The position numbers were made by a program, and so were the translations under genes. Shown one piece after another: positions 1-57,195 of a DNA stretch of 57,195 bases. The DNA lies in NCBI GenBank assembly GCA_050012755.1, contig JBEKGO010000009.1, positions 1 to 57,195 of the forward strand, given 5' to 3'. Numbering within the stretch: position 1 is the stretch's first letter; each line of letters begins with the position of its first letter. Source of the stretch: Candidatus Bathyarchaeia archaeon (GTDB taxonomy: Archaea > Thermoproteota > Bathyarchaeia > Bathyarchaeales > Bathycorpusculaceae). The notes beneath the pieces were generated by a model, which saw nothing but the letters and a program-made list of their open reading frames with translations, did not search any database and was not told the DNA's origin.

Positions 1-459
1 GAGTTCATGCTTGAATTAATCGAGAAATATCATCTCGCTTACGTGGAAGACCCGTTCCAAGAGGAAGATTATGAAAGCTTCGCCGCGTTAACTCGGAAAG
101 TTAAAAACTGCTTGATTTGCGGAGATGATTTGTTCACAACAAATACTGAAAGGTTAAATAATGGAATCAAGATTAACGCTGGAAACGCTATCATCATTAA
201 AGTCAACCAGGTAGGCACTCTGTCTGATGCAGCTTCAACAATTGAAACTGCACAGCGACATGGTTATGACCCAGTGGTGTCACATCGCTCAGGAGACACC
301 TGTGATTGGCACATCGCTCATTTGGCTGTAGCGTATAACTGCTCCCTAATCAAAACAGGCGTAGTTGAAGGCACACGAATAGCCAAACTCAACGAGTTAA
401 TAAGAATTGAGCATTTCCTTGGGAACAGGGCCAAAATGGCTGATTTAAAAATGCGCTAA
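1..459 (+). CDS. eno: Enolase, C-terminal part (5' truncated by window edge)
   Basis: [36 protein letters not shown] and R[11 protein letters not shown] motifs; frame open to position 1. Confidence 0.95.
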
Positions 460-475
460 TAGAGAAAGTGAAAAA

Positions 476-1249
476 ATGTCAGAGGACGAAACTAAAGAAA
501 ATCAACCAGTAAAAAACGAAGAAGAACCTCAAGCAGAAAACATAGAGGAACCTGTACAAGAAGAAAAAATTGAAGAAGCCCAAGAGAAGCAGCCAGCGGA
601 AGAAGAAAAAGCTCAAGAAGCCCCGCCTACGGAGGAACTCCTCCTACCAAGAGACACATTGCTGTCAGCAGGCATTCACATTGGCACCCGAATGAAAACC
701 CTAGATATGGAACCCTTCATCTACCGAGTAAGGCCAGACGGATTATTCGTACTTGACGTTAAGAAAACAGATGACCGAATAAGAGTCACGGCAAAGTTTC
801 TCTCACGCTATGAACACTCGAAAGTAGCGGTTGCAGCAACAAGACTTTATGCTCAAGAACCAATCAAAAAATTTTGTCAACTAACAGGTGCAACCCCATT
901 AATCGGACGCTTCATACCTGGACAATTAAGCAATCCACAGTATCCAGGCAGAATCGACCCAGAAGTCATAGTTGTTTCCGACCCGAGAGCAGACGCACAG
1001 GCAGTCAAAGAAGCATCGAAAGTCGGTATACCGATAGTTGCATTATGCAGCACAGACAATGAGTTCGCAGGCGTGGACTTAGTTATTCCAACAAACAACA
1101 AAGGCCGAAGGGCATTAGCAGTCATTTTCTGGTTACTCGCGAGACAAGTCCTTAGGGAAAGAGGCGAATTAGGACCAGACAAAGATCCACCAGCAACGAT
1201 AGATGACTTCGAAGCAAAAGTCACACGGGAAGAGGAGGAGGAACCCTAA
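476..1249 (+). CDS. rps2: 30S ribosomal protein S2 (uS2) with ~50-aa acidic N-terminal extension
   Basis: LSAGIHIGT, GRFIPG, DPRADAQAVKEA, IPTNNKGRRAL motifs. Confidence 0.97.
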   Translation: MSEDETKENQPVKNEEEPQAENIEEPVQEEKIEEAQEKQPAEEEKAQEAPPTEELLLPRDTLLSAGIHIGTRMKTLDMEPFIYRVRPDGLFVLDVKKTDDRIRVTAKFLSRYEHSKVAVAATRLYAQEPIKKFCQLTGATPLIGRFIPGQLSNPQYPGRIDPEVIVVSDPRADAQAVKEASKVGIPIVALCSTDNEFAGVDLVIPTNNKGRRALAVIFWLLARQVLRERGELGPDKDPPATIDDFEAKVTREEEEEP

Positions 1250-1253
1250 CCCG

Positions 1254-2105
1254 TTGCCGACGATTCGGCGTCCAAATGTAGCAGGCCAATTTTATGAAGC
1301 CGACGCCGAAGCGCTCAGAGCACAAATTAAAAATTGTTTTCTCCATCCAATCGGTCCAAAAAAAATTCCAGAAGTAAACTTGCACATCCAGCCTAGAAAT
1401 ATTGTTGGCTTGATTTGTCCACATGCAGGGTACATGTACTCTGGTCCTGTGGCAGCATCTGCGTATTTTGAGTTAGCGTTAGATGGTAAACCAGATACAG
1501 TTGTGCTTTTAGGTCCTAACCACACGGGATACGGCAGCGCCTTGAGCCTAATGAGTGAAGGCGTTTGGCAAACACCTCTCGGCAACGTGGAAATCGACTC
1601 CAAAATGGCAAACGACATACTCCACGAAACCGGCATCATTGACGTTAACGAGCTTGCGCACCGCTATGAACATTCCCTTGAGGTGCAGTTGCCTTTCCTT
1701 CAGTTCCTCTATGGTAACAGGTTCAAGATTGTTCCAATTTGTTTTCTGATGCAAGATTATTCCTCCGCCGTTGAAGTTGGACGGGCGCTCGAAGAAGCCC
1801 TAGACGCTACAAACACTGTAGTCATTGCTTCTTCGGACATGACGCATTACGAGCCCGCAAAAACGGCAGCTGCAAAAGACAACGTAGCAGTTAAGGCAAT
1901 TACAGATTTGGATGCAAAAAGATTCTATGAAACAATTGAAAAACAAAACATCACGGCATGCGGCTATGCGCCAATAACAGCATTAATCACCTATGCAAAA
2001 GGGGTCTGCGCCAAAGCTCAACTTTTGAACTACCATAACAGCGGCGACATAACAGGCGACCACTCAAGTGTAGTTGGCTACGCAGCTGTAAGCTTTAGGA
2101 AATAG
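1254..2105 (+). CDS. MEMO1-family protein (AmmeMemoRadiSam protein B)
   Basis: RRPNVAGQFY, CPHAGYMYSG, LGPNH, EHSLEVQLPFL, ASSDMTHY, TACG; TTG at 1254 chosen because it follows the rps2 stop. Confidence 0.93.
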   Translation: MPTIRRPNVAGQFYEADAEALRAQIKNCFLHPIGPKKIPEVNLHIQPRNIVGLICPHAGYMYSGPVAASAYFELALDGKPDTVVLLGPNHTGYGSALSLMSEGVWQTPLGNVEIDSKMANDILHETGIIDVNELAHRYEHSLEVQLPFLQFLYGNRFKIVPICFLMQDYSSAVEVGRALEEALDATNTVVIASSDMTHYEPAKTAAAKDNVAVKAITDLDAKRFYETIEKQNITACGYAPITALITYAKGVCAKAQLLNYHNSGDITGDHSSVVGYAAVSFRK

Positions 2106-2333
2106 CTTTCGAGTTTTATTTTTCCAAAAGTAGTGGACAATGGCGCCGCTTGTCAGATTTTGAGGTTCTTTAACTACTGAGTTGGCATTAGGAAGCAACC
2201 ACTGGTCACATTGCGTTTACCTATCGATTGTAGGCATCAAGCTGTAACAACAATATTTTATATTCATAGGAATCATTAGCAAATTATCCGAGAAAAATGC
2301 AAAAGGGTAGCCATCAGTTAGGCGGTCTGGCTG

Positions 2334-2537
2334 CTAGCATGGGAGAAGGCACCTTTGCCCACCATATTTCTCTGCCTTTTCTCTGTTAACGCATGGCTTG
2401 ACCAACCTAACTCTTATTTTGTCCACTAACCGTAAAACCTGAAAATAACAGTTGCTTGTAGTTACAGATGAAGAATTAATTGAAGGAATGCAAAACACCC
2501 TTTCTTTGTTCTTTGTTTTGACTACTGTAAAAGACAA
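2334..2537 (-). CDS. Possible small Cys-containing hypothetical protein
   Basis: 67-aa ORF with TTG start and 5 Cys, co-oriented with neighbouring micro-ORFs; no family recognised. Confidence 0.3.
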   Translation of the reverse strand: MSFTVVKTKNKERVFCIPSINSSSVTTSNCYFQVLRLVDKIRVRLVKPCVNREKAEKYGGQRCLLPC

Positions 2538-2689
2538 TCAAGCAATTAGTTAGCGTGTTCTGTTTCCAACAACCTCTCTTCGAGAAAACACTTGCTGTTT
2601 AGGTGGTCTGAATCGGAACATTTGGTCAATGATGAATCATTGATGTTTTTTCTTTCGCCATTTAAACCGTTCTTTGTAAAGAAAAAAAA

Positions 2690-2782
2690 TTATAGGTGTC
2701 CACCGAGAACACCCGCGACTATTGAAACAATAAAAAGTACAATAATACCTATAACTACGATTTTTTTGGTCTTAGACTTCAT
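2690..2782 (-). CDS. 30-aa single-TM microprotein MKSKTKKIVVIGIIVLFIVSIVAGVLGGHL
   Basis: Manually translated; basic N-terminus plus ~20-aa hydrophobic stretch; ATG overlaps the end of the upstream ORF; A-run on + (T-run on -) after the stop. Confidence 0.65.
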   Translation of the reverse strand: MKSKTKKIVVIGIIVLFIVSIVAGVLGGHL

Positions 2783-2912
2783 TTGGAAATTGCTCCATCT
2801 TCATAGAAGGATGATACCATCGCCAAATCAAGGCGGCAACTCTTTCTGAATAACCATAGTTAGGCAGTTTGCTAAATACTTCATCTGTTTTCTGGTCACT
2901 CTGCTTAGGCAT
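2772..2912 (-). CDS. 46-aa microprotein MPKQSDQKTDEVFSKLPNYGYSERVAALIWRWYHPSMKMEQFPNEV
   Basis: Manually translated ATG-TAA ORF with protein-like composition (GYS..A..IW.WY), overlapping the start of the next micro-ORF. Confidence 0.55.
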   Translation of the reverse strand: MPKQSDQKTDEVFSKLPNYGYSERVAALIWRWYHPSMKMEQFPNEV

Positions 2913-3199
2913 AACTTTTCTTTGTTAGACTTCAATTTATACTTTCAGAATTCTGAATAAAACTTGTAGATATGTACGACACAAATACAAAGATGATTTG
3001 GTAGTCTTCCGATTGGTCCTTTGAGTTCTCTTAACAATGTCTCGTGACATTCATTAGAATACTTCTTTGCTCACATCAATCGCTCAACGTATTTTTACGG
3101 TAATATGTTTTTTATGTCGAGTTTAAGGGATCTTTAACTCTTGAGAAAACACTTGCTTTACGAATCCTTTTTCACTTCGTAAGACTGTTGAAGTTGAAA

Positions 3200-4183
3200 C
3201 TAATTTACTTTGACAGGTTGAATAACGCTTTTTGAAGATTTGGCTGTTTCATTTCCTAAGAATTTAGCATAGACGTTTCCTGCATTTTTTCGCCAAGTTA
3301 TGGACCTAGCTTTCCAACTTATGTTAAATGCACCATTTTGATTTGTACGTCCGAACGCTAGCCAATCGTCGCCAAAGATGGATTTAATTTTATAAATTCT
3401 AATTTCAGCTCCAGCGATGCCTTTTCCCGAATTAGTCTCAGAAAGCATTCCTTGAAAAGATACATTATTACCTTTTGTGATATTATCCTGTGCGGCAAAC
3501 AATTCTAGTTTGGTTTCAATTGGACCGCTTCTTGGGGGAACTTCCGTTTCCGCAGTTGAAATTGGTGCCGTTTGAGGTAATTCTCCTGTTTTTGGTGGTG
3601 GCAAAGCATCTTCTGTTTTTGGTGGTGGTAGAATAGCTTCTGTTTCGGGGGGTGGCAAAACACCTGAGGATACCTCTGGGGCTTCGATTTTTGGAGTGCT
3701 GGTCTCTACCTCATTTGCTTTTTCGGAGTCTGACAATCCTTCAGGTGCTGTTTCTGAAGACGAAACTGTTTCTTCGGTTTTGACAGAAACAACATTTTCC
3801 TCACTTGCTTTCTTTGCGACTGACAAATCTTCAATTTCCGCATCACAGCTACTTCTAACCACTTTGATACCGTTAAGGCATCCTTCCTTCGATTCGTATC
3901 CTTCCCCCTCCGCAATAATCTCACCGTTTGCAGCTTTTAGACGAAACCTGAACTCACCTGAAGTGTCCTTGTAGATTTGGTATTTCGGATTAGGCACTTT
4001 GTGACCTTTTATCGTTAAGTCTTCAATTTCTGCGCCACAATTCTTCTGAATACTTCGTATTCCATTAATGCAGCTTGCATGTTGCACATAGGCTTCACCC
4101 ACAGCGACAATTTGGTTGTTTCCAGCTCTTAGGCGAAAACGAAATTTGCCCGCAACATCCTTATACACTTGAAACTTCGGCAT
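3200..4183 (-). CDS. YegP/DUF1508 tandem-domain protein with Pro-rich linker and C-terminal Ig-like beta domain
   Basis: Two F/Y-Q-x-YKD-xx-G-x-FRFRL-x-A-x-N-xx-I-x-A-x-GE-x-Y repeats; C-terminal G-x-L...GKGIAGAEIRIY...TNQNGAF..W pattern. Confidence 0.85.
   Translation of the reverse strand: MPKFQVYKDVAGKFRFRLRAGNNQIVAVGEAYVQHASCINGIRSIQKNCGAEIEDLTIKGHKVPNPKYQIYKDTSGEFRFRLKAANGEIIAEGEGYESKEGCLNGIKVVRSSCDAEIEDLSVAKKASEENVVSVKTEETVSSSETAPEGLSDSEKANEVETSTPKIEAPEVSSGVLPPPETEAILPPPKTEDALPPPKTGELPQTAPISTAETEVPPRSGPIETKLELFAAQDNITKGNNVSFQGMLSETNSGKGIAGAEIRIYKIKSIFGDDWLAFGRTNQNGAFNISWKARSITWRKNAGNVYAKFLGNETAKSSKSVIQPVKVN
3583..3663 (-). repeat. Intragenic 27-bp tandem repeat x3 (LPPP[KE]T[EG]xx)
   Basis: ctgttt-starting units at 3586, 3613 and 3640. 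Confidence 0.85.
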
Positions 4184-4379
4184 AAAAAACCCAATTGATT
4201 ATTCAGACATAGTTATACAAAAACTTTGTCCTTAGATGTTTATGTGATGCACTAACGATTTGAAGGGCTTCAAAGACAAAGAAATCTGCTGAAGGAACTC
4301 ATTTTTGGCGGCATCAACATAAAAGAACTATACATAAGAAACAACTTGCACAAAGAAAGAGAACAATAAAGACAATGTT

Positions 4380-4534
4380 CTATTTCTCTTTCTTCTCTTC
4401 ACCCTTAACACCTTTCTTTAATCCTGAGCCAATTCCTTTTGCCACGCCAAACCCCTTCTTGAGACCTTTCCCAACGACTTCACCTGACTTCTCAGCAGTC
4501 TTTTCAACTTTGCCTTCTCTTCAGCCTTTCCCAA
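4380..4534 (-). pseudogene. Disrupted Lys/Gly-rich amphipathic microprotein, paralog of 39678-39815
   Basis: GGAGGT RBS then TTG (4532-4534) reads MGKAEE. The conserved frame GKVEKTAEKSGEVVGKGLKKGFGVAKGIGSGLKKGVKGEEKKEK* is one base out of register and bounded by an in-frame TGA at 4521-4523. Confidence 0.65.
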
Positions 4535-5068
4535 AACTCTTTACCTCCAACACAGGCAAATTTCCTGCTGAACTCAACTTCGGATTATTCTCCATATATG
4601 TTATTGCAAAACGCATTCTCAACCACTCAAACATGCCAATGATAACCGCATGTTTCAATACCAGTTATCAATTGAAGCCCTTCTCATGTACTTGCTTCCA
4701 CGAGTAACTGATATATTCCTGATACTGAAATATGCCTTTTAAGTGCTAAATTCACTTGGTTTTTTGAGGAGCAAGAAGAGCTCCTGACTAAAAAACGGAG
4801 GAGGTTTTTCCTCCCAATCAAGAGGGAACACATCCCTCTTTTGTTTATTGTTTTTCTAAGCTCTAAATAATTCCATACAAAGAAACGCTTGACTATCCTA
4901 GTTTCCGCCAACCTCACATTCGAGAGGTTTGCGCCTAATTTTAGGCGTTATTTTTCTCCATAACTTAGGTTATAGTGTGGATATTGTATAGTTTTTGGTA
5001 TAAATACATGATATACGAATGTTTTTATTACAATGGCACAATAGCTTTCTTCCAAGGTGAAAAATTAA

Positions 5069-6010
5069 ATGGGCAAAGGGTCAGGTTACGGAAAAGTAAT
5101 TTTATTTGGCGAACACTTCGTTGTCCACGGTGTGCCGGGAATTGTCTCAGCTATTGATTCAACCACGGATACTGAAGTCAAAAAAGGCTCAAAAGGGCTC
5201 CAAATTAATGATGAACGTAAAACCGCTAAAGGCTACAGCGAAGAAAAACGTCTCCAACAAATAGAATCAATCGAGAGAATGTTAAAAACCATGGGCATCG
5301 ACCCCAAAATCGGGCTTAACATCTGGATTGGCGGAACACTTCCAGGCTTCAGCGGGCTAGGCGCTTCGGCAGCAAGCAGTGTCGCCATTGCAAGAGCCAT
5401 CGCCCAAGAACTCGGCATGCAAATTCCTGACGGGAAAATTAATCAAATCGCCTATGAAGCGGAAAAGGCGTATGCTGGCAATCCTTCAGGAATCGACAAC
5501 ACCGCTGCAACTTACGGCGGCTTAATGTGGTTTAGAAAAGATGTGGCTGGTGGACCAGACAAAATAGAAAAACTCCGTGTACGCAGACCAATCGAAATCG
5601 TAATAGGCAGTACAGGCAAAGTCGCAAACACCAAAGCCATGGTCGAAGGCGTCGCCGAACGTAAAAAGAAAAACCCGCAAAAATACGACCCCATTTTCAA
5701 ACAAGCTGAAAACTTAGCTATTGCGGGGCGAAGGGCACTGGAAGCTTATGACATTAAGAAAGTTGGCGAACTCATGAACGAAAACCATCGCCTTCTCCAA
5801 GAAATCGGCGTATCCAGTAAAGAACTAGACATGCTAGTTGATCTAGCCCGAAGGCAAGGTGCTTTTGGAGCAAAACTTACTGGTGGCGGAGGTGGAGGAT
5901 GTATGGTGGCAGTAACGCCTGGAAAGGATTTGCAGGGCAAAGTTCTAAGCGCCATCAAAAGCCTAGGTTTCGAAGTGTTAAGCACGAAAATTGGCGTAGA
6001 AAAATATTGA
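5069..6010 (+). CDS. mvk: Mevalonate kinase (GHMP family)
   Basis: GKVILFGEHFVVHG, P-x-x-SGLGASAA, PSGIDN, GAKLTGGGGGG; heads the isoprenoid operon. Confidence 0.95.
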   Translation: MGKGSGYGKVILFGEHFVVHGVPGIVSAIDSTTDTEVKKGSKGLQINDERKTAKGYSEEKRLQQIESIERMLKTMGIDPKIGLNIWIGGTLPGFSGLGASAASSVAIARAIAQELGMQIPDGKINQIAYEAEKAYAGNPSGIDNTAATYGGLMWFRKDVAGGPDKIEKLRVRRPIEIVIGSTGKVANTKAMVEGVAERKKKNPQKYDPIFKQAENLAIAGRRALEAYDIKKVGELMNENHRLLQEIGVSSKELDMLVDLARRQGAFGAKLTGGGGGGCMVAVTPGKDLQGKVLSAIKSLGFEVLSTKIGVEKY

Positions 6011-6021
6011 GGCGAGGCAAA

Positions 6022-7332
6022 TTGGGTCTTAGAAGCTTTATAGAAGCGTTAGATAAAAAGGGCGAATTAACCAGAATAACAAATCCAGTTTCAACTGAGT
6101 ACGAAATGGCTGGAATAATAAGTGCTCTAGACGAGAAACCAGTCTATTTTGAAAAAGTCAAAGAATCAAGCTACCCCGTTGTAGCAGGTCTCATATCTTC
6201 AAAAGACCTCATTGCACGATCATTAGAAATAGGCAAAGACCAGCTACTACCTAAACTGTCTTCTGCCCTTGAGCATCCGCTGCCACCACAAGTTACAAAG
6301 AAAGGTGAATGCCAAGAAGTAATTGAAAATAATGTTGATTTAACTAAGCTACCTATAATGCGGTACACGGAAAAGGACGGCGGAAAATACATTTCATCCG
6401 CTGTTTCCATAATAGAAGACCCTGAATTCAGAACCCAAAATATGTGTTTCCACAGACTAATGGTGGTGGACAAGAACAGGTTTGTAGCCAGAATCGTTGA
6501 GAACAGAGGAACAGACACAGCCCTCAAGAAGGCTGGTGGAGAACTAGATATAGCCATTTGTATAGGTAACTCAACCGCTGTTCTCCTATCTGCAGCAACA
6601 ACTATGCCTATGGGTGTTGACGAGTTGGGGATGGCTAACGCGCTTGAAAAAACAGCATTAGTGCAGTGTAAAACCGTTGACCTTAAAGTGCCCCAAAACT
6701 GCGAAATAGTTTTAGAAGGAAGAATAACAAAGGAAAAAACCGCTGAAGGACCATTTCTGGACACAACAGGAACAATCGACCGCATAAGACAGCAACCCAT
6801 AATTGAAATTAAATGCGTCACACACAGAGAAAACCCGATCTTTCAAACCTTACTTCCAGGAAGAAGGGAACATCAATTCTTAATGGGAATGCCTAAAGAA
6901 CCAACAATCTTCAATGAAGTAAACAAAGTCTGCGAATGCAAAGACGTTTACATAACACCCGGCGGATGCAGTTGGCTTCACGCTGTTGTACAAATAAAAA
7001 AGAAAAACTCCGATGACGGGAAAAAAGCCATAAGCGCTGCTTTCGAAGGACATAAGTCGCTCAAGCACTGCGTCATCGTGGATGACGATATAGACATCTA
7101 TAATCCTCATGATGTCGAGTGGGCTATCGCAACAAGATTCCAAGCAGACAAAAACGCTATAATCTTGCCAAAGCAGGCCGGGTCATCTTTGGATCCCTCG
7201 GGAGATTTGACTGAGGGTAAAAAGGCAACCACTTGCAAGATGGGGTTAGATGCCACAATTCCCTTTGGAAAAACAGATAAAAGCTTCACGAAAGAACAAT
7301 ACCGAAAAGTTGATTTAAACAAGTTCTTGTGA
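6022..7332 (+). CDS. UbiD-family decarboxylase, probable trans-anhydromevalonate phosphate decarboxylase
   Basis: EIVLEG, EGPF, THRENPIF, VDDDIDI, VEWAIATRFQ, SSLDPS, KMGLDAT; located between mvk and the AcnX genes. Confidence 0.88.
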   Translation: MGLRSFIEALDKKGELTRITNPVSTEYEMAGIISALDEKPVYFEKVKESSYPVVAGLISSKDLIARSLEIGKDQLLPKLSSALEHPLPPQVTKKGECQEVIENNVDLTKLPIMRYTEKDGGKYISSAVSIIEDPEFRTQNMCFHRLMVVDKNRFVARIVENRGTDTALKKAGGELDIAICIGNSTAVLLSAATTMPMGVDELGMANALEKTALVQCKTVDLKVPQNCEIVLEGRITKEKTAEGPFLDTTGTIDRIRQQPIIEIKCVTHRENPIFQTLLPGRREHQFLMGMPKEPTIFNEVNKVCECKDVYITPGGCSWLHAVVQIKKKNSDDGKKAISAAFEGHKSLKHCVIVDDDIDIYNPHDVEWAIATRFQADKNAIILPKQAGSSLDPSGDLTEGKKATTCKMGLDATIPFGKTDKSFTKEQYRKVDLNKFL

Positions 7333-7337
7333 TTAGC

Positions 7338-8537
7338 ATGCATCTGACAGAAAAAGAGCATAAAATGCTGGACGGCGATGAAGGCTACGCTGTCCAGAAA
7401 AGCATGGAAATTCTCGTCGCCCTCGGCGACATATTCGGCGCAAAAAGCTTAATCAAAGTTGGCAGCGTCCAAGTCGCAGGAGTATCCTACCACAACCTAG
7501 GCGACGCAGGCTTAGAATTCCTTAACGAGTTAGCCAAAGACGGCAGAGTAAAAGTGCTAACCACCCTAAATCCTGCAGGAATGGACCTAGAAAATTGGCA
7601 ACAACTAGGAATCAGCCCAGAATTTGCCGAAAAACAAAATCTTGTAATCGATGCTTTTAAACGTATGGGCATACTTACCAGCTGCACATGCACGCCTTAC
7701 TTGATTGGCAATTTGCCAATCTACGGCGAACACGTCGCATGGTCTGAATCATCAGCGGTTACATTTGCAAACTCGGTGCTTGGCGCAAAAACGAATCGTG
7801 AAGGCGGCCCCTCGGCATTGGCAGCCGCTTTTGTTGGCAAAACACCCTGCTATGGGTTGCATTTGGATGAGAACAGAGTCCCCGATGTCCACGCGCAAGT
7901 CAATTCACCTTTATCAAAGCTTTCAGATTGGGGAGCATTGGGCTATGCGATTGGCAAAAAGGCAGAAAACAAAATCCCATACATCACAGGCATAAAAGCG
8001 GCTGAACTGGACGAGCTCAAATCGTTCTGTGCTTCCGTTGTAACTTATGGCGCAAAACCACTCTTTTACATAAAAGGCATAACACCTGGAGCCGAATTGC
8101 AAACTCAACCCAAAGAGAGTATGTCAATCGAGCAAAGTGACATCAAAAATGCTTACGACAACATTAACGATGAAGTAAGCGATATTGAACTTGTCTGCGT
8201 CGGTTGCCCACATTGTTCAATTAACGAAATCGCCAAAGTTGCTGAGCTGCTCAAAGGCAAAAAGGTGGCTGAAGGCACAGAATTTTGGGTTGCCACTTCA
8301 AGAACGGCTAAGCAGCTGGCAGATAAACGAGGCTACACCCAAGCCATTGAAGCGGCTGGAGCCAAATTTGCCTGCGACACGTGCATGGCAGTTGCACCAC
8401 TTAAAGGAAGGTTTAAATCGTTAGCAACAACCTCAGCTAAAGGCTGTTTCTACTCGAGACAGAATAACATGAAAACAAAAATGGGCAGCATCGAAGAATG
8501 TGTACAGGCAGCGGTGACCGGAAAATGGAACAGCTAA
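7338..8537 (+). CDS. Aconitase X large subunit (DUF521), phosphomevalonate dehydratase large subunit
   Basis: [42 protein letters not shown] motifs; operon context. Confidence 0.92.
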
Positions 8538-8911
8538 AAGGCAGATTAATATCAAAAGGCAAAGGCGAAGGAGAAGCCCTCGTCACATCACAGCCCATAT
8601 CCTTCTACGGCGGCGTAGATCCGAACACCGGTATCGTCATCGAAAAAGGACACGAACTCCAAGGACAAAGCATCAAAGATAAAATCCTCGTTTTCCCACA
8701 AGGTAAAGGTTCAACCGTCGGCTCCTACACACTCTATCGAATGAAGAGAAACGGCACAGCCCCAGCAGGTATGATAAACAAAGAATGCGAAACCATCGTT
8801 GCAGTTGGCGCCATCATCAGCGAAATTCCATGCGTCGACAAAATTGACATCTCTAAAATCAAAACAGGCGTCAAAGTCGCAGTAGAAAATGGCATTGTAA
8901 AGATTTTTTAG
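8525..8911 (+). CDS. Aconitase X small (swivel) subunit (DUF126), phosphomevalonate dehydratase small subunit
   Basis: [26 protein letters not shown]; overlaps the large-subunit stop. Confidence 0.92.
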
Positions 8912-9015
8912 TTGTTTTTTCTCAACTTCTGTTTAAGCATAGATTTGCCTTAATTCTAATATCGGTAATGCTTTTCAATAAGTGCTCTAATATCAAATGT
9001 AAAGGTGCAAAGAAA

Positions 9016-9819
9016 TTGAATGAGGCGAAACCAGTAATCCTAAAAATCGGCGGTTCAGCCATCACCGACAAAACAGAACAATTAGCCGCAAAAACCGAAA
9101 TCATAAATCGCCTAGCGGAAGAAATCAAGCGGGCAGACCTTGATAACTTGATTATTGTGCATGGCGGCGGCAGTTTTGGTCACCCCACCGCGGCAAAGTA
9201 TGGCATAAAAGATGGGTACAAAGAAGACCCAACACAAAAACTTGGGTTTGCCGAAACTCACCATGTTATGACTGTTCTTAACGGCTTAGTTATGGATGCT
9301 CTAATTTGGCACGAAGTTCCTGCCATAAGCGTTGCGCCGTCATGTTGCGTCATGACTAATAACGGTAAGATAAAATATTTTGATGAAACGGTGCTTAAAT
9401 CGATGCAGAAAATGGCGTTTACGCCTGTCATGTATGGCGATGCAGTTTTAGATGATAAGTTAGGTTTCACCGTTCTTTCTGGCGACCAACTGGTTGCTTA
9501 CTTAGCCATCAAATACAAGGCTTCAAAAATTGTTGTAGGCGTTGACACAGACGGCTTATTTGATGCAGACCCCAAAACTAACCCCAACGCTAAACCCTAC
9601 AAGCACTTAACCCTAGCAGAGTTAAAGGGTATTCAGCCTAAGATCGGCAAAACAGCAGGCACAGACGTTACCGGCGGCATGGCAGGCAAAATCGCTGAGC
9701 TTATCCCGGCCATTGAACAGGGTGTTCGTGTAACGATTACTGGCGCCACAAAAGGACTATCTATTTACAGGGCATTAACAGATCAAAGCGTCTTAGGCAC
9801 TGAAATTGAGAAGGCGTAA
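9016..9819 (+). CDS. ipk: Isopentenyl phosphate kinase
   Basis: LKIGGSAITDK, VHGGGSFGH, LSGD, DVTGGMAGK. Confidence 0.93.
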   Translation: MNEAKPVILKIGGSAITDKTEQLAAKTEIINRLAEEIKRADLDNLIIVHGGGSFGHPTAAKYGIKDGYKEDPTQKLGFAETHHVMTVLNGLVMDALIWHEVPAISVAPSCCVMTNNGKIKYFDETVLKSMQKMAFTPVMYGDAVLDDKLGFTVLSGDQLVAYLAIKYKASKIVVGVDTDGLFDADPKTNPNAKPYKHLTLAELKGIQPKIGKTAGTDVTGGMAGKIAELIPAIEQGVRVTITGATKGLSIYRALTDQSVLGTEIEKA

Positions 9820-9820
9820 G

Positions 9821-10918
9821 ATGGCGGAAACAACGGGCAAACGCAAAGCAGACCACATAAAGATTTGCTTAGAAAAAAAAGCGCAAGCCAGAAAAGCTAC
9901 CGCAGGTTTCGAAGACATCCAACTGGTCCACCGAGCACTACCAGAAGTCAATAAAGAAAAAATAAGTTTATCTACCTCTTTCTTGGGGAAAGAATTTTCC
10001 GCTCCCTTGATTGTTGGCGCTATGACAGGAGGAACAGAGGAAGCAACTAAAATTAACGCTTCAATCGCCGAAGCCGTAGAAAACCTGCACCTCGGAATGG
10101 GTGTCGGAAGTCAAAGAGCTGCAATAGAGGACAAAAAATTAGAAAAAACATTTTCAGTTGCCCGCAAAAAAGCACCCACTGCCTTCTTAATTGCCAACAT
10201 TGGCGGAGCACAACTTGTCCATGGATACAGCTCAAAAGAAATCAAGAAAGCCATTGAAATGATTGATGCTGATGCGCTGGCTGTCCATTTGAACGCTTTG
10301 CAGGAAGCACTTCAGCCTGAAGGACAAACCAACTTCAAAGGCGTTTTAGCCAAAATAGGTGAAATTGCAGGCGAACTTGACAAACCTGTCATTGTTAAAG
10401 AGACAGGGTGCGGCATTTCGGGGGAGGACGCAAAATCGCTTGAAGCTGCAGGTATAAAAGCAATCGACGTCGGAGGCGTAGGCGGCACAAGTTTTGCAGC
10501 AGTAGAATACTACCGAAGTAACCAAAAAGATATGGGTGGACTTTTTTGGGATTGGGGGATCCCCACAGTAGTAAGTATTATTGAAGCAACTCAGACCGTA
10601 AAGATTCCTGTAATTGCTTCTGGCGGAGTGCGAAGCGGCTTAGATATAGCTAAATCATTAGCTCTAAACGCAAAGTTAGCCAGTGTTTCCCAGCCTGTGC
10701 TTGAGGTTGCAGTAAAAGGGGCAAAAGAAACACAGGAATTTCTTTTCCGTTTAATAGCTGAACTGCAAAATGCGATGTTTCTTGTAGGCGCTGAGAACCT
10801 TGAAGCGTTAGCTAAGATGCCTTTAGTCATAGGTGGAAAAACTTCAGATTGGCTCAACATCCGTGACTATGACACTGTTAGTTATGCGCAGAGGAGCACG
10901 TTAACATTTGAATATTGA
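9821..10918 (+). CDS. fni: Type 2 isopentenyl-diphosphate delta-isomerase
   Basis: RKADHI, AMTGG, GVGSQR, HLNALQE-x-x-QPEG, VKETG-x-G, GGTSF, ASGG. Confidence 0.95.
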   Translation: MAETTGKRKADHIKICLEKKAQARKATAGFEDIQLVHRALPEVNKEKISLSTSFLGKEFSAPLIVGAMTGGTEEATKINASIAEAVENLHLGMGVGSQRAAIEDKKLEKTFSVARKKAPTAFLIANIGGAQLVHGYSSKEIKKAIEMIDADALAVHLNALQEALQPEGQTNFKGVLAKIGEIAGELDKPVIVKETGCGISGEDAKSLEAAGIKAIDVGGVGGTSFAAVEYYRSNQKDMGGLFWDWGIPTVVSIIEATQTVKIPVIASGGVRSGLDIAKSLALNAKLASVSQPVLEVAVKGAKETQEFLFRLIAELQNAMFLVGAENLEALAKMPLVIGGKTSDWLNIRDYDTVSYAQRSTLTFEY

Positions 10919-11978
10919 AAAGTTTCTAGAAGAAAAAGCGCCTCTAGTCGACAAAACAATTGAAAAGTATATTCCTCGAAAATTCAGCAAAACCTCCATC
11001 CTCTTCAAAATTAACCCGCCAATGTACAGCTACAACCTAGAACCGCTTAACAAAGCGATTGCAGAGCCCATCTGGGACATGCTTGACCGAGGCGGAAAAA
11101 GGTGGCGACCAGCCCTATTTCTGCTCATATGTGAGGCGCTCGGAAAAGAATCAGATTATTGTTTAGATTTCTCCATTATCCCAGAAGTAATCCACAATGG
11201 CACATTAGTTATTGATGACATAGAGGATTCTTCAGAACTGCGCCGGGGCAAGCCATGTACTTACAAAATTTTCCAAATGGACATCGCCGTCAACGCTGGA
11301 AACGCGATGTACTATCTTCCGCTTCTGCCTCTGATGGCGCAAAGAGAAAAGCTTACGCCTAAAGTGCAGCGTGACGTTTACGAGGTTTATGTTCAAGAAA
11401 TGATTAACCTCAGCATGGGGCAAGCCATGGATATCGCATGGCATAGAGACCTTGCAAATGCGGATGAACTGGGGGAAGATGATTATTTGCAGATGTGTGC
11501 TTACAAAACAGGCACCCTTGCTCGAATGGCTGCGAAAATGGCGGCGGTTCTAGCAGGCGCCGACATGCCTTTGGTGGAGAAGCTGGGGCGTTTTGCCGAA
11601 AGCATTGGTGTCGCCTTCCAAATGCAAGACGACATCTTGGATTTAACAGGAGAAGAGTTTGCCAAAAAAAAGGGTGGCGTCGGACAAGATATTACTGAAG
11701 GCAAAAGAAGCCTAATGGTTATTTACGCCCTAAAAAAAGCCAACATCAACGATAAAAAGCGACTAATTGAAATTTTGAACATGCACACTTCCAACCAAGC
11801 ACTCCGCGACGAAGCAATAGCATTAATGCAAAAGTACGACGCATTCGAACACGTTAGACGCACGGCTGAACAGATGGTTGCGGAAAGTTGGAAAGAATCC
11901 GAAAAGCTTCTACCAACGCCTGAAGCTAAGGAAAAATTAAAAGAGTTCGCTGAATTCTTGATTAAAAGAAACAAATAG
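10908..11978 (+). CDS. Polyprenyl (probably geranylgeranyl) diphosphate synthase
   Basis: GGKRWRP, FARM DDIED..RRG, GQAMD, KT, SARM FQMQDDILD. Confidence 0.93.
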   Translation: MNIEKFLEEKAPLVDKTIEKYIPRKFSKTSILFKINPPMYSYNLEPLNKAIAEPIWDMLDRGGKRWRPALFLLICEALGKESDYCLDFSIIPEVIHNGTLVIDDIEDSSELRRGKPCTYKIFQMDIAVNAGNAMYYLPLLPLMAQREKLTPKVQRDVYEVYVQEMINLSMGQAMDIAWHRDLANADELGEDDYLQMCAYKTGTLARMAAKMAAVLAGADMPLVEKLGRFAESIGVAFQMQDDILDLTGEEFAKKKGGVGQDITEGKRSLMVIYALKKANINDKKRLIEILNMHTSNQALRDEAIALMQKYDAFEHVRRTAEQMVAESWKESEKLLPTPEAKEKLKEFAEFLIKRNK

Positions 11979-12001
11979 GTTTCAGCGAGCGTAAAAAGAA
12001 A

Positions 12002-13753
12002 TTGTCATTAGAAAGCGATATTGAACTTAAAGAGTTTATTCGCAAAGCGGCTTTGATTAATGCAGTTTCTCATGACGGGAGAGCTCAGGCAGGCGCCTTA
12101 GTTGGCAAGGTTATTGGCGAAAGACATGACCTAAGGTCAAAAGTCAAAGAGCTCTCCGCCGTAATCAACGAAGTCGTAAATGAAGTTAACAGCCTCTCAC
12201 TGGCGGAACAGAAAGCAATTGTGGAGGAAAAATGGCCTGAAACCCAAAAGAAAGAGAAAGCTGAGGAAAAAAAGCTCCCGCCTCTGCCCAACGCTAACAA
12301 GTATTCTAAAATTGTAACGCGGTTTTCTCCTAACCCGGACTGTGTTCTACATTTGGGTTCCGCAAGAGCTATCCTATTGAGCCATGAATACGCCCGCATT
12401 TACAATGGCAAATTCATTTTACGCTTTGAAGATACTGACCCAAAAATCAAAAGACCATCTTTGGAATTTTATGATAGCATTAGGCAGGATTTGAAGTGGC
12501 TTGGCTGCAAAGTTGATGAGGAATACATCCAAAGCGACAGGCTACCAATCTACTATGAATATACTGAGCGGCTCGTTAAGGATGGCAACGCGTATGTCTG
12601 TGAATGCCCAACAGAAGAGTTCCGCAGAAAAATCTTAGCTAAAGAACCTTGCCCTTGCCGAGTTTTGTCTGCTTCTGAGAATTTGGAGCGTTGGCATCGT
12701 ATGTTAAACGGCGGTTACCAAGAAGGACAAGCCGTGGTCCGCGTTAAGACAGACCTTGAAAATCCTAATCCTGCAGTTCGAGATTGGCCAGCTTTAAGAG
12801 TTATTGACACAAAAAAGTATCCTCATCCGCGAGTCGGCAGCAAATACATCGTTTGGCCGCTCTACAATTTAGCGGCAGGACTGGACGACCACCTGATGGG
12901 CATGACCCACATCATCCGAGGTAAAGAACACTACACAAACATGGTTCGCCAAAAATACATGTATGAATATTTAGGCTGGACATACCCCGAAGCCATCCAC
13001 TATGGAAGATTGAAAATTACAGGCGCCTCTTTAAGCAAATCAAAGATTGTCCAAGGAATAAAGGAAGGCTGCTATGCTGGATTTGATGATCCCCGCCTCG
13101 GCACATTCGCCGCGCTAAGGAAGCGTGGCATAACACCAGAAGCTATTAAAAAAATGATTATCGATGTAGGCATAAAATCAAACGATGTTACTTTAAGCTG
13201 GGAGAATCTGTTTTCTTACAACCGTAAAATACTTGACGCTACAAGCGACCGCTACTTCTTCGTCTCAGAGCCAGTTGAGCTTAAAGTCTTGCATGTGCCA
13301 AAGACTTTCCAGTCTAAGCTTCCTATGCACCCAGAAAAGCCCGAACGAGGCTTCAGGGAGTACACTGTAACGCCTGCAGGAGACGAAAAAGCAGTAATTT
13401 TCTGGATTTCAAAAAAGGATGCGGACGCAATGGAAAATGACAAGATAATCAGGCTCATGGAGCTCTTCAACGTCAAAATTGAAGGTAAAATGGCCAATCT
13501 AGTAACGGCAACATTTGCGAGCGAATCTTATGAAGATGCAAGAAAAATTAAGGTTCAGCTTATTCAATGGATTCACAAAGGCGACGAAATTCCGTGTCAA
13601 GTTGTTATGCCTGATGCTTCAGTAACTGAAGGTTTTGCCGAGAGCGCCTGCAAAAAGTTAAAGCCAGACGCCATAATACAGTTTGAACGCTTCGGATTCA
13701 CAAGAATAAACGAAGTAAACCAAAAAATAATAGCTTATTACGCTCACAAGTAA
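12002..13753 (+). CDS. gltX: Glutamate--tRNA ligase (archaeal type)
   Basis: TRFSPNP, HLGS (HIGH), LRFEDTDP, THIIRGKEH, LSKS, QFERFGF. Confidence 0.97.
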   Translation: MSLESDIELKEFIRKAALINAVSHDGRAQAGALVGKVIGERHDLRSKVKELSAVINEVVNEVNSLSLAEQKAIVEEKWPETQKKEKAEEKKLPPLPNANKYSKIVTRFSPNPDCVLHLGSARAILLSHEYARIYNGKFILRFEDTDPKIKRPSLEFYDSIRQDLKWLGCKVDEEYIQSDRLPIYYEYTERLVKDGNAYVCECPTEEFRRKILAKEPCPCRVLSASENLERWHRMLNGGYQEGQAVVRVKTDLENPNPAVRDWPALRVIDTKKYPHPRVGSKYIVWPLYNLAAGLDDHLMGMTHIIRGKEHYTNMVRQKYMYEYLGWTYPEAIHYGRLKITGASLSKSKIVQGIKEGCYAGFDDPRLGTFAALRKRGITPEAIKKMIIDVGIKSNDVTLSWENLFSYNRKILDATSDRYFFVSEPVELKVLHVPKTFQSKLPMHPEKPERGFREYTVTPAGDEKAVIFWISKKDADAMENDKIIRLMELFNVKIEGKMANLVTATFASESYEDARKIKVQLIQWIHKGDEIPCQVVMPDASVTEGFAESACKKLKPDAIIQFERFGFTRINEVNQKIIAYYAHK

Positions 13754-13765
13754 AGGTGAAGTGAC

Positions 13766-14068
13766 ATGAGAAAACTCGATAAAGCAATAATTTGGCCAAT
13801 ATACTTTGAAACTTCAAAAACCAGAAATGAAGGTCGCAGAGTATCAAAAAACTTGGCAGTGCAATCTCCAAAAATCATTGAACTCAAAGAAGCAGCCGAC
13901 AAGCTGGGCTTAAAAAACGAGATAAAACTTGAGGCTCATTTTCCCAAAACTCATTGGGCTAAGAGTGGAATGTTGCTTGTCGAGAAGAAAGAAGCCAAAG
14001 AAAAGATTATTCAAAAGATAGCAAAACAATTAGTGAAAATTAGAAACCAGCAACAGCAAACAAGGTAA
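13766..14068 (+). CDS. srp19: Signal recognition particle 19 kDa protein
   Basis: IIWPIYF..KTRNEGRRVSK.LAV..P motif. Confidence 0.93.
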   Translation: MRKLDKAIIWPIYFETSKTRNEGRRVSKNLAVQSPKIIELKEAADKLGLKNEIKLEAHFPKTHWAKSGMLLVEKKEAKEKIIQKIAKQLVKIRNQQQQTR

Positions 14069-14080
14069 TAAAGAAAATTT

Positions 14081-14476
14081 TTACGCTTTTTCTTTGCCTG
14101 CAATCAAGACTGCGTTGATTACGCCGTCGTTGCCTGGACGACTGGTAATTTTTGCCTGACCTAATGCGGTTTCGATTTCTGCGCCTTTTGTGATCACGCC
14201 TCTTCTGTTGAAGTCAACGTTTGCGCCGTTTTTAATTACGCGGGTGATCTCAGTTTTCTGTGTCTTGCCTGTTTTAGGGTCAGTTACTGAAGCGAACTTG
14301 TCTGTTAAAACTTTGACCTTGACGTTGCCGCCTAAGCCTCTTGTGGTCTTTCTTTTTGGTTCGCCAAGAATGGTTTCTGCTGCATATCCGCCTGCTTCAT
14401 ATTTTTTCTTTGACCTGTAAGCTCTTTTTTTGCCGCCTGAGAGTTTTCTTTTGTATATACTGCTATGGAAAGCCAT
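14081..14476 (-). CDS. rps8e: 30S ribosomal protein S8e
   Basis: RK-x-SGG, RG-x-GGN-x-K, RRGVITKGA-x-IET, TSRPGNDG. Confidence 0.96.
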   Translation of the reverse strand: MAFHSSIYKRKLSGGKKRAYRSKKKYEAGGYAAETILGEPKRKTTRGLGGNVKVKVLTDKFASVTDPKTGKTQKTEITRVIKNGANVDFNRRGVITKGAEIETALGQAKITSRPGNDGVINAVLIAGKEKA

Positions 14477-14588
14477 ATTCTACATTTCCTCTTATGAATA
14501 TCTAATTCGAGTAGTCACTAAAACGGTTATTTTCCATATAAACGTATCCGTTTTAAGATTGCGCTTCTTCGCCGAGAAATGTTCCTTG

Positions 14589-15188
14589 TTACTTTTCTGT
14601 TTCGTCTTTTAGGGCTTCACCAAAAATCTTCTTCAGGTTTTTTTTCATCTCAGTAATATCGTTTGGTAACCCGAAATAGTCAGCGAAGTCACTTGTGGTT
14701 TTCAACGCCATTGTGCGTCCGCTTTTTTCAGCCTGAATCAGACGCCTTTCTTTTAGCTCTTTGATATGACCATATGCGTGTTGCCCCCTAACGTCAATTA
14801 CCCTTTTTTGGGAAATTGGTTGCCTGAGAGCAATGTAAGAAAGAGTTTTTAGGGGTCCAGAAGAGAGCAATGGGCGATTCACGAGTTTTTGGATTAAGTG
14901 AGTAAATTCTGCCTTAACCTGAAGTACATAGCGTTCGTCTTTTAAAGCTAGAATTTCCAGCGCTGTATTTCTTGCATTATACTCTTGAATGAGCGTGTCA
15001 GCGTACTTCATTGCTTTCTTTTTTGAGCGGCTGCCGATGACTTGGCACAACTCGTTAACATCTAGGGGGCGACCGGCAACAAATAATGCTGCTTCCAAAA
15101 GTGCAATAGAATGGGCTTTTCGCTGGTTATCCTGCGCTTGCTCCGCCTCAGCGTTTAAATCAACTGGTTGTTCCTTGGGTTTTTCCAA
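14589..15188 (-). CDS. scpB: SMC-Scp complex subunit ScpB
   Basis: LEAALFVAGRPL, TLSYIALRQPI, RG, TT..F.DYFGL. Confidence 0.93.
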   Translation of the reverse strand: MEKPKEQPVDLNAEAEQAQDNQRKAHSIALLEAALFVAGRPLDVNELCQVIGSRSKKKAMKYADTLIQEYNARNTALEILALKDERYVLQVKAEFTHLIQKLVNRPLLSSGPLKTLSYIALRQPISQKRVIDVRGQHAYGHIKELKERRLIQAEKSGRTMALKTTSDFADYFGLPNDITEMKKNLKKIFGEALKDETEK

Positions 15189-15876
15189 CGTTCAATTTCC
15201 CCACAGTAATGTATAATTCTTCAGTTTCTTCATCCTGCCATAAACTTATCTTGCAATCCTGGGCTAAAAACAAGAGATAAATAAACATTCTTAAAGCTTC
15301 AATTCTCGTTGCACCTTTCGACAGAGTTGAAAAATCGATTATTCCTGAGCCTTTCACTTTTTCGCACAAAATAGCGTACAGTTGATCAACTTGTAATTCG
15401 ATTTCAGCCATATACCTGTCAAACTGCGGCAGCAAATCTGTAACTGAGGGAAGAACAGGATGCTGCTCAACCGTATGGTTTAGATGAAGCAGTTTTTCGC
15501 CTTTTAACACATCATCTAAAACTTCGAGCAGATGCTGAATGGTCGTTGAAGTTAACTCGTGTCTAAGGGGCAAAAACAGTGGTGGAGGAACAAAATCTGT
15601 AGGACCCTGAGGGGGCAATGCAGGTGGCTCTTGCAATGTAAGCAACAACTTTGACTTCATCAGGTAAATCAGGGCTGAAGAATCCAATGCTACACCTGAG
15701 GCGCGGAAATCAACATTTTCTGTTCGCTCCATCTCCGAGAGAAACGACCGCAAAAGGTAAGCTATGTTAATGTTCCAAGGAGTAAGCTTCTCAAGCTTGC
15801 TGATTTCAAATAGGATGTTCCAGGGTGGACGAAGGTAGAAGGGCCTCCTAAGAGGTGTTTTCGAGGTTGAAGCCAT
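15160..15876 (-). CDS. scpA: Kleisin subunit ScpA
   Basis: PWNINI, L..SA.....KS..LL, F..LLFL C-terminal wHTH; located between smc and scpB. Confidence 0.88.
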   Translation of the reverse strand: MASTSKTPLRRPFYLRPPWNILFEISKLEKLTPWNINIAYLLRSFLSEMERTENVDFRASGVALDSSALIYLMKSKLLLTLQEPPALPPQGPTDFVPPPLFLPLRHELTSTTIQHLLEVLDDVLKGEKLLHLNHTVEQHPVLPSVTDLLPQFDRYMAEIELQVDQLYAILCEKVKGSGIIDFSTLSKGATRIEALRMFIYLLFLAQDCKISLWQDEETEELYITVGKLNVGKTQGTTS

Positions 15877-18800
15877 TTAGCTGGAAGCCTCCAGCGGGAA
15901 CTTCGCTGTCACAACATTAGAAACCCCGTTACGTTCATAAACCCCGTAGACTTTTTGCGCTTTATTAACCATTTCAGGACGCAAACTGATTACGACAAAC
16001 TGCATTTTTGCTGCTTCCTCAAGAAGCACTTCAGCGAGTTTTGCTGTGTGGAAAGCATCTAAGTGCGCGTCAACTTCGTCAAGAATGTAGAAGGATGCAG
16101 GAGTAAACTCTTTTAGTGAGAAAATGAAGCTGACGGCTGAAACGGATCGTTCGCCTCCGCTTGCCCCGCTAACGACAATTGAGGGTTTGTTTGGAAACTG
16201 AACAATCATGTCTATGCCGCCGGCAAAGGGTTCTTCTGGGTTTTCAAGCTTAAGTGTTGCTTCTCCGCCGCCAGTGAGTTTGGAAAAGTAGTTTTTGAGG
16301 CCAATATTGATTTTATCAAAGGCAGTCATGAAAACCTTGCGTTTTTTAGCCTCAATCTCATCCATAAATTGAACAATGGCTTGTTTTTCTCTTTCCAACT
16401 CGTTTAAGCGCACCGATAATTCCCTGTACCTAGATATCTGATCCGAATAGTGTGAAAGCGCAAGCTGGTTTATGGCACCTATTCTTTCCATTTCAAACTG
16501 CATCATGCGAATGGTAGTTTCTGCATCTTCAACCTGTTTCTGATTGGTTTCCAAGGGCTGCTCATAGCCGAATTGGCGAAGCTGGAATTGCAGTTGCTGG
16601 ATTTGCAGTTGGCTGGTTTCCATGCTTAGTTGAAGCTGGTTTAGCAGCCGTTCTGCCTGTTCATACTCTGAATCAAGTGTTCGCAGGTCAGCGTCAATTG
16701 CGTCTATTTGCGAAGTGAATTTTTTAGATTCTTCACGAGCAGAAAACACCGCTTTTGAAAGTTCAACACGGCTTTTATCTTGTTCCTCAAGCTCTTTTTT
16801 AATTGCTTCGCGCTCTTGAATTGCCTCAGCAACTTCCTTCTCGATTTTTCTTTGCTGTTGCTCAACCTTAACTATTTGTAACTTTATGTTTCTGTATCCG
16901 TTTCTAAGAACTCGGTCGAACTGGGATTGATAAGTCGAAATTTCTGTTTGGGTAGAGCCTGATTTCTGGCGGAGGTTGTTTAGTTCTTCACCAATTCTTT
17001 CCCGCTGAACTTCGAGTTCTTGGATGTATGCCACATCAGTTTTCAATCTTAAATTAACTATGTCAGCGCGTAGTTTTTGGTCGTCTCTCCGCATGGAATT
17101 GCGTTCGTTCTTGTACATGCTCATGCGGCCTTTATAGGAAGCTGCTTCACGCTCAAGTTTGCCGCCCAGTTTTTCAGTATGCCGAATGTTGAATTGCGTT
17201 CTTTTAACGCTTCTTTTAATCCTAACTATTTCCCTATCTAAAGTAGCAATTGAATCCGATAAGCGTGTGATTTCGATTTTGCTTCGCTCAATCTCTTCCT
17301 CGATATCCACAATGTCGGTTCCTCTTTGAGTAAGATGGGTCTGGAGAGCTTTCACAGCTTCATCTAAACTTTTTAGTGCATTTTCACTTGGAATAATTGT
17401 TGAGAAATCTATTGGTGCACGATAATAACCGCCTTCAAAAGCACCGGGCTCATACAAGTCACCGTTGACAGTAACTGCTCGGTAGCCTTCATTTGAAAGA
17501 GCGAAAGCGGTTTTGTCGTTTGAAACAACCACTGTGTCTCCGAAAACGTAGTTCACAGCCAACGCATACTGACTGTCAAATTTCATGAAGCTTGATAGAG
17601 GACCTACCACGCCGTCTCGGTTGGGTGTTGCTTTGTTTTTTATGTTGATGGCACCTTCCAAGGGGATTATTTTGATTCTGCCCAGCTTCATGCGCCTAAG
17701 CGTCTCGGTGCAAGTAAACGCTGCATCAATGTTTGCTACAACTAAAGCATCAAGCCAACCGATAGCCGCCGCTTCTATAGCTTTCTTATAGTTTTTGTCA
17801 ATTTTTATTAATTCTCGCAGTCTACCGTGAATCCCAACAATTGCGCCGGCATTACCCATCTCCTCAATACTTCTTAGCGCTTTTTCTTCAGCGGCTATGG
17901 TTGCTGCAAGATCCCGTTGAGTGGCAAACTCTATCACAGCATCTTTGGCGGAACTGGCTATTTTTTCTGCTCCAGTTATTTCTTTTTCAACTGTTTCTTT
18001 TTGGAATTTTTTGTGTTCAATTATGTGTTCCAGATTTTTGAACTGGTTTTTTTGATCTTTTTGAACCTGCTCAAGTTCTGATAGCGACTTTTCAATTTCA
18101 ACTAGGCTTGATTGGAATTTTTCTTTTCTCACACTCAAGTTTTTGAGTCTGCCAGAGCAAACCCGAAGAGCTGCCTTGTCTTTCGTATATTCTGAGCGTA
18201 AATAGGCAAGTCGTTTAACATGATTTTCAATTTCGGCTTGCTTCAAGCGTATTTGCTGGCTATTGTCATCAAGTCCACCCCATAGCTCGGCTGTCTGTTT
18301 AACCAACGCCTGATGATCCAACTCTTTTTGTGCAATTTGATCTTTAATTTTGTTATATTCATTGCGGAATGCTCGGATTTTCAAGCGGTTTTCCCGTATT
18401 TCCTGTCTAAGGTTTTCTTGCTGGGCAATGTTGTTTTCTCTAACCCGCTTTAAGCTTTCAAAACTTCCTTGCCCGGAATTAATTTTGGTTGACAATTCCG
18501 TCAGTTTAGATTTTAATTCACCGATTGTTATTTGAACTTTAAGAACTTCCGATCCGCCTGCTTCCAAGTTTTCGCCGCTGAGTTTTCGCCAATCAGCTTC
18601 AATTTCATGACGTTTTGATCTCCGCGCATCACGCCGTTCTTTTAATTTGCTAACTCTATCTTTTACTTTTTCAATTTGACCAGTTGACTCATTTATTTTA
18701 CTGTTCAATTGAGTTATTTCGCTTGAGGTTTTGATGGCTTGGAACTTTTTGGTTTCACTTTGAATGAAATTATAACGCAAAAGTTGGTTACGTTCACGCT

Positions 18801-19428
18801 CCAAATCGTCTAGGCGTTTTTGGACTTCGTCTATTCTGCCCATGGCTGTGCGGATTGAAATATCAGCTGACCGAAGTTTTTCTTCCGCTTCCGCCTTCTC
18901 GGCATCATATTGGCCTATGCCTACGAGGTCTTCGATGATTCTTCGGCGTTCAAGGGGGGTAATATCAGTCAACCTGGTCAAGGTACCCTGGGGGATAATG
19001 TTTTGGCTCACACTACTTATTGAACTCATGGAGAGAGTTTCTGTTATGTATGCCCTTGACATTCTTCTCCCGTTTAAGCGGTAAACGCTTTGGCCGTTTC
19101 TAAAAACTTCACGTGAAATAGTTACTGTTGTTGTATCAACAGGCATTGTACCATCTGAATTGTCAAATTGGATAACAACTTTTGCCATTTTGGCTTTTTC
19201 TTGCCCTGCTTTTTCTGACCCATGAAAAATCAGCTGAGCCGCATTTTCAGCGCGCAACCTTCTTGTACTTAGTTCACCAAGGGAGAAAAGCACTGCATCC
19301 ATGATGTTGGATTTTCCGCTTCCGTTAGGACCTGTTACTGCGGTGAAGCCTTTATCAAGGTTAATTTTGATGGTTTGTGGTCCAAAAGACTTGAATCCCT
19401 TTATCTCGATTTTTTTTATGTAGGGCAT
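15877..19428 (-). CDS. smc: Chromosome segregation protein SMC
   Basis: GFKSF, Walker A GPNGSGKSN, hinge, long coiled coils, SGGE, Walker B ILDEVDAHLD. Confidence 0.98.
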   Translation of the reverse strand: MPYIKKIEIKGFKSFGPQTIKINLDKGFTAVTGPNGSGKSNIMDAVLFSLGELSTRRLRAENAAQLIFHGSEKAGQEKAKMAKVVIQFDNSDGTMPVDTTTVTISREVFRNGQSVYRLNGRRMSRAYITETLSMSSISSVSQNIIPQGTLTRLTDITPLERRRIIEDLVGIGQYDAEKAEAEEKLRSADISIRTAMGRIDEVQKRLDDLERERNQLLRYNFIQSETKKFQAIKTSSEITQLNSKINESTGQIEKVKDRVSKLKERRDARRSKRHEIEADWRKLSGENLEAGGSEVLKVQITIGELKSKLTELSTKINSGQGSFESLKRVRENNIAQQENLRQEIRENRLKIRAFRNEYNKIKDQIAQKELDHQALVKQTAELWGGLDDNSQQIRLKQAEIENHVKRLAYLRSEYTKDKAALRVCSGRLKNLSVRKEKFQSSLVEIEKSLSELEQVQKDQKNQFKNLEHIIEHKKFQKETVEKEITGAEKIASSAKDAVIEFATQRDLAATIAAEEKALRSIEEMGNAGAIVGIHGRLRELIKIDKNYKKAIEAAAIGWLDALVVANIDAAFTCTETLRRMKLGRIKIIPLEGAINIKNKATPNRDGVVGPLSSFMKFDSQYALAVNYVFGDTVVVSNDKTAFALSNEGYRAVTVNGDLYEPGAFEGGYYRAPIDFSTIIPSENALKSLDEAVKALQTHLTQRGTDIVDIEEEIERSKIEITRLSDSIATLDREIVRIKRSVKRTQFNIRHTEKLGGKLEREAASYKGRMSMYKNERNSMRRDDQKLRADIVNLRLKTDVAYIQELEVQRERIGEELNNLRQKSGSTQTEISTYQSQFDRVLRNGYRNIKLQIVKVEQQQRKIEKEVAEAIQEREAIKKELEEQDKSRVELSKAVFSAREESKKFTSQIDAIDADLRTLDSEYEQAERLLNQLQLSMETSQLQIQQLQFQLRQFGYEQPLETNQKQVEDAETTIRMMQFEMERIGAINQLALSHYSDQISRYRELSVRLNELEREKQAIVQFMDEIEAKKRKVFMTAFDKINIGLKNYFSKLTGGGEATLKLENPEEPFAGGIDMIVQFPNKPSIVVSGASGGERSVSAVSFIFSLKEFTPASFYILDEVDAHLDAFHTAKLAEVLLEEAAKMQFVVISLRPEMVNKAQKVYGVYERNGVSNVVTAKFPLEASS

Positions 19429-19609
19429 TTAGTCTTTATCCTCACCGCAAGCAGTGCATATTATTTTAACAGTTCATCACCATACGTATAAAAGCTTATA
19501 CCACTTAACCCTGTCTTTACACACATCATCGCCTTTGAACAACTTAATGATTGACATACAAGCAAGAAAAAAATAAATGGCGCCTTTCATAAAATAAAAA
19601 GAAGTTGTC

Positions 19610-20017
19610 GTGAGGGAAAAAACTTTGTCTTGCAGTTTAGAAGAACTGAAAAAATTAACCTGGGATTATCTTGAAAATTGTCAGGTTGTTTTTCTTGCTA
19701 CTGTTGATGGTGACCGGCCCAAAGTTAGACCAGTTACGCTTATGCGCAATGGGAAGGATTTGTTTACTGTTTCAGGTCTGAAAAGCGCAAAAATCAGGCA
19801 GATCATTGAAAATCCCAATGTTGAGTTCGCGTTTTCTTTACAGGACATCGGATTTAACTCAATTCGAGTAGAATGCACAGCTGAAATAGTTAACGACAAA
19901 AAAATCAAGGCCGAAGTCTATGACAGCCAAGAACATGCTCTGATTAGGCTAGTTCCAAAAAGATTCGTCGTTATTATGCCTCCCTCCTTTGAAGCGGTAA
20001 CGATTCCTTTACCTTAA
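19610..20017 (+). CDS. Pyridoxamine 5'-phosphate oxidase-like FMN-binding split-barrel protein
   Basis: VFLATVDGDRPKVRPV, S-x-K-x-x-QI-x-x-NPNVE. Confidence 0.85.
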   Translation: MREKTLSCSLEELKKLTWDYLENCQVVFLATVDGDRPKVRPVTLMRNGKDLFTVSGLKSAKIRQIIENPNVEFAFSLQDIGFNSIRVECTAEIVNDKKIKAEVYDSQEHALIRLVPKRFVVIMPPSFEAVTIPLP

Positions 20018-20127
20018 GGCAATCAGATTCCAGATCTTGCCTAACACATTTCTCTGGCAGAGAAGCGCACACTTGATTAAGAAAGACTATATTACAAAGT
20101 TAATGTGAAATAAGCTAAAGGATTTCT

Positions 20128-21249
20128 ATGACTGAATCAGTTCCAGACGTACCTCAGCCAAGAGAAAAATCATCCATGACTAAAAACACCTTAATGAAGT
20201 ACACACTCGTGGCACTTGCTGTTCTTGTCGGCATCTCTGCTCTTTCATGGTGGCCAACCTCCATAATTCTCGCAGCCATAGCAGTGGCAGTTGCAGTGAG
20301 CTCGGATTATGCGCTTTCTTTAGCAATGAAGTCTAAGGGACCTTTGAACACGATGTCTGCTGCTGTATTTGGATTGATTGTCGCTTTATCGTATACTCTT
20401 TCAAATCCCTCATCATACATTATGGGCACTTACTTAACTCCAAAATACCTGCCTGAACTGTTGCCAACCAAGGCGCCTTGGGCATTCGTCTACGTTGCCA
20501 TAATCGCCCTCGTTGGAGTGATTGTGTTTAAGAAACTTCAAGGAATGCTTGGGAGAAAATATGTTAACCCAGCCGCTGCGGCTAAACTTGTTGTTTTCCT
20601 TCCATTTTTGCAAACGGTCCTGCTTGCTTCAGCGCATGCAGATTCAATTTCTCTAGTTGGACCAATTGGATATCATATAGATATTCACAGTAGCAACCCA
20701 TTGTTTGGAGCCTTCGCCGGTGATGTTCAAGCATGCATGGGCAATATTTCATCGAGAGCTGGAATACTCACTGTGACACCGACTCAAATGTTTCAAACCC
20801 TTGCTCTACTAAAGTTTCATGGTTGGACAGGAGGCGCTTCAGCAATTGCCGTTATTCTGGTAGGTGTCAGCCTGTTTATCGTTGCCAGAAAATACGTTAA
20901 ATGGCGGATCACTCTATCCTACCTCGCTACCATCGTTGCAATGTCAGCTATTATGTTTGGCATTTACGGAGGCGACTTGCTATTGAGGATGGGCTTCGAA
21001 CTGTTTATTGGCAGTTCAATCTTTCTGGCGTTTTTTATGGCTACCGATCCAGCAACTACACCTTGGACTTACGTTGGACAGGTTGTTTTCGGCATCGGTT
21101 TAGGCGTGTTAACAGTTCTGATTCAAATGTACATGGGTTTTTTGGGCGGTTCCATCCTTGCCTTGATAATTATGAATCTGACCTCCCCATTACTTGACAG
21201 GATAGGAAGCAAAAAAACGTTGATTGCAACAAGTGTCCCACGCACCTAA
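20128..21249 (+). CDS. RnfD/NqrB-family membrane protein (stand-alone)
   Basis: SAAVFGL, NPA, GWTGG.S, WRI, FFMATDPATTP, N..SPLLD; about 10 hydrophobic segments. Confidence 0.85.
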   Translation: MTESVPDVPQPREKSSMTKNTLMKYTLVALAVLVGISALSWWPTSIILAAIAVAVAVSSDYALSLAMKSKGPLNTMSAAVFGLIVALSYTLSNPSSYIMGTYLTPKYLPELLPTKAPWAFVYVAIIALVGVIVFKKLQGMLGRKYVNPAAAAKLVVFLPFLQTVLLASAHADSISLVGPIGYHIDIHSSNPLFGAFAGDVQACMGNISSRAGILTVTPTQMFQTLALLKFHGWTGGASAIAVILVGVSLFIVARKYVKWRITLSYLATIVAMSAIMFGIYGGDLLLRMGFELFIGSSIFLAFFMATDPATTPWTYVGQVVFGIGLGVLTVLIQMYMGFLGGSILALIIMNLTSPLLDRIGSKKTLIATSVPRT

Positions 21250-21576
21250 GGCAATGTCTATTGTTCTTCAAGATTATTAAGCTGAAAAACTTCTGCTGAG
21301 TCTTTAGGCGCTATTTCCATTTTGTTAGTATTTCTTCTCGGCGGAAAGTGGCTACACTAAAGTTGAATAGGGCAAATCAACAAACAGGAAAACTCCAGAA
21401 ATGATCAGCAGGTTTTCAGTGTCGATCATCAAATTATCAACTATGCCCTTACTTCAATACTCAGATGGCTGTTTGTTATATTAAAACTTGAATACGCAGG
21501 GATTTACTTAGAACTGTTGGCAGAAAATTAATATCTGACGCTTGAGCATGGGTTTAGGAAATGTTGGTGTATTATA

Positions 21577-21792
21577 ATGAGTTTTGGACCAAAAGTCTTT
21601 AGCGGCATTCAAGAAGCTTTAGTTTTAGCATTAATGCTTGTGTCCGTTTTCGCAATTTTCTACCTTAATATTGACATTACCTACAAAATAGGTATGGTAG
21701 TAATTGTGTTCGCAGTAATCTTTCTAACCACATTAGCCACCCAAATACTAAGACAACAACAAGCAGAAGTCAAGAAAGCCGCTGCATCCTAA
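21577..21792 (+). CDS. Small two-TM hypothetical protein
   Basis: 71 aa with two hydrophobic helices. Confidence 0.7.
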   Translation: MSFGPKVFSGIQEALVLALMLVSVFAIFYLNIDITYKIGMVVIVFAVIFLTTLATQILRQQQAEVKKAAAS

Positions 21793-21800
21793 AACTGTCT

Positions 21801-21868
21801 TTTCACTTTCACTGCACCCTCCCCTGTTCGCCAATGTCGTTTCGACACTGCTTTAAATAGAGTCGAAA
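21801..21868 (+). promoter_or_regulatory. Promoter with TTTCACTTTCA box, TATA (21852-21859) and flanking TTTCGAC/GTCGAAA inverted repeat
   Basis: Direct reading: TTTCACTTTCA 21801-21811; TGTCG-TTT-CGACA 21835-21847; TTTAAATA; GTCGAAA 21862-21868. Confidence 0.55.
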
Positions 21869-21907
21869 TCGCATTTGCATCGTTCATGAACAGAGAGGAT
21901 AAAGAGA

Positions 21908-22627
21908 ATGTCTCAAAATTTAATTGTTAAACCTACAATGGCTCAAACATTTTTTTCATTAAACATGCCAGACGTAGACGAGCTTTTTCCTGGCTTTACA
22001 CCAGGCGACTTCGCCGTCCTTTATGGCTCACCATCAGTTATCTCATTAACTTCTTTACTCTGCATCCGAGCTCAATTGCCAGCGCAGCTTGGCGGCTTAG
22101 GAAGCAACGTTGTTTTCGTCGACGGCGGAAACACATTTAGACTCCACAAGATTGCCCGTTTAGCCCAACTGCACCATCTTAACCCAAGACAAGCGCTTGA
22201 ACGCATCTTTATTTCAAGAGCATTCACAGCTTACCAGTTAACTTCTCTTATACTTGATAAACTGGAAGAAACTGTACAGAAATATAATGCAAAACTTGTA
22301 GTCATTTCAGACATTGCAGGATTCTTCTTAGACGATGACATTCCTAATGAAGAAGCCCAAAAAGTCTACAGCCAAATCATCAACTACCTCTCAAGTTTCG
22401 CAAAAAAACACCAAATTATCTTAATTGCAACTTACCTTCCCAACTCTGAAAATAGAAGAAGTAGTTTATTCCAAGAAGTAACCTGTTCAAAAGCAAGAAC
22501 AGTGCTGTACTTCAGCAAAACCGCTTATACGCGTGAAATAACTTTAGAGAAACATCCATCCTTCGTTTTAGGCACAGCAGAACTTCCCTCCGAAAATTTA
22601 AAACTAACTGACTTCATGGGCGCTTGA
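21908..22627 (+). CDS. Inactivated RadA/Rad51-like ATPase (type normally PolB2-associated)
   Basis: QLPAQLGGL, VVFVDGGNTF, ISRAFTAYQL retained; Walker A degenerate (GSPSVISLT). Confidence 0.85.
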   Translation: MSQNLIVKPTMAQTFFSLNMPDVDELFPGFTPGDFAVLYGSPSVISLTSLLCIRAQLPAQLGGLGSNVVFVDGGNTFRLHKIARLAQLHHLNPRQALERIFISRAFTAYQLTSLILDKLEETVQKYNAKLVVISDIAGFFLDDDIPNEEAQKVYSQIINYLSSFAKKHQIILIATYLPNSENRRSSLFQEVTCSKARTVLYFSKTAYTREITLEKHPSFVLGTAELPSENLKLTDFMGA

Positions 22628-22628
22628 C

Positions 22629-22901
22629 GTGGGAAAAACAGTTGAATCCTATCGCATGGCAATTGAAGATGAAATACGGCGTTGGGATGGTTTCGCAAAA
22701 ACACTCCGCAGAGAAGATAGAGAAGCCTTCAACATGCTAATCGATGCTTGTAGAAATTATGCGTCAGCTGGAAGTAATGCCACTCAACCGTTACCTCTTG
22801 AACCAATGATGATGTCAATGTTTGTCTCGCAGCAGGTCTGCTTGCAGAGACTGAGGAAGGAATTAGGTGACCTCAAGCAGGCAACTCTGAGAGAGCCATA
22901 A
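22629..22901 (+). CDS. Small alpha-helical protein of the PolB2 operon (arCOG07300-like)
   Basis: MGKTVESYR...W..F...LR.EDREAF..L...R..A.A......P.E pattern; begins 1 nt after the RadA-like stop. Confidence 0.75.
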   Translation: MGKTVESYRMAIEDEIRRWDGFAKTLRREDREAFNMLIDACRNYASAGSNATQPLPLEPMMMSMFVSQQVCLQRLRKELGDLKQATLREP

Positions 22902-22915
22902 GAAACGGCTTAAAG

Positions 22916-23330
22916 CTAAAACCCTTCCAGAAGTCTGTCAAAAAGTACCTTACATCTACCAATTTCTTCCATCGAAGTGTTATGCGCAAGTTCCAATGTT
23001 ATCGGACCCACATAATTGTACTCATGCAACCGCGTGAGGAACGTAACAAGTTCAGGTTTTGGCTCGGTAAAAGGCTTATGCGCTTTGTTTGCCATATGAA
23101 CATTACACAAGCGCTGGCCATACTTGTCCAAAAGATTGTCTACCTGCCTTGTTTCCAAAGCGTGGCAAAAATCAAATGTTATCCCCATACCGCCATCATC
23201 AATTACGCCTAAGACCTCTTCCAGTAACTCTACGTTTTTGCCAAAACCAGTCGACGTATAAGACAAATTCTCCAAAGCCAACTTAATGCCTAAGCTTTTG
23301 GCAAACGGCTTGATTTCTTTATTAAAAATT
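22916..23330 (-). pseudogene. 3' half of a sugar-phosphate isomerase/AP-endonuclease-2 TIM-barrel gene
   Basis: LALENL, TFDFCHA, NVHM, H-x-P, GPITLE motifs; N-terminal half replaced by GNAT sequence. Confidence 0.75.
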
Positions 23331-23630
23331 CCTCTATGTCCATCAAAAGTTTCGTTGCGATGCCTTGGTTCTGGAAATCTGGGTGAACCATCAACCTGCC
23401 AATATGGCATGTGTTGTTCTTTTGTAATATTTGACTGAGACAATGATTTTTCCATCAGCAGTGACTTTCAAAAAAACATGAGTCTTAAATTTGTCTTTTA
23501 ATTCGTCTAGGCTTTCAACTAACGGAGGAATCTGAAAATCACCGTGCAATTTCGCTTCGCTTTTGTAAGCCAATTTTTGAAGCGTCAATATTTCTTCTGC
23601 ATCGTCGATGTTTGCTGTCTGGATGAGCAC
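23331..23630 (-). pseudogene. Frameshifted, truncated GNAT acetyltransferase
   Basis: DAEEILTLQKLAY.SEA..PPL..LDEL, then in another frame CHIGRLMVHPDFQNQGIATKLL (motif A); no normal C-terminus. Confidence 0.8.
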
Positions 23631-23899
23631 TTTGCTGCCCCTTACCTGTTAAGTGGTTGAGAATGGTAAAAGGTTTAGCTTTTTTCTTGGTCCCGTATTT
23701 TCCGTACGTGCTCATCGTGTATTGGGCTGCTTGCTTCATCCATGGCAGGTCTAAATTGGTGTTTCTTGTTTTTTCTTTGAGTCATGATTAGGGTTGAAGT
23801 GTTTTGTGGGGGATAATCTTGTGGTATCCAGCTGTTTCACTTTTCCCGTGCAAAATAGTTAATTTCTACCATCTCCAAATTAGTTGGCTGAGTGAGATA

Positions 23900-24193
23900 G
23901 TGCAAATCAAAGTCCGCTTCTTTACCAGTCTCAGAGAAATCGTGGACAGAAGAGAAGAAACTGTAAGCTTCGATCAAAACCAGGAGGTTACCGTTGACCT
24001 TGTTCTTAAAACGCTTGCAGAAAAATACGGCACCCCATTCAAAGAATACGTTTATGAAGGCAAAACAGCGAAGCCCAAAGGCTTCTTGCAATTTCTCGTT
24101 AACGGAAATAGCACCTCAACCCTAAACGGATTAGAAACTGAGCTTAAAGAGGGCGATTTACTGGCTATTTTGCCCCCAGTTGGCGGCGGTTAA
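23900..24193 (+). CDS. MoaD/ThiS/SAMP ubiquitin-like sulfur carrier
   Basis: VRFF..LRE, LVNG, L..GD..AILPPVGGG C-terminus. Confidence 0.92.
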   Translation: MQIKVRFFTSLREIVDRREETVSFDQNQEVTVDLVLKTLAEKYGTPFKEYVYEGKTAKPKGFLQFLVNGNSTSTLNGLETELKEGDLLAILPPVGGG

Positions 24194-24209
24194 TAGAAAA
24201 ATTGTTAGC

Positions 24210-25997
24210 TTACATTACGCCTGCCCAGAAAGGTATCTTTTTGCGCATCATCGAAATGTATTCTTTGAGCACTTCTTGCTCATCAGCCGTTAAATCATCC
24301 GCGTGTGCCTTCTGTAGTGCTTGTGCATCCTTTTCAGGAACTTTCACAAACAACACATCACGCTCAAAGACATGCCTGCCGGCGATCGGTTTATCCATCG
24401 AAATCGCAACTTCCATGCCCACCTTAGCTTCAGGTACAGCTTTTCCTTGATCCTGAATCTGGTCAATTTCACCTAAGTCGCTGCCATCTTCAACGCGCAT
24501 GAGGCCATATTTTGGCTTTAATCGTCCACCAAGTACTTCCACACCAACAACTAATGGCTTAGCCCTATGGAAAATGCAATTTGGCAAAACTCTGACCTTT
24601 CCAGGTTTAACAAGAGCCTCAAACTCTGCTTCACTCTTTGTTTCACGTTTGTTTTTAGCCCATTGTATGTAGGCGTCTATTAGATTGTAAATTATGGGTT
24701 GGTTGAAAATTGGGATGTTGTTGGCGTTGGCTTCTTCTTGTGCATCAGGCAGGGTTTTTACGCCGAATGCCAATATGGCGCCAACTAATGGTTCTCGTGT
24801 CTTCACTACCGAAGCCTCTATCACGTCGCGTTTGCTAATGTCGCCGACATCTGCAATTCTGACTTGAACGTTGTTGGCTTTCAAAATTTCAGCCATTGCT
24901 TCAAGCGAGCCAAGCGTGTCAGCTTTAACTATAACGCCCTCAATTTCTTTTTTAATCCTGATTCTGCCTATCTCTTCTGTAATAAGCTTGCAGTATTTTG
25001 CTGGATCCTCGCCTGGGGGCACAGCAAACAGGGGCGCACCAGCCAAAGCACCCTCTAAATCAGGCGCAACTACCTTAACCCCCGCACTTGCAATAACGCT
25101 GTCTACTGAAGTGAATTTGTCCCGTGGATCCCTCATTTCATCCAAAGGCTTGGGCACCAGAATCGCCCGTACCCGAGCTGAAATTGGACCATTTCGGCCA
25201 CCGACAACTATCAAATCATCTTTATGCAATGTGCCGTCATAGACGATGGCGTTTAACGTTAACCCTAACCCAGGTTCCTCCTTAACCTCCAGTATTGACC
25301 CCTTAGCGGCTCCCTCGGTTGTCTGTAGACGTTTCGTGAGAAACTGCTGAGTTAAACCAACTAAAACCATAACCAGTTCCGACAGTCCCTCGCCAGTTTT
25401 GGCGCTAGTAGGCACCAAAGCTACGTTAACTGTGAAATCTTTTATATGGTCAAATCGGTCAGTTTTGAAGGCTAACCGCGAAAACTCACCCATAACGACG
25501 TATAAACGGTTATCCAATGCTTCGCGCACAAAGCTGGATTGGGAAGCATAAGACTTCAAAAACGGTGCTCCCTGCTGAGCAACCCACCCGGGAATACGAT
25601 CGATTTTGTTGACTGCAACGATAAAGGGGGTTTTTCGGGCTTTGAGAATTTCTATGCACTCGTAAGTTTGAGCTTCAAAACCCCTCAAAGCATCCACGAC
25701 GAGAATTGCTATGTCGGCTACGCTTCCACCTCTGCGCCGAAGATTGGTGAATGCTTCATGTCCAGGCGTATCAACAATTAGTAAACCTGGAATTTCTATT
25801 CCAGTTTTAAAGTTGCTCAAGTAAGGTCCGATTAGTTGCTTCAGGGTTTCAACGGGGAAAAAACTGGCGCCAATATGCTGGGTCATGCCTCCGGCTTCAC
25901 GGGCTTGCACACTCGTTTTTCGTAGTTCGTCAAGCAGCGAGGTTTTTCCTGCATCGACGTGTCCAAGTACACATACTATTGGTTGACGAGTGGGCAT
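24210..25997 (-). CDS. infB: Translation initiation factor aIF5B (IF-2)
   Basis: RQPIV..LGHVDAGKT, TQHIGA, DTPGHEAF, NKID, KADTLGSLEA. Confidence 0.97.
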   Translation of the reverse strand: MPTRQPIVCVLGHVDAGKTSLLDELRKTSVQAREAGGMTQHIGASFFPVETLKQLIGPYLSNFKTGIEIPGLLIVDTPGHEAFTNLRRRGGSVADIAILVVDALRGFEAQTYECIEILKARKTPFIVAVNKIDRIPGWVAQQGAPFLKSYASQSSFVREALDNRLYVVMGEFSRLAFKTDRFDHIKDFTVNVALVPTSAKTGEGLSELVMVLVGLTQQFLTKRLQTTEGAAKGSILEVKEEPGLGLTLNAIVYDGTLHKDDLIVVGGRNGPISARVRAILVPKPLDEMRDPRDKFTSVDSVIASAGVKVVAPDLEGALAGAPLFAVPPGEDPAKYCKLITEEIGRIRIKKEIEGVIVKADTLGSLEAMAEILKANNVQVRIADVGDISKRDVIEASVVKTREPLVGAILAFGVKTLPDAQEEANANNIPIFNQPIIYNLIDAYIQWAKNKRETKSEAEFEALVKPGKVRVLPNCIFHRAKPLVVGVEVLGGRLKPKYGLMRVEDGSDLGEIDQIQDQGKAVPEAKVGMEVAISMDKPIAGRHVFERDVLFVKVPEKDAQALQKAHADDLTADEQEVLKEYISMMRKKIPFWAGVM

Positions 25998-26111
25998 GTT
26001 TTATTTCACTTCCGAATAACGTATTCAAAGTGACTAATGATTTTTTGGTTAATAAATGATGATGGAAGCATTTTTATTATCGAATCAGATTGTGGCTTGA
26101 TTGGTGGAAAG

Positions 26112-26429
26112 TTGGTTTATTGCACAAAATGTGGGGCTCCCTTGAAGGATGATGATGTTTTTTGCCTTAACTGCGGTGCGCGAGTAGCGAAGATAACTCG
26201 CGACGAGTTTACTGTTTCTAGCGGGGATTTAGTTGACCGTGTTAAAGAGTTGCTTCATGAGGGGAACGTTACTCGAGTCATTGTTAAAAACGATACAGGC
26301 AGAACATTGCTTGAGATTCCCGCGACCGTAGGCGTTGTTGGCGTAGTATTAGTCCCTTGGTTAGTGGCTCTAGGTGTTATTGCTGCCTTAGTTACTAACT
26401 GCCGCATTGTGGTTGAAAGAAGGGAGTAA
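26112..26429 (+). CDS. Zinc-ribbon + DUF4342 protein
   Basis: YCTKCG...FCLNCG; VKELLHEGNVTRVIVK...LLEIPATVG. Confidence 0.85.
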   Translation: MVYCTKCGAPLKDDDVFCLNCGARVAKITRDEFTVSSGDLVDRVKELLHEGNVTRVIVKNDTGRTLLEIPATVGVVGVVLVPWLVALGVIAALVTNCRIVVERRE

Positions 26430-26431
26430 GC

Positions 26432-26632
26432 CTATTCAGGCGGCTTAACCAAAAGCAAAAACAAGCCTATTATGAGCATAACTACGCTTATGACACCGAA
26501 AAATACACTGAAGGCGCCCAGCCCGCTTGTTGTTGCTGTAAAGTAAAGCATTAATGCGCCGATTATAATTAGTAGTAGTCCAAAGAATTTTTCGGCAAGC
26601 GATACCCAGAATGTGTCGCCTTCGTCACTCAT
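26432..26632 (-). CDS. Small two-TM hypothetical protein
   Basis: 66 aa with two hydrophobic helices. Confidence 0.7.
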   Translation of the reverse strand: MSDEGDTFWVSLAEKFFGLLLIIIGALMLYFTATTSGLGAFSVFFGVISVVMLIIGLFLLLVKPPE

Positions 26633-26888
26633 TGTTTTCGCCCTTTTTCTCCTTGTTATTGGCTACAATAAACATGATGGGTTATTTTAAATTATTTGTT
26701 GTCAGCAAGATTCCATGCAGACTTAAACTGGGTTTGGCCTGTTTGATTGAGATTTTTGTTAATAATTTTTTGAAGATTGTTCAGGATGACTGTTAAGTTT
26801 TCCAAATAATCTACAAATGGCTTATCAAAGAACTATGTTAAGATTCTCAATAATTTTAAAATTAAAAAGAAAAATTAAAAGGGGAAGT

Positions 26889-28547
26889 TTATTCTTCGCC
26901 CATGCCGCCCGGCATTCCGCCTGGACCACCAGGACCACCTGGTCCGCCTTTTGGCGCTTTGCTCGTGATTACGTCGTCTATACGTAGTATCATTGCTGCT
27001 GATTCCGCTGCTGATTTGATAGCTTGTTCTTTGACTACGATTGGTTCTATGACTCCGCTTGCGATGCTGTCCTGCAATTTGCCTGTGAAGACGTTGATTC
27101 CTAAGTTTTTGCCTTCAGCTGTGTCATGTTTTGAACGAAGCTCAACAAGGATGTCTATGGGTTCGAGCCCTGCGTTTTCTGCGAGTGTGCGTGGAATTAC
27201 TTCTACTGCATCTGCAAATGCTTCAACAGCTAATTGTTCTCTTCCGCCGACTTTTGTTGCGTACTTTCGCAGTTCTTTGGAAATTTCGATTTCTACTGCT
27301 CCGCCGCCTGGAACGATTTTGTTGTTTTCAATTACATCTGAAACCACTGATAATGAATCTATCATGGCTCTTTCTGCTTCGTCAACCATGCGTTCAAGTC
27401 CTGCACGGATGAGTATGGCTACGCTGTGTGGGTCTTTGCATTTCTCGACAAAGATCATTTTGTCGTCGCCGATTTTGCGTTCTTCAACTAAGCCTGCGAA
27501 GCCAAGGTCCGCTGCTTTGAAATCGTCTAAGTCGCTGCTTATTCTTGCGCCTGTTGCTCTCGCAAGTTTTTCCATATCGGATTCTTTTACGCGTCGTGCT
27601 GCCATTATGCCTTCTTTGGCTAGAAAATGCTGAACCATGTCATCTATTCCTTTTTGGCAGAAAACTATGTCTGCGCCCGAGACTTTGACTTTTGTAACCA
27701 TTTTTTGCATCATATCGTTTTCTTGGTCTAGGAATGCTTTCATTTGTGATGGATCTTTAATGCGGATTTCAGCGGTAATTTCTGTTTTCTCTATTTCTAA
27801 CGCTGAATCGAGGAGCGCAATTTTTGCGTTTTCCTTTTTCTTTGGCATTCCTGGATTAACGACTTCTTTGTCGATAATTATGCCTTGGATTAATTGGGTT
27901 TCTAGGAGGCTTTTGCCTGTTTTCTTGATCAGTTGAATGTTGTCTATATCAGCTATGGTTTTGTCGCCGCGTTGTTCTGTGATTTGTTTTACTGCATCTA
28001 TGGATATTTCTGCTAGGTGTTCTCTTGCTGCGCCGACTGCTTTGCTGCTCATTGATGTTAATGCAACTTTGAGGAGTGTTTTGCGGTCGTTTATGTCAAG
28101 TGGAACCGCTAATTTGTTTATGATTTCGATTGCTTTCTGCGATGCTTTGCGGTAGCCGCTGACTAGAATTATTGGGTGAATGTTTTGGTCGAGGAGTTCT
28201 TCTGCTTTTTTGAGCAGTTCACTTGCGAGCACTACTGCTGTTGTAGTTCCATCGCCGACCATGTCATCTTGTGTTTTTGCGATTTCAACCATCATTTTTG
28301 CTGCCGGGTGTTCAACGTCGATTTCTTTTAGGATTGCAGCGCCGTCGTTTGTTATTGTTATGTCGCCTAGGCTGTCGATAAGCATTTTATCCATGCCTTT
28401 TGGGCCTAAGGTGGTTTTGAGTACTTCGCCGATTACACGTGCGGCCATAATGTTGTTTCTCTGGGCTTCTTTGCCTCTACTTCGAGTTGTTCCTTCTTTA
28501 AGAATCAAGACTGGCTGTCCTGAACCTGTTGTTGTTAAATACGCCAT
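26889..28547 (-). CDS. Thermosome (group II chaperonin) subunit
   Basis: [29 protein letters not shown]-rich tail. Confidence 0.98.
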
Positions 28548-28788
28548 ATTTGTTATCCCTACTTAATAGAACTTAATTTATTTCGGAAATAAGCAAAAAG
28601 TCTACGGAAATATAAACTTTTACCTTTAAAATGAATTGGTTATAACATCTGTCTAGTGGTTGTTGCACTTCTTGCCGCTCGAATCGTCTAAGCTAAAAGT
28701 ATTCCTCCGTCCAGGTAGTTATAATAGGCGCTCCTATTGCTGCGAGGTTGCAAAGGCTTTTTATCATGAAGTTGCCTCATGCTAACAT

Positions 28789-29334
28789 GTGACTGATATG
28801 AGCCTTCTTGAAACTGACGATTTTATAATGCAAAAGAAAATCCTCTCCGCCCGCGAACACTACGACTTTATTGATTTGAAAGGCAACAAGCTCGGCGAGG
28901 CAGACGGCAACATCATTCAGGTTCCACCCAAGTTTGTGTTCTTAGATAACCATGGATTTGAACTTATGCGCTTACAGGGAAAGATGCTTACAATGCGGAA
29001 CGAATTTACATTTTACGATTCAGCCAATGAAGAACTGGGAACAATAAAGAAAAAGATCGCCAAACTGATTGGAGAAGAATTCTGGATCGAAAAAAACGGC
29101 GTCGAGATCATGCGCATTTACGGAGACTTCACCGAACACGAATACCAGATGGATATCGCTGGGATGCCAGTTGCTAGTATTCATAAGAAATGGGTAACAG
29201 TTAGGGACCAACTGGGAGTATCAATAACTGGAGAAGTTGATCACCGAGTCGTTATCGGAGCAGTGATAGTAATAGAACACGTGGAAGTTACCGAGAGGCA
29301 ATCTCACTCAGGTTCATTCAACGTGAAAATTTAA
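28789..29334 (+). CDS. LURP-one/scramblase (Tubby C-like) family protein
   Basis: MQKKILS.R..Y, G.I.KK, GDF..HEY, ASIHKKW..VRD pattern. Confidence 0.8.
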   Translation: MTDMSLLETDDFIMQKKILSAREHYDFIDLKGNKLGEADGNIIQVPPKFVFLDNHGFELMRLQGKMLTMRNEFTFYDSANEELGTIKKKIAKLIGEEFWIEKNGVEIMRIYGDFTEHEYQMDIAGMPVASIHKKWVTVRDQLGVSITGEVDHRVVIGAVIVIEHVEVTERQSHSGSFNVKI

Positions 29335-29337
29335 CAT

Positions 29338-29682
29338 CTATTTTTTGCGTATGTTGCATTGCATGACTTTCGGACAGATTAAGCATTCGTCTTGTGATAG
29401 TATGCTTTCCCCCGGTGCATGTAGGAGCCCGCTGAAGTGAGCACATTTGGCTGGTGAATCAAAAACTGTGGGATATTCGGTTGGTCTGACGCTGATTATT
29501 TTTGAGTTGTCAGTTCTTATGTCGAGTTTTGACATGCAGTACGGACAAGCGTAGTGTTCTTGCCTGGGAATCACTGATGTGTCTGTTATAACGGTTGGCT
29601 TGTCGAATTGTTTTTCGCAGCCTTTGTATGGGCATTTTAGCTTTTCTTCGTGGTGCCCGCCGAAAAGTTGCATGTCAGTCAC
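29338..29682 (-). CDS. Small multi-Zn-finger protein
   Basis: CPYKGC..F.KP, YACPYC, CAHF.G.L, ECLIC....C. Confidence 0.8.
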   Translation of the reverse strand: MTDMQLFGGHHEEKLKCPYKGCEKQFDKPTVITDTSVIPRQEHYACPYCMSKLDIRTDNSKIISVRPTEYPTVFDSPAKCAHFSGLLHAPGESILSQDECLICPKVMQCNIRKK

Positions 29683-29953
29683 TTCCTTGATGCATTAGAC
29701 ATCGAGTATAGCAATATTTAATAAACCTTACCGCTAAACAGGCAACTTTGCTCACAGCACAACACAGATACAATAAACCAAATAAACACTTATTCAACAA
29801 ATGTAAAACCAAGTAATAATTCCCCCAACGTTACAACATCTTCAAGAGCCAAGACTCATTGTTTGTGCAACTGTGCATAATAATTATGAACAAATCTCAA
29901 TCACTATTATATCCCATAATGACTAACTTAGTATCAAAAAGATAGGTGGAAAA

Positions 29954-30016
29954 ATGGAAGAAACATCTCCAAAGAAAACAACTCCAAAAGAAGCAGTATA
30001 CTTCCCTCATGTGTAG
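29954..30016 (+). CDS. Possible 20-aa micro-ORF MEETSPKKTTPKEAVYFPHV
   Basis: AGGTGG RBS-like element just upstream of the ATG. Confidence 0.35.
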   Translation: MEETSPKKTTPKEAVYFPHV

Positions 30017-30027
30017 GAGAGAAAAAA

Positions 30028-30141
30028 ATGATTGAAGAAACAAGCATACCCTTATTCGTGCTATGCACAAGCTCGCTGGTAGCAGCCTTCGCTTATTACA
30101 ACATAAAATATCGAAAATTCATCAAAGAACAATCAGCCTAA
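30028..30141 (+). CDS. 37-aa single-TM microprotein MIEETSIPLFVLCTSSLVAAFAYYNIKYRKFIKEQSA
   Basis: AGGAG RBS; hydrophobic segment followed by basic residues (positive-inside pattern). Confidence 0.6.
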   Translation: MIEETSIPLFVLCTSSLVAAFAYYNIKYRKFIKEQSA

Positions 30142-30278
30142 CCAAACACCGAAAAACAAGAAAGAGGTGACCAAACCTTCGAAAAACCAGTTAAAAGCCA
30201 AATCTAGCATTGAGGCGTCAAACTCTGTTTTCTCCTAAAGCACCTCTCTTTTTTTGTAAACAGATCTTAGAAATTAAT

Positions 30279-30355
30279 TGGAGCCCCGAGCGGGCTTTGC
30301 TCCCGCGGCCTGCTGCTTACGAGGCAGCCGCTCTACTGGGCTGAGCCATCGAGGC
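30279..30355 (-). tRNA. tRNA-Thr(CGU), CCA encoded, non-canonical D and T loops
   Basis: Cloverleaf GCCTCGA/TCGGGGC, GCTC/GAGC, GCTGC-CTCGTAA-GCAGC, GCGGG-AGCAAAG-CCCGC, U73-CCA; TTTAAA ~30 nt upstream. Confidence 0.88.
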
Positions 30356-30638
30356 ACTGTACTTGCTAATCAGTGAAGCCCAAGTTTTTAAATGTTTTAT
30401 CGCGTTAAGCTATGTTGAAAACACCAATTTGTACTTACAAAAGCACTTTTTTCAGTTGAAACAGGTGTTTGATTTTATGTAACGCCTTGTTGAAAAATAT
30501 TTTGAGCTTCTAGAACCATCTAGTTTACCCGGTAGTCCTACTGAGCGCACAAATACGTATTCAGGCCACCTAAGCGTCAATTTTAAAAGCGTTAGACGAC
30601 CTAATATTTTGATTTGAGGGTTTTAAGGGGTATATTAT

Positions 30639-31670
30639 ATGGACAACGATAGAACTGGAAGCGACCGGTATTCAAGCGAGAAAAGCACCGATTTGGGCGA
30701 ACGCAAAATAATCGAGATTCTTGCAAGCTACTTTGATCCCATGCCTAATTTGCCTGTACCCTTCGGAGATGACGTTGCCGCGGTTAATTTGGATCAAAAA
30801 CAAGTTGCTGTTCTGAAAACTGACATGCTTGTTGGTAAAACCGATGTACCGAGAAATATGAGTTTATGGCAAGCAGCCCGCAAAGCAATTATTATGAACA
30901 TTAGCGACTTTGCCTCTAAAGGTGCTCAGCCAACAGCAGTTCTTGTGTCGCTTGGCTTACCAAGAGATTTTATGCGTAAAGACATTGAAGAGATTGCCCG
31001 TGGATTAAATGCTGGAGCACGTGAATACGGCGCTTACGTTATTGGCGGCGACACAGGTGAAGCTTCAGACCTGATTATTTCAATTTCACTTTTTGGAACT
31101 GCTGAAAAAACAGCGTTAATGTTGCGCAGTGGAGCTAAGCCAGGCGATATTTTAGCGGTTACAGGATTCTTCGGCAAATCTGCGTCTGGTTTACGCTTGC
31201 TTACGGATAATTATTCTCTGTCGCCAAATCTTCGCGAGGTATTATTAAATGCTGTTTGTATGCCTAAGGCTAAGCTGAAAGAGGGGTTGGCACTTAGCCG
31301 CTCAGGCGCAGTCTCAGCTTCCATTGATTCCAGCGACGGGTTAGCTTGGAGTTTACATGAAATTGGAAAAAGGAGCGGGGTTGGTTTTACCGTTAACAGC
31401 GTTCCAGTCGCCGACGAAGTTAAGCGATTTGCAGAGTTTAACCACCTTAATCCTTTGGAACTATCACTTTACGGCGGCGAAGAATACGAGCTTGTAGTAA
31501 CAATTAAGCCAAAAGGATGGGATGATGCCGAAACTGCAGTGGAAGCAGTTGGCGGACGTCTTTTGCCAATAGGAAAAGTGACAAAAGATCGGCAAGTGCT
31601 TTTGGATGTTGACGGTCAGAAACGCGCTATTGAAGCCCGCGGATGGGAGCACTTCAAGAGCAAGATTTAG
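30639..31670 (+). CDS. thiL: Thiamine-monophosphate kinase
   Basis: GE..II, GDDVA, KTDML, NISDFAS.GA.P, GGDT, IDSSDGL, GGEEYEL. Confidence 0.95.
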   Translation: MDNDRTGSDRYSSEKSTDLGERKIIEILASYFDPMPNLPVPFGDDVAAVNLDQKQVAVLKTDMLVGKTDVPRNMSLWQAARKAIIMNISDFASKGAQPTAVLVSLGLPRDFMRKDIEEIARGLNAGAREYGAYVIGGDTGEASDLIISISLFGTAEKTALMLRSGAKPGDILAVTGFFGKSASGLRLLTDNYSLSPNLREVLLNAVCMPKAKLKEGLALSRSGAVSASIDSSDGLAWSLHEIGKRSGVGFTVNSVPVADEVKRFAEFNHLNPLELSLYGGEEYELVVTIKPKGWDDAETAVEAVGGRLLPIGKVTKDRQVLLDVDGQKRAIEARGWEHFKSKI

Positions 31671-32239
31671 GATTTAGCTTGCCGATCAAGCAGATAATTA
31701 ATTATTGTAATGCATGAAGCAGCCAAGTAGGGCTGTTTGCCTAAACTGATTTTTTTACCATATCGTAGGGCAAAAGTTTCTGCTTTTTTAGGCATCCCAA
31801 CATGATCGCCCAGAACAAAAACAGCATTCTCCGAAAGCTCTGTTTCAGTTATGTCTTTTCCACCTTCTTCCAAGACATATACTTTGTGCGATTGGGCTTC
31901 TGTTTTGAGCAAGGCTTCAAAGCCTGATTTATCAACGCTAATGCCAGGGTGGGACTTACCAGCGATCACTTTTCTTAGGATTTGCTGCCACGTGTCCACA
32001 TCTGTCCGCACATCATAGATTGTATTGCCGTCGATTCGAATGTGACGTGGCGGATTTGGTGGACCATTCAGTACTGTATGGAATGTTACATTTCTTCGGA
32101 TACCATGGGAAAGGAAAAGACTGGCGACTATGCACTCGTAAACTATGTCTAATCTTCCGGCATCATGAAGATTGTTGAATGCCACGTTGGTTTTTCCCAT
32201 ACGTGAGAAAAGAATGAATTCACGTGCCAAATTATTCAC
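31667..32239 (-). CDS. trmY: tRNA (pseudouridine54-N1)-methyltransferase, SPOUT family
   Basis: AGRLDI, LFLSHGIR, L.GPP.PP, FVLGDH.G, ISLG. Confidence 0.9.
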   Translation of the reverse strand: MNNLAREFILFSRMGKTNVAFNNLHDAGRLDIVYECIVASLFLSHGIRRNVTFHTVLNGPPNPPRHIRIDGNTIYDVRTDVDTWQQILRKVIAGKSHPGISVDKSGFEALLKTEAQSHKVYVLEEGGKDITETELSENAVFVLGDHVGMPKKAETFALRYGKKISLGKQPYLAASCITIINYLLDRQAKS

Positions 32240-32366
32240 TAATTAGGGTTATACCCTATTTGCTTTAAAGTGCTTTCCTGCCACTATGAATCGGGAAATG
32301 GGAGATTTATGTAGAGTCTAGACCAGTTAATATGTTGCTTATTTCAACTACTTCAAGAAATATTGC

Positions 32367-32394
32367 GATGCCAAAATAGGCATATTTTGGTGTT
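32367..32394 (-). terminator. Hairpin after the roadblock operon (possible terminator)
   Basis: CCAAAATA-GGCA-TATTTTGG inverted repeat at 32371-32390, just past the 32412 stop. Confidence 0.4.
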
Positions 32395-32411
32395 TTAAAA
32401 AATATCTTATT

Positions 32412-32822
32412 CTAAAGTAAAATTCTTTTTATGATCGAAACGTGATTTACACTTTTTTCCAAAAAAACGTCTATTTTATTTTCATCCATACTCAAACAGA
32501 GTATTTTGATATTTTCGCCTTCAAGTAAAATGCTCTCTGGAGCTCCTAGATTGAACTGTTTTGCCATCTCAACGCTGGATTCGTGAATTTCAGAAGTTAG
32601 GATGGCATACTGAAATATCTTATCGGAATCCTCTACGTCAATTATTGCTGAAGTGCTGCTTCTAAGAATATAGCCTGTTACGCCTTTGAGCTTACGGATT
32701 TCAGCCAGACTTGCGCTCAGGCTTGCGAATGACGAATTTTCTTCACTAACTTCTTCGCTAACTGTTGTTACGGTAATTCCATTTGAGAACTCTGTTTCGG
32801 GACTTGTTTTTTGCTTCAACAA
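32412..32822 (-). CDS. Roadblock/LC7 (MglB-like) domain protein
   Basis: L.EI..L.GV.GYIL, helix, then LG..ESILLEGEN.KILC......I.VF: the roadblock alpha-beta2-alpha-beta3 pattern. Confidence 0.75.
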   Translation of the reverse strand: MLKQKTSPETEFSNGITVTTVSEEVSEENSSFASLSASLAEIRKLKGVTGYILRSSTSAIIDVEDSDKIFQYAILTSEIHESSVEMAKQFNLGAPESILLEGENIKILCLSMDENKIDVFLEKSVNHVSIIKRILL

Positions 32823-32838
32823 TTTCTGGCCCCAATAA

Positions 32839-33648
32839 CTAGGTAATTACTGGTTTAACAATTACGAGTTTTCCTTTGCCAGTTTGCAGGGTTTGAAGGA
32901 TTTTATCTGGAATTTGTATTACGCTCCGGGCATTGCTGTTTGCTTCTCTTATGGCTTTGAATTTACAGGTTATTGTTTTACCCTCTAATGTTTCAATATG
33001 TATCTCGGTGATTTTCTTGTGACTGTAGAGGTTGATCCATTTTGCTATTACATCACTATTTACACGCACAGTATCGGGCGCTACAAGTAATCCTCCGATT
33101 TTTTCTACCATAAACTGGGTTACGGGCGGTTTGGGAAGAAGCAGCTCAGAACTAAACATTTCCGGCTCCTCAGGAATTAACTCTTCAGGTACCGGTTCTG
33201 GATTTGGCAAAATCGGTTCTTCAATCGGTTTATCTTGAGGCCCAGTGGTTTTTGGCAACCCTCTTTCTGAAAGTTCGTCCATAAGCCCTACAACGGCTGG
33301 AACAAGAACACAGGTTAAACTTTTCACAATCTTCTCGTCGGCGTCACGAGAAAAAACTGTTGCAAAATACTGGTTATTCATGCATGTAATGCTTAATTGG
33401 CTGTCTGCCCCCTGAACGGATACCGTTTTGACGCTACCTATAATTTCAGCTTTGGAAGATATGCCATTGAAGGCAGTGACCAAATTCTTGCTTTGCTCAT
33501 CAGTCGTGGCTCCGTCTGAAGCAACTATTTCTCCATTGGCTTTGAATATGAAGGCTTTGGTTATTTCTGGACTTAGATTTTTCAATTCAGCGATTATTGT
33601 TTGTAATGTTTTGGCATGTGCTTCAGTAACTTTTTTTGAGCCTTCCAG
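32839..33648 (-). CDS. Roadblock-like domain + Pro/Glu linker + double-psi beta-barrel-like C-terminal domain
   Basis: EITKAFIF..NGEIVASD N-domain; VRV...VIQIP..IL..L....G.LV.VKP C-domain; reading frame and helix 1 extend upstream of the TTG at 33585, so the start is uncertain. Confidence 0.65.
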   Translation of the reverse strand: MEGSKKVTEAHAKTLQTIIAELKNLSPEITKAFIFKANGEIVASDGATTDEQSKNLVTAFNGISSKAEIIGSVKTVSVQGADSQLSITCMNNQYFATVFSRDADEKIVKSLTCVLVPAVVGLMDELSERGLPKTTGPQDKPIEEPILPNPEPVPEELIPEEPEMFSSELLLPKPPVTQFMVEKIGGLLVAPDTVRVNSDVIAKWINLYSHKKITEIHIETLEGKTITCKFKAIREANSNARSVIQIPDKILQTLQTGKGKLVIVKPVIT

Positions 33649-33656
33649 CTTGAGGC

Positions 33657-34082
33657 TTAGGTTATTTTGAATAAAATTCGTTCTGGAACGCCTTCATCTT
33701 CCAAGACAAGGTATCTGAGACCTTCAGTGTCGCCGAGTTGATCAAGCCATTTTAGTGCTTCACGAACTTTCTGCAAAACCAAAAGTCGTTCTTGATGGCT
33801 GCGCACGACGGATTCTATGGCCGTTAACTCATGAAATGCGTTAGCATCTAGAATAATGTTTAATGTGCCTACGGTTACTTCGCTTGGGTTTTCGCTGTTG
33901 GGTTTTTTGCCTGCAAGTTTCATTACGACTTCGCGGACTTTTTTTGATTTTTCCGCTAACGTACGGATTTCGTCTAATCGACGCAGGTATTCGCCTAGTA
34001 TGCTTTTGGTTTCCGAAAGCTGGGTATCTAAAGCCTCGGCTATTGCTTGAGCTGAATTATATTCTTTTATTTGTGTTACCAT
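33657..34082 (-). CDS. Conserved-looking coiled-coil protein (helix - beta hairpin - helix)
   Basis: 141 aa; GAGGAG RBS; two heptad helices flanking a short beta segment. Confidence 0.75.
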   Translation of the reverse strand: MVTQIKEYNSAQAIAEALDTQLSETKSILGEYLRRLDEIRTLAEKSKKVREVVMKLAGKKPNSENPSEVTVGTLNIILDANAFHELTAIESVVRSHQERLLVLQKVREALKWLDQLGDTEGLRYLVLEDEGVPERILFKIT

Positions 34083-34190
34083 GTTTTTTTACTCCTCAAT
34101 TTTTTTACATAAGAAAGAGGAAAGTTGGGTGATTTTTTTCACCTTACCCCTGAGTTTTCAGATTCCTAAGATTGCGGAAACTTTGTTAGT

Positions 34191-34640
34191 TTATGGTGCG
34201 CTGTATGTGGCTGTGTACGTAACTGTGTTTCCTTTAGCAGTTTGCAGTTTTATAACGTATTGCGCACTATCAACAAAGGGAGCGGAGCTGAGGCCACTTA
34301 AGGTTACGGTAATGGTTTGTGAGGTACCTTTAGCAATTGCTAGAGTTCCGGAAGCAACTGCAGTTTGTCCATCTATAGTTGCTGCAGATTCTATGGTCAC
34401 TGTAGAAGAACCTTTGTTTTGAACGTTACAAGTAGCTGTGCCGCCAGTTGTGCCAACGTTAGCCAATACAACGTTTGTTATTGACGCTTGTTCTGCGTTT
34501 CCCATGAGTCCGATGGTCATTCCTCCCATCCATGCTGCGACGACAACGCTGACTGCGACTGTGACTGCGATAAGTATGATTGATGCGACTACGGGGCTTA
34601 GGGCTTTTGCATTTTTCTTAAATTTTCTAATGTAGTTCAT
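34191..34640 (-). CDS. Archaeal type IV pilin (class III signal peptide)
   Basis: KKNAKA|LSPVVASIILIAVTVAVSVVVAAW; AAGGAGGT RBS; beta-rich C-terminus. Confidence 0.92.
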   Translation of the reverse strand: MNYIRKFKKNAKALSPVVASIILIAVTVAVSVVVAAWMGGMTIGLMGNAEQASITNVVLANVGTTGGTATCNVQNKGSSTVTIESAATIDGQTAVASGTLAIAKGTSQTITVTLSGLSSAPFVDSAQYVIKLQTAKGNTVTYTATYSAP

Positions 34641-34795
34641 TTTTTTGTTTAACCTCCTTTGAAGGTTAGTTGAAGTAGTTTCGCTCATTAGCCCTAATAA
34701 ATATTACGACTCAATATACAATACTATATGTGCGTTCAACACAAATACAAAATAAAAAAGATAGAAAGCAAAAAACAAAATTAAAAAAAGAATAT

Positions 34796-35140
34796 TTAAG
34801 TGCTAATCTCGTCGAATAAACCAAGAAGAAGCTTTGCTATTTTTTCACCGGATTCAGTTTTGACATAATACTTTTTTAGCGGATCAATGCGTTCGCTCTT
34901 AGCTAAACCTAAAGATTCGATCTCAATCATCCTTGCCCTGAAAGTTCCGTCGCTTAGTGTAAGCTTATTTTTGCGCATGAAGTCTTTGGCGTCTTTCCAT
35001 TTGCCGCGACCAGTGTGAAGCAGCATCAAACAATCAATCGCATGATCTTTCTCGAGCATCGCTTTAATTGGAGACAGCTTTGGGTCTGTTAGCACATGTT
35101 TTATCTTTTCTTCTTCCACATTTTTCACCATTTCAGACAC
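34796..35140 (-). CDS. Winged helix-turn-helix protein
   Basis: LSDGTFRARM.EIE.LGL....Y..TESGEKIA pattern; GGAGTG RBS. Confidence 0.75.
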   Translation of the reverse strand: MSEMVKNVEEEKIKHVLTDPKLSPIKAMLEKDHAIDCLMLLHTGRGKWKDAKDFMRKNKLTLSDGTFRARMIEIESLGLAKSERIDPLKKYYVKTESGEKIAKLLLGLFDEIST

Positions 35141-35579
35141 TCCTTTCTTTATTTGTTTATGATTAAAAATTCGTCTGCGCTTTTAAACCAATATTACGAA
35201 ATGCGAAACATATCTGCAGACGTCTTCCTCCCGAATCAAGTAATTAAACAGAACCTCTTTATAAATAATACCAAACAAGCGCAAAAATGCTACACAGTCA
35301 CCATTATTAGTTCTAAAAATGGAATTGGAATCATCAGGATGCTAAGAAATTTGAAATTAAATTGCAGCAAAGCCACGGCAGGGAATCTAGCGAAACGGTT
35401 ACGATAAAAAGATTTAACGTACAACGCGCATTATACCCAAACAGATTAGAACCTCAAGAGGCAAAAAAATGGCTGCATACATTGAAACCACATATGAAAA
35501 TCCAACATGGAACCAAATATATGATATGCTGCTTCTTCAAGCCCAAAAAATTCAAGTGGACGGAGTAGGAGCTTGAAAG

Positions 35580-36146
35580 TTGCTACATTGCCTTAAGGAA
35601 TATGGTAAGTGGATTGAAATAACAGGTTACAGGAACATATCGTTCGCTAAGGCGGAAGAGTTCCTGAAAGCCAACCGAAAAGAAATCAAGCAAACCGTTG
35701 AGATGCAATTTTTCGATGCAGAATTAATTGCTAGTCAACAGCATTTGTACTTTGCAGCGTTGAACGCGTTGCAAGCCTTCCAAAACAAAACAAACATTTC
35801 AAAAAGCCCAGCTATGGAGACTATGCTTTACGCTTCTGCACAACGGCAAATACAAAGAGCTATCCAACAGTGTGGCATAAAGCCAGAAACCAAAAGCATG
35901 GCAGTTTTAATTATTGGCGAAAAACCAAATCTTCTAAGATCCATTCTTGAAGCAATCAGTGAATATGTCGGCGTGGAGCCGGATGAGAAAGTTCTTGAAA
36001 TGTCAAAGGCCAAGGAAAAGAAAATAATCAAATCTTTCCAAATTACCGATGAAGAGGTAAAGACGATCATTAAAAATGATGACCGTGAAGCGGCAGTAGT
36101 CAACTTGGTTATTGAGCGAGCTGCCTTGCTTTCAACTCAAATTTAA
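35580..36146 (+). CDS. cgi121: KEOPS complex subunit Cgi121
   Basis: QFFDA..IAS..HL.FA..NA, NISKS..ME.MLYASAQRQI..AI...G. Confidence 0.9.
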   Translation: MLHCLKEYGKWIEITGYRNISFAKAEEFLKANRKEIKQTVEMQFFDAELIASQQHLYFAALNALQAFQNKTNISKSPAMETMLYASAQRQIQRAIQQCGIKPETKSMAVLIIGEKPNLLRSILEAISEYVGVEPDEKVLEMSKAKEKKIIKSFQITDEEVKTIIKNDDREAAVVNLVIERAALLSTQI

Positions 36147-36670
36147 AGCATTTTCTCTTTAATAACTGCCAAAATGTCGCTGGATTTGAGCAACGATACG
36201 CCTGTTAAAGCTCCAAGAACTTCAATAAGCAATATTTTGTCTGGGTTTTCAAGGTCTGCTTTGCGTTTGATATCGCCTGCTGCTGCCTCGATAATGTCTT
36301 TTGAGTGAAGCGTCGTAAAGCGTTTTTCAACTGTAACTCGGAAAGTTTCTCGCTCGCCGATTCCGGCGGCTAACTCTTGAGATACCCGCTTTATTTCTTC
36401 CAAGCTAGTCGGTACAACGCGTTTAATGGGCAAAATTCTCAGAGCATAGCGGAACTCATAAGGGCGCTCCATTAGAATAGCACGCAACTTTCCTATTGCG
36501 TCGCAGGGATCAAATGTTGTTTTGCCAACGATTAAACCTCTGACTTTGGTTTTGCTTACTTGGGCTTCTGCATCACCCAATTGTTCCTTGAGAAGGTAGA
36601 GCAGTTCGTTGCACATTGGTCGCTCGTTTCTACGTGAAGTTGTAGCTACAAGATTGAAGCCATTAATCAT
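36143..36670 (-). CDS. THUMP-domain RNA-binding protein
   Basis: FNLVATT, R..P, TFRVTVEKR, DLENPDKI.LIEV. Confidence 0.88.
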   Translation of the reverse strand: MINGFNLVATTSRRNERPMCNELLYLLKEQLGDAEAQVSKTKVRGLIVGKTTFDPCDAIGKLRAILMERPYEFRYALRILPIKRVVPTSLEEIKRVSQELAAGIGERETFRVTVEKRFTTLHSKDIIEAAAGDIKRKADLENPDKILLIEVLGALTGVSLLKSSDILAVIKEKML

Positions 36671-36755
36671 AATAGTACTCTCAGAAGGGAAAATGCGGAC
36701 AGGTTATTTTTGCCTTTACCTTTAGACACATTTAAAAAATATTGCGCGGCTTTTT

Positions 36756-36819
36756 GGGTCAGTGATATTTGACGATTTCTCACAGCGTAGGGCTCGAAGC
36801 CGTCGCCTCACATCATCCC
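36756..36819 (-). ncRNA. Candidate box C/D guide sRNA
   Basis: GGG-ATGATGT (C-like)...CTGA-CCC (D) with a 3-bp terminal stem, 64 nt; upstream ATTAAAT TATA-like element. Confidence 0.5.
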
Positions 36820-36980
36820 GACCTTAAAATGAAGTCTTGGAGAATTTAATCGTTTTGTTAACTTTCACATATCATAGCGGACTGGCTTGACAAGAAAACA
36901 AATTCCATCTATCGACATGAAATGAGTATTCAATAATTAAAAAACGGAAAAAATTGGAGTTGAATTGCAAGCAGTTTTTT

Positions 36981-37574
36981 TTACGTTACCAATTGATTGA
37001 CAAAATCAGATGCTCGCGTGTTGAGGTCCTCGGTTTGCCCAATTTTCACTACGACAGCGTTCGATAGAGGTCCATTGTCTGAGAGAGCAGCGACAGAGTT
37101 TCTGATCATGGCTACATCGCTAGGTGATGTCGCACCTTGACCGCTTCCGAAGACGCCTACCCTCGTGAAAAAGTACGGTCCCGAACCCTGGCTTGCATGT
37201 CCAGGGCTCAAGTTATTTAAGTAATCTTTTACTGAAACGGTTGGCGAGCCTGCATAAATAGGTCCACCAACAACCACCACTCCATAGTCAGTTGTGTTTG
37301 TAACAACTGAGCTTTTTATGCCTGCCAAAGTAACAGTATAGCTTTGTGCTTGCAGGTCGCTGGCGATTTTGTCCGCAACGCCTTTTGCAGTTCCAGATAG
37401 TCCTGGATCATACACAACTAAGGCTTTTCCAACTGAAGTTCCTGTCGGCGTTAGAGTTTTTGATCCAGTTGCAGTATAGGCAGCCAGATCCAGAAATATT
37501 AATGCCGCAAAAGCAACAAAAATAATTATTACCACAGCGAATATTGCCAAGATTATTTTGAATATTTTTCTCAT
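36981..37574 (-). CDS. Membrane-anchored flavodoxin-like protein
   Basis: N-terminal TM helix; ALVVYDPGLSGT...A..IA, VVVGGPIYAG, VGVFGSG. Confidence 0.75.
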   Translation of the reverse strand: MRKIFKIILAIFAVVIIIFVAFAALIFLDLAAYTATGSKTLTPTGTSVGKALVVYDPGLSGTAKGVADKIASDLQAQSYTVTLAGIKSSVVTNTTDYGVVVVGGPIYAGSPTVSVKDYLNNLSPGHASQGSGPYFFTRVGVFGSGQGATSPSDVAMIRNSVAALSDNGPLSNAVVVKIGQTEDLNTRASDFVNQLVT

Positions 37575-37813
37575 TCTTACCCCTTCTTTGGTGGAAAGAA
37601 TCATTGTTCGACGTACATAAAAAACTATCTTGAACAGAAACCGAGATTATAGATAGCGAAGTGCTTGAAAAAATTAGTAGAAGAATCTGTCAATACTACA
37701 TGTTTTCTGGGCAAATATTCTCCAGTATTAACGACAGTTGACGAATCTAAATGTATTAAACTACCGCAGCTATACGTAGCATGAAAACGGTTTATGTGAG
37801 GTGAAAAATTCAG

Positions 37814-37882
37814 ATGATATTCGAAGAAGAAGATGAATGGGAAGAAGGCGAAGATGAAGAGTGGGAAGAAGAAGAATGGTAA
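37814..37882 (+). CDS. 22-aa acidic Trp-repeat micropeptide MIFEEEDEWEEGEDEEWEEEEW
   Basis: GAGGTGA RBS at 37798-37804, ATG at 37814, T-run after the stop. Confidence 0.6.
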   Translation: MIFEEEDEWEEGEDEEWEEEEW

Positions 37883-38109
37883 ACTAAACTCGAATATTTT
37901 TTTAATCTTTCTTTTAAGACAGAAATAGGCTGAGCGTTTGAGGTTTATTTTTTGAAAAACCGATGAAAATACTGGCACATGTATTCTCATCTTATAAGGA
38001 GATAGAAGCGCACTTAGTTTAAGCCATGAACTCTACGAGAAGAATTTACTTGTTCAGCGCGAGTGATACCTTCTATAGTTTTTTGTGTCACTGTTTTTCA
38101 ACATAGGTC

Positions 38110-38225
38110 AACATAGTTTCATGTACCGGGGGGTCTACTCGCCCTTATTTGCGAAACGTGAAAATCTGCTAGCTCACTTTAAATAGGGTATATAAATGCT
38201 AACATAGTTCCATGAACCGGGGGGG
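38110..38225 (+). repeat. Two 24-bp direct repeats with G-string (ORB-like), candidate replication origin element
   Basis: AACATAGTTTCATGTACCGGGGGG (38110) and AACATAGTTCCATGAACCGGGGGG (38201), 22/24 identical, with an AT-rich segment between. Confidence 0.55.
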
Positions 38226-38684
38226 AGTTAAAAGTAATCCCTTCTCAGAAACAACAAGTCGAAGCAATAAACGTCAAAGAATAAGCTGAAACTTCTCTCT
38301 ATCTAACTCTCTCCCAACAAAACAACAACATTAAAAATACACGCAAATAGCGCGCAAAGGCCAATTCTAAAACTGTAAATGGGCTTAACTTATGACTACT
38401 GTTAGACATCAATATTTGTTTATTTGGTTAAAATGGGAGGATAAGGTAACGACAAAACGGAGAGAAATCAATTCATGGGCGAATCAGCATGACATCTTGC
38501 GGCTCCAGAATTTGAGAGTAATAGAGAGGAGTAATAAAGAGTAGTTGTTGATAATCGTGGTCATTTTGTCTCAGAGTTTTTGTGTTTGGGGATTAAAATT
38601 TAATCTTTTTCTCTCTTGTGCACTACTACTCCCCTACTCACTATCGCTTACGCACGTTCTCCCATGCACGCCCCCGTGTCTAAT

Positions 38685-38745
38685 GTCTGTCACTGTCTGT
38701 GTGTCAGACTGTCAGTCAGTCACACACACAAAAAAACAAAAAACA
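38685..38745. repeat. Low-complexity GTCA/CTGT/CA simple-repeat tract
   Basis: gtctgtcactgtctgtgtgtcagactgtcagtcagtcacacacacaaaaaaacaaaaaac. Confidence 0.7.
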
Positions 38746-39015
38746 CCCAGCACAGACATCTCCCACTTCGGAGCAGTCGTGAATTTCTCCTGATTAGAAA
38801 CTTAGTGCACACATAAACTGACGGGCGAAAAAAGATAGTGCTGGAAAAAGGATAAAGAAAGAAATTAAAACGACAGACTGTTTCCTTTTCGATAGGCTAT
38901 CCTTGAACAAACGAAATGCGGGATTGAGCTTTTGGTGCTCCACTAAATGACCTTAAAAAGGCTTATAACGGTTTCTAAACAAAATGCAACCAAAGAATAG
39001 GAGGTGAATTAGAAC

Positions 39016-39336
39016 ATGTCTGGAATATCTGTTTCTCAATTAGCATACTACTTGGCGCTAATAGGCGGAATACTGCTCATAATATTTGGCTTATTGAGTC
39101 TGATAGGGTTCAGTAGACTATCATATCTCCATTTTAGTTTCTATGCCTTTGCATACGACGGAATTGTGTCTATAATTTGTGGCGTTATTGCAATCATCGG
39201 TGCCAAAAGCGCAAGCACTCTCGTCTGGGCAATCGTGCTCATAATCGTTGGAATCGTTGGCGGCGGACTTGGCGGATTACTAGTGGTACTAGGCGGCTTA
39301 GTTGGGCTAATCACAGTGCTTACTAAAAAAACATAA
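39016..39336 (+). CDS. Small Gly-rich multi-TM membrane protein
   Basis: GGAGGTGA RBS; 3-4 hydrophobic helices. Confidence 0.8.
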   Translation: MSGISVSQLAYYLALIGGILLIIFGLLSLIGFSRLSYLHFSFYAFAYDGIVSIICGVIAIIGAKSASTLVWAIVLIIVGIVGGGLGGLLVVLGGLVGLITVLTKKT

Positions 39337-39501
39337 AGGTGTAACGGCACAAAAAGAGATTACCGTTCGCTTATTTTGTAATGCGATTATGTTAATCCCA
39401 ATCTTTTCTTTTTGACAAAACGCTTCTGACCCGCGAGACAGATTCAGTTCTGACATAACACTAGATTAAAACATTCTTGCTGTAACATTCCTTCAGTTTA
39501 C

Positions 39502-39591
39502 TTATAGCAAGTGGAAAAGGAATTGGATTGCAGCAACAAGAATTATTAATAGTACTACAAAAACAATAGCAGAAATTAACCAGCCACCCAT
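39502..39591 (-). CDS. 29-aa hydrophobic microprotein MGGWLISAIVFVVLLIILVAAIQFLFHLL
   Basis: GAGGTGA RBS 8 nt upstream of the ATG; single TM helix. Confidence 0.6.
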   Translation of the reverse strand: MGGWLISAIVFVVLLIILVAAIQFLFHLL

Positions 39592-39677
39592 TTGTTCAAT
39601 CACCTCTTGCTCTTATCACATATAAACTCGATTATCAGAGAAAACGTGCGTGCTTACGCAGCGTACGCTTGCTAGCC

Positions 39678-39815
39678 TTATTCTTTTTTCTTGAATTCTT
39701 TCTTTATTCCTTTCCCAAGTTCCTCTACGGCTTTAGCACCTTTCCTGATACCTTTGCCGACTGCTTCTCCAGTTTTTTCAGCAGTATTCTCAATTTTTTT
39801 CTTCTCACCCGGCAC
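39678..39815 (-). CDS. 45-aa Lys/Gly-rich amphipathic microprotein MPGEKKKIENTAEKTGEAVGKGIRKGAKAVEELGKGIKKEFKKKE
   Basis: GAAGGTGA RBS, GTG start; paralog at 4380-4534 supports a real gene family. Confidence 0.75.
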   Translation of the reverse strand: MPGEKKKIENTAEKTGEAVGKGIRKGAKAVEELGKGIKKEFKKKE

Positions 39816-40060
39816 TCAAGTCACCTTCCATCTAAAAGTCGTTTATTTCAGAATTAAACTTGTGTGACTGTGAAGCCACAGCGACATCTAGGTGTCAACC
39901 GAGTCTTGCTTGTAGAATGGGCTTATGTACAAGTATTGAATTGAGTCAGCGTTTAATGCGTTGCTTCTAACATTATGCACCTAAAAATTTCTTGATTGCC
40001 CACTGGGTTTTCCAGTTTACATTTATAACTTACTTGTTATCATCTTTAGGACGTTTAGCC

Positions 40061-41890
40061 ATGACACGAATTGCCGTACTTAATGAGGACAAATGCAAAG
40101 TCAAAAAATGCAATTCACTTTGCGTTAGCTTCTGCCCTATGGTAAGAAGCCGAGTGGAAGCCATCAGGGTTGAAGGAAACAAAGCAGTCATCGTGGAAAC
40201 ACTTTGTAGTGGCTGCGGTATTTGTGTGAAAAAATGTCCTTTCAAAGCCATAAGCATCGTTAACCTTCCTGACGAATTGGAAAAGGATTGTAGTCACCGT
40301 TTTAGCGCAAACAGCTTCAAACTTTTCCGTTTACCCATGCCTTCACCAGGTACCGTGTTGGGTTTGCTGGGACAAAACGGCATTGGAAAAACGACTACTC
40401 TCAAAGTGTTTTCAGGAGAAATCAAACCAAACCTAGGCAAATATGATGATCCGCCTGATTGGCCAGAAATTATTCAGTATTACCGTGGTTCAAGCCTTCA
40501 AGATTACTTCCAGAAAATGAGTGAGAAAAAACTCAAAGTCAGCAGCAAACCCCAGTATGTCGATAAAATCCCTAAGGCAATTAGTGGGAAAGTCGGCGAT
40601 TTGCTGGAAAAAGTTGATGAAAGAAAACAACTTGAACCTCTTGCTGATGTGTTTGAGCTTAAAAATATTTGGGATAGACCATTAGATGTGCTAAGCGGCG
40701 GCGAACTCCAACGTGTGGCGGTTGCAGCAGCACTTAGCCGCGACGCTGACGTTTACCTTTTTGATGAACCCTCAAGCTACTTAGACGTTAAGCAGAGACT
40801 TGTCGTCGCAAAAACCATCCGTGGCCTCAAAGAACAGCAAAAAACCATAATTGTAGCTGAACATGACTTAGCCATCATCGATTACCTCTCTGATCAAATC
40901 TGTCTCTTCTACGGAGAACCCGGCGTCTACGGCGTTGTCTCACACGTGCATGGCGTCAGAACAGGCATCAACATTTACCTTCAAGGTTACATTCCAGACG
41001 AAAACATAATGTTCCGCAAGGAATCCATCGTTTTTCACGAGAAACCGCCAACCGCAGGCACCAACCTCGGCGAACCGCTTCTGAAATGGGGCAACATGAC
41101 GAAAACCTTCAAAGGCTTCAAACTAGCTGTTGAGCCAGGCGAAATTTTGCGCGGCGAAATCATCGGCATTCTAGGACCCAACGGTATTGGGAAAACTACT
41201 TTTGTAAAAATTCTCGCTGGTCTTGAGGAAACTGATGATAAGCGAAAACTCGGCGAGTTAACTGTCAGCTACAAACCTCAATACATTGCACCCGACTACG
41301 CGGGCACAGTTGCGGAGCTTCTAATGAATGTCGCTAAAGACAACTTTACATCTAGCTGGTACAAAACCGAAATTGCTCAGCCACTGAGGCTTCAGGTTCT
41401 AATGGATAGAAATGTGATGGAGCTCAGCGGTGGTGAACTTCAAAAGGTAGCTATAGCTGCCTGCCTAAGCCGAAAAACCGACATATTTCTCCTAGACGAG
41501 CCAAGCGCGTATTTGGACGTTGAAGAACGGCTGAACATGGCTAAAACGCTGCGGCGAGTGGTTGAAGCTCACGGTATTCCAGCCTTCGTGGTTGAACATG
41601 ACGTTGTTACGCAAGATTTCATTGCCGACCGCTTGATGGTTTTTGACGGTGATCCAGGAGTGAGTGGCTTGGCTCATCCGCCAACGAGCCTAAGAAAGGG
41701 CATGAATACCTTCCTTAAGGAAATGAACATCACTTTCCGACGGGACCCAACAACGATGCGACCCAGAGTAAACAAGGAAGCTTCACAAATGGACATGTTC
41801 CAAAAAGGCATCGGCGAATACTACTATACAAAAACCGCAAAAATAGAAAAAGAAGAGAAAGAAGAAAGAAAACAAACTGCCAAAAAATAA
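40061..41890 (+). CDS. Ribosome recycling ATPase ABCE1/RLI1
   Basis: N-terminal Fe-S (CPMVR, CSGCGICVKKCPF), two NBDs (G.NGIGKTT, LSGGELQ, DEPS), ITFRRD..RPRVNK. Confidence 0.97.
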   Translation: MTRIAVLNEDKCKVKKCNSLCVSFCPMVRSRVEAIRVEGNKAVIVETLCSGCGICVKKCPFKAISIVNLPDELEKDCSHRFSANSFKLFRLPMPSPGTVLGLLGQNGIGKTTTLKVFSGEIKPNLGKYDDPPDWPEIIQYYRGSSLQDYFQKMSEKKLKVSSKPQYVDKIPKAISGKVGDLLEKVDERKQLEPLADVFELKNIWDRPLDVLSGGELQRVAVAAALSRDADVYLFDEPSSYLDVKQRLVVAKTIRGLKEQQKTIIVAEHDLAIIDYLSDQICLFYGEPGVYGVVSHVHGVRTGINIYLQGYIPDENIMFRKESIVFHEKPPTAGTNLGEPLLKWGNMTKTFKGFKLAVEPGEILRGEIIGILGPNGIGKTTFVKILAGLEETDDKRKLGELTVSYKPQYIAPDYAGTVAELLMNVAKDNFTSSWYKTEIAQPLRLQVLMDRNVMELSGGELQKVAIAACLSRKTDIFLLDEPSAYLDVEERLNMAKTLRRVVEAHGIPAFVVEHDVVTQDFIADRLMVFDGDPGVSGLAHPPTSLRKGMNTFLKEMNITFRRDPTTMRPRVNKEASQMDMFQKGIGEYYYTKTAKIEKEEKEERKQTAKK

Positions 41891-42173
41891 GCCTCTTCCA
41901 TGTTTCGGCATAGTAGGTTAAGAAAGTTTGGCTAAAAAGGGATTATGTTAGTCGTGTTTTGTTGACTGAAATGTTTTTAGACAATTTAAAGCGATTTTTG
42001 GTTGTATGGTCATTTTTTTACACATTCATGTCTAAACTTACCATTCAGGCATGTTACTGCCTGCTTTTTTGAATGAACGATTTAAACGCATATTGCAGTT
42101 AACTTAAAGAACAAGCAACAAATATACTAACCATTCGCAAAACAAGAAACGGGGAAAGTGGTGTAAGCAGCAA

Positions 42174-43700
42174 GTGGCTCAAGCAACCTTTGAAGAAATT
42201 AGCGCCTCTGATTTTTTCTATAGGAACAGAGACATAGCAGGCTTAACGAATCCTTCACGCGCTGTATTCGTCGCTATTCGAGAAATAGTAGAAAATTCAT
42301 TGGACGCTGCCGAGAGCCAGAAGATTCCACCGGACATTTATGTTCGTTTGTCTTATGAGGGAGAAGCTACCAAAGAAACTCAAATCTATAAGCTTCGTGT
42401 CGAAGACAACGGTAGCGGAATTCAACCTCGGTTTATACCCTCCGCTTTCGGCCAAGTCCTCTATGGCAGCAAATACAAACTCAAGCAAACAAGAGGCACA
42501 TTTGGTTTAGGCGGAAAAATGGCTGTCCTCTATGGACAAGTTACCACTCACCAGGCAGTTTACGTGACCTCGTCCACAGGGCAAGAAAAAATTTACAGTT
42601 TCAAATTAATGATCGACATCCAAAGGAACCGCCCAATAATTCTTGACCGCAAAGTCTTGATTAACAAAGACAATTGGCGCGGAACCATAGTCGAGTTTTC
42701 CCTTGAAGGCGATTATCTTAGGGCAATGCCAAAAATTCTTGATTATTTCAAACAAACAGCCATGGTTAATCCATATGCTAATTTAACGTTTGTTGACCCC
42801 AAAGGCAGGCTCTACAAGTTTATCCGTGCAACCACAGAGATGCCTGAACCGCCGACAGAAATATTGCCACATCCATACGGTGTAGACGTGGAACTTCTGC
42901 AACGACTTATCCAGATTACACCTTACAATAACATGTCAGATTTTCTGAAGGGTTCTTTTCACAGAGTCGGCGAAATCACGGCACAAAAATTCCTAGAATT
43001 CAGCCAATTAAGCCCCAGCAAGAATCCAAAGAGACTTTCCCATGAAGAAATAGTGCGGCTAATGCAGAACCTAAAGAAGTACAAGGATTTCTTGCCACCA
43101 GACGCTAGTTGCCTCTCACCTTTAGGAGAGGATCTGCTCAGGACTGGTGTCATGAAAGAGTTAAACCCCGAGTATCTTGTAGTTCACCAGCGTAAACCAT
43201 CCACTTATGCAGGCCACCCATTCATCGTTGAAATGGCAATTGCATATGGCGGCGGAGTGCCCAAACGCGGCACCTTTGTCATCTACCGTTTCGCCAACAA
43301 AATCCCCCTACTCTACGATGAAGCCAGCGACGTTTCATACCGAGTAATTTCAGCCCTGAACTGGCGACGCTACAAAGTGTCATCTGACATGCCCATCGCC
43401 ATAGTTGTTCACATTTGCAGCACAAAAGTGCCCTACAAAACGGTTGGAAAAGAATTCATTGCTGACAGACCCGAAGTGCGCCGTGAAGAGGCAAATGCGC
43501 TTCGTGAGGTTGCTCGTGAGCTTCAGCATTTCCTGTCACGTCAAGAGCACGTGCACATGGAGAAGAAGCGTCTGGGAATTTTCAGCAAGTACCTGCCAAA
43601 AATAGCGCAGTTCTCGGCAACTTTAGCTGGGGAAAAGCGAATACCAGATATTGATAAACTTTTGAAGAGTGTTCAGAAATATGGCGCAGAAGAAAGCTAA
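42174..43700 (+). CDS. top6B: DNA topoisomerase VI subunit B
   Basis: E.VENSLDA, VEDNGSG, Q.RG.FGLG, PHP.G, RFANKIPLLY. Confidence 0.97.
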   Translation: MAQATFEEISASDFFYRNRDIAGLTNPSRAVFVAIREIVENSLDAAESQKIPPDIYVRLSYEGEATKETQIYKLRVEDNGSGIQPRFIPSAFGQVLYGSKYKLKQTRGTFGLGGKMAVLYGQVTTHQAVYVTSSTGQEKIYSFKLMIDIQRNRPIILDRKVLINKDNWRGTIVEFSLEGDYLRAMPKILDYFKQTAMVNPYANLTFVDPKGRLYKFIRATTEMPEPPTEILPHPYGVDVELLQRLIQITPYNNMSDFLKGSFHRVGEITAQKFLEFSQLSPSKNPKRLSHEEIVRLMQNLKKYKDFLPPDASCLSPLGEDLLRTGVMKELNPEYLVVHQRKPSTYAGHPFIVEMAIAYGGGVPKRGTFVIYRFANKIPLLYDEASDVSYRVISALNWRRYKVSSDMPIAIVVHICSTKVPYKTVGKEFIADRPEVRREEANALREVARELQHFLSRQEHVHMEKKRLGIFSKYLPKIAQFSATLAGEKRIPDIDKLLKSVQKYGAEES

Positions 43701-44763
43701 GATACTTGAACGTCAAAACGAAGTCATCAACAGTCTTCATGAATTCGGCAGCAGAATCTATAGTCAGCTAGATCAAGGAGTTTTTCCAACTATTGAAATG
43801 CCGAGCCGTGGCACCGACAACATCGCCTACGACCCAACGCTGCGACAATACGTTTTAGGCGAGAGAAACGTCAGTCGAAGCGCCCGTAACATTCGCCATA
43901 TTAAGCCATTCACTCAGCTTGCATGGGCAGCAATGTTTAGTAACGAGCTTACTACTCAGCGCAAAACCAGCACTCTAAGAGACGTTTATTACTCAGCACA
44001 AGCCTACGAGATGACTTTCACCGATCAACAAGAATCTAACAACATTATCACCGATCTTGAAACCTTAACAGGTTTTGCCCGAGAAGACTTTCACATTTTC
44101 CCTGAAGAGCGCAGCGCAATTTTTGGCGATTTAGATATCGGCTACACTGTTCCTGGCTACGAAGGCAAAACTTTGAATTTAACCAGCCACCCAGACGGCG
44201 TGTTGATTGGTCCAGCCCTAACTTCAGCTGAGTTAATGAACACTAGAGCCGACAAAGTAATAGCTATCGAGAAAGGCGCTCTCTTCACAAGATTTATCGA
44301 AGAAAACGTACACAATAAGCATCACGCTTTGCTGATTTCTTGCGGTGGACAAGCCCCAAGACAAACCCGCAGTTTCATCCGACGTCTCCATGATGAATTG
44401 AATCTGCCAGTTTACATTTTGACTGATGGCGACCCATGGGGAATGCACATTGCGCAAGTCATCATCTCTGGCTCAGCCAACGCAGCACACCTAAGAGAAC
44501 TAAACACCCCTGATGCGGTTTGGAGCGGAGTTTGGGCAAGTGACATAATTGAGTACAAACTACCAACTGACCCCTTAGACGAAGTTGACATCAAGCGACT
44601 CTACGAGTTACAGAAAGATCCACGTTATCAAAACGACCCAATCTGGCAAAAAGAAATAAAGCTATTTCTTAAAATAAAAAGAAAAGCTGAACAGGAAGCT
44701 TTCAGCCGATACGGGTTAACCTACATTGTTGACGAATATTTGCCCACGAAATTAAAGAGCTAA
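43681..44763 (+). CDS. top6A: DNA topoisomerase VI subunit A
   Basis: STLRDVYY, AIEK, GQAPR.TR, TDGDPWG..I, KAEQEA. Confidence 0.97.
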   Translation: MAQKKAKILERQNEVINSLHEFGSRIYSQLDQGVFPTIEMPSRGTDNIAYDPTLRQYVLGERNVSRSARNIRHIKPFTQLAWAAMFSNELTTQRKTSTLRDVYYSAQAYEMTFTDQQESNNIITDLETLTGFAREDFHIFPEERSAIFGDLDIGYTVPGYEGKTLNLTSHPDGVLIGPALTSAELMNTRADKVIAIEKGALFTRFIEENVHNKHHALLISCGGQAPRQTRSFIRRLHDELNLPVYILTDGDPWGMHIAQVIISGSANAAHLRELNTPDAVWSGVWASDIIEYKLPTDPLDEVDIKRLYELQKDPRYQNDPIWQKEIKLFLKIKRKAEQEAFSRYGLTYIVDEYLPTKLKS

Positions 44764-44789
44764 AACCTACCCAGTAGCACCACAACTGT

Positions 44790-45131
44790 TTAGGTTGTCT
44801 GAGGTTTTTCTTCTTGCTTACGATCAGGGTTAAATCTAGCAGCGATTTGCAGCCTTCCCACAATAGGCTTTTTGCCAATATTGAGTTCTGGTTGTTTTTT
44901 TCCGCATTCAGGGCAAAATTTCGAGACAGCTGGAATTCTGGTCAGGCATTTTGGACAGATTTTCAGCAGAATTGGTTGACGCAAGGGTGTACCGCAGAAG
45001 TTGCAGTAATTTGAGAATGAAGCGACTTGTGAGCCACAATTTGGGCATCTAATATACTGGGTATAGGTTGGAACTGGAAGCATGATAAAAGCGGAAAGGA
45101 TAATTAAACACCATGTTTGAATATGCCGCAA
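44790..45131 (-). CDS. Double zinc-ribbon protein
   Basis: CPNCG..YCNFCG..CPKC..FCPECG; start codon uncertain. Confidence 0.75.
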   Translation of the reverse strand: MRHIQTWCLIILSAFIMLPVPTYTQYIRCPNCGSQVASFSNYCNFCGTPLRQPILLKICPKCLTRIPAVSKFCPECGKKQPELNIGKKPIVGRLQIAARFNPDRKQEEKPQTT

Positions 45132-45198
45132 CTTGCTTTTTTCTCTTTTGTGTTAGTCACTAAGACAAAACACTTATGCCTATGAAGAACATTAGTTA

Positions 45199-45475
45199 AT
45201 GTCGATAAAATTCTAAGCGAGGAAGATGCACTTTTAGCCCAAAAAAACGAGCCCCAAGAAATGCCAAAAGCAGAGGAAGAGGCATTGATTACCCATTTGA
45301 AATTGGAGACGAATACGAAGTCGATGTTGTAGATATGAGTCCCAACGGCGAGGGTATCGCTAAAATCAAGGGCTTTCCAATATTTATCGGCAACGCAAAA
45401 GCCAACGAACATCTAAAAGTAAGAATAACGAAAATAATTAGTGGCTGTGCAGACGCCGAAATAATCCCTCAGTAA
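45199..45475 (+). pseudogene. TRAM-domain (archaeal cold-shock-like) gene with apparent 1-bp insertion near the start
   Basis: Frame 45209-45475 reads P.EIGDEYEVDVVDMSPNGEGIAKIKGFPIFI.NA...E.LKVRITKI; ATG at 45199 joins it if one A of the 45207-45210 run is removed. Confidence 0.75.
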
Positions 45476-45519
45476 AGCATTTACTAATTTTTAGGTTTAG
45501 ACTGTGGTTTTGAGAAGAC

Positions 45520-45623
45520 TGGTGCGGTCACCGGGATTTGAACCCGGGTCATCAGCTTGGGAAGCTTACACAACGTTACCAATGGCAACGCTTTGATGTC
45601 CTACCAAGCTAGACTACGACCGC
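45520..45623 (-). tRNA. tRNA-Gly(CCC) with 28-nt intron at position 29/30 (45566-45593); CCA encoded
   Basis: Acceptor GCGGTCG/TGACCGC, anticodon stem TCAGC/GCTGA restored after intron removal, canonical T arm, strict BHB motif. Confidence 0.95.
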
Positions 45624-45831
45624 GAATGTTTTTTCTATTTAGGCTTGTTTATTTTCGGCTTAGCCAGATATATTGGTTCTTATCTACAATATACTTAACG
45701 CTATTTTTTTGTGACTTTTTAGATATAAGATGAACACTTGACTTTGAAAAAAAATAGGTTTTTCCGGCTTCCGAGCAAGCATAATCGTTATCTCTAACTA
45801 ACTAGAAAGAATACCAAGGGAGAAAACATCT

Positions 45832-46911
45832 TTGCCAAAAAATTACACTTACACCGATGCAGGAGTAAATCGCAAGCAACGCGTCGAATCTAAAAAAGCT
45901 CTAAAAAACCTGCAACAAACCTACAAATACAGCCTTTTTGGCGGCGTCATGCATCTGCCTTATGGCAATATCTTTCCAATCACAAAAAACACTTTTTTGG
46001 ACCTTGTCATCGAAGGCGTAGGCACTAAAGTTCTCCTCGCAGAGCTTGCGCAAAAATATGATACCATAGGAATAGATGCAGTTGCTATGGCAGTCAACGA
46101 TGTAATTCGGTCAGGGGCCAAACCACTCTCGATAGCAGACAACATCCATGCACAAGAAAGCAACCCTATGCTGGTTAAAGAGTGGCTGAAGGGAATCACG
46201 CAAGGCGCAGAGGAAGCAATGTGTCCAGTTACAGGTGGAGAAACGGGTGACGTTGCAGAAATAATTAGAGGCTTGACAGAAAAAGCTGGGTTTGATATGG
46301 TTGTTGCTTCTGTTGGCCAGGTTGAAAAACCAGAAATCATAACTGGAAAAAACATCAAAGCTGGGGATCCAATTATCGGTTTAGCCAGCAGTGGGTTGCA
46401 CAGCAACGGCATAACGATGGCTAGAAAAATCCTTTTCAAGCAATGGGGCGGAAAATATCAACCCAACGATAAACCAGCAGGCATAGATCGCGAAATAGTT
46501 CTTGAAGCACTTGAACCTACAAAAATCTATGTCAAACCCGTACTCAAGCTTGCCAGTGAAGTAAAAGTTAAGGCAGCAGTCCACATAACAGGAGATGCTT
46601 ACATGAAATTCAACAACCTTGCTGCAGTCTCGCCAGGCATAGGTTTCGAATTCAATAACTTCAAACCACAACCCATTTTCGGCTTAATCCAAAAAACAGC
46701 TGCAACGCTGGGCTTTACAATAACAGATGAGGAAATGTTCAAGACTTTCAACATGGGCTGGGGCTTCGGCATAATCGTTGACAAAACAGACATCGATAAA
46801 GCTATGAACACGCTTGAACAAAACAACATAAAACCTGAGATAATAGGCAAAGTAACTGACAAACAAACGGTGGAAATAAAGCATCAGGACAAAAAGTTGG
46901 TTTTAACGTAA
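45832..46911 (+). CDS. purM: Phosphoribosylformylglycinamidine cyclo-ligase (AIR synthetase)
   Basis: Y.DAGV, EGVGTK, GIDAVAM.VND, GGET, SSGLHSNG, HITG, TFNMG.G. Confidence 0.96.
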   Translation: MPKNYTYTDAGVNRKQRVESKKALKNLQQTYKYSLFGGVMHLPYGNIFPITKNTFLDLVIEGVGTKVLLAELAQKYDTIGIDAVAMAVNDVIRSGAKPLSIADNIHAQESNPMLVKEWLKGITQGAEEAMCPVTGGETGDVAEIIRGLTEKAGFDMVVASVGQVEKPEIITGKNIKAGDPIIGLASSGLHSNGITMARKILFKQWGGKYQPNDKPAGIDREIVLEALEPTKIYVKPVLKLASEVKVKAAVHITGDAYMKFNNLAAVSPGIGFEFNNFKPQPIFGLIQKTAATLGFTITDEEMFKTFNMGWGFGIIVDKTDIDKAMNTLEQNNIKPEIIGKVTDKQTVEIKHQDKKLVLT

Positions 46912-46969
46912 AGTTTTGCTTTTTTTATGACGAAAGTGTTTAAATCCTGTAGCTTAATTTAAAGGCTCT

Positions 46970-47221
46970 ATGAAATACTCCGCTAAAATAGAGGTCAGTC
47001 TTAAACCAGGCCACAGCAACCCTGAAGGAGAAACAACCGCCCATTTACTAAAAGAACTCGGCTACAAAGTCGAAACTGTTGACGTGAGCAAAGTTTACAC
47101 TGTCACTCTTGAAGCATCATCAGTGAAAGAAGCCAAGTCAAAAGCAGAAGAAATGAGCAAGCGCCTTTTAGCAAACCCAACCAAAGACAATTACACAATA
47201 ATTGTTGAGGAGCAGAAATGA
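46970..47221 (+). CDS. purS: FGAM synthase subunit PurS
   Basis: LKPG..NPEG, LLANP..D.Y. Confidence 0.95.
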   Translation: MKYSAKIEVSLKPGHSNPEGETTAHLLKELGYKVETVDVSKVYTVTLEASSVKEAKSKAEEMSKRLLANPTKDNYTIIVEEQK

Positions 47222-49599
47222 ACGCTAACCTCTACATCCACCGAAAAGCAGGCTACACACTCTGCGAAGCTAATATAACCAAAGCCACAGACCAACAGCT
47301 GATCGAAATCAGCAATGAATTAGCTTTGGGGTTAAGTTTAGATGAAATGAAAAGTATCCAAGCCTACTTTAAAGCGGAAGGTAGAAACCCAACAGATGTT
47401 GAGTTACAAACCATCAGCCAAACATGGTCAGAACACTGCTATCACAAAACCTTCAAAGGAAAAATTCTCTTAGACGGCAAAGAAATTGACAGCCTCTTCA
47501 AAACTTACATTGCAAAAGCAACAAAAGAAATCAAAGCGCCCTGGTGTTTTAGTGTCTTTGAAGATAATGCTGGTATTGTGAAATTTGACAAGGGCTATGG
47601 TATAGCTGCGAAAGTTGAAACCCACAATCACCCATCTGCTGTTGAACCTTTCGGCGGCGCAGCCACAGGCGTTGGAGGCGTAATTCGCGACATCCTCGGC
47701 GTATGGGCAGATCCAATCGCATGTACAGATGTTTTGGGCTTTGGACCATTAGATTACGATTATAACAAGTTGCCTGCAGGTGTAAAGCACCCAAAATATG
47801 TCTACATGGGCGTCACTGCAGGCATCAGCGCTTATGGAAACAATATGGGCATCCCAACCATTAACGGAGCAATATACTTCGACGAAAGCTACACAGGCAA
47901 CGTCACTGTCTATTGCGGATGCATTGGACTTTTACCATTAAGCAAATTTACAAAAAACGCCAAGCCAGAACATATAATTGTTATTGCTGGAGGCAAAACA
48001 GGACGCGACGGAATCCACGGTGTCACCTTCGCCTCAGCTGAATTAACTGAGAAATCGGAAGAAATTTCTCGTCCAGCAGTCCAAATTGCAGACCCAATCG
48101 AAGAAGAAAAGGTCAAAAGGGCAATCGTTGAAATCCGCGATTTACAATTGGCTTCGGCGACGACTGACCTTGGCGGAGGCGGTTTATCCTCAGCGATCGG
48201 CGAAACTGCAGAAAAATTCGATTGCGGAGTAACCATTGAACTTGCTAAGGTGCCTTTGAAGTATCAGGGTTTGGCTCCTTGGGAAATTTACATTTCAGAA
48301 TCACAGGAAAGAATGCTCATAACTGTGCCGCCAGAAAACCTGGAACGAGTTATGGCAGTTTTTGAAAAAGAAGACGTAGAAGCCACAGCGATAGGCAAAC
48401 TAACCACTGCACGCCGCCTGCAACTAAACTTTAACGGCAAAAAAGTTGCCGACATGGATATGGCTTTTCTGTTTACACCATGCAAAAGCATGAAAGTTGC
48501 AACCATTGAAAAGCAAACCTTCACTGAACCGCAATTTCCTGAACCACAGACCCTAACAGAAACTCTTATGCGACTTCTTTCTGCGCCTAACATCGCAAGT
48601 AAAGAAAGCGTCATTCGCACTTATGACCACGAAGTCAAAGGCAACACAGCCCTTAAGCCGTTGCAGGGAGAGTATGCTGGACCAAACGACGCCGCTGTGC
48701 TGAAACCGCTGGATGATTCGTGGAAGGGCTTGACAATTTCTTGCGGCATGAACCCAAATTATGGTAAAATAGATGTTTATTGGATGGCTGCTTCAGCTAT
48801 TGATGAGGCAGTTAGAAACAACATTGCTGTTGGCGGGAGAAGAATTGCCCTGTTAGATAATTTTACTTGGGGAAACCCTGAGAAGCCAGAGCGTCTCGGA
48901 TCATTAGTAAGAGCGTGCGAAGCTTGTTATGATTTCGCAACTGCTTTTAGGACGCCGTTTATCTCTGGAAAAGACAGTCTATACAACGAGTCTCCGCTAG
49001 GTCCTGTTACTCCGACGCTTCTAATAACTGCAGTAGGTGTAATTCCAAACCTTCAATCCACAACCTCGATGGATTTGAAAGCTCCTGGCAACCTGCTATA
49101 CATTATCGGGGAAACGTTCAATGAACTTGGCGGTTCGGAATATTACAAACTCAAAGGCTACTTAGGCGCAAGTGTACCAAAAGTGAAAGGTGCAAAAGCA
49201 AAACGCACATTCAAAGTTGTGACTAAAGCCATCGATTTAGGCTTAATCAAATCTTGTCATGACCTCTCGGAAGGTGGGTTAGCGGTGGCGGCGGCAGAGA
49301 TGGCGTTTGCAGGTGGCTATGGGTTGGAGTTGTATTTAGGTAAAGTCCCTGGCAAAGAGTTGGAGCGCAACGATTTTATTTTGTTTTCTGAATCGAATAG
49401 CCGCTTCCTTCTGGAAGTCGCAGAAAATGATAGGAAAGAATTTGAGGTTCTGATGAAGGGCAAGGGCTGTGCTCTGATCGGGAAAGTAACCAAAGATGAG
49501 AAGCTGCTTATTCAAGGATTAAACCAGAAAATAGTAGTCACTGCTTCGCTTGGAGAACTATGGCAAGCATGGAAGAAAACGTTGAGCGGGGAAGCCTAA
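47218..49599 (+). CDS. purL: FGAM synthase subunit PurL
   Basis: WSEHC.HK, ETHNHPSA.EPF.GAATG.GG..RD, SESQERM, SGKDSLYN. Confidence 0.97.
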   Translation: MNANLYIHRKAGYTLCEANITKATDQQLIEISNELALGLSLDEMKSIQAYFKAEGRNPTDVELQTISQTWSEHCYHKTFKGKILLDGKEIDSLFKTYIAKATKEIKAPWCFSVFEDNAGIVKFDKGYGIAAKVETHNHPSAVEPFGGAATGVGGVIRDILGVWADPIACTDVLGFGPLDYDYNKLPAGVKHPKYVYMGVTAGISAYGNNMGIPTINGAIYFDESYTGNVTVYCGCIGLLPLSKFTKNAKPEHIIVIAGGKTGRDGIHGVTFASAELTEKSEEISRPAVQIADPIEEEKVKRAIVEIRDLQLASATTDLGGGGLSSAIGETAEKFDCGVTIELAKVPLKYQGLAPWEIYISESQERMLITVPPENLERVMAVFEKEDVEATAIGKLTTARRLQLNFNGKKVADMDMAFLFTPCKSMKVATIEKQTFTEPQFPEPQTLTETLMRLLSAPNIASKESVIRTYDHEVKGNTALKPLQGEYAGPNDAAVLKPLDDSWKGLTISCGMNPNYGKIDVYWMAASAIDEAVRNNIAVGGRRIALLDNFTWGNPEKPERLGSLVRACEACYDFATAFRTPFISGKDSLYNESPLGPVTPTLLITAVGVIPNLQSTTSMDLKAPGNLLYIIGETFNELGGSEYYKLKGYLGASVPKVKGAKAKRTFKVVTKAIDLGLIKSCHDLSEGGLAVAAAEMAFAGGYGLELYLGKVPGKELERNDFILFSESNSRFLLEVAENDRKEFEVLMKGKGCALIGKVTKDEKLLIQGLNQKIVVTASLGELWQAWKKTLSGEA

Positions 49600-50415
49600 A
49601 TGAACCAAGAAGAAATCAAAGTGTGCATTTTACGTGTAGGCGGAACCAACTGCGACTCAGAAACTCAGCGGGCTTTTCTTGAGTTGGGCGTCCAAGCAGA
49701 GACTTTGCATGTTAACGAATTGATAAAACGTAGAAACCTGTTGGATTTTCAGGTTCTTGTTTTTCCAGGTGGCTTTTCATTCGGAGATTACGTTCGTTCT
49801 GGCGTGATTTTTGCAAGACACCTCTCAGCCAAATTGGGCAAAGAAATGAAAACGTTCATTGACGAAGGCAGGCCAATTTTGGGCATTTGTAACGGCTTCC
49901 AAATCCTTGTCGAATACGGTTTGCTTCCGGGCTTTGAAGGTATCAGCGAATACCCCGAAGCTTCGCTTGCGTCCAATAGCCAAGGTTACAAGTGCCGCTG
50001 GGTCTACCTAAAGCAAGAAAACAAGGGCAAATGCGTTTTCTCAAGCAAGGTCCCTGTCGGCAAAGTGCTCAGGATGCCTATTGCTCACGGCGAAGGAAGG
50101 CTACTGTTTCCCAAAGAGAAAGAAGAGGAAATGCTTGCACGGCTAATTGACGAGGACATGGTTGTTTTCCGTTACTGCGACAAAAATGGTCAGGTTGCCG
50201 ATGGCAAGTATCCCGATAATCCAAACGGCTCAACCTACGATATCGCTGGTATATGCAACAGGGAAGGAAACATTTTCGGATTGATGCCTCATCCAGAGAG
50301 AGCAATGTATTGGTGGCAACAACCCAATTGGACACGTGAGCAACAGATGTTGCAGTATGGAGACGGAAAACTAATTTTCCAAAGTATAATCGACAACCTA
50401 AAAAAGAGTTGCTAA
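49600..50415 (+). CDS. purQ: FGAM synthase glutaminase subunit PurQ
   Basis: GTNCD.E, PGGFSFGD, GICNGFQIL, AHGEG, NPNGS, MPHPER. Confidence 0.97.
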   Translation: MNQEEIKVCILRVGGTNCDSETQRAFLELGVQAETLHVNELIKRRNLLDFQVLVFPGGFSFGDYVRSGVIFARHLSAKLGKEMKTFIDEGRPILGICNGFQILVEYGLLPGFEGISEYPEASLASNSQGYKCRWVYLKQENKGKCVFSSKVPVGKVLRMPIAHGEGRLLFPKEKEEEMLARLIDEDMVVFRYCDKNGQVADGKYPDNPNGSTYDIAGICNREGNIFGLMPHPERAMYWWQQPNWTREQQMLQYGDGKLIFQSIIDNLKKSC

Positions 50416-50483
50416 ACAGTCAATTCCTTTTCATTTTGGCAAAAATCATATTTACTTTAACGCCGATTTTATTAAATGATCAC

Positions 50484-50627
50484 ATGCCAGCAAAAACAAG
50501 GAAATATGAAAAGCCTACTGAATCTTTGTACGGCTCAGTGAAATTGGATAAGCCCATAGACGACCCAAAGCGTGTTGCTAGAGAGTATATTTGGAAAAAA
50601 GAATTGAAAAAAATGAAAGCGCATTAA
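50484..50627 (+). CDS. 47-aa basic hypothetical peptide (possible antitoxin-like remnant)
   Basis: MPAKTRKYEKPTESLYGSVKLDKPIDDPKRVAREYIWKKELKKMKAH; lies between convergent operons. Confidence 0.4.
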   Translation: MPAKTRKYEKPTESLYGSVKLDKPIDDPKRVAREYIWKKELKKMKAH

Positions 50628-50646
50628 GATGTGAATATTAGATTTT

Positions 50647-51561
50647 CTAATAAAGAAATGCTAAATCCTTAGCGTAGGGCAAGCCTGCGCGGGCACCCAT
50701 CGTCGTAACGCTTCTGGAAGCCACAAAATTCGCTATTTGCCCACATTCGTAGAGACTTTTTTTGTTGATTAAGCCGTAGAGGAAACCTGCGCAGAAAGCG
50801 TCTCCGGCACCTGTCGTGTCAACTGCCTTAACTTTGAAAGGTTCTACTTTGAGTTGTTCTTCTGCGTCTGTAACGAAGCAGCCTTTGTCGCCAAGTTTGA
50901 CTGCGACAATTTTAACGCCCAACCCAATCATTAAATCTGCGCCTTTGCGGTAATCTGTTTCGCCTGTTAAAAGTTCAAGTTCAAAAGCGTTGGGCATCAA
51001 AACGCAAGTGCTGCGGATTATTGGTTCTATAGCTGCAAAACCTTTCTGTGCATAGACAGAGCCTGGGTCAAAGCTGATTTTAACGTCATTGGGCAGGACG
51101 GCCAAAAGTTTTTTTTGGGCGCGAAAAGATTTTTCGCCGACGAATGAGGAGAAATGCACATATTTTGTTTGAGAAAGGTAGCTGTAATTGATTTCTCGGG
51201 GTTCGATTGTGTCGTTGACGCCTGAGTTGATATATAGGGCTCTTGCACCTTTTTTGTCCACGAAGCCCATTACTGAACCACTTTTGCCTTTCGTTGCTTG
51301 AATGATGCCGCCAGTATCTACGCCTTCATTACTGAAACAATCAATTTGCAGTTTGCCTTCTCGGTCATTGGCTACTTTTCCAATGAATCCTGTTTTGCAG
51401 CCGAGCCTTGCCAATCCAACTATAGTGTTTGCGGCTGAGCCACCGCAGGCTTCCGCATATTCTTCGACGAAGCTTTCTTCTTCAGCGCCCGCGAGCTTTT
51501 GCACTTTAAATAACATATCAACGTTGAGCGCACCGAAACCGACTACATCAAATTTCGTCAT
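50647..51561 (-). CDS. PfkB/ribokinase-family kinase (EhaT-like)
   Basis: GGSAAN....ARLG, FDPG, PN..E, VKLG..G, DTTGAGDAF..GF; ATGA overlap with the ftr-like stop. Confidence 0.93.
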   Translation of the reverse strand: MTKFDVVGFGALNVDMLFKVQKLAGAEEESFVEEYAEACGGSAANTIVGLARLGCKTGFIGKVANDREGKLQIDCFSNEGVDTGGIIQATKGKSGSVMGFVDKKGARALYINSGVNDTIEPREINYSYLSQTKYVHFSSFVGEKSFRAQKKLLAVLPNDVKISFDPGSVYAQKGFAAIEPIIRSTCVLMPNAFELELLTGETDYRKGADLMIGLGVKIVAVKLGDKGCFVTDAEEQLKVEPFKVKAVDTTGAGDAFCAGFLYGLINKKSLYECGQIANFVASRSVTTMGARAGLPYAKDLAFLY

Positions 51562-52466
51562 AGAAACAATTCCTTCAACGGGATTTTATATTCACCTAGT
51601 TTACCGCCGTAGTTGCCAGCGGAAATTTTCACTACACCATCAATGCCTAAAACGGCTTCGATGCCAACTTTAGTAGCCTTTTTAACAACGTCTAAGGAGA
51701 CACCATCAAGAACTATTTCAGCTACGTACTCTACGCCCTCGGGAACAAGAGATTCTTTGCCAAGCCGTTTCTTGAGTGAAGGACAATATAGATGGTTGGT
51801 TGTTGGGCCAATCTTGGGAAAATGTGTTTCTGGTTTTGAACCTGCAGAGCAAACATCAAAGGGGGTAACAATACCCTCAACTTTATGGATTGCAGCCAAG
51901 GCGCTTTCTCCTGCTTGTTTTAATGCTTGTTTTGTTTTGCACATAACCCAAAAATTTCCGCCCATAACGCCCTTTGCATAACCGAGATAACGCTCAATAA
52001 TAAAATCAGAAACCATTAAAGGAACAACAATGACATCTTTGCCATGTCGTTTTTCAACCCATTCGTAGCCGTCTCCGCAGTGCCCCACAGTCTCCATCAT
52101 GTCCAATTTGCCCTCGGTCTTGGGTAGAGCGTCGTAGACTGCAGTAAAGGGCTTAACAAGAATGTCTTGGCGGATGCGGTAGGAAAGTTCAGTTTCGAAC
52201 TTTCTTAGTGATTGCTCGAAGGTTTTTTTGGTGTTTATTTCTCCCCAGAACTGCAAGATCGCGCCGACCCTTTTGTCAGGCGTCTCTTGTGAGGTGAGGT
52301 ACTTTTCTACTCCACCCTCAGTTCTGCCGATAACAACGGATGGCGTGGCGGTTGAATCTTCAGCGGCCTTATGCAGAATCTCTTCATCGTCTGCTGTAAC
52401 TATTAATCGGCAAAAAATGCCAGTGAACGCTTCCGCAAACGTATCCTCAATTAGCACCTTACCCAT
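51558..52466 (-). CDS. Formylmethanofuran:H4MPT formyltransferase (Ftr) homolog, EhaS-like paralog
   Basis: IEDTFAEAF, E.GVE, TPD.R.GA, GDGYE, GV.GGNF, S.GSK, TN..YCPSL, EIV.DG, ISAGNYGGKLG. Confidence 0.88.
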   Translation of the reverse strand: MGKVLIEDTFAEAFTGIFCRLIVTADDEEILHKAAEDSTATPSVVIGRTEGGVEKYLTSQETPDKRVGAILQFWGEINTKKTFEQSLRKFETELSYRIRQDILVKPFTAVYDALPKTEGKLDMMETVGHCGDGYEWVEKRHGKDVIVVPLMVSDFIIERYLGYAKGVMGGNFWVMCKTKQALKQAGESALAAIHKVEGIVTPFDVCSAGSKPETHFPKIGPTTNHLYCPSLKKRLGKESLVPEGVEYVAEIVLDGVSLDVVKKATKVGIEAVLGIDGVVKISAGNYGGKLGEYKIPLKELFL

Positions 52467-53549
52467 TTATCCAAGCCTCCCAACAGCAACTCCGCGAACC
52501 TTTTTTCTAAATTCGCTACTTTCTTTTATGAGCAATTCCATATTTTGGGCTGTTACTATTTGAGCTTTAGGCAAACCATTAGGATACACGCCTGAAAGCT
52601 GTTTAAGCAAAGCAGCATCCACTTCACTGTATTCTAATGCTGGAAAGCCCCAAGACTGCAGAGCGTTGATTGTAACTTCTTTTCCGAATTTACAGAACAA
52701 ATCGGCAATAACTGCAGTCACCAGGTTGCTTTCTGAGAGAACAGCCACTTCTGCATTCTTGACTGCATAGCTGTTACCGTTGAAAGATACTGTTAAGCCG
52801 CCGTTGTCTCGGACCAGTTTGAAGGCTTCAACGTCTGTTATGCTGTCGCCCACATACATTACATCCGCTAAATCAGCGCCCAAACGCTTTACCACATCCC
52901 GGATTGCCTCAGCCTTCTGTTCGCCGCCAACCGTCACCACATCAACGAGAAATTTGCCCACAAACATTTTAGGGATTTCGTTCCAAAAAATCTCGCCCAA
53001 ACGCTGAATAGCCACTTGATCACTGTGCGAAAAATCTTCAATGCTACTTGCTTCTTTGGGAATTTCAATCAGGTGCATTTGTGAGATTTCTTGGGCTATT
53101 TTTTTTAGTTGGTCTTTTTCTTGCGGAGTGACAGCGAATTTGTCAAGGCTAACTTTTGTGCAGTACGTGTTTTTGTATGGAAATTCGATGGCTTTGCAAA
53201 GGGCTTTGATATAGTGTTGGTAACTGGTGCTAACTATGAAAGCGTCAGCTACGACTTGCATATGGTGCAGGGTGGTTCTGCTATTAGCGATTAAAATAAT
53301 GTTGTTCTCGGAAAACGCATCCATCTGCCTGTCAGTTAAACCGTACGCTTTAAGAAAAGGCAAAATGAGCTTCAAAGTGCTTCCTGCAGAATAACCGGGT
53401 TTCCGCAGAATATCGGCCAGTACATCGTCGTATTTGCTAATGTTAGTGAAAAGTTCGTCGCCGTTTGGAATAAAATTTGCTGCCAACTCAAACGCGTTGT
53501 CATTTTTTGAGATTGGCCCTTCACAATCGGAAATGAAGATACGCTTCAC
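52467..53549 (-). CDS. HAD-superfamily phosphatase-like protein (EhaR/COG4030-like)
   Basis: ISDCEGPIS.NDNAFE, ISKYDD.L, G.TLKLI.PF, IVSTSY, YVGDSITD, SFNGN.YA; GTG start 2 nt after the purD stop. Confidence 0.82.
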   Translation of the reverse strand: MKRIFISDCEGPISKNDNAFELAANFIPNGDELFTNISKYDDVLADILRKPGYSAGSTLKLILPFLKAYGLTDRQMDAFSENNIILIANSRTTLHHMQVVADAFIVSTSYQHYIKALCKAIEFPYKNTYCTKVSLDKFAVTPQEKDQLKKIAQEISQMHLIEIPKEASSIEDFSHSDQVAIQRLGEIFWNEIPKMFVGKFLVDVVTVGGEQKAEAIRDVVKRLGADLADVMYVGDSITDVEAFKLVRDNGGLTVSFNGNSYAVKNAEVAVLSESNLVTAVIADLFCKFGKEVTINALQSWGFPALEYSEVDAALLKQLSGVYPNGLPKAQIVTAQNMELLIKESSEFRKKVRGVAVGRLG

Positions 53550-53551
53550 AC

Positions 53552-54958
53552 TTAATGCCTCAAATTCTCCATGTGCTTTACGCTTTTTGCAATGTGCTGT
53601 TTTGAGGCTACGTCGGTTCGGTTCCATAATGCACCGCCAGAAATTGCTTTGGCACCTTCTTGGCTGATTTGGCGGGCTTCTTCAATGCTTTTGCCGATGC
53701 CTAAAACGCCTATTGCACGGGATTTTAAGGCGTAGTTTTTACCGTTTTTTGTTTCCATTGATCCAGGGTAAATTCGAATGTTTTTGCCGTATTTTTTGGT
53801 TAATGCATAAGCATCTGAGAGAGAAACTGGCGAGTTAAGGGCTGATTTATCTACTTGACCGGGGAACACTTCTGCGTAGCCACCGTAGTCGGGCGGAACC
53901 TTGTAGGTTAAGACTGACGCTGTCTTTTCCAACTCTATAGTTGTCAAATTTCCTTCAATCATTCGGAAACATAAGTCGACGAAGTCGTCTTTGATCAGAG
54001 CAAGGAGATTAATTATTTCTGGGTCTCCAGGTCGGCTGTTGTTTTCGAGAACTTTTATACCTTTTCCAGTGTGCATAAAAGCTAAGTAGAGAGGGACACC
54101 TCTGAGGGCGGAAGCATCTTTGATTTTTGTGCTCCAGCCTTTAAAAATTTTGTCAGCTAACAAAAGCTCCTGCTCGCATTCAGCGTCGGTCAGGAAAGGT
54201 AATTTGTCGTCGATGTCTTTGTACGAGCCCATTCCACCTGTGTTTGGACCTTTGTCGTCGTCGAAAGCACGTTTGTAGTCACGCGTATCAGGCAGCGGAA
54301 TTAAGTGTTTGCCATCACAGAAAGCCATGAAACTTGACTCTTCCCCGTCTATCTTTTCCTCAATGATAACTGAGCCATATTGGAAGTTGGACATGAAATG
54401 CTCAAAAAGTTGTTCTCGATTTGCAAAGTGGTCTCCCCAGACGCCAACGCCTTTTCCCAATGCTGGCTTATCAGGCTTAACTACAGCCTGATTATCTAAT
54501 TCATCTAGCCAATGGTAAACATCGGCTTTAATGTCTGAGTCTTTGTAATCGGCTGGGTCAAAAACTTTGAATCGTGGATTGGCTTCTGGTGCAATCTCAT
54601 CAAAAAGAACCCGCTGCTCAACTTTGCTGACTTCTATGGCGTATTGTTGCTTAGGACAAATAACAGGTATGCCTGTGTGTTTCTCAACTTGGTCGCGGAT
54701 GCCTTCAATTATGGGTTTTTCTGAGCCGACTAAAGCAAATCTGATTTTGCTCTTGTTTGCTTCTGCGAATTTGCAGATTTCCTCCACATCTAGATTCGGG
54801 ATGACAACGTGTTTGGCGGCTTTTTCCGCGTTGAATGGGTTGCGTTGTTTGTCAGCGATGTAAAGTTCAACTTGATATTTTTTGCTCTGTAGAAGCGCGT
54901 CAACCATAGCGATCTCTCTTGCACCGTAAGAAACAACCAAGACGCCTATTTTTTCCAT
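53552..54958 (-). CDS. purD: Phosphoribosylamine--glycine ligase
   Basis: GARE.A, E.SK, VVKP....GKGV, IEE..GEE.S, DYKRA.D.D.GPNTGGMGS, E.NSRPGDPE. Confidence 0.95.
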   Translation of the reverse strand: MEKIGVLVVSYGAREIAMVDALLQSKKYQVELYIADKQRNPFNAEKAAKHVVIPNLDVEEICKFAEANKSKIRFALVGSEKPIIEGIRDQVEKHTGIPVICPKQQYAIEVSKVEQRVLFDEIAPEANPRFKVFDPADYKDSDIKADVYHWLDELDNQAVVKPDKPALGKGVGVWGDHFANREQLFEHFMSNFQYGSVIIEEKIDGEESSFMAFCDGKHLIPLPDTRDYKRAFDDDKGPNTGGMGSYKDIDDKLPFLTDAECEQELLLADKIFKGWSTKIKDASALRGVPLYLAFMHTGKGIKVLENNSRPGDPEIINLLALIKDDFVDLCFRMIEGNLTTIELEKTASVLTYKVPPDYGGYAEVFPGQVDKSALNSPVSLSDAYALTKKYGKNIRIYPGSMETKNGKNYALKSRAIGVLGIGKSIEEARQISQEGAKAISGGALWNRTDVASKQHIAKSVKHMENLRH

Positions 54959-55019
54959 TAGAGACTCACCCTTAAGCAAAGAAAATAGAAGGATTGCTTA
55001 ATTTGCTTTGCCACCGCAG

Positions 55020-56501
55020 TTACGGCTGAACTTCTTCCGACTCATAGATCCTTGATTTTTCTTGATATCCAGCCAAGAATCTCTGTTTCATCGCGTCAGC
55101 CATTTTTTGTGCGCAGGGCGTTGGATACTCTCCGTTGATGCAGGCCAAGCAGAGTTGGTCTTTTGTTTGACCCGTTGCCTTCACTAACGCTTCAATGGAC
55201 TGATAGCATACGCCATCTGCACCTATGATTTCAGCTATACCTTCTGCATCATGTCTTGAACCGACAAGTTGCCCATACGTTGACATATCAATTCCGTATA
55301 AGCAAGGACCAATAATTCGTGGAAAAGTAACAAAAACGTAGACTTTTTTGGCGCCTGCCTTCCGCAATTTATCAATTATAACTTTGGTTGTATCTCCCCT
55401 AACTATGCTGTCCTCAGTTACGATAACTCGTTTTCCATCAACTTTGGAACCCAAAATGTTGATCTTCTTATCAATCGTGGAAAAGCGCTCGACGTTCAGC
55501 AGAATGAAAGCTCTCTCTGTAACATAGCGATGTCGTCTTGACGCCCGTTCCCATCTCAAACCTGAAGCTTCATGGACCCCCATCGCTGAGTCGTCTCCTG
55601 TTTCAGGCACGGAGAGAATAATGTCACTTTCTTTTACGACTTTAGGATTTTCTTTTACAATGTTTCTTCCGAAATCTTCTCGAATTTCATAAACGTATTT
55701 GCCGTTGAACCTTGAATCTGGCCTAGCAAAATAAGCATATTCAAAAGCGCAGAAGGCTGGGCGAGGATTTTGTATAATTTGGATGCGTTTGAAACCGTCT
55801 TTTGAAACGGTTACGAGTTCGCCTGGTTTTAACTCAAAATCTCTTACAAAACTGTTCATGTCGAGGCCTACGGTTTCAGAGGAGAAAGCATAAGTTTTGG
55901 CAACGGGGTCATGCCCGGCGCATAAGGGTTTTATACCATGTGGATCTTTGAAAGCGAAAAAGTCGCCGTCTCCCGTTATGCCTGTCACGGAGAATGCGCC
56001 GTCTAAACTTTCCATAACCCCTTTGGCTGCAGACGGCAGGTCTTTGCCTTGTTTTAGGGCTAAGAGCATTTTGTTACATACAATGTCAGAATCGCAACTG
56101 TAAGTAAAGTTTGGAAAGTTTTGATACATTTCTTTCTTCAGTGGCAGTGTGTTGACGATGTTGCCGTTAAATGAGAGCGCAAGTTTTATGCCATTTACTT
56201 GAGCGACGACTGGTTGGGTGCCCTCTATAATGGAGACATCGTCGCATTTACCTGAGGTTGTGTACCTCACATTGCCGATGCCTATTGATCCAGGCAGACG
56301 GCCAAACCATTCTTTTATGGCGTCATTTTTTACCTTAGGAACTAAATCCAAGTTTTTGTAGGTAAAAAATTGTTTATCACTATAAGTAAGAAATCCGTGC
56401 GATTGGTGCCCTCGATGGTTTTGAGCCCGCAACCCCCAATAAACATATGGAAAGACAGGTTGATTTTCATAGTTTATTGCGCCAAAGATACCGCAGCCCA
56501 T
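55020..56501 (-). CDS. purF: Amidophosphoribosyltransferase (Fe-S type)
   Basis: CGIFG, HRG, RYTTSG, NGNIVN, CAFE..YFARPDS, EDSIVRG.T, PCLYGIDM, CLAC..G.YP. Confidence 0.96.
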   Translation of the reverse strand: MGCGIFGAINYENQPVFPYVYWGLRAQNHRGHQSHGFLTYSDKQFFTYKNLDLVPKVKNDAIKEWFGRLPGSIGIGNVRYTTSGKCDDVSIIEGTQPVVAQVNGIKLALSFNGNIVNTLPLKKEMYQNFPNFTYSCDSDIVCNKMLLALKQGKDLPSAAKGVMESLDGAFSVTGITGDGDFFAFKDPHGIKPLCAGHDPVAKTYAFSSETVGLDMNSFVRDFELKPGELVTVSKDGFKRIQIIQNPRPAFCAFEYAYFARPDSRFNGKYVYEIREDFGRNIVKENPKVVKESDIILSVPETGDDSAMGVHEASGLRWERASRRHRYVTERAFILLNVERFSTIDKKINILGSKVDGKRVIVTEDSIVRGDTTKVIIDKLRKAGAKKVYVFVTFPRIIGPCLYGIDMSTYGQLVGSRHDAEGIAEIIGADGVCYQSIEALVKATGQTKDQLCLACINGEYPTPCAQKMADAMKQRFLAGYQEKSRIYESEEVQP

Positions 56502-56642
56502 TTGGTTCCTTCCCGCGAATAAAGCATGGTAGTGAAAGAAGGGGTTTATCAGCTTTTAGTACATATTTAACTAAAAACCATGGGGTTTTTAACATAATAA
56601 GCTTTAAACTAAAAAAGAAAAAGTATGGGAAAAGTTAAGAGC

Positions 56643-57050
56643 TTATTTTTGCATGTACTCTAGAATTCCGAAGTGGTTGCCTTCCGGATCCAATGCCAGT
56701 GCCCACCAGCCTAAACCGGGTATCTCCATCTTTGGCACCACAATTTTGCCGCCTAATGCTTCGATCTTTTTGCTATATTCTTCGACTGACTCTACCGAAA
56801 TATAGTTTGTCGGCTTAGCCATATCAGGCATGGAAGCATCTTTCCGATTGTACAATCCGCCGTTGACGCCAGGTCGGACAGGCATCATTGTCTTTTCATC
56901 CACGGGAACAGTTCCCACAAGATAATAGGTTGTCGGTCCAGGGTATTTTTCCATTGTCCAGCCAAACAACTCGACATAAAATTTCTTCAACTTTTCGATG
57001 TCGTTAGCTGGAATTTCAAAATGAACAATTGTATGATCCAAAAAAATCAC
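56643..57050 (-). CDS. VOC/glyoxalase-family protein
   Basis: IVHFEIPA.D....KFY..LFGW, GVNGG, GG.IVVPK.EIPG.G, DPEGN.FG. Confidence 0.92.
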   Translation of the reverse strand: MIFLDHTIVHFEIPANDIEKLKKFYVELFGWTMEKYPGPTTYYLVGTVPVDEKTMMPVRPGVNGGLYNRKDASMPDMAKPTNYISVESVEEYSKKIEALGGKIVVPKMEIPGLGWWALALDPEGNHFGILEYMQK

Positions 57051-57195
57051 TATTAACCCAATTCTCGGACTAAAATAAAAACCTGATTGAAACTAATGTT
57101 TCATAATCAAAACAGAATGCAGAATCTAAATTAAAAAATAGAAGAAGAAAAGAAAATTTATGATTGGCATTTTTCTATGAGGTACTTTGGTATCT

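What the first reader, a model, noticed from the sequence alone, without database searches (positions are those of the whole stretch)
50647..56501. Candidate missing GAR transformylase: an Ftr-like formyltransferase module inside the purine operon
Seen: purF-purD-HAD-Ftr-like-PfkB are co-oriented, and the last four are coupled (2-nt gap, 0-nt gap, ATGA overlap). They converge on purM-purS-purL-purQ. Steps 1, 2, 4 and 5 are present; step 3 (PurN/PurT) is not. Established: Ftr moves a formyl group between a primary amine (methanofuran) and N5 of H4MPT, GAR's acceptor is a primary amine, and several archaea lack a recognisable PurN/PurT. Inference: this Ftr paralog formylates GAR (or its riboside) from formyl-H4MPT, wiring archaeal C1 metabolism directly into purine synthesis.
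Basis: partly seen in the sequence, partly recalled or inferred. Interest (0 to 1): 0.9.

Follow-up and report, generated by a model that had tools for sequence, protein, structure and literature searches.

The report
Ftr-like candidate for missing GAR formyltransferase
In this archaeon a divergent copy of a methanogenesis-type formyl-transfer enzyme, always sitting with a phosphatase-like and a sugar-kinase-like gene beside purD, very probably carries out the purine-synthesis step whose enzyme has been missing from several archaeal groups for years.

Summary
In detail: purF-purD-HAD-Ftr paralog-PfkB lie on the minus strand, the last four coupled, and converge on purM-purS-purL-purQ.

The genome (Bathyarchaeia, 100% complete) has no PurN-family hit, no PurT, no FolD and no formate-THF ligase. 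It does have a canonical Ftr elsewhere, plus Mch, FwdA and methanofuran biosynthesis genes.

In 61 sampled Bathyarchaeia genomes, 45 have PurD. Among those 45, the paralog (Ftr2; 17 genomes), PurT (9) and PurN-family proteins (17) never co-occur; 2 have none. None of the 16 PurD-less genomes has Ftr2.

PurN or PurT lies next to purD in at least eleven genomes without Ftr2. In two genomes a PurN-like gene plus FolD fills the slot between purD and HAD, and HAD and PfkB stay.

The HAD occurs only with Ftr2 or that PurN-like subtype. Its closest solved relative is the uncharacterised AF1437 of Archaeoglobus fulgidus, a species that lacks PurN and PurT.

Papers place an Ftr2 clade in the lineages that lack PurN/PurT, without linking the two.

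The formyl donor, and a possible nucleoside-level route (dephosphorylate, formylate, re-phosphorylate), remain inference.

The parts
55020..56501 (-). purF, amidophosphoribosyltransferase (step 1)
   Evidence: Pfam GATase_7/GATase_6. TIGR01134 at 311 bits, cut-off 350. N-terminus MGCGIF with the Cys nucleophile. The stop lies 61 nt before the purD ATG.
53552..54958 (-). purD, GAR synthetase (step 2), divergent subtype
   Evidence: GARS_N/A/C. TIGR00877 at 238 bits, under the cut-off of 288. The ATG at 54958 follows a GGTGA; the longest ORF starts at TTG 54979. Genomes carrying the module have this subtype (50-75% identity to the window). Standard PurD scores 300-430 bits and is 24-32% identical. 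G031 is an exception.
52467..53549 (-). HAD-superfamily phosphatase-like protein of the AF1437 family, always directly after purD
   Evidence: Weak Pfam HAD hits. Invariant motifs across 19 orthologs: D34-x-E36-G-P, S133-T134, K238, G260-D-S-I-T-D265, and a conserved C-terminal tail. The likely start is GTG 53549, 2 nt after the purD stop; the longest ORF starts at 53627. AlphaFold2 model with pLDDT 89.3. Best PDB match is 1Y8A, AF1437. Found in 21 of 61 class genomes: the 17 Ftr2 genomes plus 4 with the PurN-like subtype.
51558..52466 (-). Ftr2, a divergent paralog of formylmethanofuran:H4MPT formyltransferase; candidate GAR (or glycinamide riboside) formyltransferase
   Evidence: FTR plus FTR_C. 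NF002554 at 337.7 bits, cut-off 297; TIGR03119 at 241 bits, under its cut-off of 292.6. It scores 181 bits to PDB 1m5h, against 310 for the genome's canonical copy. It lies outside the canonical clade. The catalytic-type Glu250 and 43 other conserved positions are kept. Fixed changes are C130, I219, P221 and a 2-residue deletion after F203.
50647..51561 (-). PfkB-family, ribokinase-like kinase, translationally coupled to Ftr2 by an ATGA overlap
   Evidence: PfkB at 172 bits. Best NCBIfam match is ribokinase at 172 bits against a cut-off of 300, so it is its own subfamily. Conserved GALNxD, GGSAAN, PNxxE and DTTGAGDAF motifs. The nearest solved proteins are ribokinases at 160-179 bits; MJ0406 nucleoside kinase scores 134 and entry 1tyy 113. 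It sits next to Ftr2 in 15 of 16 assessable genomes.
45832..50415 (+). purM, purS, purL, purQ (steps 4 and 5), convergent with the module
   Evidence: Pfam AIRS/AIRS_C, PurS, FGAR-AT_linker and GATase_5. The same convergent arrangement occurs in many of the 80 related loci.

Best explanation
The Ftr paralog (Ftr2) is the formyltransferase of purine step 3 in Bathyarchaeia that use H4MPT and methanofuran. It replaces PurN and PurT. It works as part of a four-gene unit: a divergent PurD, an AF1437-type HAD phosphatase-like protein, Ftr2, and a ribokinase-like PfkB kinase.

Shown:
- the genes and their conserved linkage;
- the absence of PurN/PurT and of folate C1 enzymes in this genome;
- the presence of the H4MPT/methanofuran C1 route;
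- the mutually exclusive distribution of Ftr2, PurT and PurN-family proteins.

Inferred, main step: Ftr2 keeps the Ftr chemistry, a formyl exchange between N5 of H4MPT and a primary amine. The glycinamide amine takes the place of methanofuran. The donor would then be N5-formyl-H4MPT (my odds about 55:45 over formyl-methanofuran).

Inferred, weaker (about 40-45% given the main claim): the formylation runs on the nucleoside.
1. HAD removes the 5'-phosphate of GAR.
2. Ftr2 formylates glycinamide riboside.
3. PfkB re-phosphorylates the product to FGAR.

That route costs one ATP, as PurT does, and would pull a transfer that is near equilibrium. The alternative within the same claim is direct formylation of GAR, with HAD and PfkB in an accessory role.
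For: 1. Genome content. The genome (100% complete) has no PF00551, PurT, FolD or FTHFS. It has a canonical Ftr, Mch, FwdA and an mfnA-mfnD-mfnF cluster. The other purine genes found are purF, D, L, S, Q and M in the window and purE, purC and two purP on C30.

2. Distribution in 61 class genomes.
- Ftr2: 17; PurD: 45; PurT-like: 9; PF00551: 17.
- No genome has two of Ftr2, PurT and PF00551.
- Only 2 PurD-positive genomes have none of the three. One of them, G053, shows a PurT C-terminal fragment on a short (88-aa) frame.
- None of the 16 PurD-negative genomes has Ftr2, PurT, PF00551 or the HAD, although most of them have Ftr1.
- G001's PurT-like hit is PurK.
- G006's PurT is a true PurT.
- Each of the nine PF00551 proteins scanned, from 8 of the 17 genomes, scores best as PurN.

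3. Independent changes of state.
- Family f9 holds both Ftr2 genomes (G011, G035) and PurT genomes.
- G014 lost PurD, HAD and Ftr2 together but keeps Ftr1, Mch and FwdA.

4. Positional displacement.
- PurN or PurT is adjacent to purD in G002, G010, G034, G028, G040, G058, G052, G037, G049, G016 and G006 (coordinates).
- In G034 and G028 the order is purF-purD-PurN-like-HAD-PfkB-FolD.

5. HAD specificity.
- HAD orthologs occur in 21 of 61 genomes: exactly the 17 Ftr2 genomes plus 4 with the HAD-linked PurN-like subtype.
- In a phylum sample they occur in 39 of 301 genomes, all Bathyarchaeia.

6. The HAD-linked PurN-like proteins keep the catalytic NLHP and LDEGP motifs. In 3 of 3 they carry S-T/S-G-R-D where 9 of 9 other PurN or PurN-like proteins have S-G-x-G-S/T-N/D. 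That this loop binds the GAR phosphate in E. coli PurN is recalled, not checked.

7. Ftr2 keeps Glu250, which aligns with the Glu in the VYEIVING motif of 1m5h. The corresponding Glu252 of FhcD is taken to stabilise the oxyanion (PMC6926001, passages read).

8. Literature.
- GAR formyltransferase is missing in Archaeoglobi, Methanobacteriales and M. kandleri (PMC3261824, passages).
- An Ftr2 clade exists in Archaeoglobales, M. kandleri, Methanothermobacter and ANME-1. ANME-1, Archaeoglobales and Methanobacteriales lack PurN and PurT (PMC9012536, passages).
- The Methanothermobacter eha operon ends with an Ftr-like gene and a ribokinase-like gene (PMC3087415, passages).
- The HAD's closest solved relative is A. 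fulgidus AF1437.
- In M. stadtmanae, purine C8 comes from acetate C2, which fits a pterin-bound donor (PMC3261824, passage).
Against: - No activity data exist for any of the three proteins.
- Four of the 17 Ftr2 genomes (G031, G035, G001, G007; 96, 88, 87 and 98% complete) show no canonical Ftr. Mch is present in all four and FwdA in three. Ftr2 may therefore still carry out the canonical reaction, at least there.
- Kin are not independent. The exclusivity rests on a limited number of evolutionary events, so the Fisher p of 1.6e-10 overstates the case.
- In ANME-2a and ANME-2b, Ftr2 is reported together with PurN (PMC9012536).
- I could not test whether the methanogen and Archaeoglobus Ftr2 belong to the same clade as the Bathyarchaeia Ftr2.
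- Why a folate-type PurN-like enzyme would also need HAD and PfkB is not explained by the thermodynamic-pull argument.
- G012 and G030 have the divergent PurD and a PurN-like protein but no HAD.
- Brown et al. regarded formyl-H4MPT as a non-functional donor; they discuss the N10-formyl form (PMC3261824).
Confidence: 0.68

Rival explanations
1. Ftr2 is simply a second isoenzyme of the normal formylmethanofuran:H4MPT formyltransferase. It sits in the pur cluster for co-regulation or by history. GAR formylation is done by some other, still unknown enzyme.
For: Ftr2 passes the NCBIfam Ftr subfamily cut-off. It keeps 44 positions conserved with canonical Ftr, including Glu250. Four of the 17 Ftr2 genomes show no other Ftr, although three of them have both FwdA and Mch and the fourth has Mch.
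Against: Ftr2 occurs only in PurD-positive genomes without PurN or PurT (17 of 17). It is absent from all 16 PurD-negative genomes, most of which run the same C1 pathway with Ftr1. It lies outside the canonical clade and carries fixed changes in otherwise invariant loops. In G034 and G028 a PurN-like gene takes the formyltransferase's place in the cluster. No alternative candidate appeared: the extra PurP does not track Ftr2, since 8 of 17 Ftr2 genomes have a single PurP hit, and the ATP-grasp on C14 is MfnD-like.
Confidence: 0.12
2. The module supplies free formate or PRPP rather than formylating GAR. In one version Ftr2 moves formyl from H4MPT to methanofuran for hydrolysis to formate, as in the bacterial Fhc system, to feed the formate-dependent PurP. 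In the other, HAD and PfkB recycle ribose phosphates into PRPP for PurF.
For: All 17 Ftr2 genomes carry PurP, which needs formate. PfkB is most like ribokinases. The Fhc precedent for the formyl-H4MPT to furan to formate route comes from PMC6926001 (passages read).
Against: This leaves step 3 without an enzyme in 17 genomes. PurT genomes also carry PurP and need formate, and every purine-making genome needs PRPP, yet none of them has the HAD or Ftr2. The Ftr fusions found with FwdA/FwdC-type domains belong to canonical Ftr, not Ftr2.
Confidence: 0.08
3. The HAD, Ftr2 and PfkB genes make a different formylated ribosyl compound, such as a cofactor or a modified nucleoside. Their link to purD would then reflect a shared precursor, not the purine pathway itself.
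For: All three proteins are uncharacterised subfamilies. The PurD of module genomes is a divergent subtype that scores under the curated cut-off. AF1437 has no known function.
Against: There is only one PurD homolog per genome, so it must serve purine synthesis. The cluster is flanked by purF and by purQ-purL-purS-purM. The exclusivity with PurN and PurT would be unexplained.
Confidence: 0.08

Closest known systems
Ftr / FhcD (formylmethanofuran:tetrahydromethanopterin N-formyltransferase; PDB 1ftr, 1m5h, 1m5s, 6s6y)
   Same: Same two-lobe fold family (FTR plus FTR_C), about 38% identity. Forty-four conserved positions are shared, including the Glu that aligns with the oxyanion-stabilising Glu. 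The chemistry is a formyl exchange between a pterin N5 and a primary amine (PMC6926001).
   Different: It lies outside the canonical clade and has fixed substitutions plus a 2-residue deletion in the canonical FPGG loop. It is encoded in the pur cluster with a phosphatase-like and a kinase gene. Its distribution follows PurD and the lack of PurN/PurT, not the C1 pathway.
PurN (folate-dependent) and PurT (formate/ATP-dependent) GAR transformylases
   Same: Proposed to catalyse the same pathway step. It shares their position beside purD and is mutually exclusive with them in 45 PurD-positive genomes.
   Different: There is no homology to either; the fold and the C1 carrier differ. It is accompanied by HAD and PfkB, which standard PurN and PurT do not need.
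EhaS/EhaT of Methanothermobacter and the 'Ftr2' clade of Archaeoglobales, M. kandleri and ANME-1
   Same: A divergent Ftr paired with a ribokinase-like gene (PMC3087415). The Ftr2 paralogs occur in lineages reported to lack PurN and PurT (PMC9012536, PMC3261824).
   Different: There the pair is at the end of a hydrogenase operon, not in a pur cluster. Orthology with the Bathyarchaeia Ftr2 was not tested here, because no sequences of those organisms were within reach.
AF1437 of Archaeoglobus fulgidus (PDB 1Y8A), a HAD-fold protein of unknown function
   Same: Clear homolog of the module's HAD. Profile score 170 bits (E 6.8e-49); Foldseek E 1.6e-21 with a target-normalised TM-score of 0.92. It shares the D-x-E-G-P, YDD, STSY, GDSI and FNGNEYA motifs.
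   Different: 27% identity. The match to 1Y8A covers profile positions 4-322 of 375, so it does not reach the conserved C-terminal tail. Its genomic context in A. fulgidus was not examined.
Ribokinase and nucleoside kinases of the PfkB family, including aminoimidazole riboside kinase (entry 1tyy; that identification is recalled)
   Same: Same family, with the catalytic GAGD, NxxE and ribose-binding N-x-D / GG..N motifs. From recall: Salmonella aminoimidazole riboside kinase is a precedent for a PfkB kinase returning a dephosphorylated purine intermediate to the pathway.
   Different: It scores far under every curated NCBIfam cut-off, and its substrate is unknown.

Membership tests
Ftr (formylmethanofuran:H4MPT formyltransferase) | FTR (distal lobe) plus FTR_C (proximal lobe) architecture, about 300 aa | tested here: met
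   PF01913 at 147 bits and PF02741 at 185 bits, covering residues 3-300.
Ftr (formylmethanofuran:H4MPT formyltransferase) | Score over the curated family cut-offs | tested here: inconclusive
   The subfamily model NF002554 is passed (337.7 against 297). The equivalog model TIGR03119 is not (241.4 against 292.6).
Ftr (formylmethanofuran:H4MPT formyltransferase) | Conserved active-site Glu (Glu252 in FhcD) | tested here: met
   E250 is invariant in 11-, 9- and 20-sequence alignments and aligns with the E of VYEIVING in 1m5h. That this is the oxyanion Glu follows from PMC6926001 and from the alignment, not from a structure.
Ftr (formylmethanofuran:H4MPT formyltransferase) | Placement within the clade of characterised Ftr/FhcD | tested here: not met
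   The canonical clade has 100/99 support and excludes all Ftr2 rows.
Ftr (formylmethanofuran:H4MPT formyltransferase) | Formyl transfer between formylmethanofuran and H4MPT | not testable with these tools
   Needs an enzyme assay. The residues contacting methanofuran and H4MPT are listed only in a supplement (PMC6926001, SI Fig. S8) and in a paper that was not available.
GAR transformylase (functional class: PurN, PurT) | Homology to PurN (PF00551) or PurT (ATP-grasp) | tested here: not met
   Ftr2 hits only FTR and FTR_C. It would be a third, unrelated class.
GAR transformylase (functional class: PurN, PurT) | Present where the pathway is present and no other GAR transformylase exists; encoded with pur genes | tested here: met
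   17 of 17 Ftr2 genomes have PurD and none has PurN or PurT. None of 16 PurD-negative genomes has Ftr2. The gene lies beside purD or HAD.
GAR transformylase (functional class: PurN, PurT) | Formation of FGAR from GAR | not testable with these tools
   Needs an enzyme assay or genetics.
HAD-superfamily phosphatase | Four catalytic motifs: nucleophile Asp with the +2 acid, Ser/Thr, Lys, acidic GDxxxD | tested here: inconclusive
   D34, S133/T134, K238 and D261/D265 are invariant in 19 orthologs. The +2 residue is an invariant Glu (D-x-E-G-P), not Asp. The fold matches phosphoserine-phosphatase-type HADs only loosely (TM about 0.4) and AF1437 closely.
PfkB ribokinase-like kinases | PfkB fold with the GG dipeptide, NxxE and the DTxGAGD catalytic motif | tested here: met
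   PF00294 at 172 bits. G40-G41, PNxxE, and D248-T-T-G-A-G-D254 are conserved in 15 orthologs.
PfkB ribokinase-like kinases | Ribokinase equivalog score | tested here: not met
   TIGR02152 at 171.9 bits against a cut-off of 299.65; every other equivalog is also far under its cut-off.

The most novel reading that the evidence does not exclude
Step 3 of purine synthesis in these archaea runs on the nucleoside. The AF1437-type HAD dephosphorylates GAR. Ftr2 formylates glycinamide riboside from N5-formyl-H4MPT. The PfkB kinase traps the product as FGAR. Together this is an ATP-driven formylation cycle and a third, unrelated class of GAR formyltransferase. The same Ftr2-PfkB pair (EhaS/EhaT) and the AF1437 homologs would be the long-missing GAR transformylase of Methanobacteriales, Archaeoglobales, Methanopyrus and ANME-1.
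Probability: 0.3. Interest if true: 0.92.

Novelty: new variant of a known kind. Interest (0 to 1): 0.82.

Why it matters
A GAR formyltransferase has been missing from otherwise complete purine pathways of purine-prototrophic archaea since at least 2011 (PMC3261824). It was still called 'as yet unidentified' in 2022 (PMC9012536).

This finding does three things.
- It gives a specific, testable candidate with strong genomic support.
- It would connect the H4MPT/methanofuran C1 pool directly to nucleotide synthesis, a link the 2011 review set aside.
- It assigns a role to three uncharacterised protein groups: Ftr2 (EhaS-like), AF1437-type HADs, and a ribokinase-like PfkB subfamily.

If the nucleoside-level route is real, it would be a new way of driving a near-equilibrium group transfer with ATP.

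It also corrects automatic annotation. Every database name I saw for this protein calls it an ordinary Ftr. That inflates apparent Wood-Ljungdahl gene counts in Bathyarchaeia.

Tried and rejected
**Rival candidates for step 3**
- A second PurP as a formate-dependent GAR ligase: rejected. PurP copy number does not follow Ftr2; 8 of 17 Ftr2 genomes have one PurP hit, and PurT genomes G005 and G016 have two.
- The 410-aa ATP-grasp on C14 as a hidden PurT: rejected. It is MfnD-like and sits between mfnA and mfnF.
- G001's 175-bit 'PurT' hit: it is PurK, with a PurK_C domain.

**Reaching other phyla**
- The search for related loci with a 9-sequence alignment had no usable conserved stretch.
- A 5-sequence alignment worked, but the best 80 of 547 relatives were all Bathyarchaeia-type records, and that used the only genome-contig scan.
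- The deepest Ftr group in the representative search turned out to be Asgard Ftr, not methanogen Ftr2.
- The protein atlas gave only family-level rows.
- Long Ftr fusion proteins are canonical Fhc/Fwd-type fusions and link nothing to PfkB or HAD.
- So the orthology of the methanogen and Archaeoglobus Ftr2 with this one is untested.

**Binding and expression**
- Complex prediction of Ftr2 with PfkB gave 'no answer' (score 0.00). This counts neither for nor against binding.
- Expression: no RNA holder was listed.

**Literature**
- I found no paper linking Ftr paralogs to GAR formylation.
- No paper holds both 'FGAR' and 'methanofuran'.
- Glycinamide riboside appears only as a by-product in human enzyme defects.
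- AF1437 is not discussed.
- The role of the PurN G-S-N loop could not be confirmed from the library.
- Supplements were not opened. PMC9012536 Fig. 4E/S2 Data, PMC6926001 SI Fig. S8 and PMC3261824 Additional file 1 may bear on clade membership and on ligand-contact residues.

**Not attempted**
- Mapping Ftr2 substitutions onto the methanofuran and H4MPT sites. No coordinates or residue lists were available.

Full report
**What is there**

The window is contig C9 of a 2.41-Mb, 65-contig genome rated 100% complete and 0.97% contaminated. The names attached to near-identical proteins and loci place it in Bathyarchaeia.

On the minus strand lie purF (55020-56501), purD (53552-54958/54979), a HAD-superfamily gene (52467-53549/53627), an Ftr homolog (51558-52466) and a PfkB kinase (50647-51561). 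They converge on purM, purS, purL and purQ on the plus strand (45832-50415).

- The purD stop TAA is at 53554-53552, followed by two bases and then GTG 53549, in frame with the conserved part of HAD.
- The HAD stop abuts the Ftr ATG.
- Ftr and PfkB overlap as ATGA.

PurF has the N-terminal Cys.

**Is step 3 really missing, and is this a paralog?**

The whole genome gives no match to the PurN family PF00551. Nothing resembling PurT turns up either. The best TIGR01142 hits, at no more than 52 bits, are carbamoyl-phosphate synthetase and an ATP-grasp that proves to be MfnD-like, lying between mfnA and mfnF. FolD and formate-THF ligase are also not found.

Mch, FwdA and methanofuran biosynthesis genes are present. 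A second pur cluster on C30 carries purE, purC and two purP. PurO was not found with PF07826.

The genome has two Ftr homologs.
- The C17 copy scores 310 bits against solved Ftr 1m5h; the window copy scores 181 bits.
- In trees, canonical Ftr/FhcD sequences form a clade with 100/99 support. That clade includes all 15 Bathyarchaeia Ftr1 rows sampled and excludes every Ftr2.
- Monophyly of Ftr2 is not rejected (p-AU 0.42).

Ftr2 shares 44 conserved positions with canonical Ftr, among them Glu250. That residue aligns with the Glu taken to stabilise the oxyanion (PMC6926001, passages read). Ftr2 also has fixed differences: C130, I219, P221 and a two-residue deletion in the canonical FPGG loop. It therefore looks like an active formyltransferase with altered specificity.

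**Phylogenetic profile**

The same 61 class-level genomes were searched with Ftr2, PurT, PF00551, PurD, HAD, PfkB, PurP, Mch and FwdA. The tallies were recomputed.

- Ftr2 hits, at 51% identity or more, are cleanly separated from Ftr1 hits at 36-43%. They occur in 17 genomes from 10 families. One of the 17, G056, is a fragment at a contig end.
- PurD occurs in 45 genomes.
- Among those 45: 17 have Ftr2, 9 have a PurT-like protein and 17 have a PF00551 protein. No genome has two of these.
- Two genomes have none: G042, and G053, which shows a PurT C-terminal fragment on a short (88-aa) frame.
- None of the 16 PurD-negative genomes has Ftr2, PurT, PF00551 or the HAD, although most have Ftr1.

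Three checks support the classification.
- G001's 175-bit PurT-like hit is PurK.
- G006's PurT matches solved PurT far better than it matches PurK.
- Each of the nine PF00551 proteins scanned, from 8 of the 17 genomes, scores best as PurN. Three pass the cut-off and the rest score 74-100 bits.

Relatives are not independent, so the Fisher p-value (1.6e-10) overstates the case. Separate changes of state are nonetheless visible.
- Family f9 contains both Ftr2 genomes and PurT genomes.
- G014 has lost PurD, HAD and Ftr2 together while keeping Ftr1, Mch and FwdA.

**Gene order**

| Feature | Count |
|---|---|
| purD directly followed by HAD | 17 of 17 Ftr2 genomes |
| Ftr2 directly followed by PfkB | 15 of 16 assessable genomes |
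| All four genes contiguous | 11 genomes |
| Of 80 closer loci: HAD before Ftr2 | 78 |
| Of 80 closer loci: PfkB after Ftr2 | 75 |
| Of 80 closer loci: purD before HAD | 74 |

In G038 and G044 the unit is split into purD-HAD and Ftr2-PfkB. In G001 the two pairs are divergent.

In genomes without Ftr2, the gene beside purD is often PurN or PurT. The coordinates show this for G002, G010, G034, G028, G040, G058, G052, G037, G049, G016 and G006.

Most telling are G034 and G028, where the order is purF-purD-PurN-like-HAD-PfkB-FolD. There a folate-type formyltransferase with its cofactor enzyme takes the formyltransferase's place in the cluster, and HAD and PfkB remain.

**The accessory genes**

HAD orthologs occur in 21 of the 61 genomes. 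These are exactly the 17 Ftr2 genomes plus G002, G010, G034 and G028. In a phylum-wide sample they occur in 39 of 301 genomes, all Bathyarchaeia. That rules out a general role in PRPP supply.

The protein has invariant motifs D-x-E-G-P, S-T, K and G-D-S-I-T-D, and a conserved C-terminal tail. Its AlphaFold2 model (pLDDT 89.3) matches one solved structure closely: 1Y8A, the uncharacterised AF1437 of Archaeoglobus fulgidus. Foldseek gives E 1.6e-21 and a target-normalised TM-score of 0.92; the profile scores 170 bits. Phosphoserine-phosphatase-type HADs follow far behind.

PfkB has all the kinase motifs and is nearest to ribokinases and nucleoside kinases, but it scores far under every curated cut-off.

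The HAD-linked PurN-like proteins keep the catalytic Asn/His and Asp motifs. In 3 of 3, however, they have S-T/S-G-R-D where 9 of 9 other PurN or PurN-like proteins have S-G-x-G-S/T-N/D. From recall, that loop holds the 5'-phosphate of GAR in E. coli PurN. If so, its loss fits an unphosphorylated acceptor.

**Mechanism**

The best-supported reading is that Ftr2 is the step-3 formyltransferase.

Ftr chemistry is a formyl exchange between N5 of H4MPT and the primary amine of methanofuran. The direction from formyl-H4MPT to the amine costs about +4.4 kJ/mol (PMC6926001). Replacing methanofuran by the glycinamide amine needs only a remodelled amine site. The in-situ exchange with a pterin-dependent PurN-like enzyme plus FolD points the same way. 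I therefore slightly favour N5-formyl-H4MPT as the donor. Formylmethanofuran remains possible, since both are made in this genome.

The strict co-occurrence of a phosphatase-like and a ribokinase-like enzyme with either kind of formyltransferase suggests a three-step nucleoside route:
1. GAR is dephosphorylated.
2. The riboside is formylated.
3. The product is re-phosphorylated to FGAR, which the ordinary PurLSQ needs.

This costs one ATP, as PurT does, and would make a near-equilibrium transfer irreversible. It is inference. It does not explain why the folate version would need the same help, and G012 and G030 have the divergent PurD and a PurN-like protein without the HAD.

**Evidence against, and limits**

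- Four of the 17 Ftr2 genomes show no Ftr1, although Mch is present in all four and FwdA in three. Ftr2 may retain the canonical activity.
- No biochemical data exist.
- I could not fetch methanogen or Archaeoglobus sequences, so the link to their Ftr2 rests on papers.
- In ANME-2a/2b, Ftr2 is reported together with PurN (PMC9012536).
- The complex prediction for Ftr2 with PfkB gave no answer, and no RNA run was listed. Neither counts either way.

**Comparison with what is known**

Brown et al. [quoted passage not shown] They dismissed formyl-H4MPT as a donor, and the word methanofuran does not occur in the text.

Chadwick et al. 2022 (PMC9012536, passages read) report an Ftr2 clade in ANME-1, ANME-2a/2b, Archaeoglobales, M. 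kandleri and Methanothermobacter. Separately, they note that ANME-1, Archaeoglobales and Methanobacteriales lack PurN and PurT, 'an as yet unidentified enzyme'. The passages I read do not connect the two.

Kaster et al. 2011 (PMC3087415, passages read) note that the Methanothermobacter eha operon ends with an Ftr-like gene and a ribokinase-like gene of unknown role.

My searches found no paper proposing an Ftr paralog as GAR formyltransferase, and none describing a nucleoside-level step.

The protein is a member of the Ftr fold family but not of the canonical clade. Functionally it would be a third, unrelated class of GAR transformylase.

**Verdict**

- Confidence that the module replaces PurN/PurT: about 0.68.
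- Probability of the full nucleoside-cycle and cross-phylum reading: about 0.3.
- Interest: 0.82. The finding makes a long-standing gap in archaeal purine synthesis directly testable.

Noticed in passing
G000 contig C30:17800-22200 (loci L007, L008): A second purine cluster holds purE, purC and two tandem purP paralogs. An IMP cyclohydrolase of the PurO family (PF07826) was not found anywhere in the genome.
   Followed up: partly
G000 contig C14:3413-7381 (locus L004): A methanofuran biosynthesis cluster: mfnA (tyrosine decarboxylase, 487 bits), an MfnD-like ATP-grasp ligase (154 bits, under its cut-off), and an mfnF/one_C_unchar_1 gene (327 bits).
   Followed up: partly
window 50484-50627 (+): A 47-aa lysine-rich ORF lies in the convergent gap between purQ and PfkB. 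It has no Pfam match, and tblastn finds it in only 4 of 99 related loci.
   Followed up: partly
L170-L176; L138, L140, L141 (G012, G024, G060, G030, G049, G048, G002, G034, G028): Bathyarchaeia carry a family of long (258-330 aa) PurN-like proteins that score only 74-100 bits on TIGR00639 (cut-off 150). The HAD-linked subtype has a changed N-terminal glycine-rich loop (STGRD).
   Followed up: partly
G031 (L133), G035 (L128), G001 (L127), G007 (L132, L137): In these four genomes Ftr2 is the only Ftr homolog found. Mch is present in all four and FwdA in three. G031 also pairs Ftr2 and HAD with a standard-type PurD.
   Followed up: partly
G014 (class sample, family f2): A 98%-complete relative lacks PurD, HAD and Ftr2 together but keeps Ftr1, Mch, FwdA and two PurP. 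This looks like loss of de novo purine synthesis together with the module.
   Followed up: no
window 56643-57050 (-): A glyoxalase-fold gene upstream of purF is syntenic in a minority of the 80 related loci.
   Followed up: no
window 43669-44763 (+) and 44790-45131 (-): A topoisomerase VI subunit A gene and a double zinc-ribbon protein lie just upstream of purM.
   Followed up: no

Follow-up and report, generated by a model that had tools for sequence, protein, structure and literature searches.

Gene order, genome distribution and gene fusions strongly supported the interpretation of three adjacent genes of a Bathyarchaeia genome, encoding a HAD-like protein, an Ftr paralog (Ftr2) and a PfkB-family kinase, as a putative purine-pathway module standing in for PurN/PurT. 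The module very probably performs the conversion of GAR to FGAR (step 3 of purine synthesis), by one mechanism or another. There is roughly an even chance that the whole of a riboside route applies, in which GAR would be dephosphorylated, formylated and rephosphorylated, as the initial annotation had suggested. The trio is claimed to work like PurN and PurT and not to be a member of their families; a search for PurN/PurT homology (Formyl_trans_N and PurT ATP-grasp) gave no match in any of the three proteins. The initial annotation had regarded the trio as a nucleotide-metabolism module misfiled under the Eha hydrogenase, and this view was upheld by the operon position, the complementarity with PurN/PurT, the in-situ displacement and the fusions.

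The window, which is the whole 57,195-nucleotide stretch of DNA analyzed, contained the trio as three minus-strand ORFs at 50647–53549, in agreement with the initial annotation. The first gene of the operon was purF (55020–56501, minus strand; amidophosphoribosyltransferase), which had a GATase_7 match and scored 311 bits with TIGR01134, below the cut-off of 350. It was followed on the same strand by purD (53552–54979; GAR synthetase), a divergent subtype with GARS_N/A/C domains that scored 238 bits with TIGR00877 (cut-off 288). The HAD-fold, EhaR-like protein (52467–53549, minus strand; 360 aa, GTG start) matched Hydrolase_3 with 37 bits, the EhaS-like Ftr2 (51558–52466, minus strand; 302 aa) matched FTR with 147 bits and FTR_C with 185 bits, and the EhaT-like kinase (50647–51561, minus strand; 304 aa) matched PfkB with 172 bits, so that both the ORFs and the Pfam matches agreed with the HAD, Ftr and ribokinase-like order first annotated. 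The purM, purS, purL and purQ genes (45832–50415, plus strand) were convergent with this purF-purD-HAD-Ftr2-PfkB operon and all exceeded their cut-offs (TIGR00878 259 bits, TIGR00302 73 bits, TIGR01736 685 bits, and NF002252 317 bits, respectively). The place of the trio inside a purine gene cluster had not been spelled out in the initial annotation.

The intergenic gaps of purD/HAD/Ftr2/PfkB were 2, 0, and -4 nt, showing tight translational coupling behind purF-purD: the purD stop codon lay 2 nt ahead of the HAD start, the Ftr2 ATG followed the HAD stop codon immediately, and the PfkB start overlapped the Ftr2 stop codon (ATGA). A longer ATG frame of the HAD gene extended up to 53627 and overlapped the end of purD; since nearly all of the 120 closest HAD homologs listed were 360 aa long, the GTG start was favored.

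Profile scans of 11 and 47 window proteins matched no hydrogenase family, which bore out the earlier statement that no hydrogenase gene lies near the trio, and the sole Complex1_49kDa-type gene of the genome was located on a separate contig (C25). Many of the 120 closest HAD homologs listed (75–92% identical) carried the JGI name 'energy-converting hydrogenase A subunit R'; the protein thus bears the EhaR family name (KEGG/JGI) and lies outside an eha hydrogenase operon. According to Kaster et al. (2011), EhaS is annotated as an Ftr and EhaT as a ribokinase, and both are cotranscribed with ehaA-R in Methanothermobacter; together with the JGI name, these annotations equate the order HAD-Ftr-PfkB with R-S-T. 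The likeness to Methanothermobacter EhaR/S/T consists in an identical order of three shared families, judged by names and annotation, whereas the Bathyarchaeia trio was coupled to purF-purD and unlinked to any hydrogenase gene. The cotranscription would suit an explanation outside purine synthesis, in which the trio comprises a second Ftr isoenzyme and two enzymes of H4MPT/methanofuran synthesis, or Eha accessory proteins, with incidental pur neighbors; the lack of a hydrogenase gene in the window argues against this explanation, which is considered very improbable on the evidence below as well.

The genome, which was 100% complete by markers, gave no match for PurN, its highest PurT score was 52 bits, short of the cut-off of 502, and PurH was not found in it; it held Mch and a second, better-scoring Ftr (Ftr1, on C17). 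The distribution survey covered 201 Bathyarchaeia genomes, 173 with PurD and 28 without. Exactly one of the module (scored by its HAD gene), a PurN-family gene or a PurT-like gene was found in 164 of the 173 PurD-bearing genomes (HAD gene alone in 76, PurN-family gene alone in 78, and PurT-like gene alone in 10), although the surveyed genomes are kin and independent switches are far fewer than these counts. Counting against the module, six of the 173 held two, the HAD gene and a PurN-like or PurT-like gene, and genome G507 held a canonical PurN together with the HAD gene and Ftr2. None of the three was found in three of the 173. Among the PurD-less genomes, 21 of 28 lacked HAD, PurN-family and PurT-like genes alike, and three had the HAD gene. 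Both this absence and the complementarity with PurN/PurT speak against a role outside purine synthesis.

The initial annotation had also offered salvage of leaked intermediates, with the trio reclaiming dephosphorylated purine intermediates lost from the main pathway. A phosphatase with a nucleoside-type kinase would suit such repair, yet in the 76 genomes above no candidate for the step other than the module was found, which leaves no main route to repair, and where PurD occurs with a PurN-family or PurT-like gene (94 genomes), the HAD gene was not found in 88. This suggestion is therefore very unlikely. Two PurP-like ATP-grasp genes lay side by side in the same genome (C30), and Brown et al. 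(2011) leave open the role of PurP-like proteins outside cluster Ia; the second of the pair might be the missing GAR formyltransferase, with the trio doing something else. However, two PurP copies also occurred in PurT-type genomes (G002, G231, G342, and G360) and in PurD-less genomes (G020, G303, and G386), and at least 13 HAD-bearing genomes had no PurP match at all. With the copy distribution speaking against it, the PurP paralog was rejected as the missing enzyme, the chance that it fills this role being extremely small.

Synteny was analyzed in the best 80 loci from an alignment of 27 HAD sequences, all with Bathyarchaeia-type titles except three differently labelled records. The Ftr paralog lay directly 3' of the HAD gene in 80 of 80 related loci, an arrangement that exceeds chance. 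The HAD gene was adjoined by purD in 75 loci (the five misses were contig starts), and PfkB was adjacent in 76 (the four misses were contig ends). Upstream of purD, purF was found in 71 loci, with no room left on the contig in eight of the nine misses, and purL was within the same locus in 58 of the 80.

Genomes G317 and G313 displayed the order purF-purD-PurNlike-HAD-PfkB, in which a PurN-like gene occupied the slot of the Ftr paralog while HAD and kinase were kept; in G317 a FolD-like gene followed. This in-situ swap is a further point against placing the trio outside purine synthesis. Fusions were found as well: P0193 consisted of a PurN-like domain fused to the HAD domain, and P0198 and P0217 of a PurT-like ATP-grasp fused to the HAD domain. 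By hhalign, the ATP-grasp part of the fusions was PurT-like with a probability of 92%, compared with 1–2% for PurD and for the PurK-like ATP-grasp of the genome, and their HAD part aligned with AF1437 at 156 bits. At the single locus that a metagenome scan gave for the ATP-grasp-HAD fusion, no kinase and no pur gene occurred within 9 kb. A further candidate fusion, P0315 (682 aa), was rejected because its extension was low-complexity read-through.

The canonical relatives of the PurN-like and PurT-like domains act on GAR itself, and their fusion to HAD would favor another explanation for the GAR to FGAR conversion, in which GAR itself is the substrate of the Ftr paralog, the HAD protein is a non-hydrolytic GAR-binding or channelling subunit that receives GAR from PurD, and the kinase serves ribose or nucleoside supply. 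On the other side, the HAD-associated PurN-like protein aligned with E. coli PurN over residues 81–197 only, leaving the N-terminal part unmatched. Direct formylation of GAR is considered rather unlikely, and the properties of the HAD protein and of the kinase described below bear on it in both directions.

A second phylum, to which G457 belongs, had the HAD gene in 26 of 151 genomes. At 16 of the 20 loci examined there, purD was located no more than about 2.2 kb from the HAD gene, a recurrence of the linkage that also opposes a non-purine role. In two loci all three genes stood within a pur operon, six loci showed purD-HAD-PfkB-purE, and eight showed purD-HEAT-HAD without an adjacent kinase; in four genomes of this last type the best PfkB match elsewhere scored 163–179 bits, compared with 216 for an operon copy. 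The missing adjacent kinase at such loci and at the ATP-grasp-HAD fusion locus counts against the riboside route and is in line with direct formylation of GAR. PurN and PurT were both absent in four of the five second-phylum genomes tested, and in all five an Ftr2 ortholog was present but unlinked to pur genes; its presence speaks for the module, its distance from the pur genes for a function outside purine synthesis.

The HAD-like protein was related to PDB 1Y8A (E 4e-33), the 'hypothetical protein' AF1437 of Archaeoglobus fulgidus; the two share the HAD family, and the motif of AF1437 is of the DWEGPW type. The motif set of the window protein comprised DCEGP, STSY, K212 and GDSITD, with a conserved C-terminal tail (FRKKVRG..G.LG). 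As initially annotated, the translation contained the motif I variant DCEGP (residues 8–12) and an intact GDSITD (234–239). Compared with DxDx(T/V), motif I had the nucleophile Asp, followed by Glu at position +2 and Pro at position +4. Enzymes with DxE variants of motif I can be active, as in enolase-phosphatase. Among 61 HAD representatives, D8 was kept in 49 and E10 in 53; motifs II–IV were present (S107/T108; K212 in 59 of 61; D239 in 61 of 61; GDSITD), and the motifs were also retained in the second phylum. The full catalytic motif set was conserved wherever the module was the only candidate, which is a point against a non-hydrolytic subunit. In a Methanomassiliicoccales clade the Asp nucleophile was lost, which makes a non-catalytic role possible and thereby favors direct formylation of GAR. 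The HAD-fold protein is accordingly a candidate GAR 5'-phosphatase or GAR-handling subunit.

Ftr2 scored 338 bits with the Ftr subfamily NF002554 (cut-off 297) and 241 bits with the fhcD/Ftr equivalog TIGR03119 (cut-off 292.6). It shared 36% identity with Ftr1, which scored above it with PF01913 in the genome search (190 vs. 149 bits), and aligned with solved Ftr chains at 166–181 bits. Ftr2 also retained the Glu that corresponds in the alignment to Glu245 in Ftr of M. kandleri. Across the 201 Bathyarchaeia genomes, Ftr2 formed a separate score class (at least 330 bits, compared with at most 238 for Ftr1), and matches at the Ftr2 level occurred in 78 genomes, all among the 85 that bear the HAD gene. 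Ftr2 therefore shares with Ftr (EC 2.3.1.101; PDB 1FTR, 1M5H, and 1M5S) both Pfam domains and the Glu, and differs from it in falling below the equivalog cut-off and in being confined to genomes with the HAD gene. As a counter-argument to the module, Ftr2 could be an ordinary second Ftr, since it passed the subfamily cut-off and kept the Glu; the passed cut-off likewise suits a non-purine role of the trio. From its sequence and gene context, Ftr2 is a candidate GAR or glycinamide-riboside formyltransferase.

The kinase belonged to the PfkB superfamily (PF00294, 172 bits; TGAGD motif in DTTGAGDAF). Its best NCBIfam match was ribokinase TIGR02152, where its 172 bits fell short of the cut-off (299.65), and it reached the cut-off of no other PfkB equivalog; its PDB matches, at 78–99 bits, included ribokinases as well as fructokinase and adenosine kinase. 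The ribokinase match would fit a kinase for ribose supply beside direct formylation of GAR, whereas the presence of the kinase in 80 of the 85 HAD-bearing genomes and in only four others of the 201 would be unexpected for a general ribokinase. The PfkB-family protein is thus a candidate formylglycinamide-riboside 5'-kinase.

In the riboside route, the purF-purD-HAD-Ftr2-PfkB operon would encode the opening steps of purine synthesis. The HAD enzyme would take GAR from PurD and strip its 5'-phosphate. The Ftr paralog would then formylate the glycinamide amine of the riboside, a primary amine like that on methanofuran, with a Wood-Ljungdahl C1 carrier, formyl-methanofuran or N5-formyl-H4MPT, as the donor. 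The PfkB kinase would finally use ATP to rephosphorylate the 5'-OH, giving FGAR for PurL, and the ATP spent would render irreversible a formyl transfer that is otherwise close to isoenergetic. The module would have a constant core of HAD and kinase, with an exchangeable formyltransferase (Ftr2, PurN-like or PurT-like). The retention of HAD and kinase whatever the formyltransferase, and the position of HAD beside purD in two phyla, fit the phosphatase-first order. Two counter-arguments to the riboside route were noted: the phosphatase-kinase cycle costs ATP while PurL could pull the equilibrium anyway, and a PurT-like partner would add a second expenditure of ATP.

A kinase-first order, in which PfkB puts a further, temporary phosphate on GAR, the formyltransferase uses the bisphosphate and HAD then removes the handle, would explain the co-occurrence of phosphatase and kinase just as well as the phosphatase-first order. 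However, the gene order purD-HAD-formyltransferase-kinase matches the phosphatase-first route, and PfkB kinases for the most part phosphorylate primary hydroxyl groups, of which a free 5'-OH is an example; the kinase-first order is held to be highly improbable. A precedent for phosphorylation of a purine intermediate at the nucleoside level is the action of adenosine kinase on AICA riboside. The proposed step would resemble it in that a ribokinase-family kinase turns the riboside of a purine intermediate into a nucleotide; AICA-riboside phosphorylation is salvage, whereas the kinase step of the trio would be an obligatory de novo step.

With PurN/PurT, the module shares the pathway slot, a complementary distribution, and an association of the same HAD protein with PurN-like or PurT-like domains, by fusion or as neighbors; it differs in that Ftr2 is non-homologous and in that two more enzymes are required, or are at any rate always present. 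Archaeoglobi, Methanobacteria and Methanopyrus are described by Brown et al. (2011) as having no GAR formyltransferase gene. Methanothermobacter makes its own purines despite the missing gene. In Chadwick et al. (2022), Ftr2 is reported from the same three groups as uncharacterized, and their GAR formyltransferase is still called unidentified. EhaR/S/T go unmentioned in the main text of Adam et al. (2022), and our literature search found no paper in which GAR formylation is tied to the Ftr paralog, EhaR/S/T, AF1437 or COG4030; a preprint match for 'EhaR' was rejected as a strain abbreviation.

These data give a concrete, testable candidate for the missing archaeal GAR formyltransferase. More tentatively, and with somewhat less than even confidence, Archaea and possibly some bacteria may have a third, nucleoside-level route to purine C8, with a core of EhaR-family GAR 5'-phosphatase and EhaT-family formylglycinamide-riboside kinase and with interchangeable formyltransferases, the Ftr-paralog version being fed by formyl-methanofuran or formyl-H4MPT. 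In that case Ftr2 would draw formyl groups from a pool refilled by Eha, which would explain the cotranscription with Eha in methanogens. If true, the EhaR/S/T 'hydrogenase subunits' would be reassigned in public annotation, and the gap at the GAR step in metabolic models of methanogens, ANME, Bathyarchaeia and Asgard archaea would be filled. The C1 carriers of the Wood-Ljungdahl and methanogenic pathways would be tied directly to nucleotide synthesis, possibly by an unusual pathway logic in which dephosphorylation and rephosphorylation flank a group transfer.

In the window, five tightly packed genes were found on the reverse strand: purF (55020–56501), purD (53552–54979), a HAD-fold gene with a GTG start (52467–53549), an Ftr paralog (Ftr2; 51558–52466) and a PfkB kinase gene (50647–51561). 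Two nucleotides separated the purD stop codon from the HAD start, the ATG of the Ftr paralog directly followed the HAD stop, and the kinase ATG overlapped the stop codon of the Ftr paralog. This operon was convergent with purM, purS, purL and purQ (45832–50415, forward strand). The motifs DCEGP and GDSITD reported in the initial annotation were present in the HAD translation, and its remark that no hydrogenase gene lay nearby held, as none of the window proteins scanned belonged to a hydrogenase family.

Elsewhere in the window, a forward-strand gene run (5069–11978) resembled an archaeal-type mevalonate/isoprenoid operon, with genes for a GHMP kinase, a UbiD-like decarboxylase, the large and small AcnX subunits, an amino-acid-kinase-family protein, an FMN-dependent dehydrogenase (IDI2-like) and a polyprenyl synthetase. 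A protein with two DUF1508 repeats (3200–4183, reverse), a lone RnfD/NqrB-family gene (20128–21249, forward) and a lone AIRS-domain protein apart from the pur cluster (30639–31670, forward) were also encoded.

The genome of the window consisted of 2.41 Mb in 65 contigs and was 100% complete by markers. PurN had no match in it, the best PurT match, at 52 bits, fell below the cut-off of 502, and PurH was absent; Mch was present. Two PurP-like (DUF1297) genes were adjacent on contig C30 (19992–21631), and among 201 Bathyarchaeia genomes the PurP-like copy number did not track whether PurN/PurT was present. Contig C17 carried a second Ftr, which scored 190 bits with the Pfam model, compared with 149 for the window copy, to which it was 36% identical. 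The genome carried every other early purine gene, no known gene for the formylation of GAR to FGAR was found, and the trio of HAD, Ftr paralog and kinase genes was located exactly in that slot.

Synteny was analyzed in the best 80 related loci, nearly all with Bathyarchaeia-type titles, whose HAD proteins were as low as 56% identical to that of the window. The Ftr paralog lay directly 3' of the HAD gene in all 80 and was followed by the kinase in 76 (the four misses at contig ends); purD preceded the HAD gene in 75 (the five misses at contig starts). Upstream, purF was found in 71 loci, with eight of the nine misses lacking room and one (L084) having it, and 58 loci contained purL.

Among the 201 Bathyarchaeia genomes (completeness of at least 85%), the HAD gene was found in 85, a PurN-family match (E ≤ 1e-10) in 87, of which 33 exceeded the curated cut-off, and a PurT-like match (E ≤ 1e-40) in 11, none above the cut-off. 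PurD was present in 173 genomes: 76 had the HAD gene only, 78 a PurN-family gene only and 10 a PurT-like gene only, while the HAD gene occurred with a PurN-like gene in five and with a PurT-like gene in one; three had none of them. All three were absent from 21 of the 28 genomes without PurD. Among the matches listed for the Ftr-paralog profile, two score classes were seen (at least 330 and at most 238 bits), and the higher class came from 78 genomes, all among the 85 with the HAD gene. The kinase profile matched 84 genomes, 80 of them HAD-bearing. In a phylum-wide sample, 41 of 301 genomes had the HAD gene, all but one weak match within Bathyarchaeia. The pattern ran along family lines, although f7, f8, f11 and f60 each showed mixed states; because the genomes are kin, independent events are far fewer than genome counts. 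Gene order and distribution showed the trio to be a predicted part of the purine pathway, standing in the place of PurN or PurT.

PurD of the module-bearing genomes, including that of the window, scored about 238–272 bits, under the TIGR00877 cut-off, and most genomes of the PurN or PurT type had a PurD scoring 300–505 bits. An exception was G312, with a 397-bit PurD together with the trio. The difference may reflect lineage or co-adaptation.

A riboside route would account for the three proteins: the HAD enzyme would dephosphorylate GAR, the Ftr paralog would formylate the riboside from formyl-methanofuran or N5-formyl-H4MPT, and the kinase would restore the 5'-phosphate. The acceptor amine would be similar to that of methanofuran. 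Formyl transfer to such an amine would be close to isoenergetic, so that a trap driven by ATP would render it one-way.

The predicted formyltransferase was exchanged in some genomes. The operon of G317 and G313 was purF-purD-PurN-like-HAD-kinase; in G036 and G068, purF-purD-PurN-like was apart from the HAD gene, which adjoined the kinase in G036. The HAD-associated PurN-like protein kept the motifs NLHP and LDEGP, and its best solved relatives were E. coli PurN structures, in an alignment spanning residues 81–197 only. Directly after the G317 cassette, a FolD-like gene was identified from its translation (L090, contig C8, 3338–4291, reverse); its product would feed N10-formyl-folate to the PurN-like enzyme.

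Fusions were surveyed among 622 HAD-family representatives (50% identity, E ≤ 0.001). A PurN-like domain was fused to the HAD domain in P0193, and an ATP-grasp of about 540–590 residues in P0198 and P0217. The only solved relatives of this ATP-grasp were PurT enzymes, and this match was weak (E 0.013); hhalign gave a probability of 92% (E 7e-7) with Bathyarchaeia PurT-like proteins, compared with 1–2% for PurD and the genome's own PurK-like ATP-grasp. One such fusion gene (L103, 9001–11895, forward) lay amid restriction-modification, helicase and AcnX genes, with no purine genes within 9 kb. With a PurT-like partner, the riboside route would consume ATP at two steps, which counts against it. 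Since three unrelated types of formyl-transferring enzyme were tied to one HAD protein, the latter probably acts on the acceptor side and not on the formyl donor. Comparison of the genomes showed that the predicted HAD enzyme and kinase are retained across changes of the formyltransferase, and that the HAD gene stays with purD.

In a second phylum, that of G457, a genome titled Thorarchaeota from which one locus came, the HAD gene was found in 26 of 151 genomes. The G457 match was on a 3.6-kb contig and may be misbinned; those in the other 25 genomes scored 92–380 bits, well under the 450–553 bits typical of full-length Bathyarchaeia matches. Of 20 loci fetched, two had purF-purD-HAD-Ftr2-kinase-purL-purQ-purM, and six had HAD-kinase-purE inside a pur operon, with purD directly before in three and a formyltransferase gene at none of the six. 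Eight had purD, a HEAT-repeat gene of about 160 residues and the HAD gene without the kinase, one (L127) had the HEAT-repeat and HAD genes with no purD in reach, and three were too short to judge. The absence of an adjacent kinase at some loci argues against the riboside route. Among five genomes tested, PurN was found only in G507, PurT in none and an unlinked Ftr copy in all; these copies were 48–51% identical to the window paralog, compared with 34–38% to Ftr1, the other Ftr. All nine HAD proteins read kept DLEGP and GDSITD, and seven had the C-terminal tail.

In one genome group of this phylum, a HEAT-repeat protein of 155–166 residues was always encoded before the HAD gene, with no adjacent kinase (L114, 4044–4523; L115, 7426–7908; L117, 4071–4553; L125, 7441–7938; L127, 2512–2976). 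In four of these five loci it separated purD from the HAD gene.

The solved relative of the HAD protein was AF1437 (PDB 1Y8A), annotated as a hypothetical protein. The catalytic set was largely kept among 61 representatives (D8 in 49, E10 in 53, K212 in 59 and D239 in 61), and a C-terminal tail, S..FRK.VRG..G.LG, was found in most members with catalytic motifs and in the fusions. Related clusters in the Atlas were from Thermoplasmatota, Methanobacteriota and bacterial Thermodesulfobacteriota. One clade (P0208, P0227, P0240, P0241, P0243, P0249, P0259 and P0269), whose named members were from Methanomassiliicoccales, had lost the Asp nucleophile, the first motif IV Asp and the VRG..G.LG tail, and this loss of the nucleophile also speaks against the riboside route.

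In the work of Brown et al. (2011), no GAR formyltransferase gene was found in two Archaeoglobi, four 'Methanomicrobiales' species (Methanobacteria, by the species named) and Methanopyrus. Chadwick et al. (2022) listed ANME-1, ANME-2a/b, Archaeoglobales, Methanopyrus and Methanothermobacter as carriers of an uncharacterised Ftr2 and described, in a separate section, the absence of PurN and PurT from Archaeoglobales and Methanobacteriales, leaving the two unconnected there. No literature linking them was found in a search that had subscription journals and supplements outside its scope.

JGI named close homologs of the HAD protein 'energy-converting hydrogenase A subunit R', and their NCBI name was 'HAD hydrolase [Candidatus Bathyarchaeia archaeon]'. 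According to Kaster et al. (2011), the Methanothermobacter proteins EhaS and EhaT had been annotated as Ftr and ribokinase, respectively, and their genes were cotranscribed with ehaA-R. From the JGI name and these annotations, the trio matched EhaR-S-T in family and order, as the initial annotation had proposed. If the formyl groups for purines are drawn from a cycle that Eha refills, cotranscription with Eha would be sensible.
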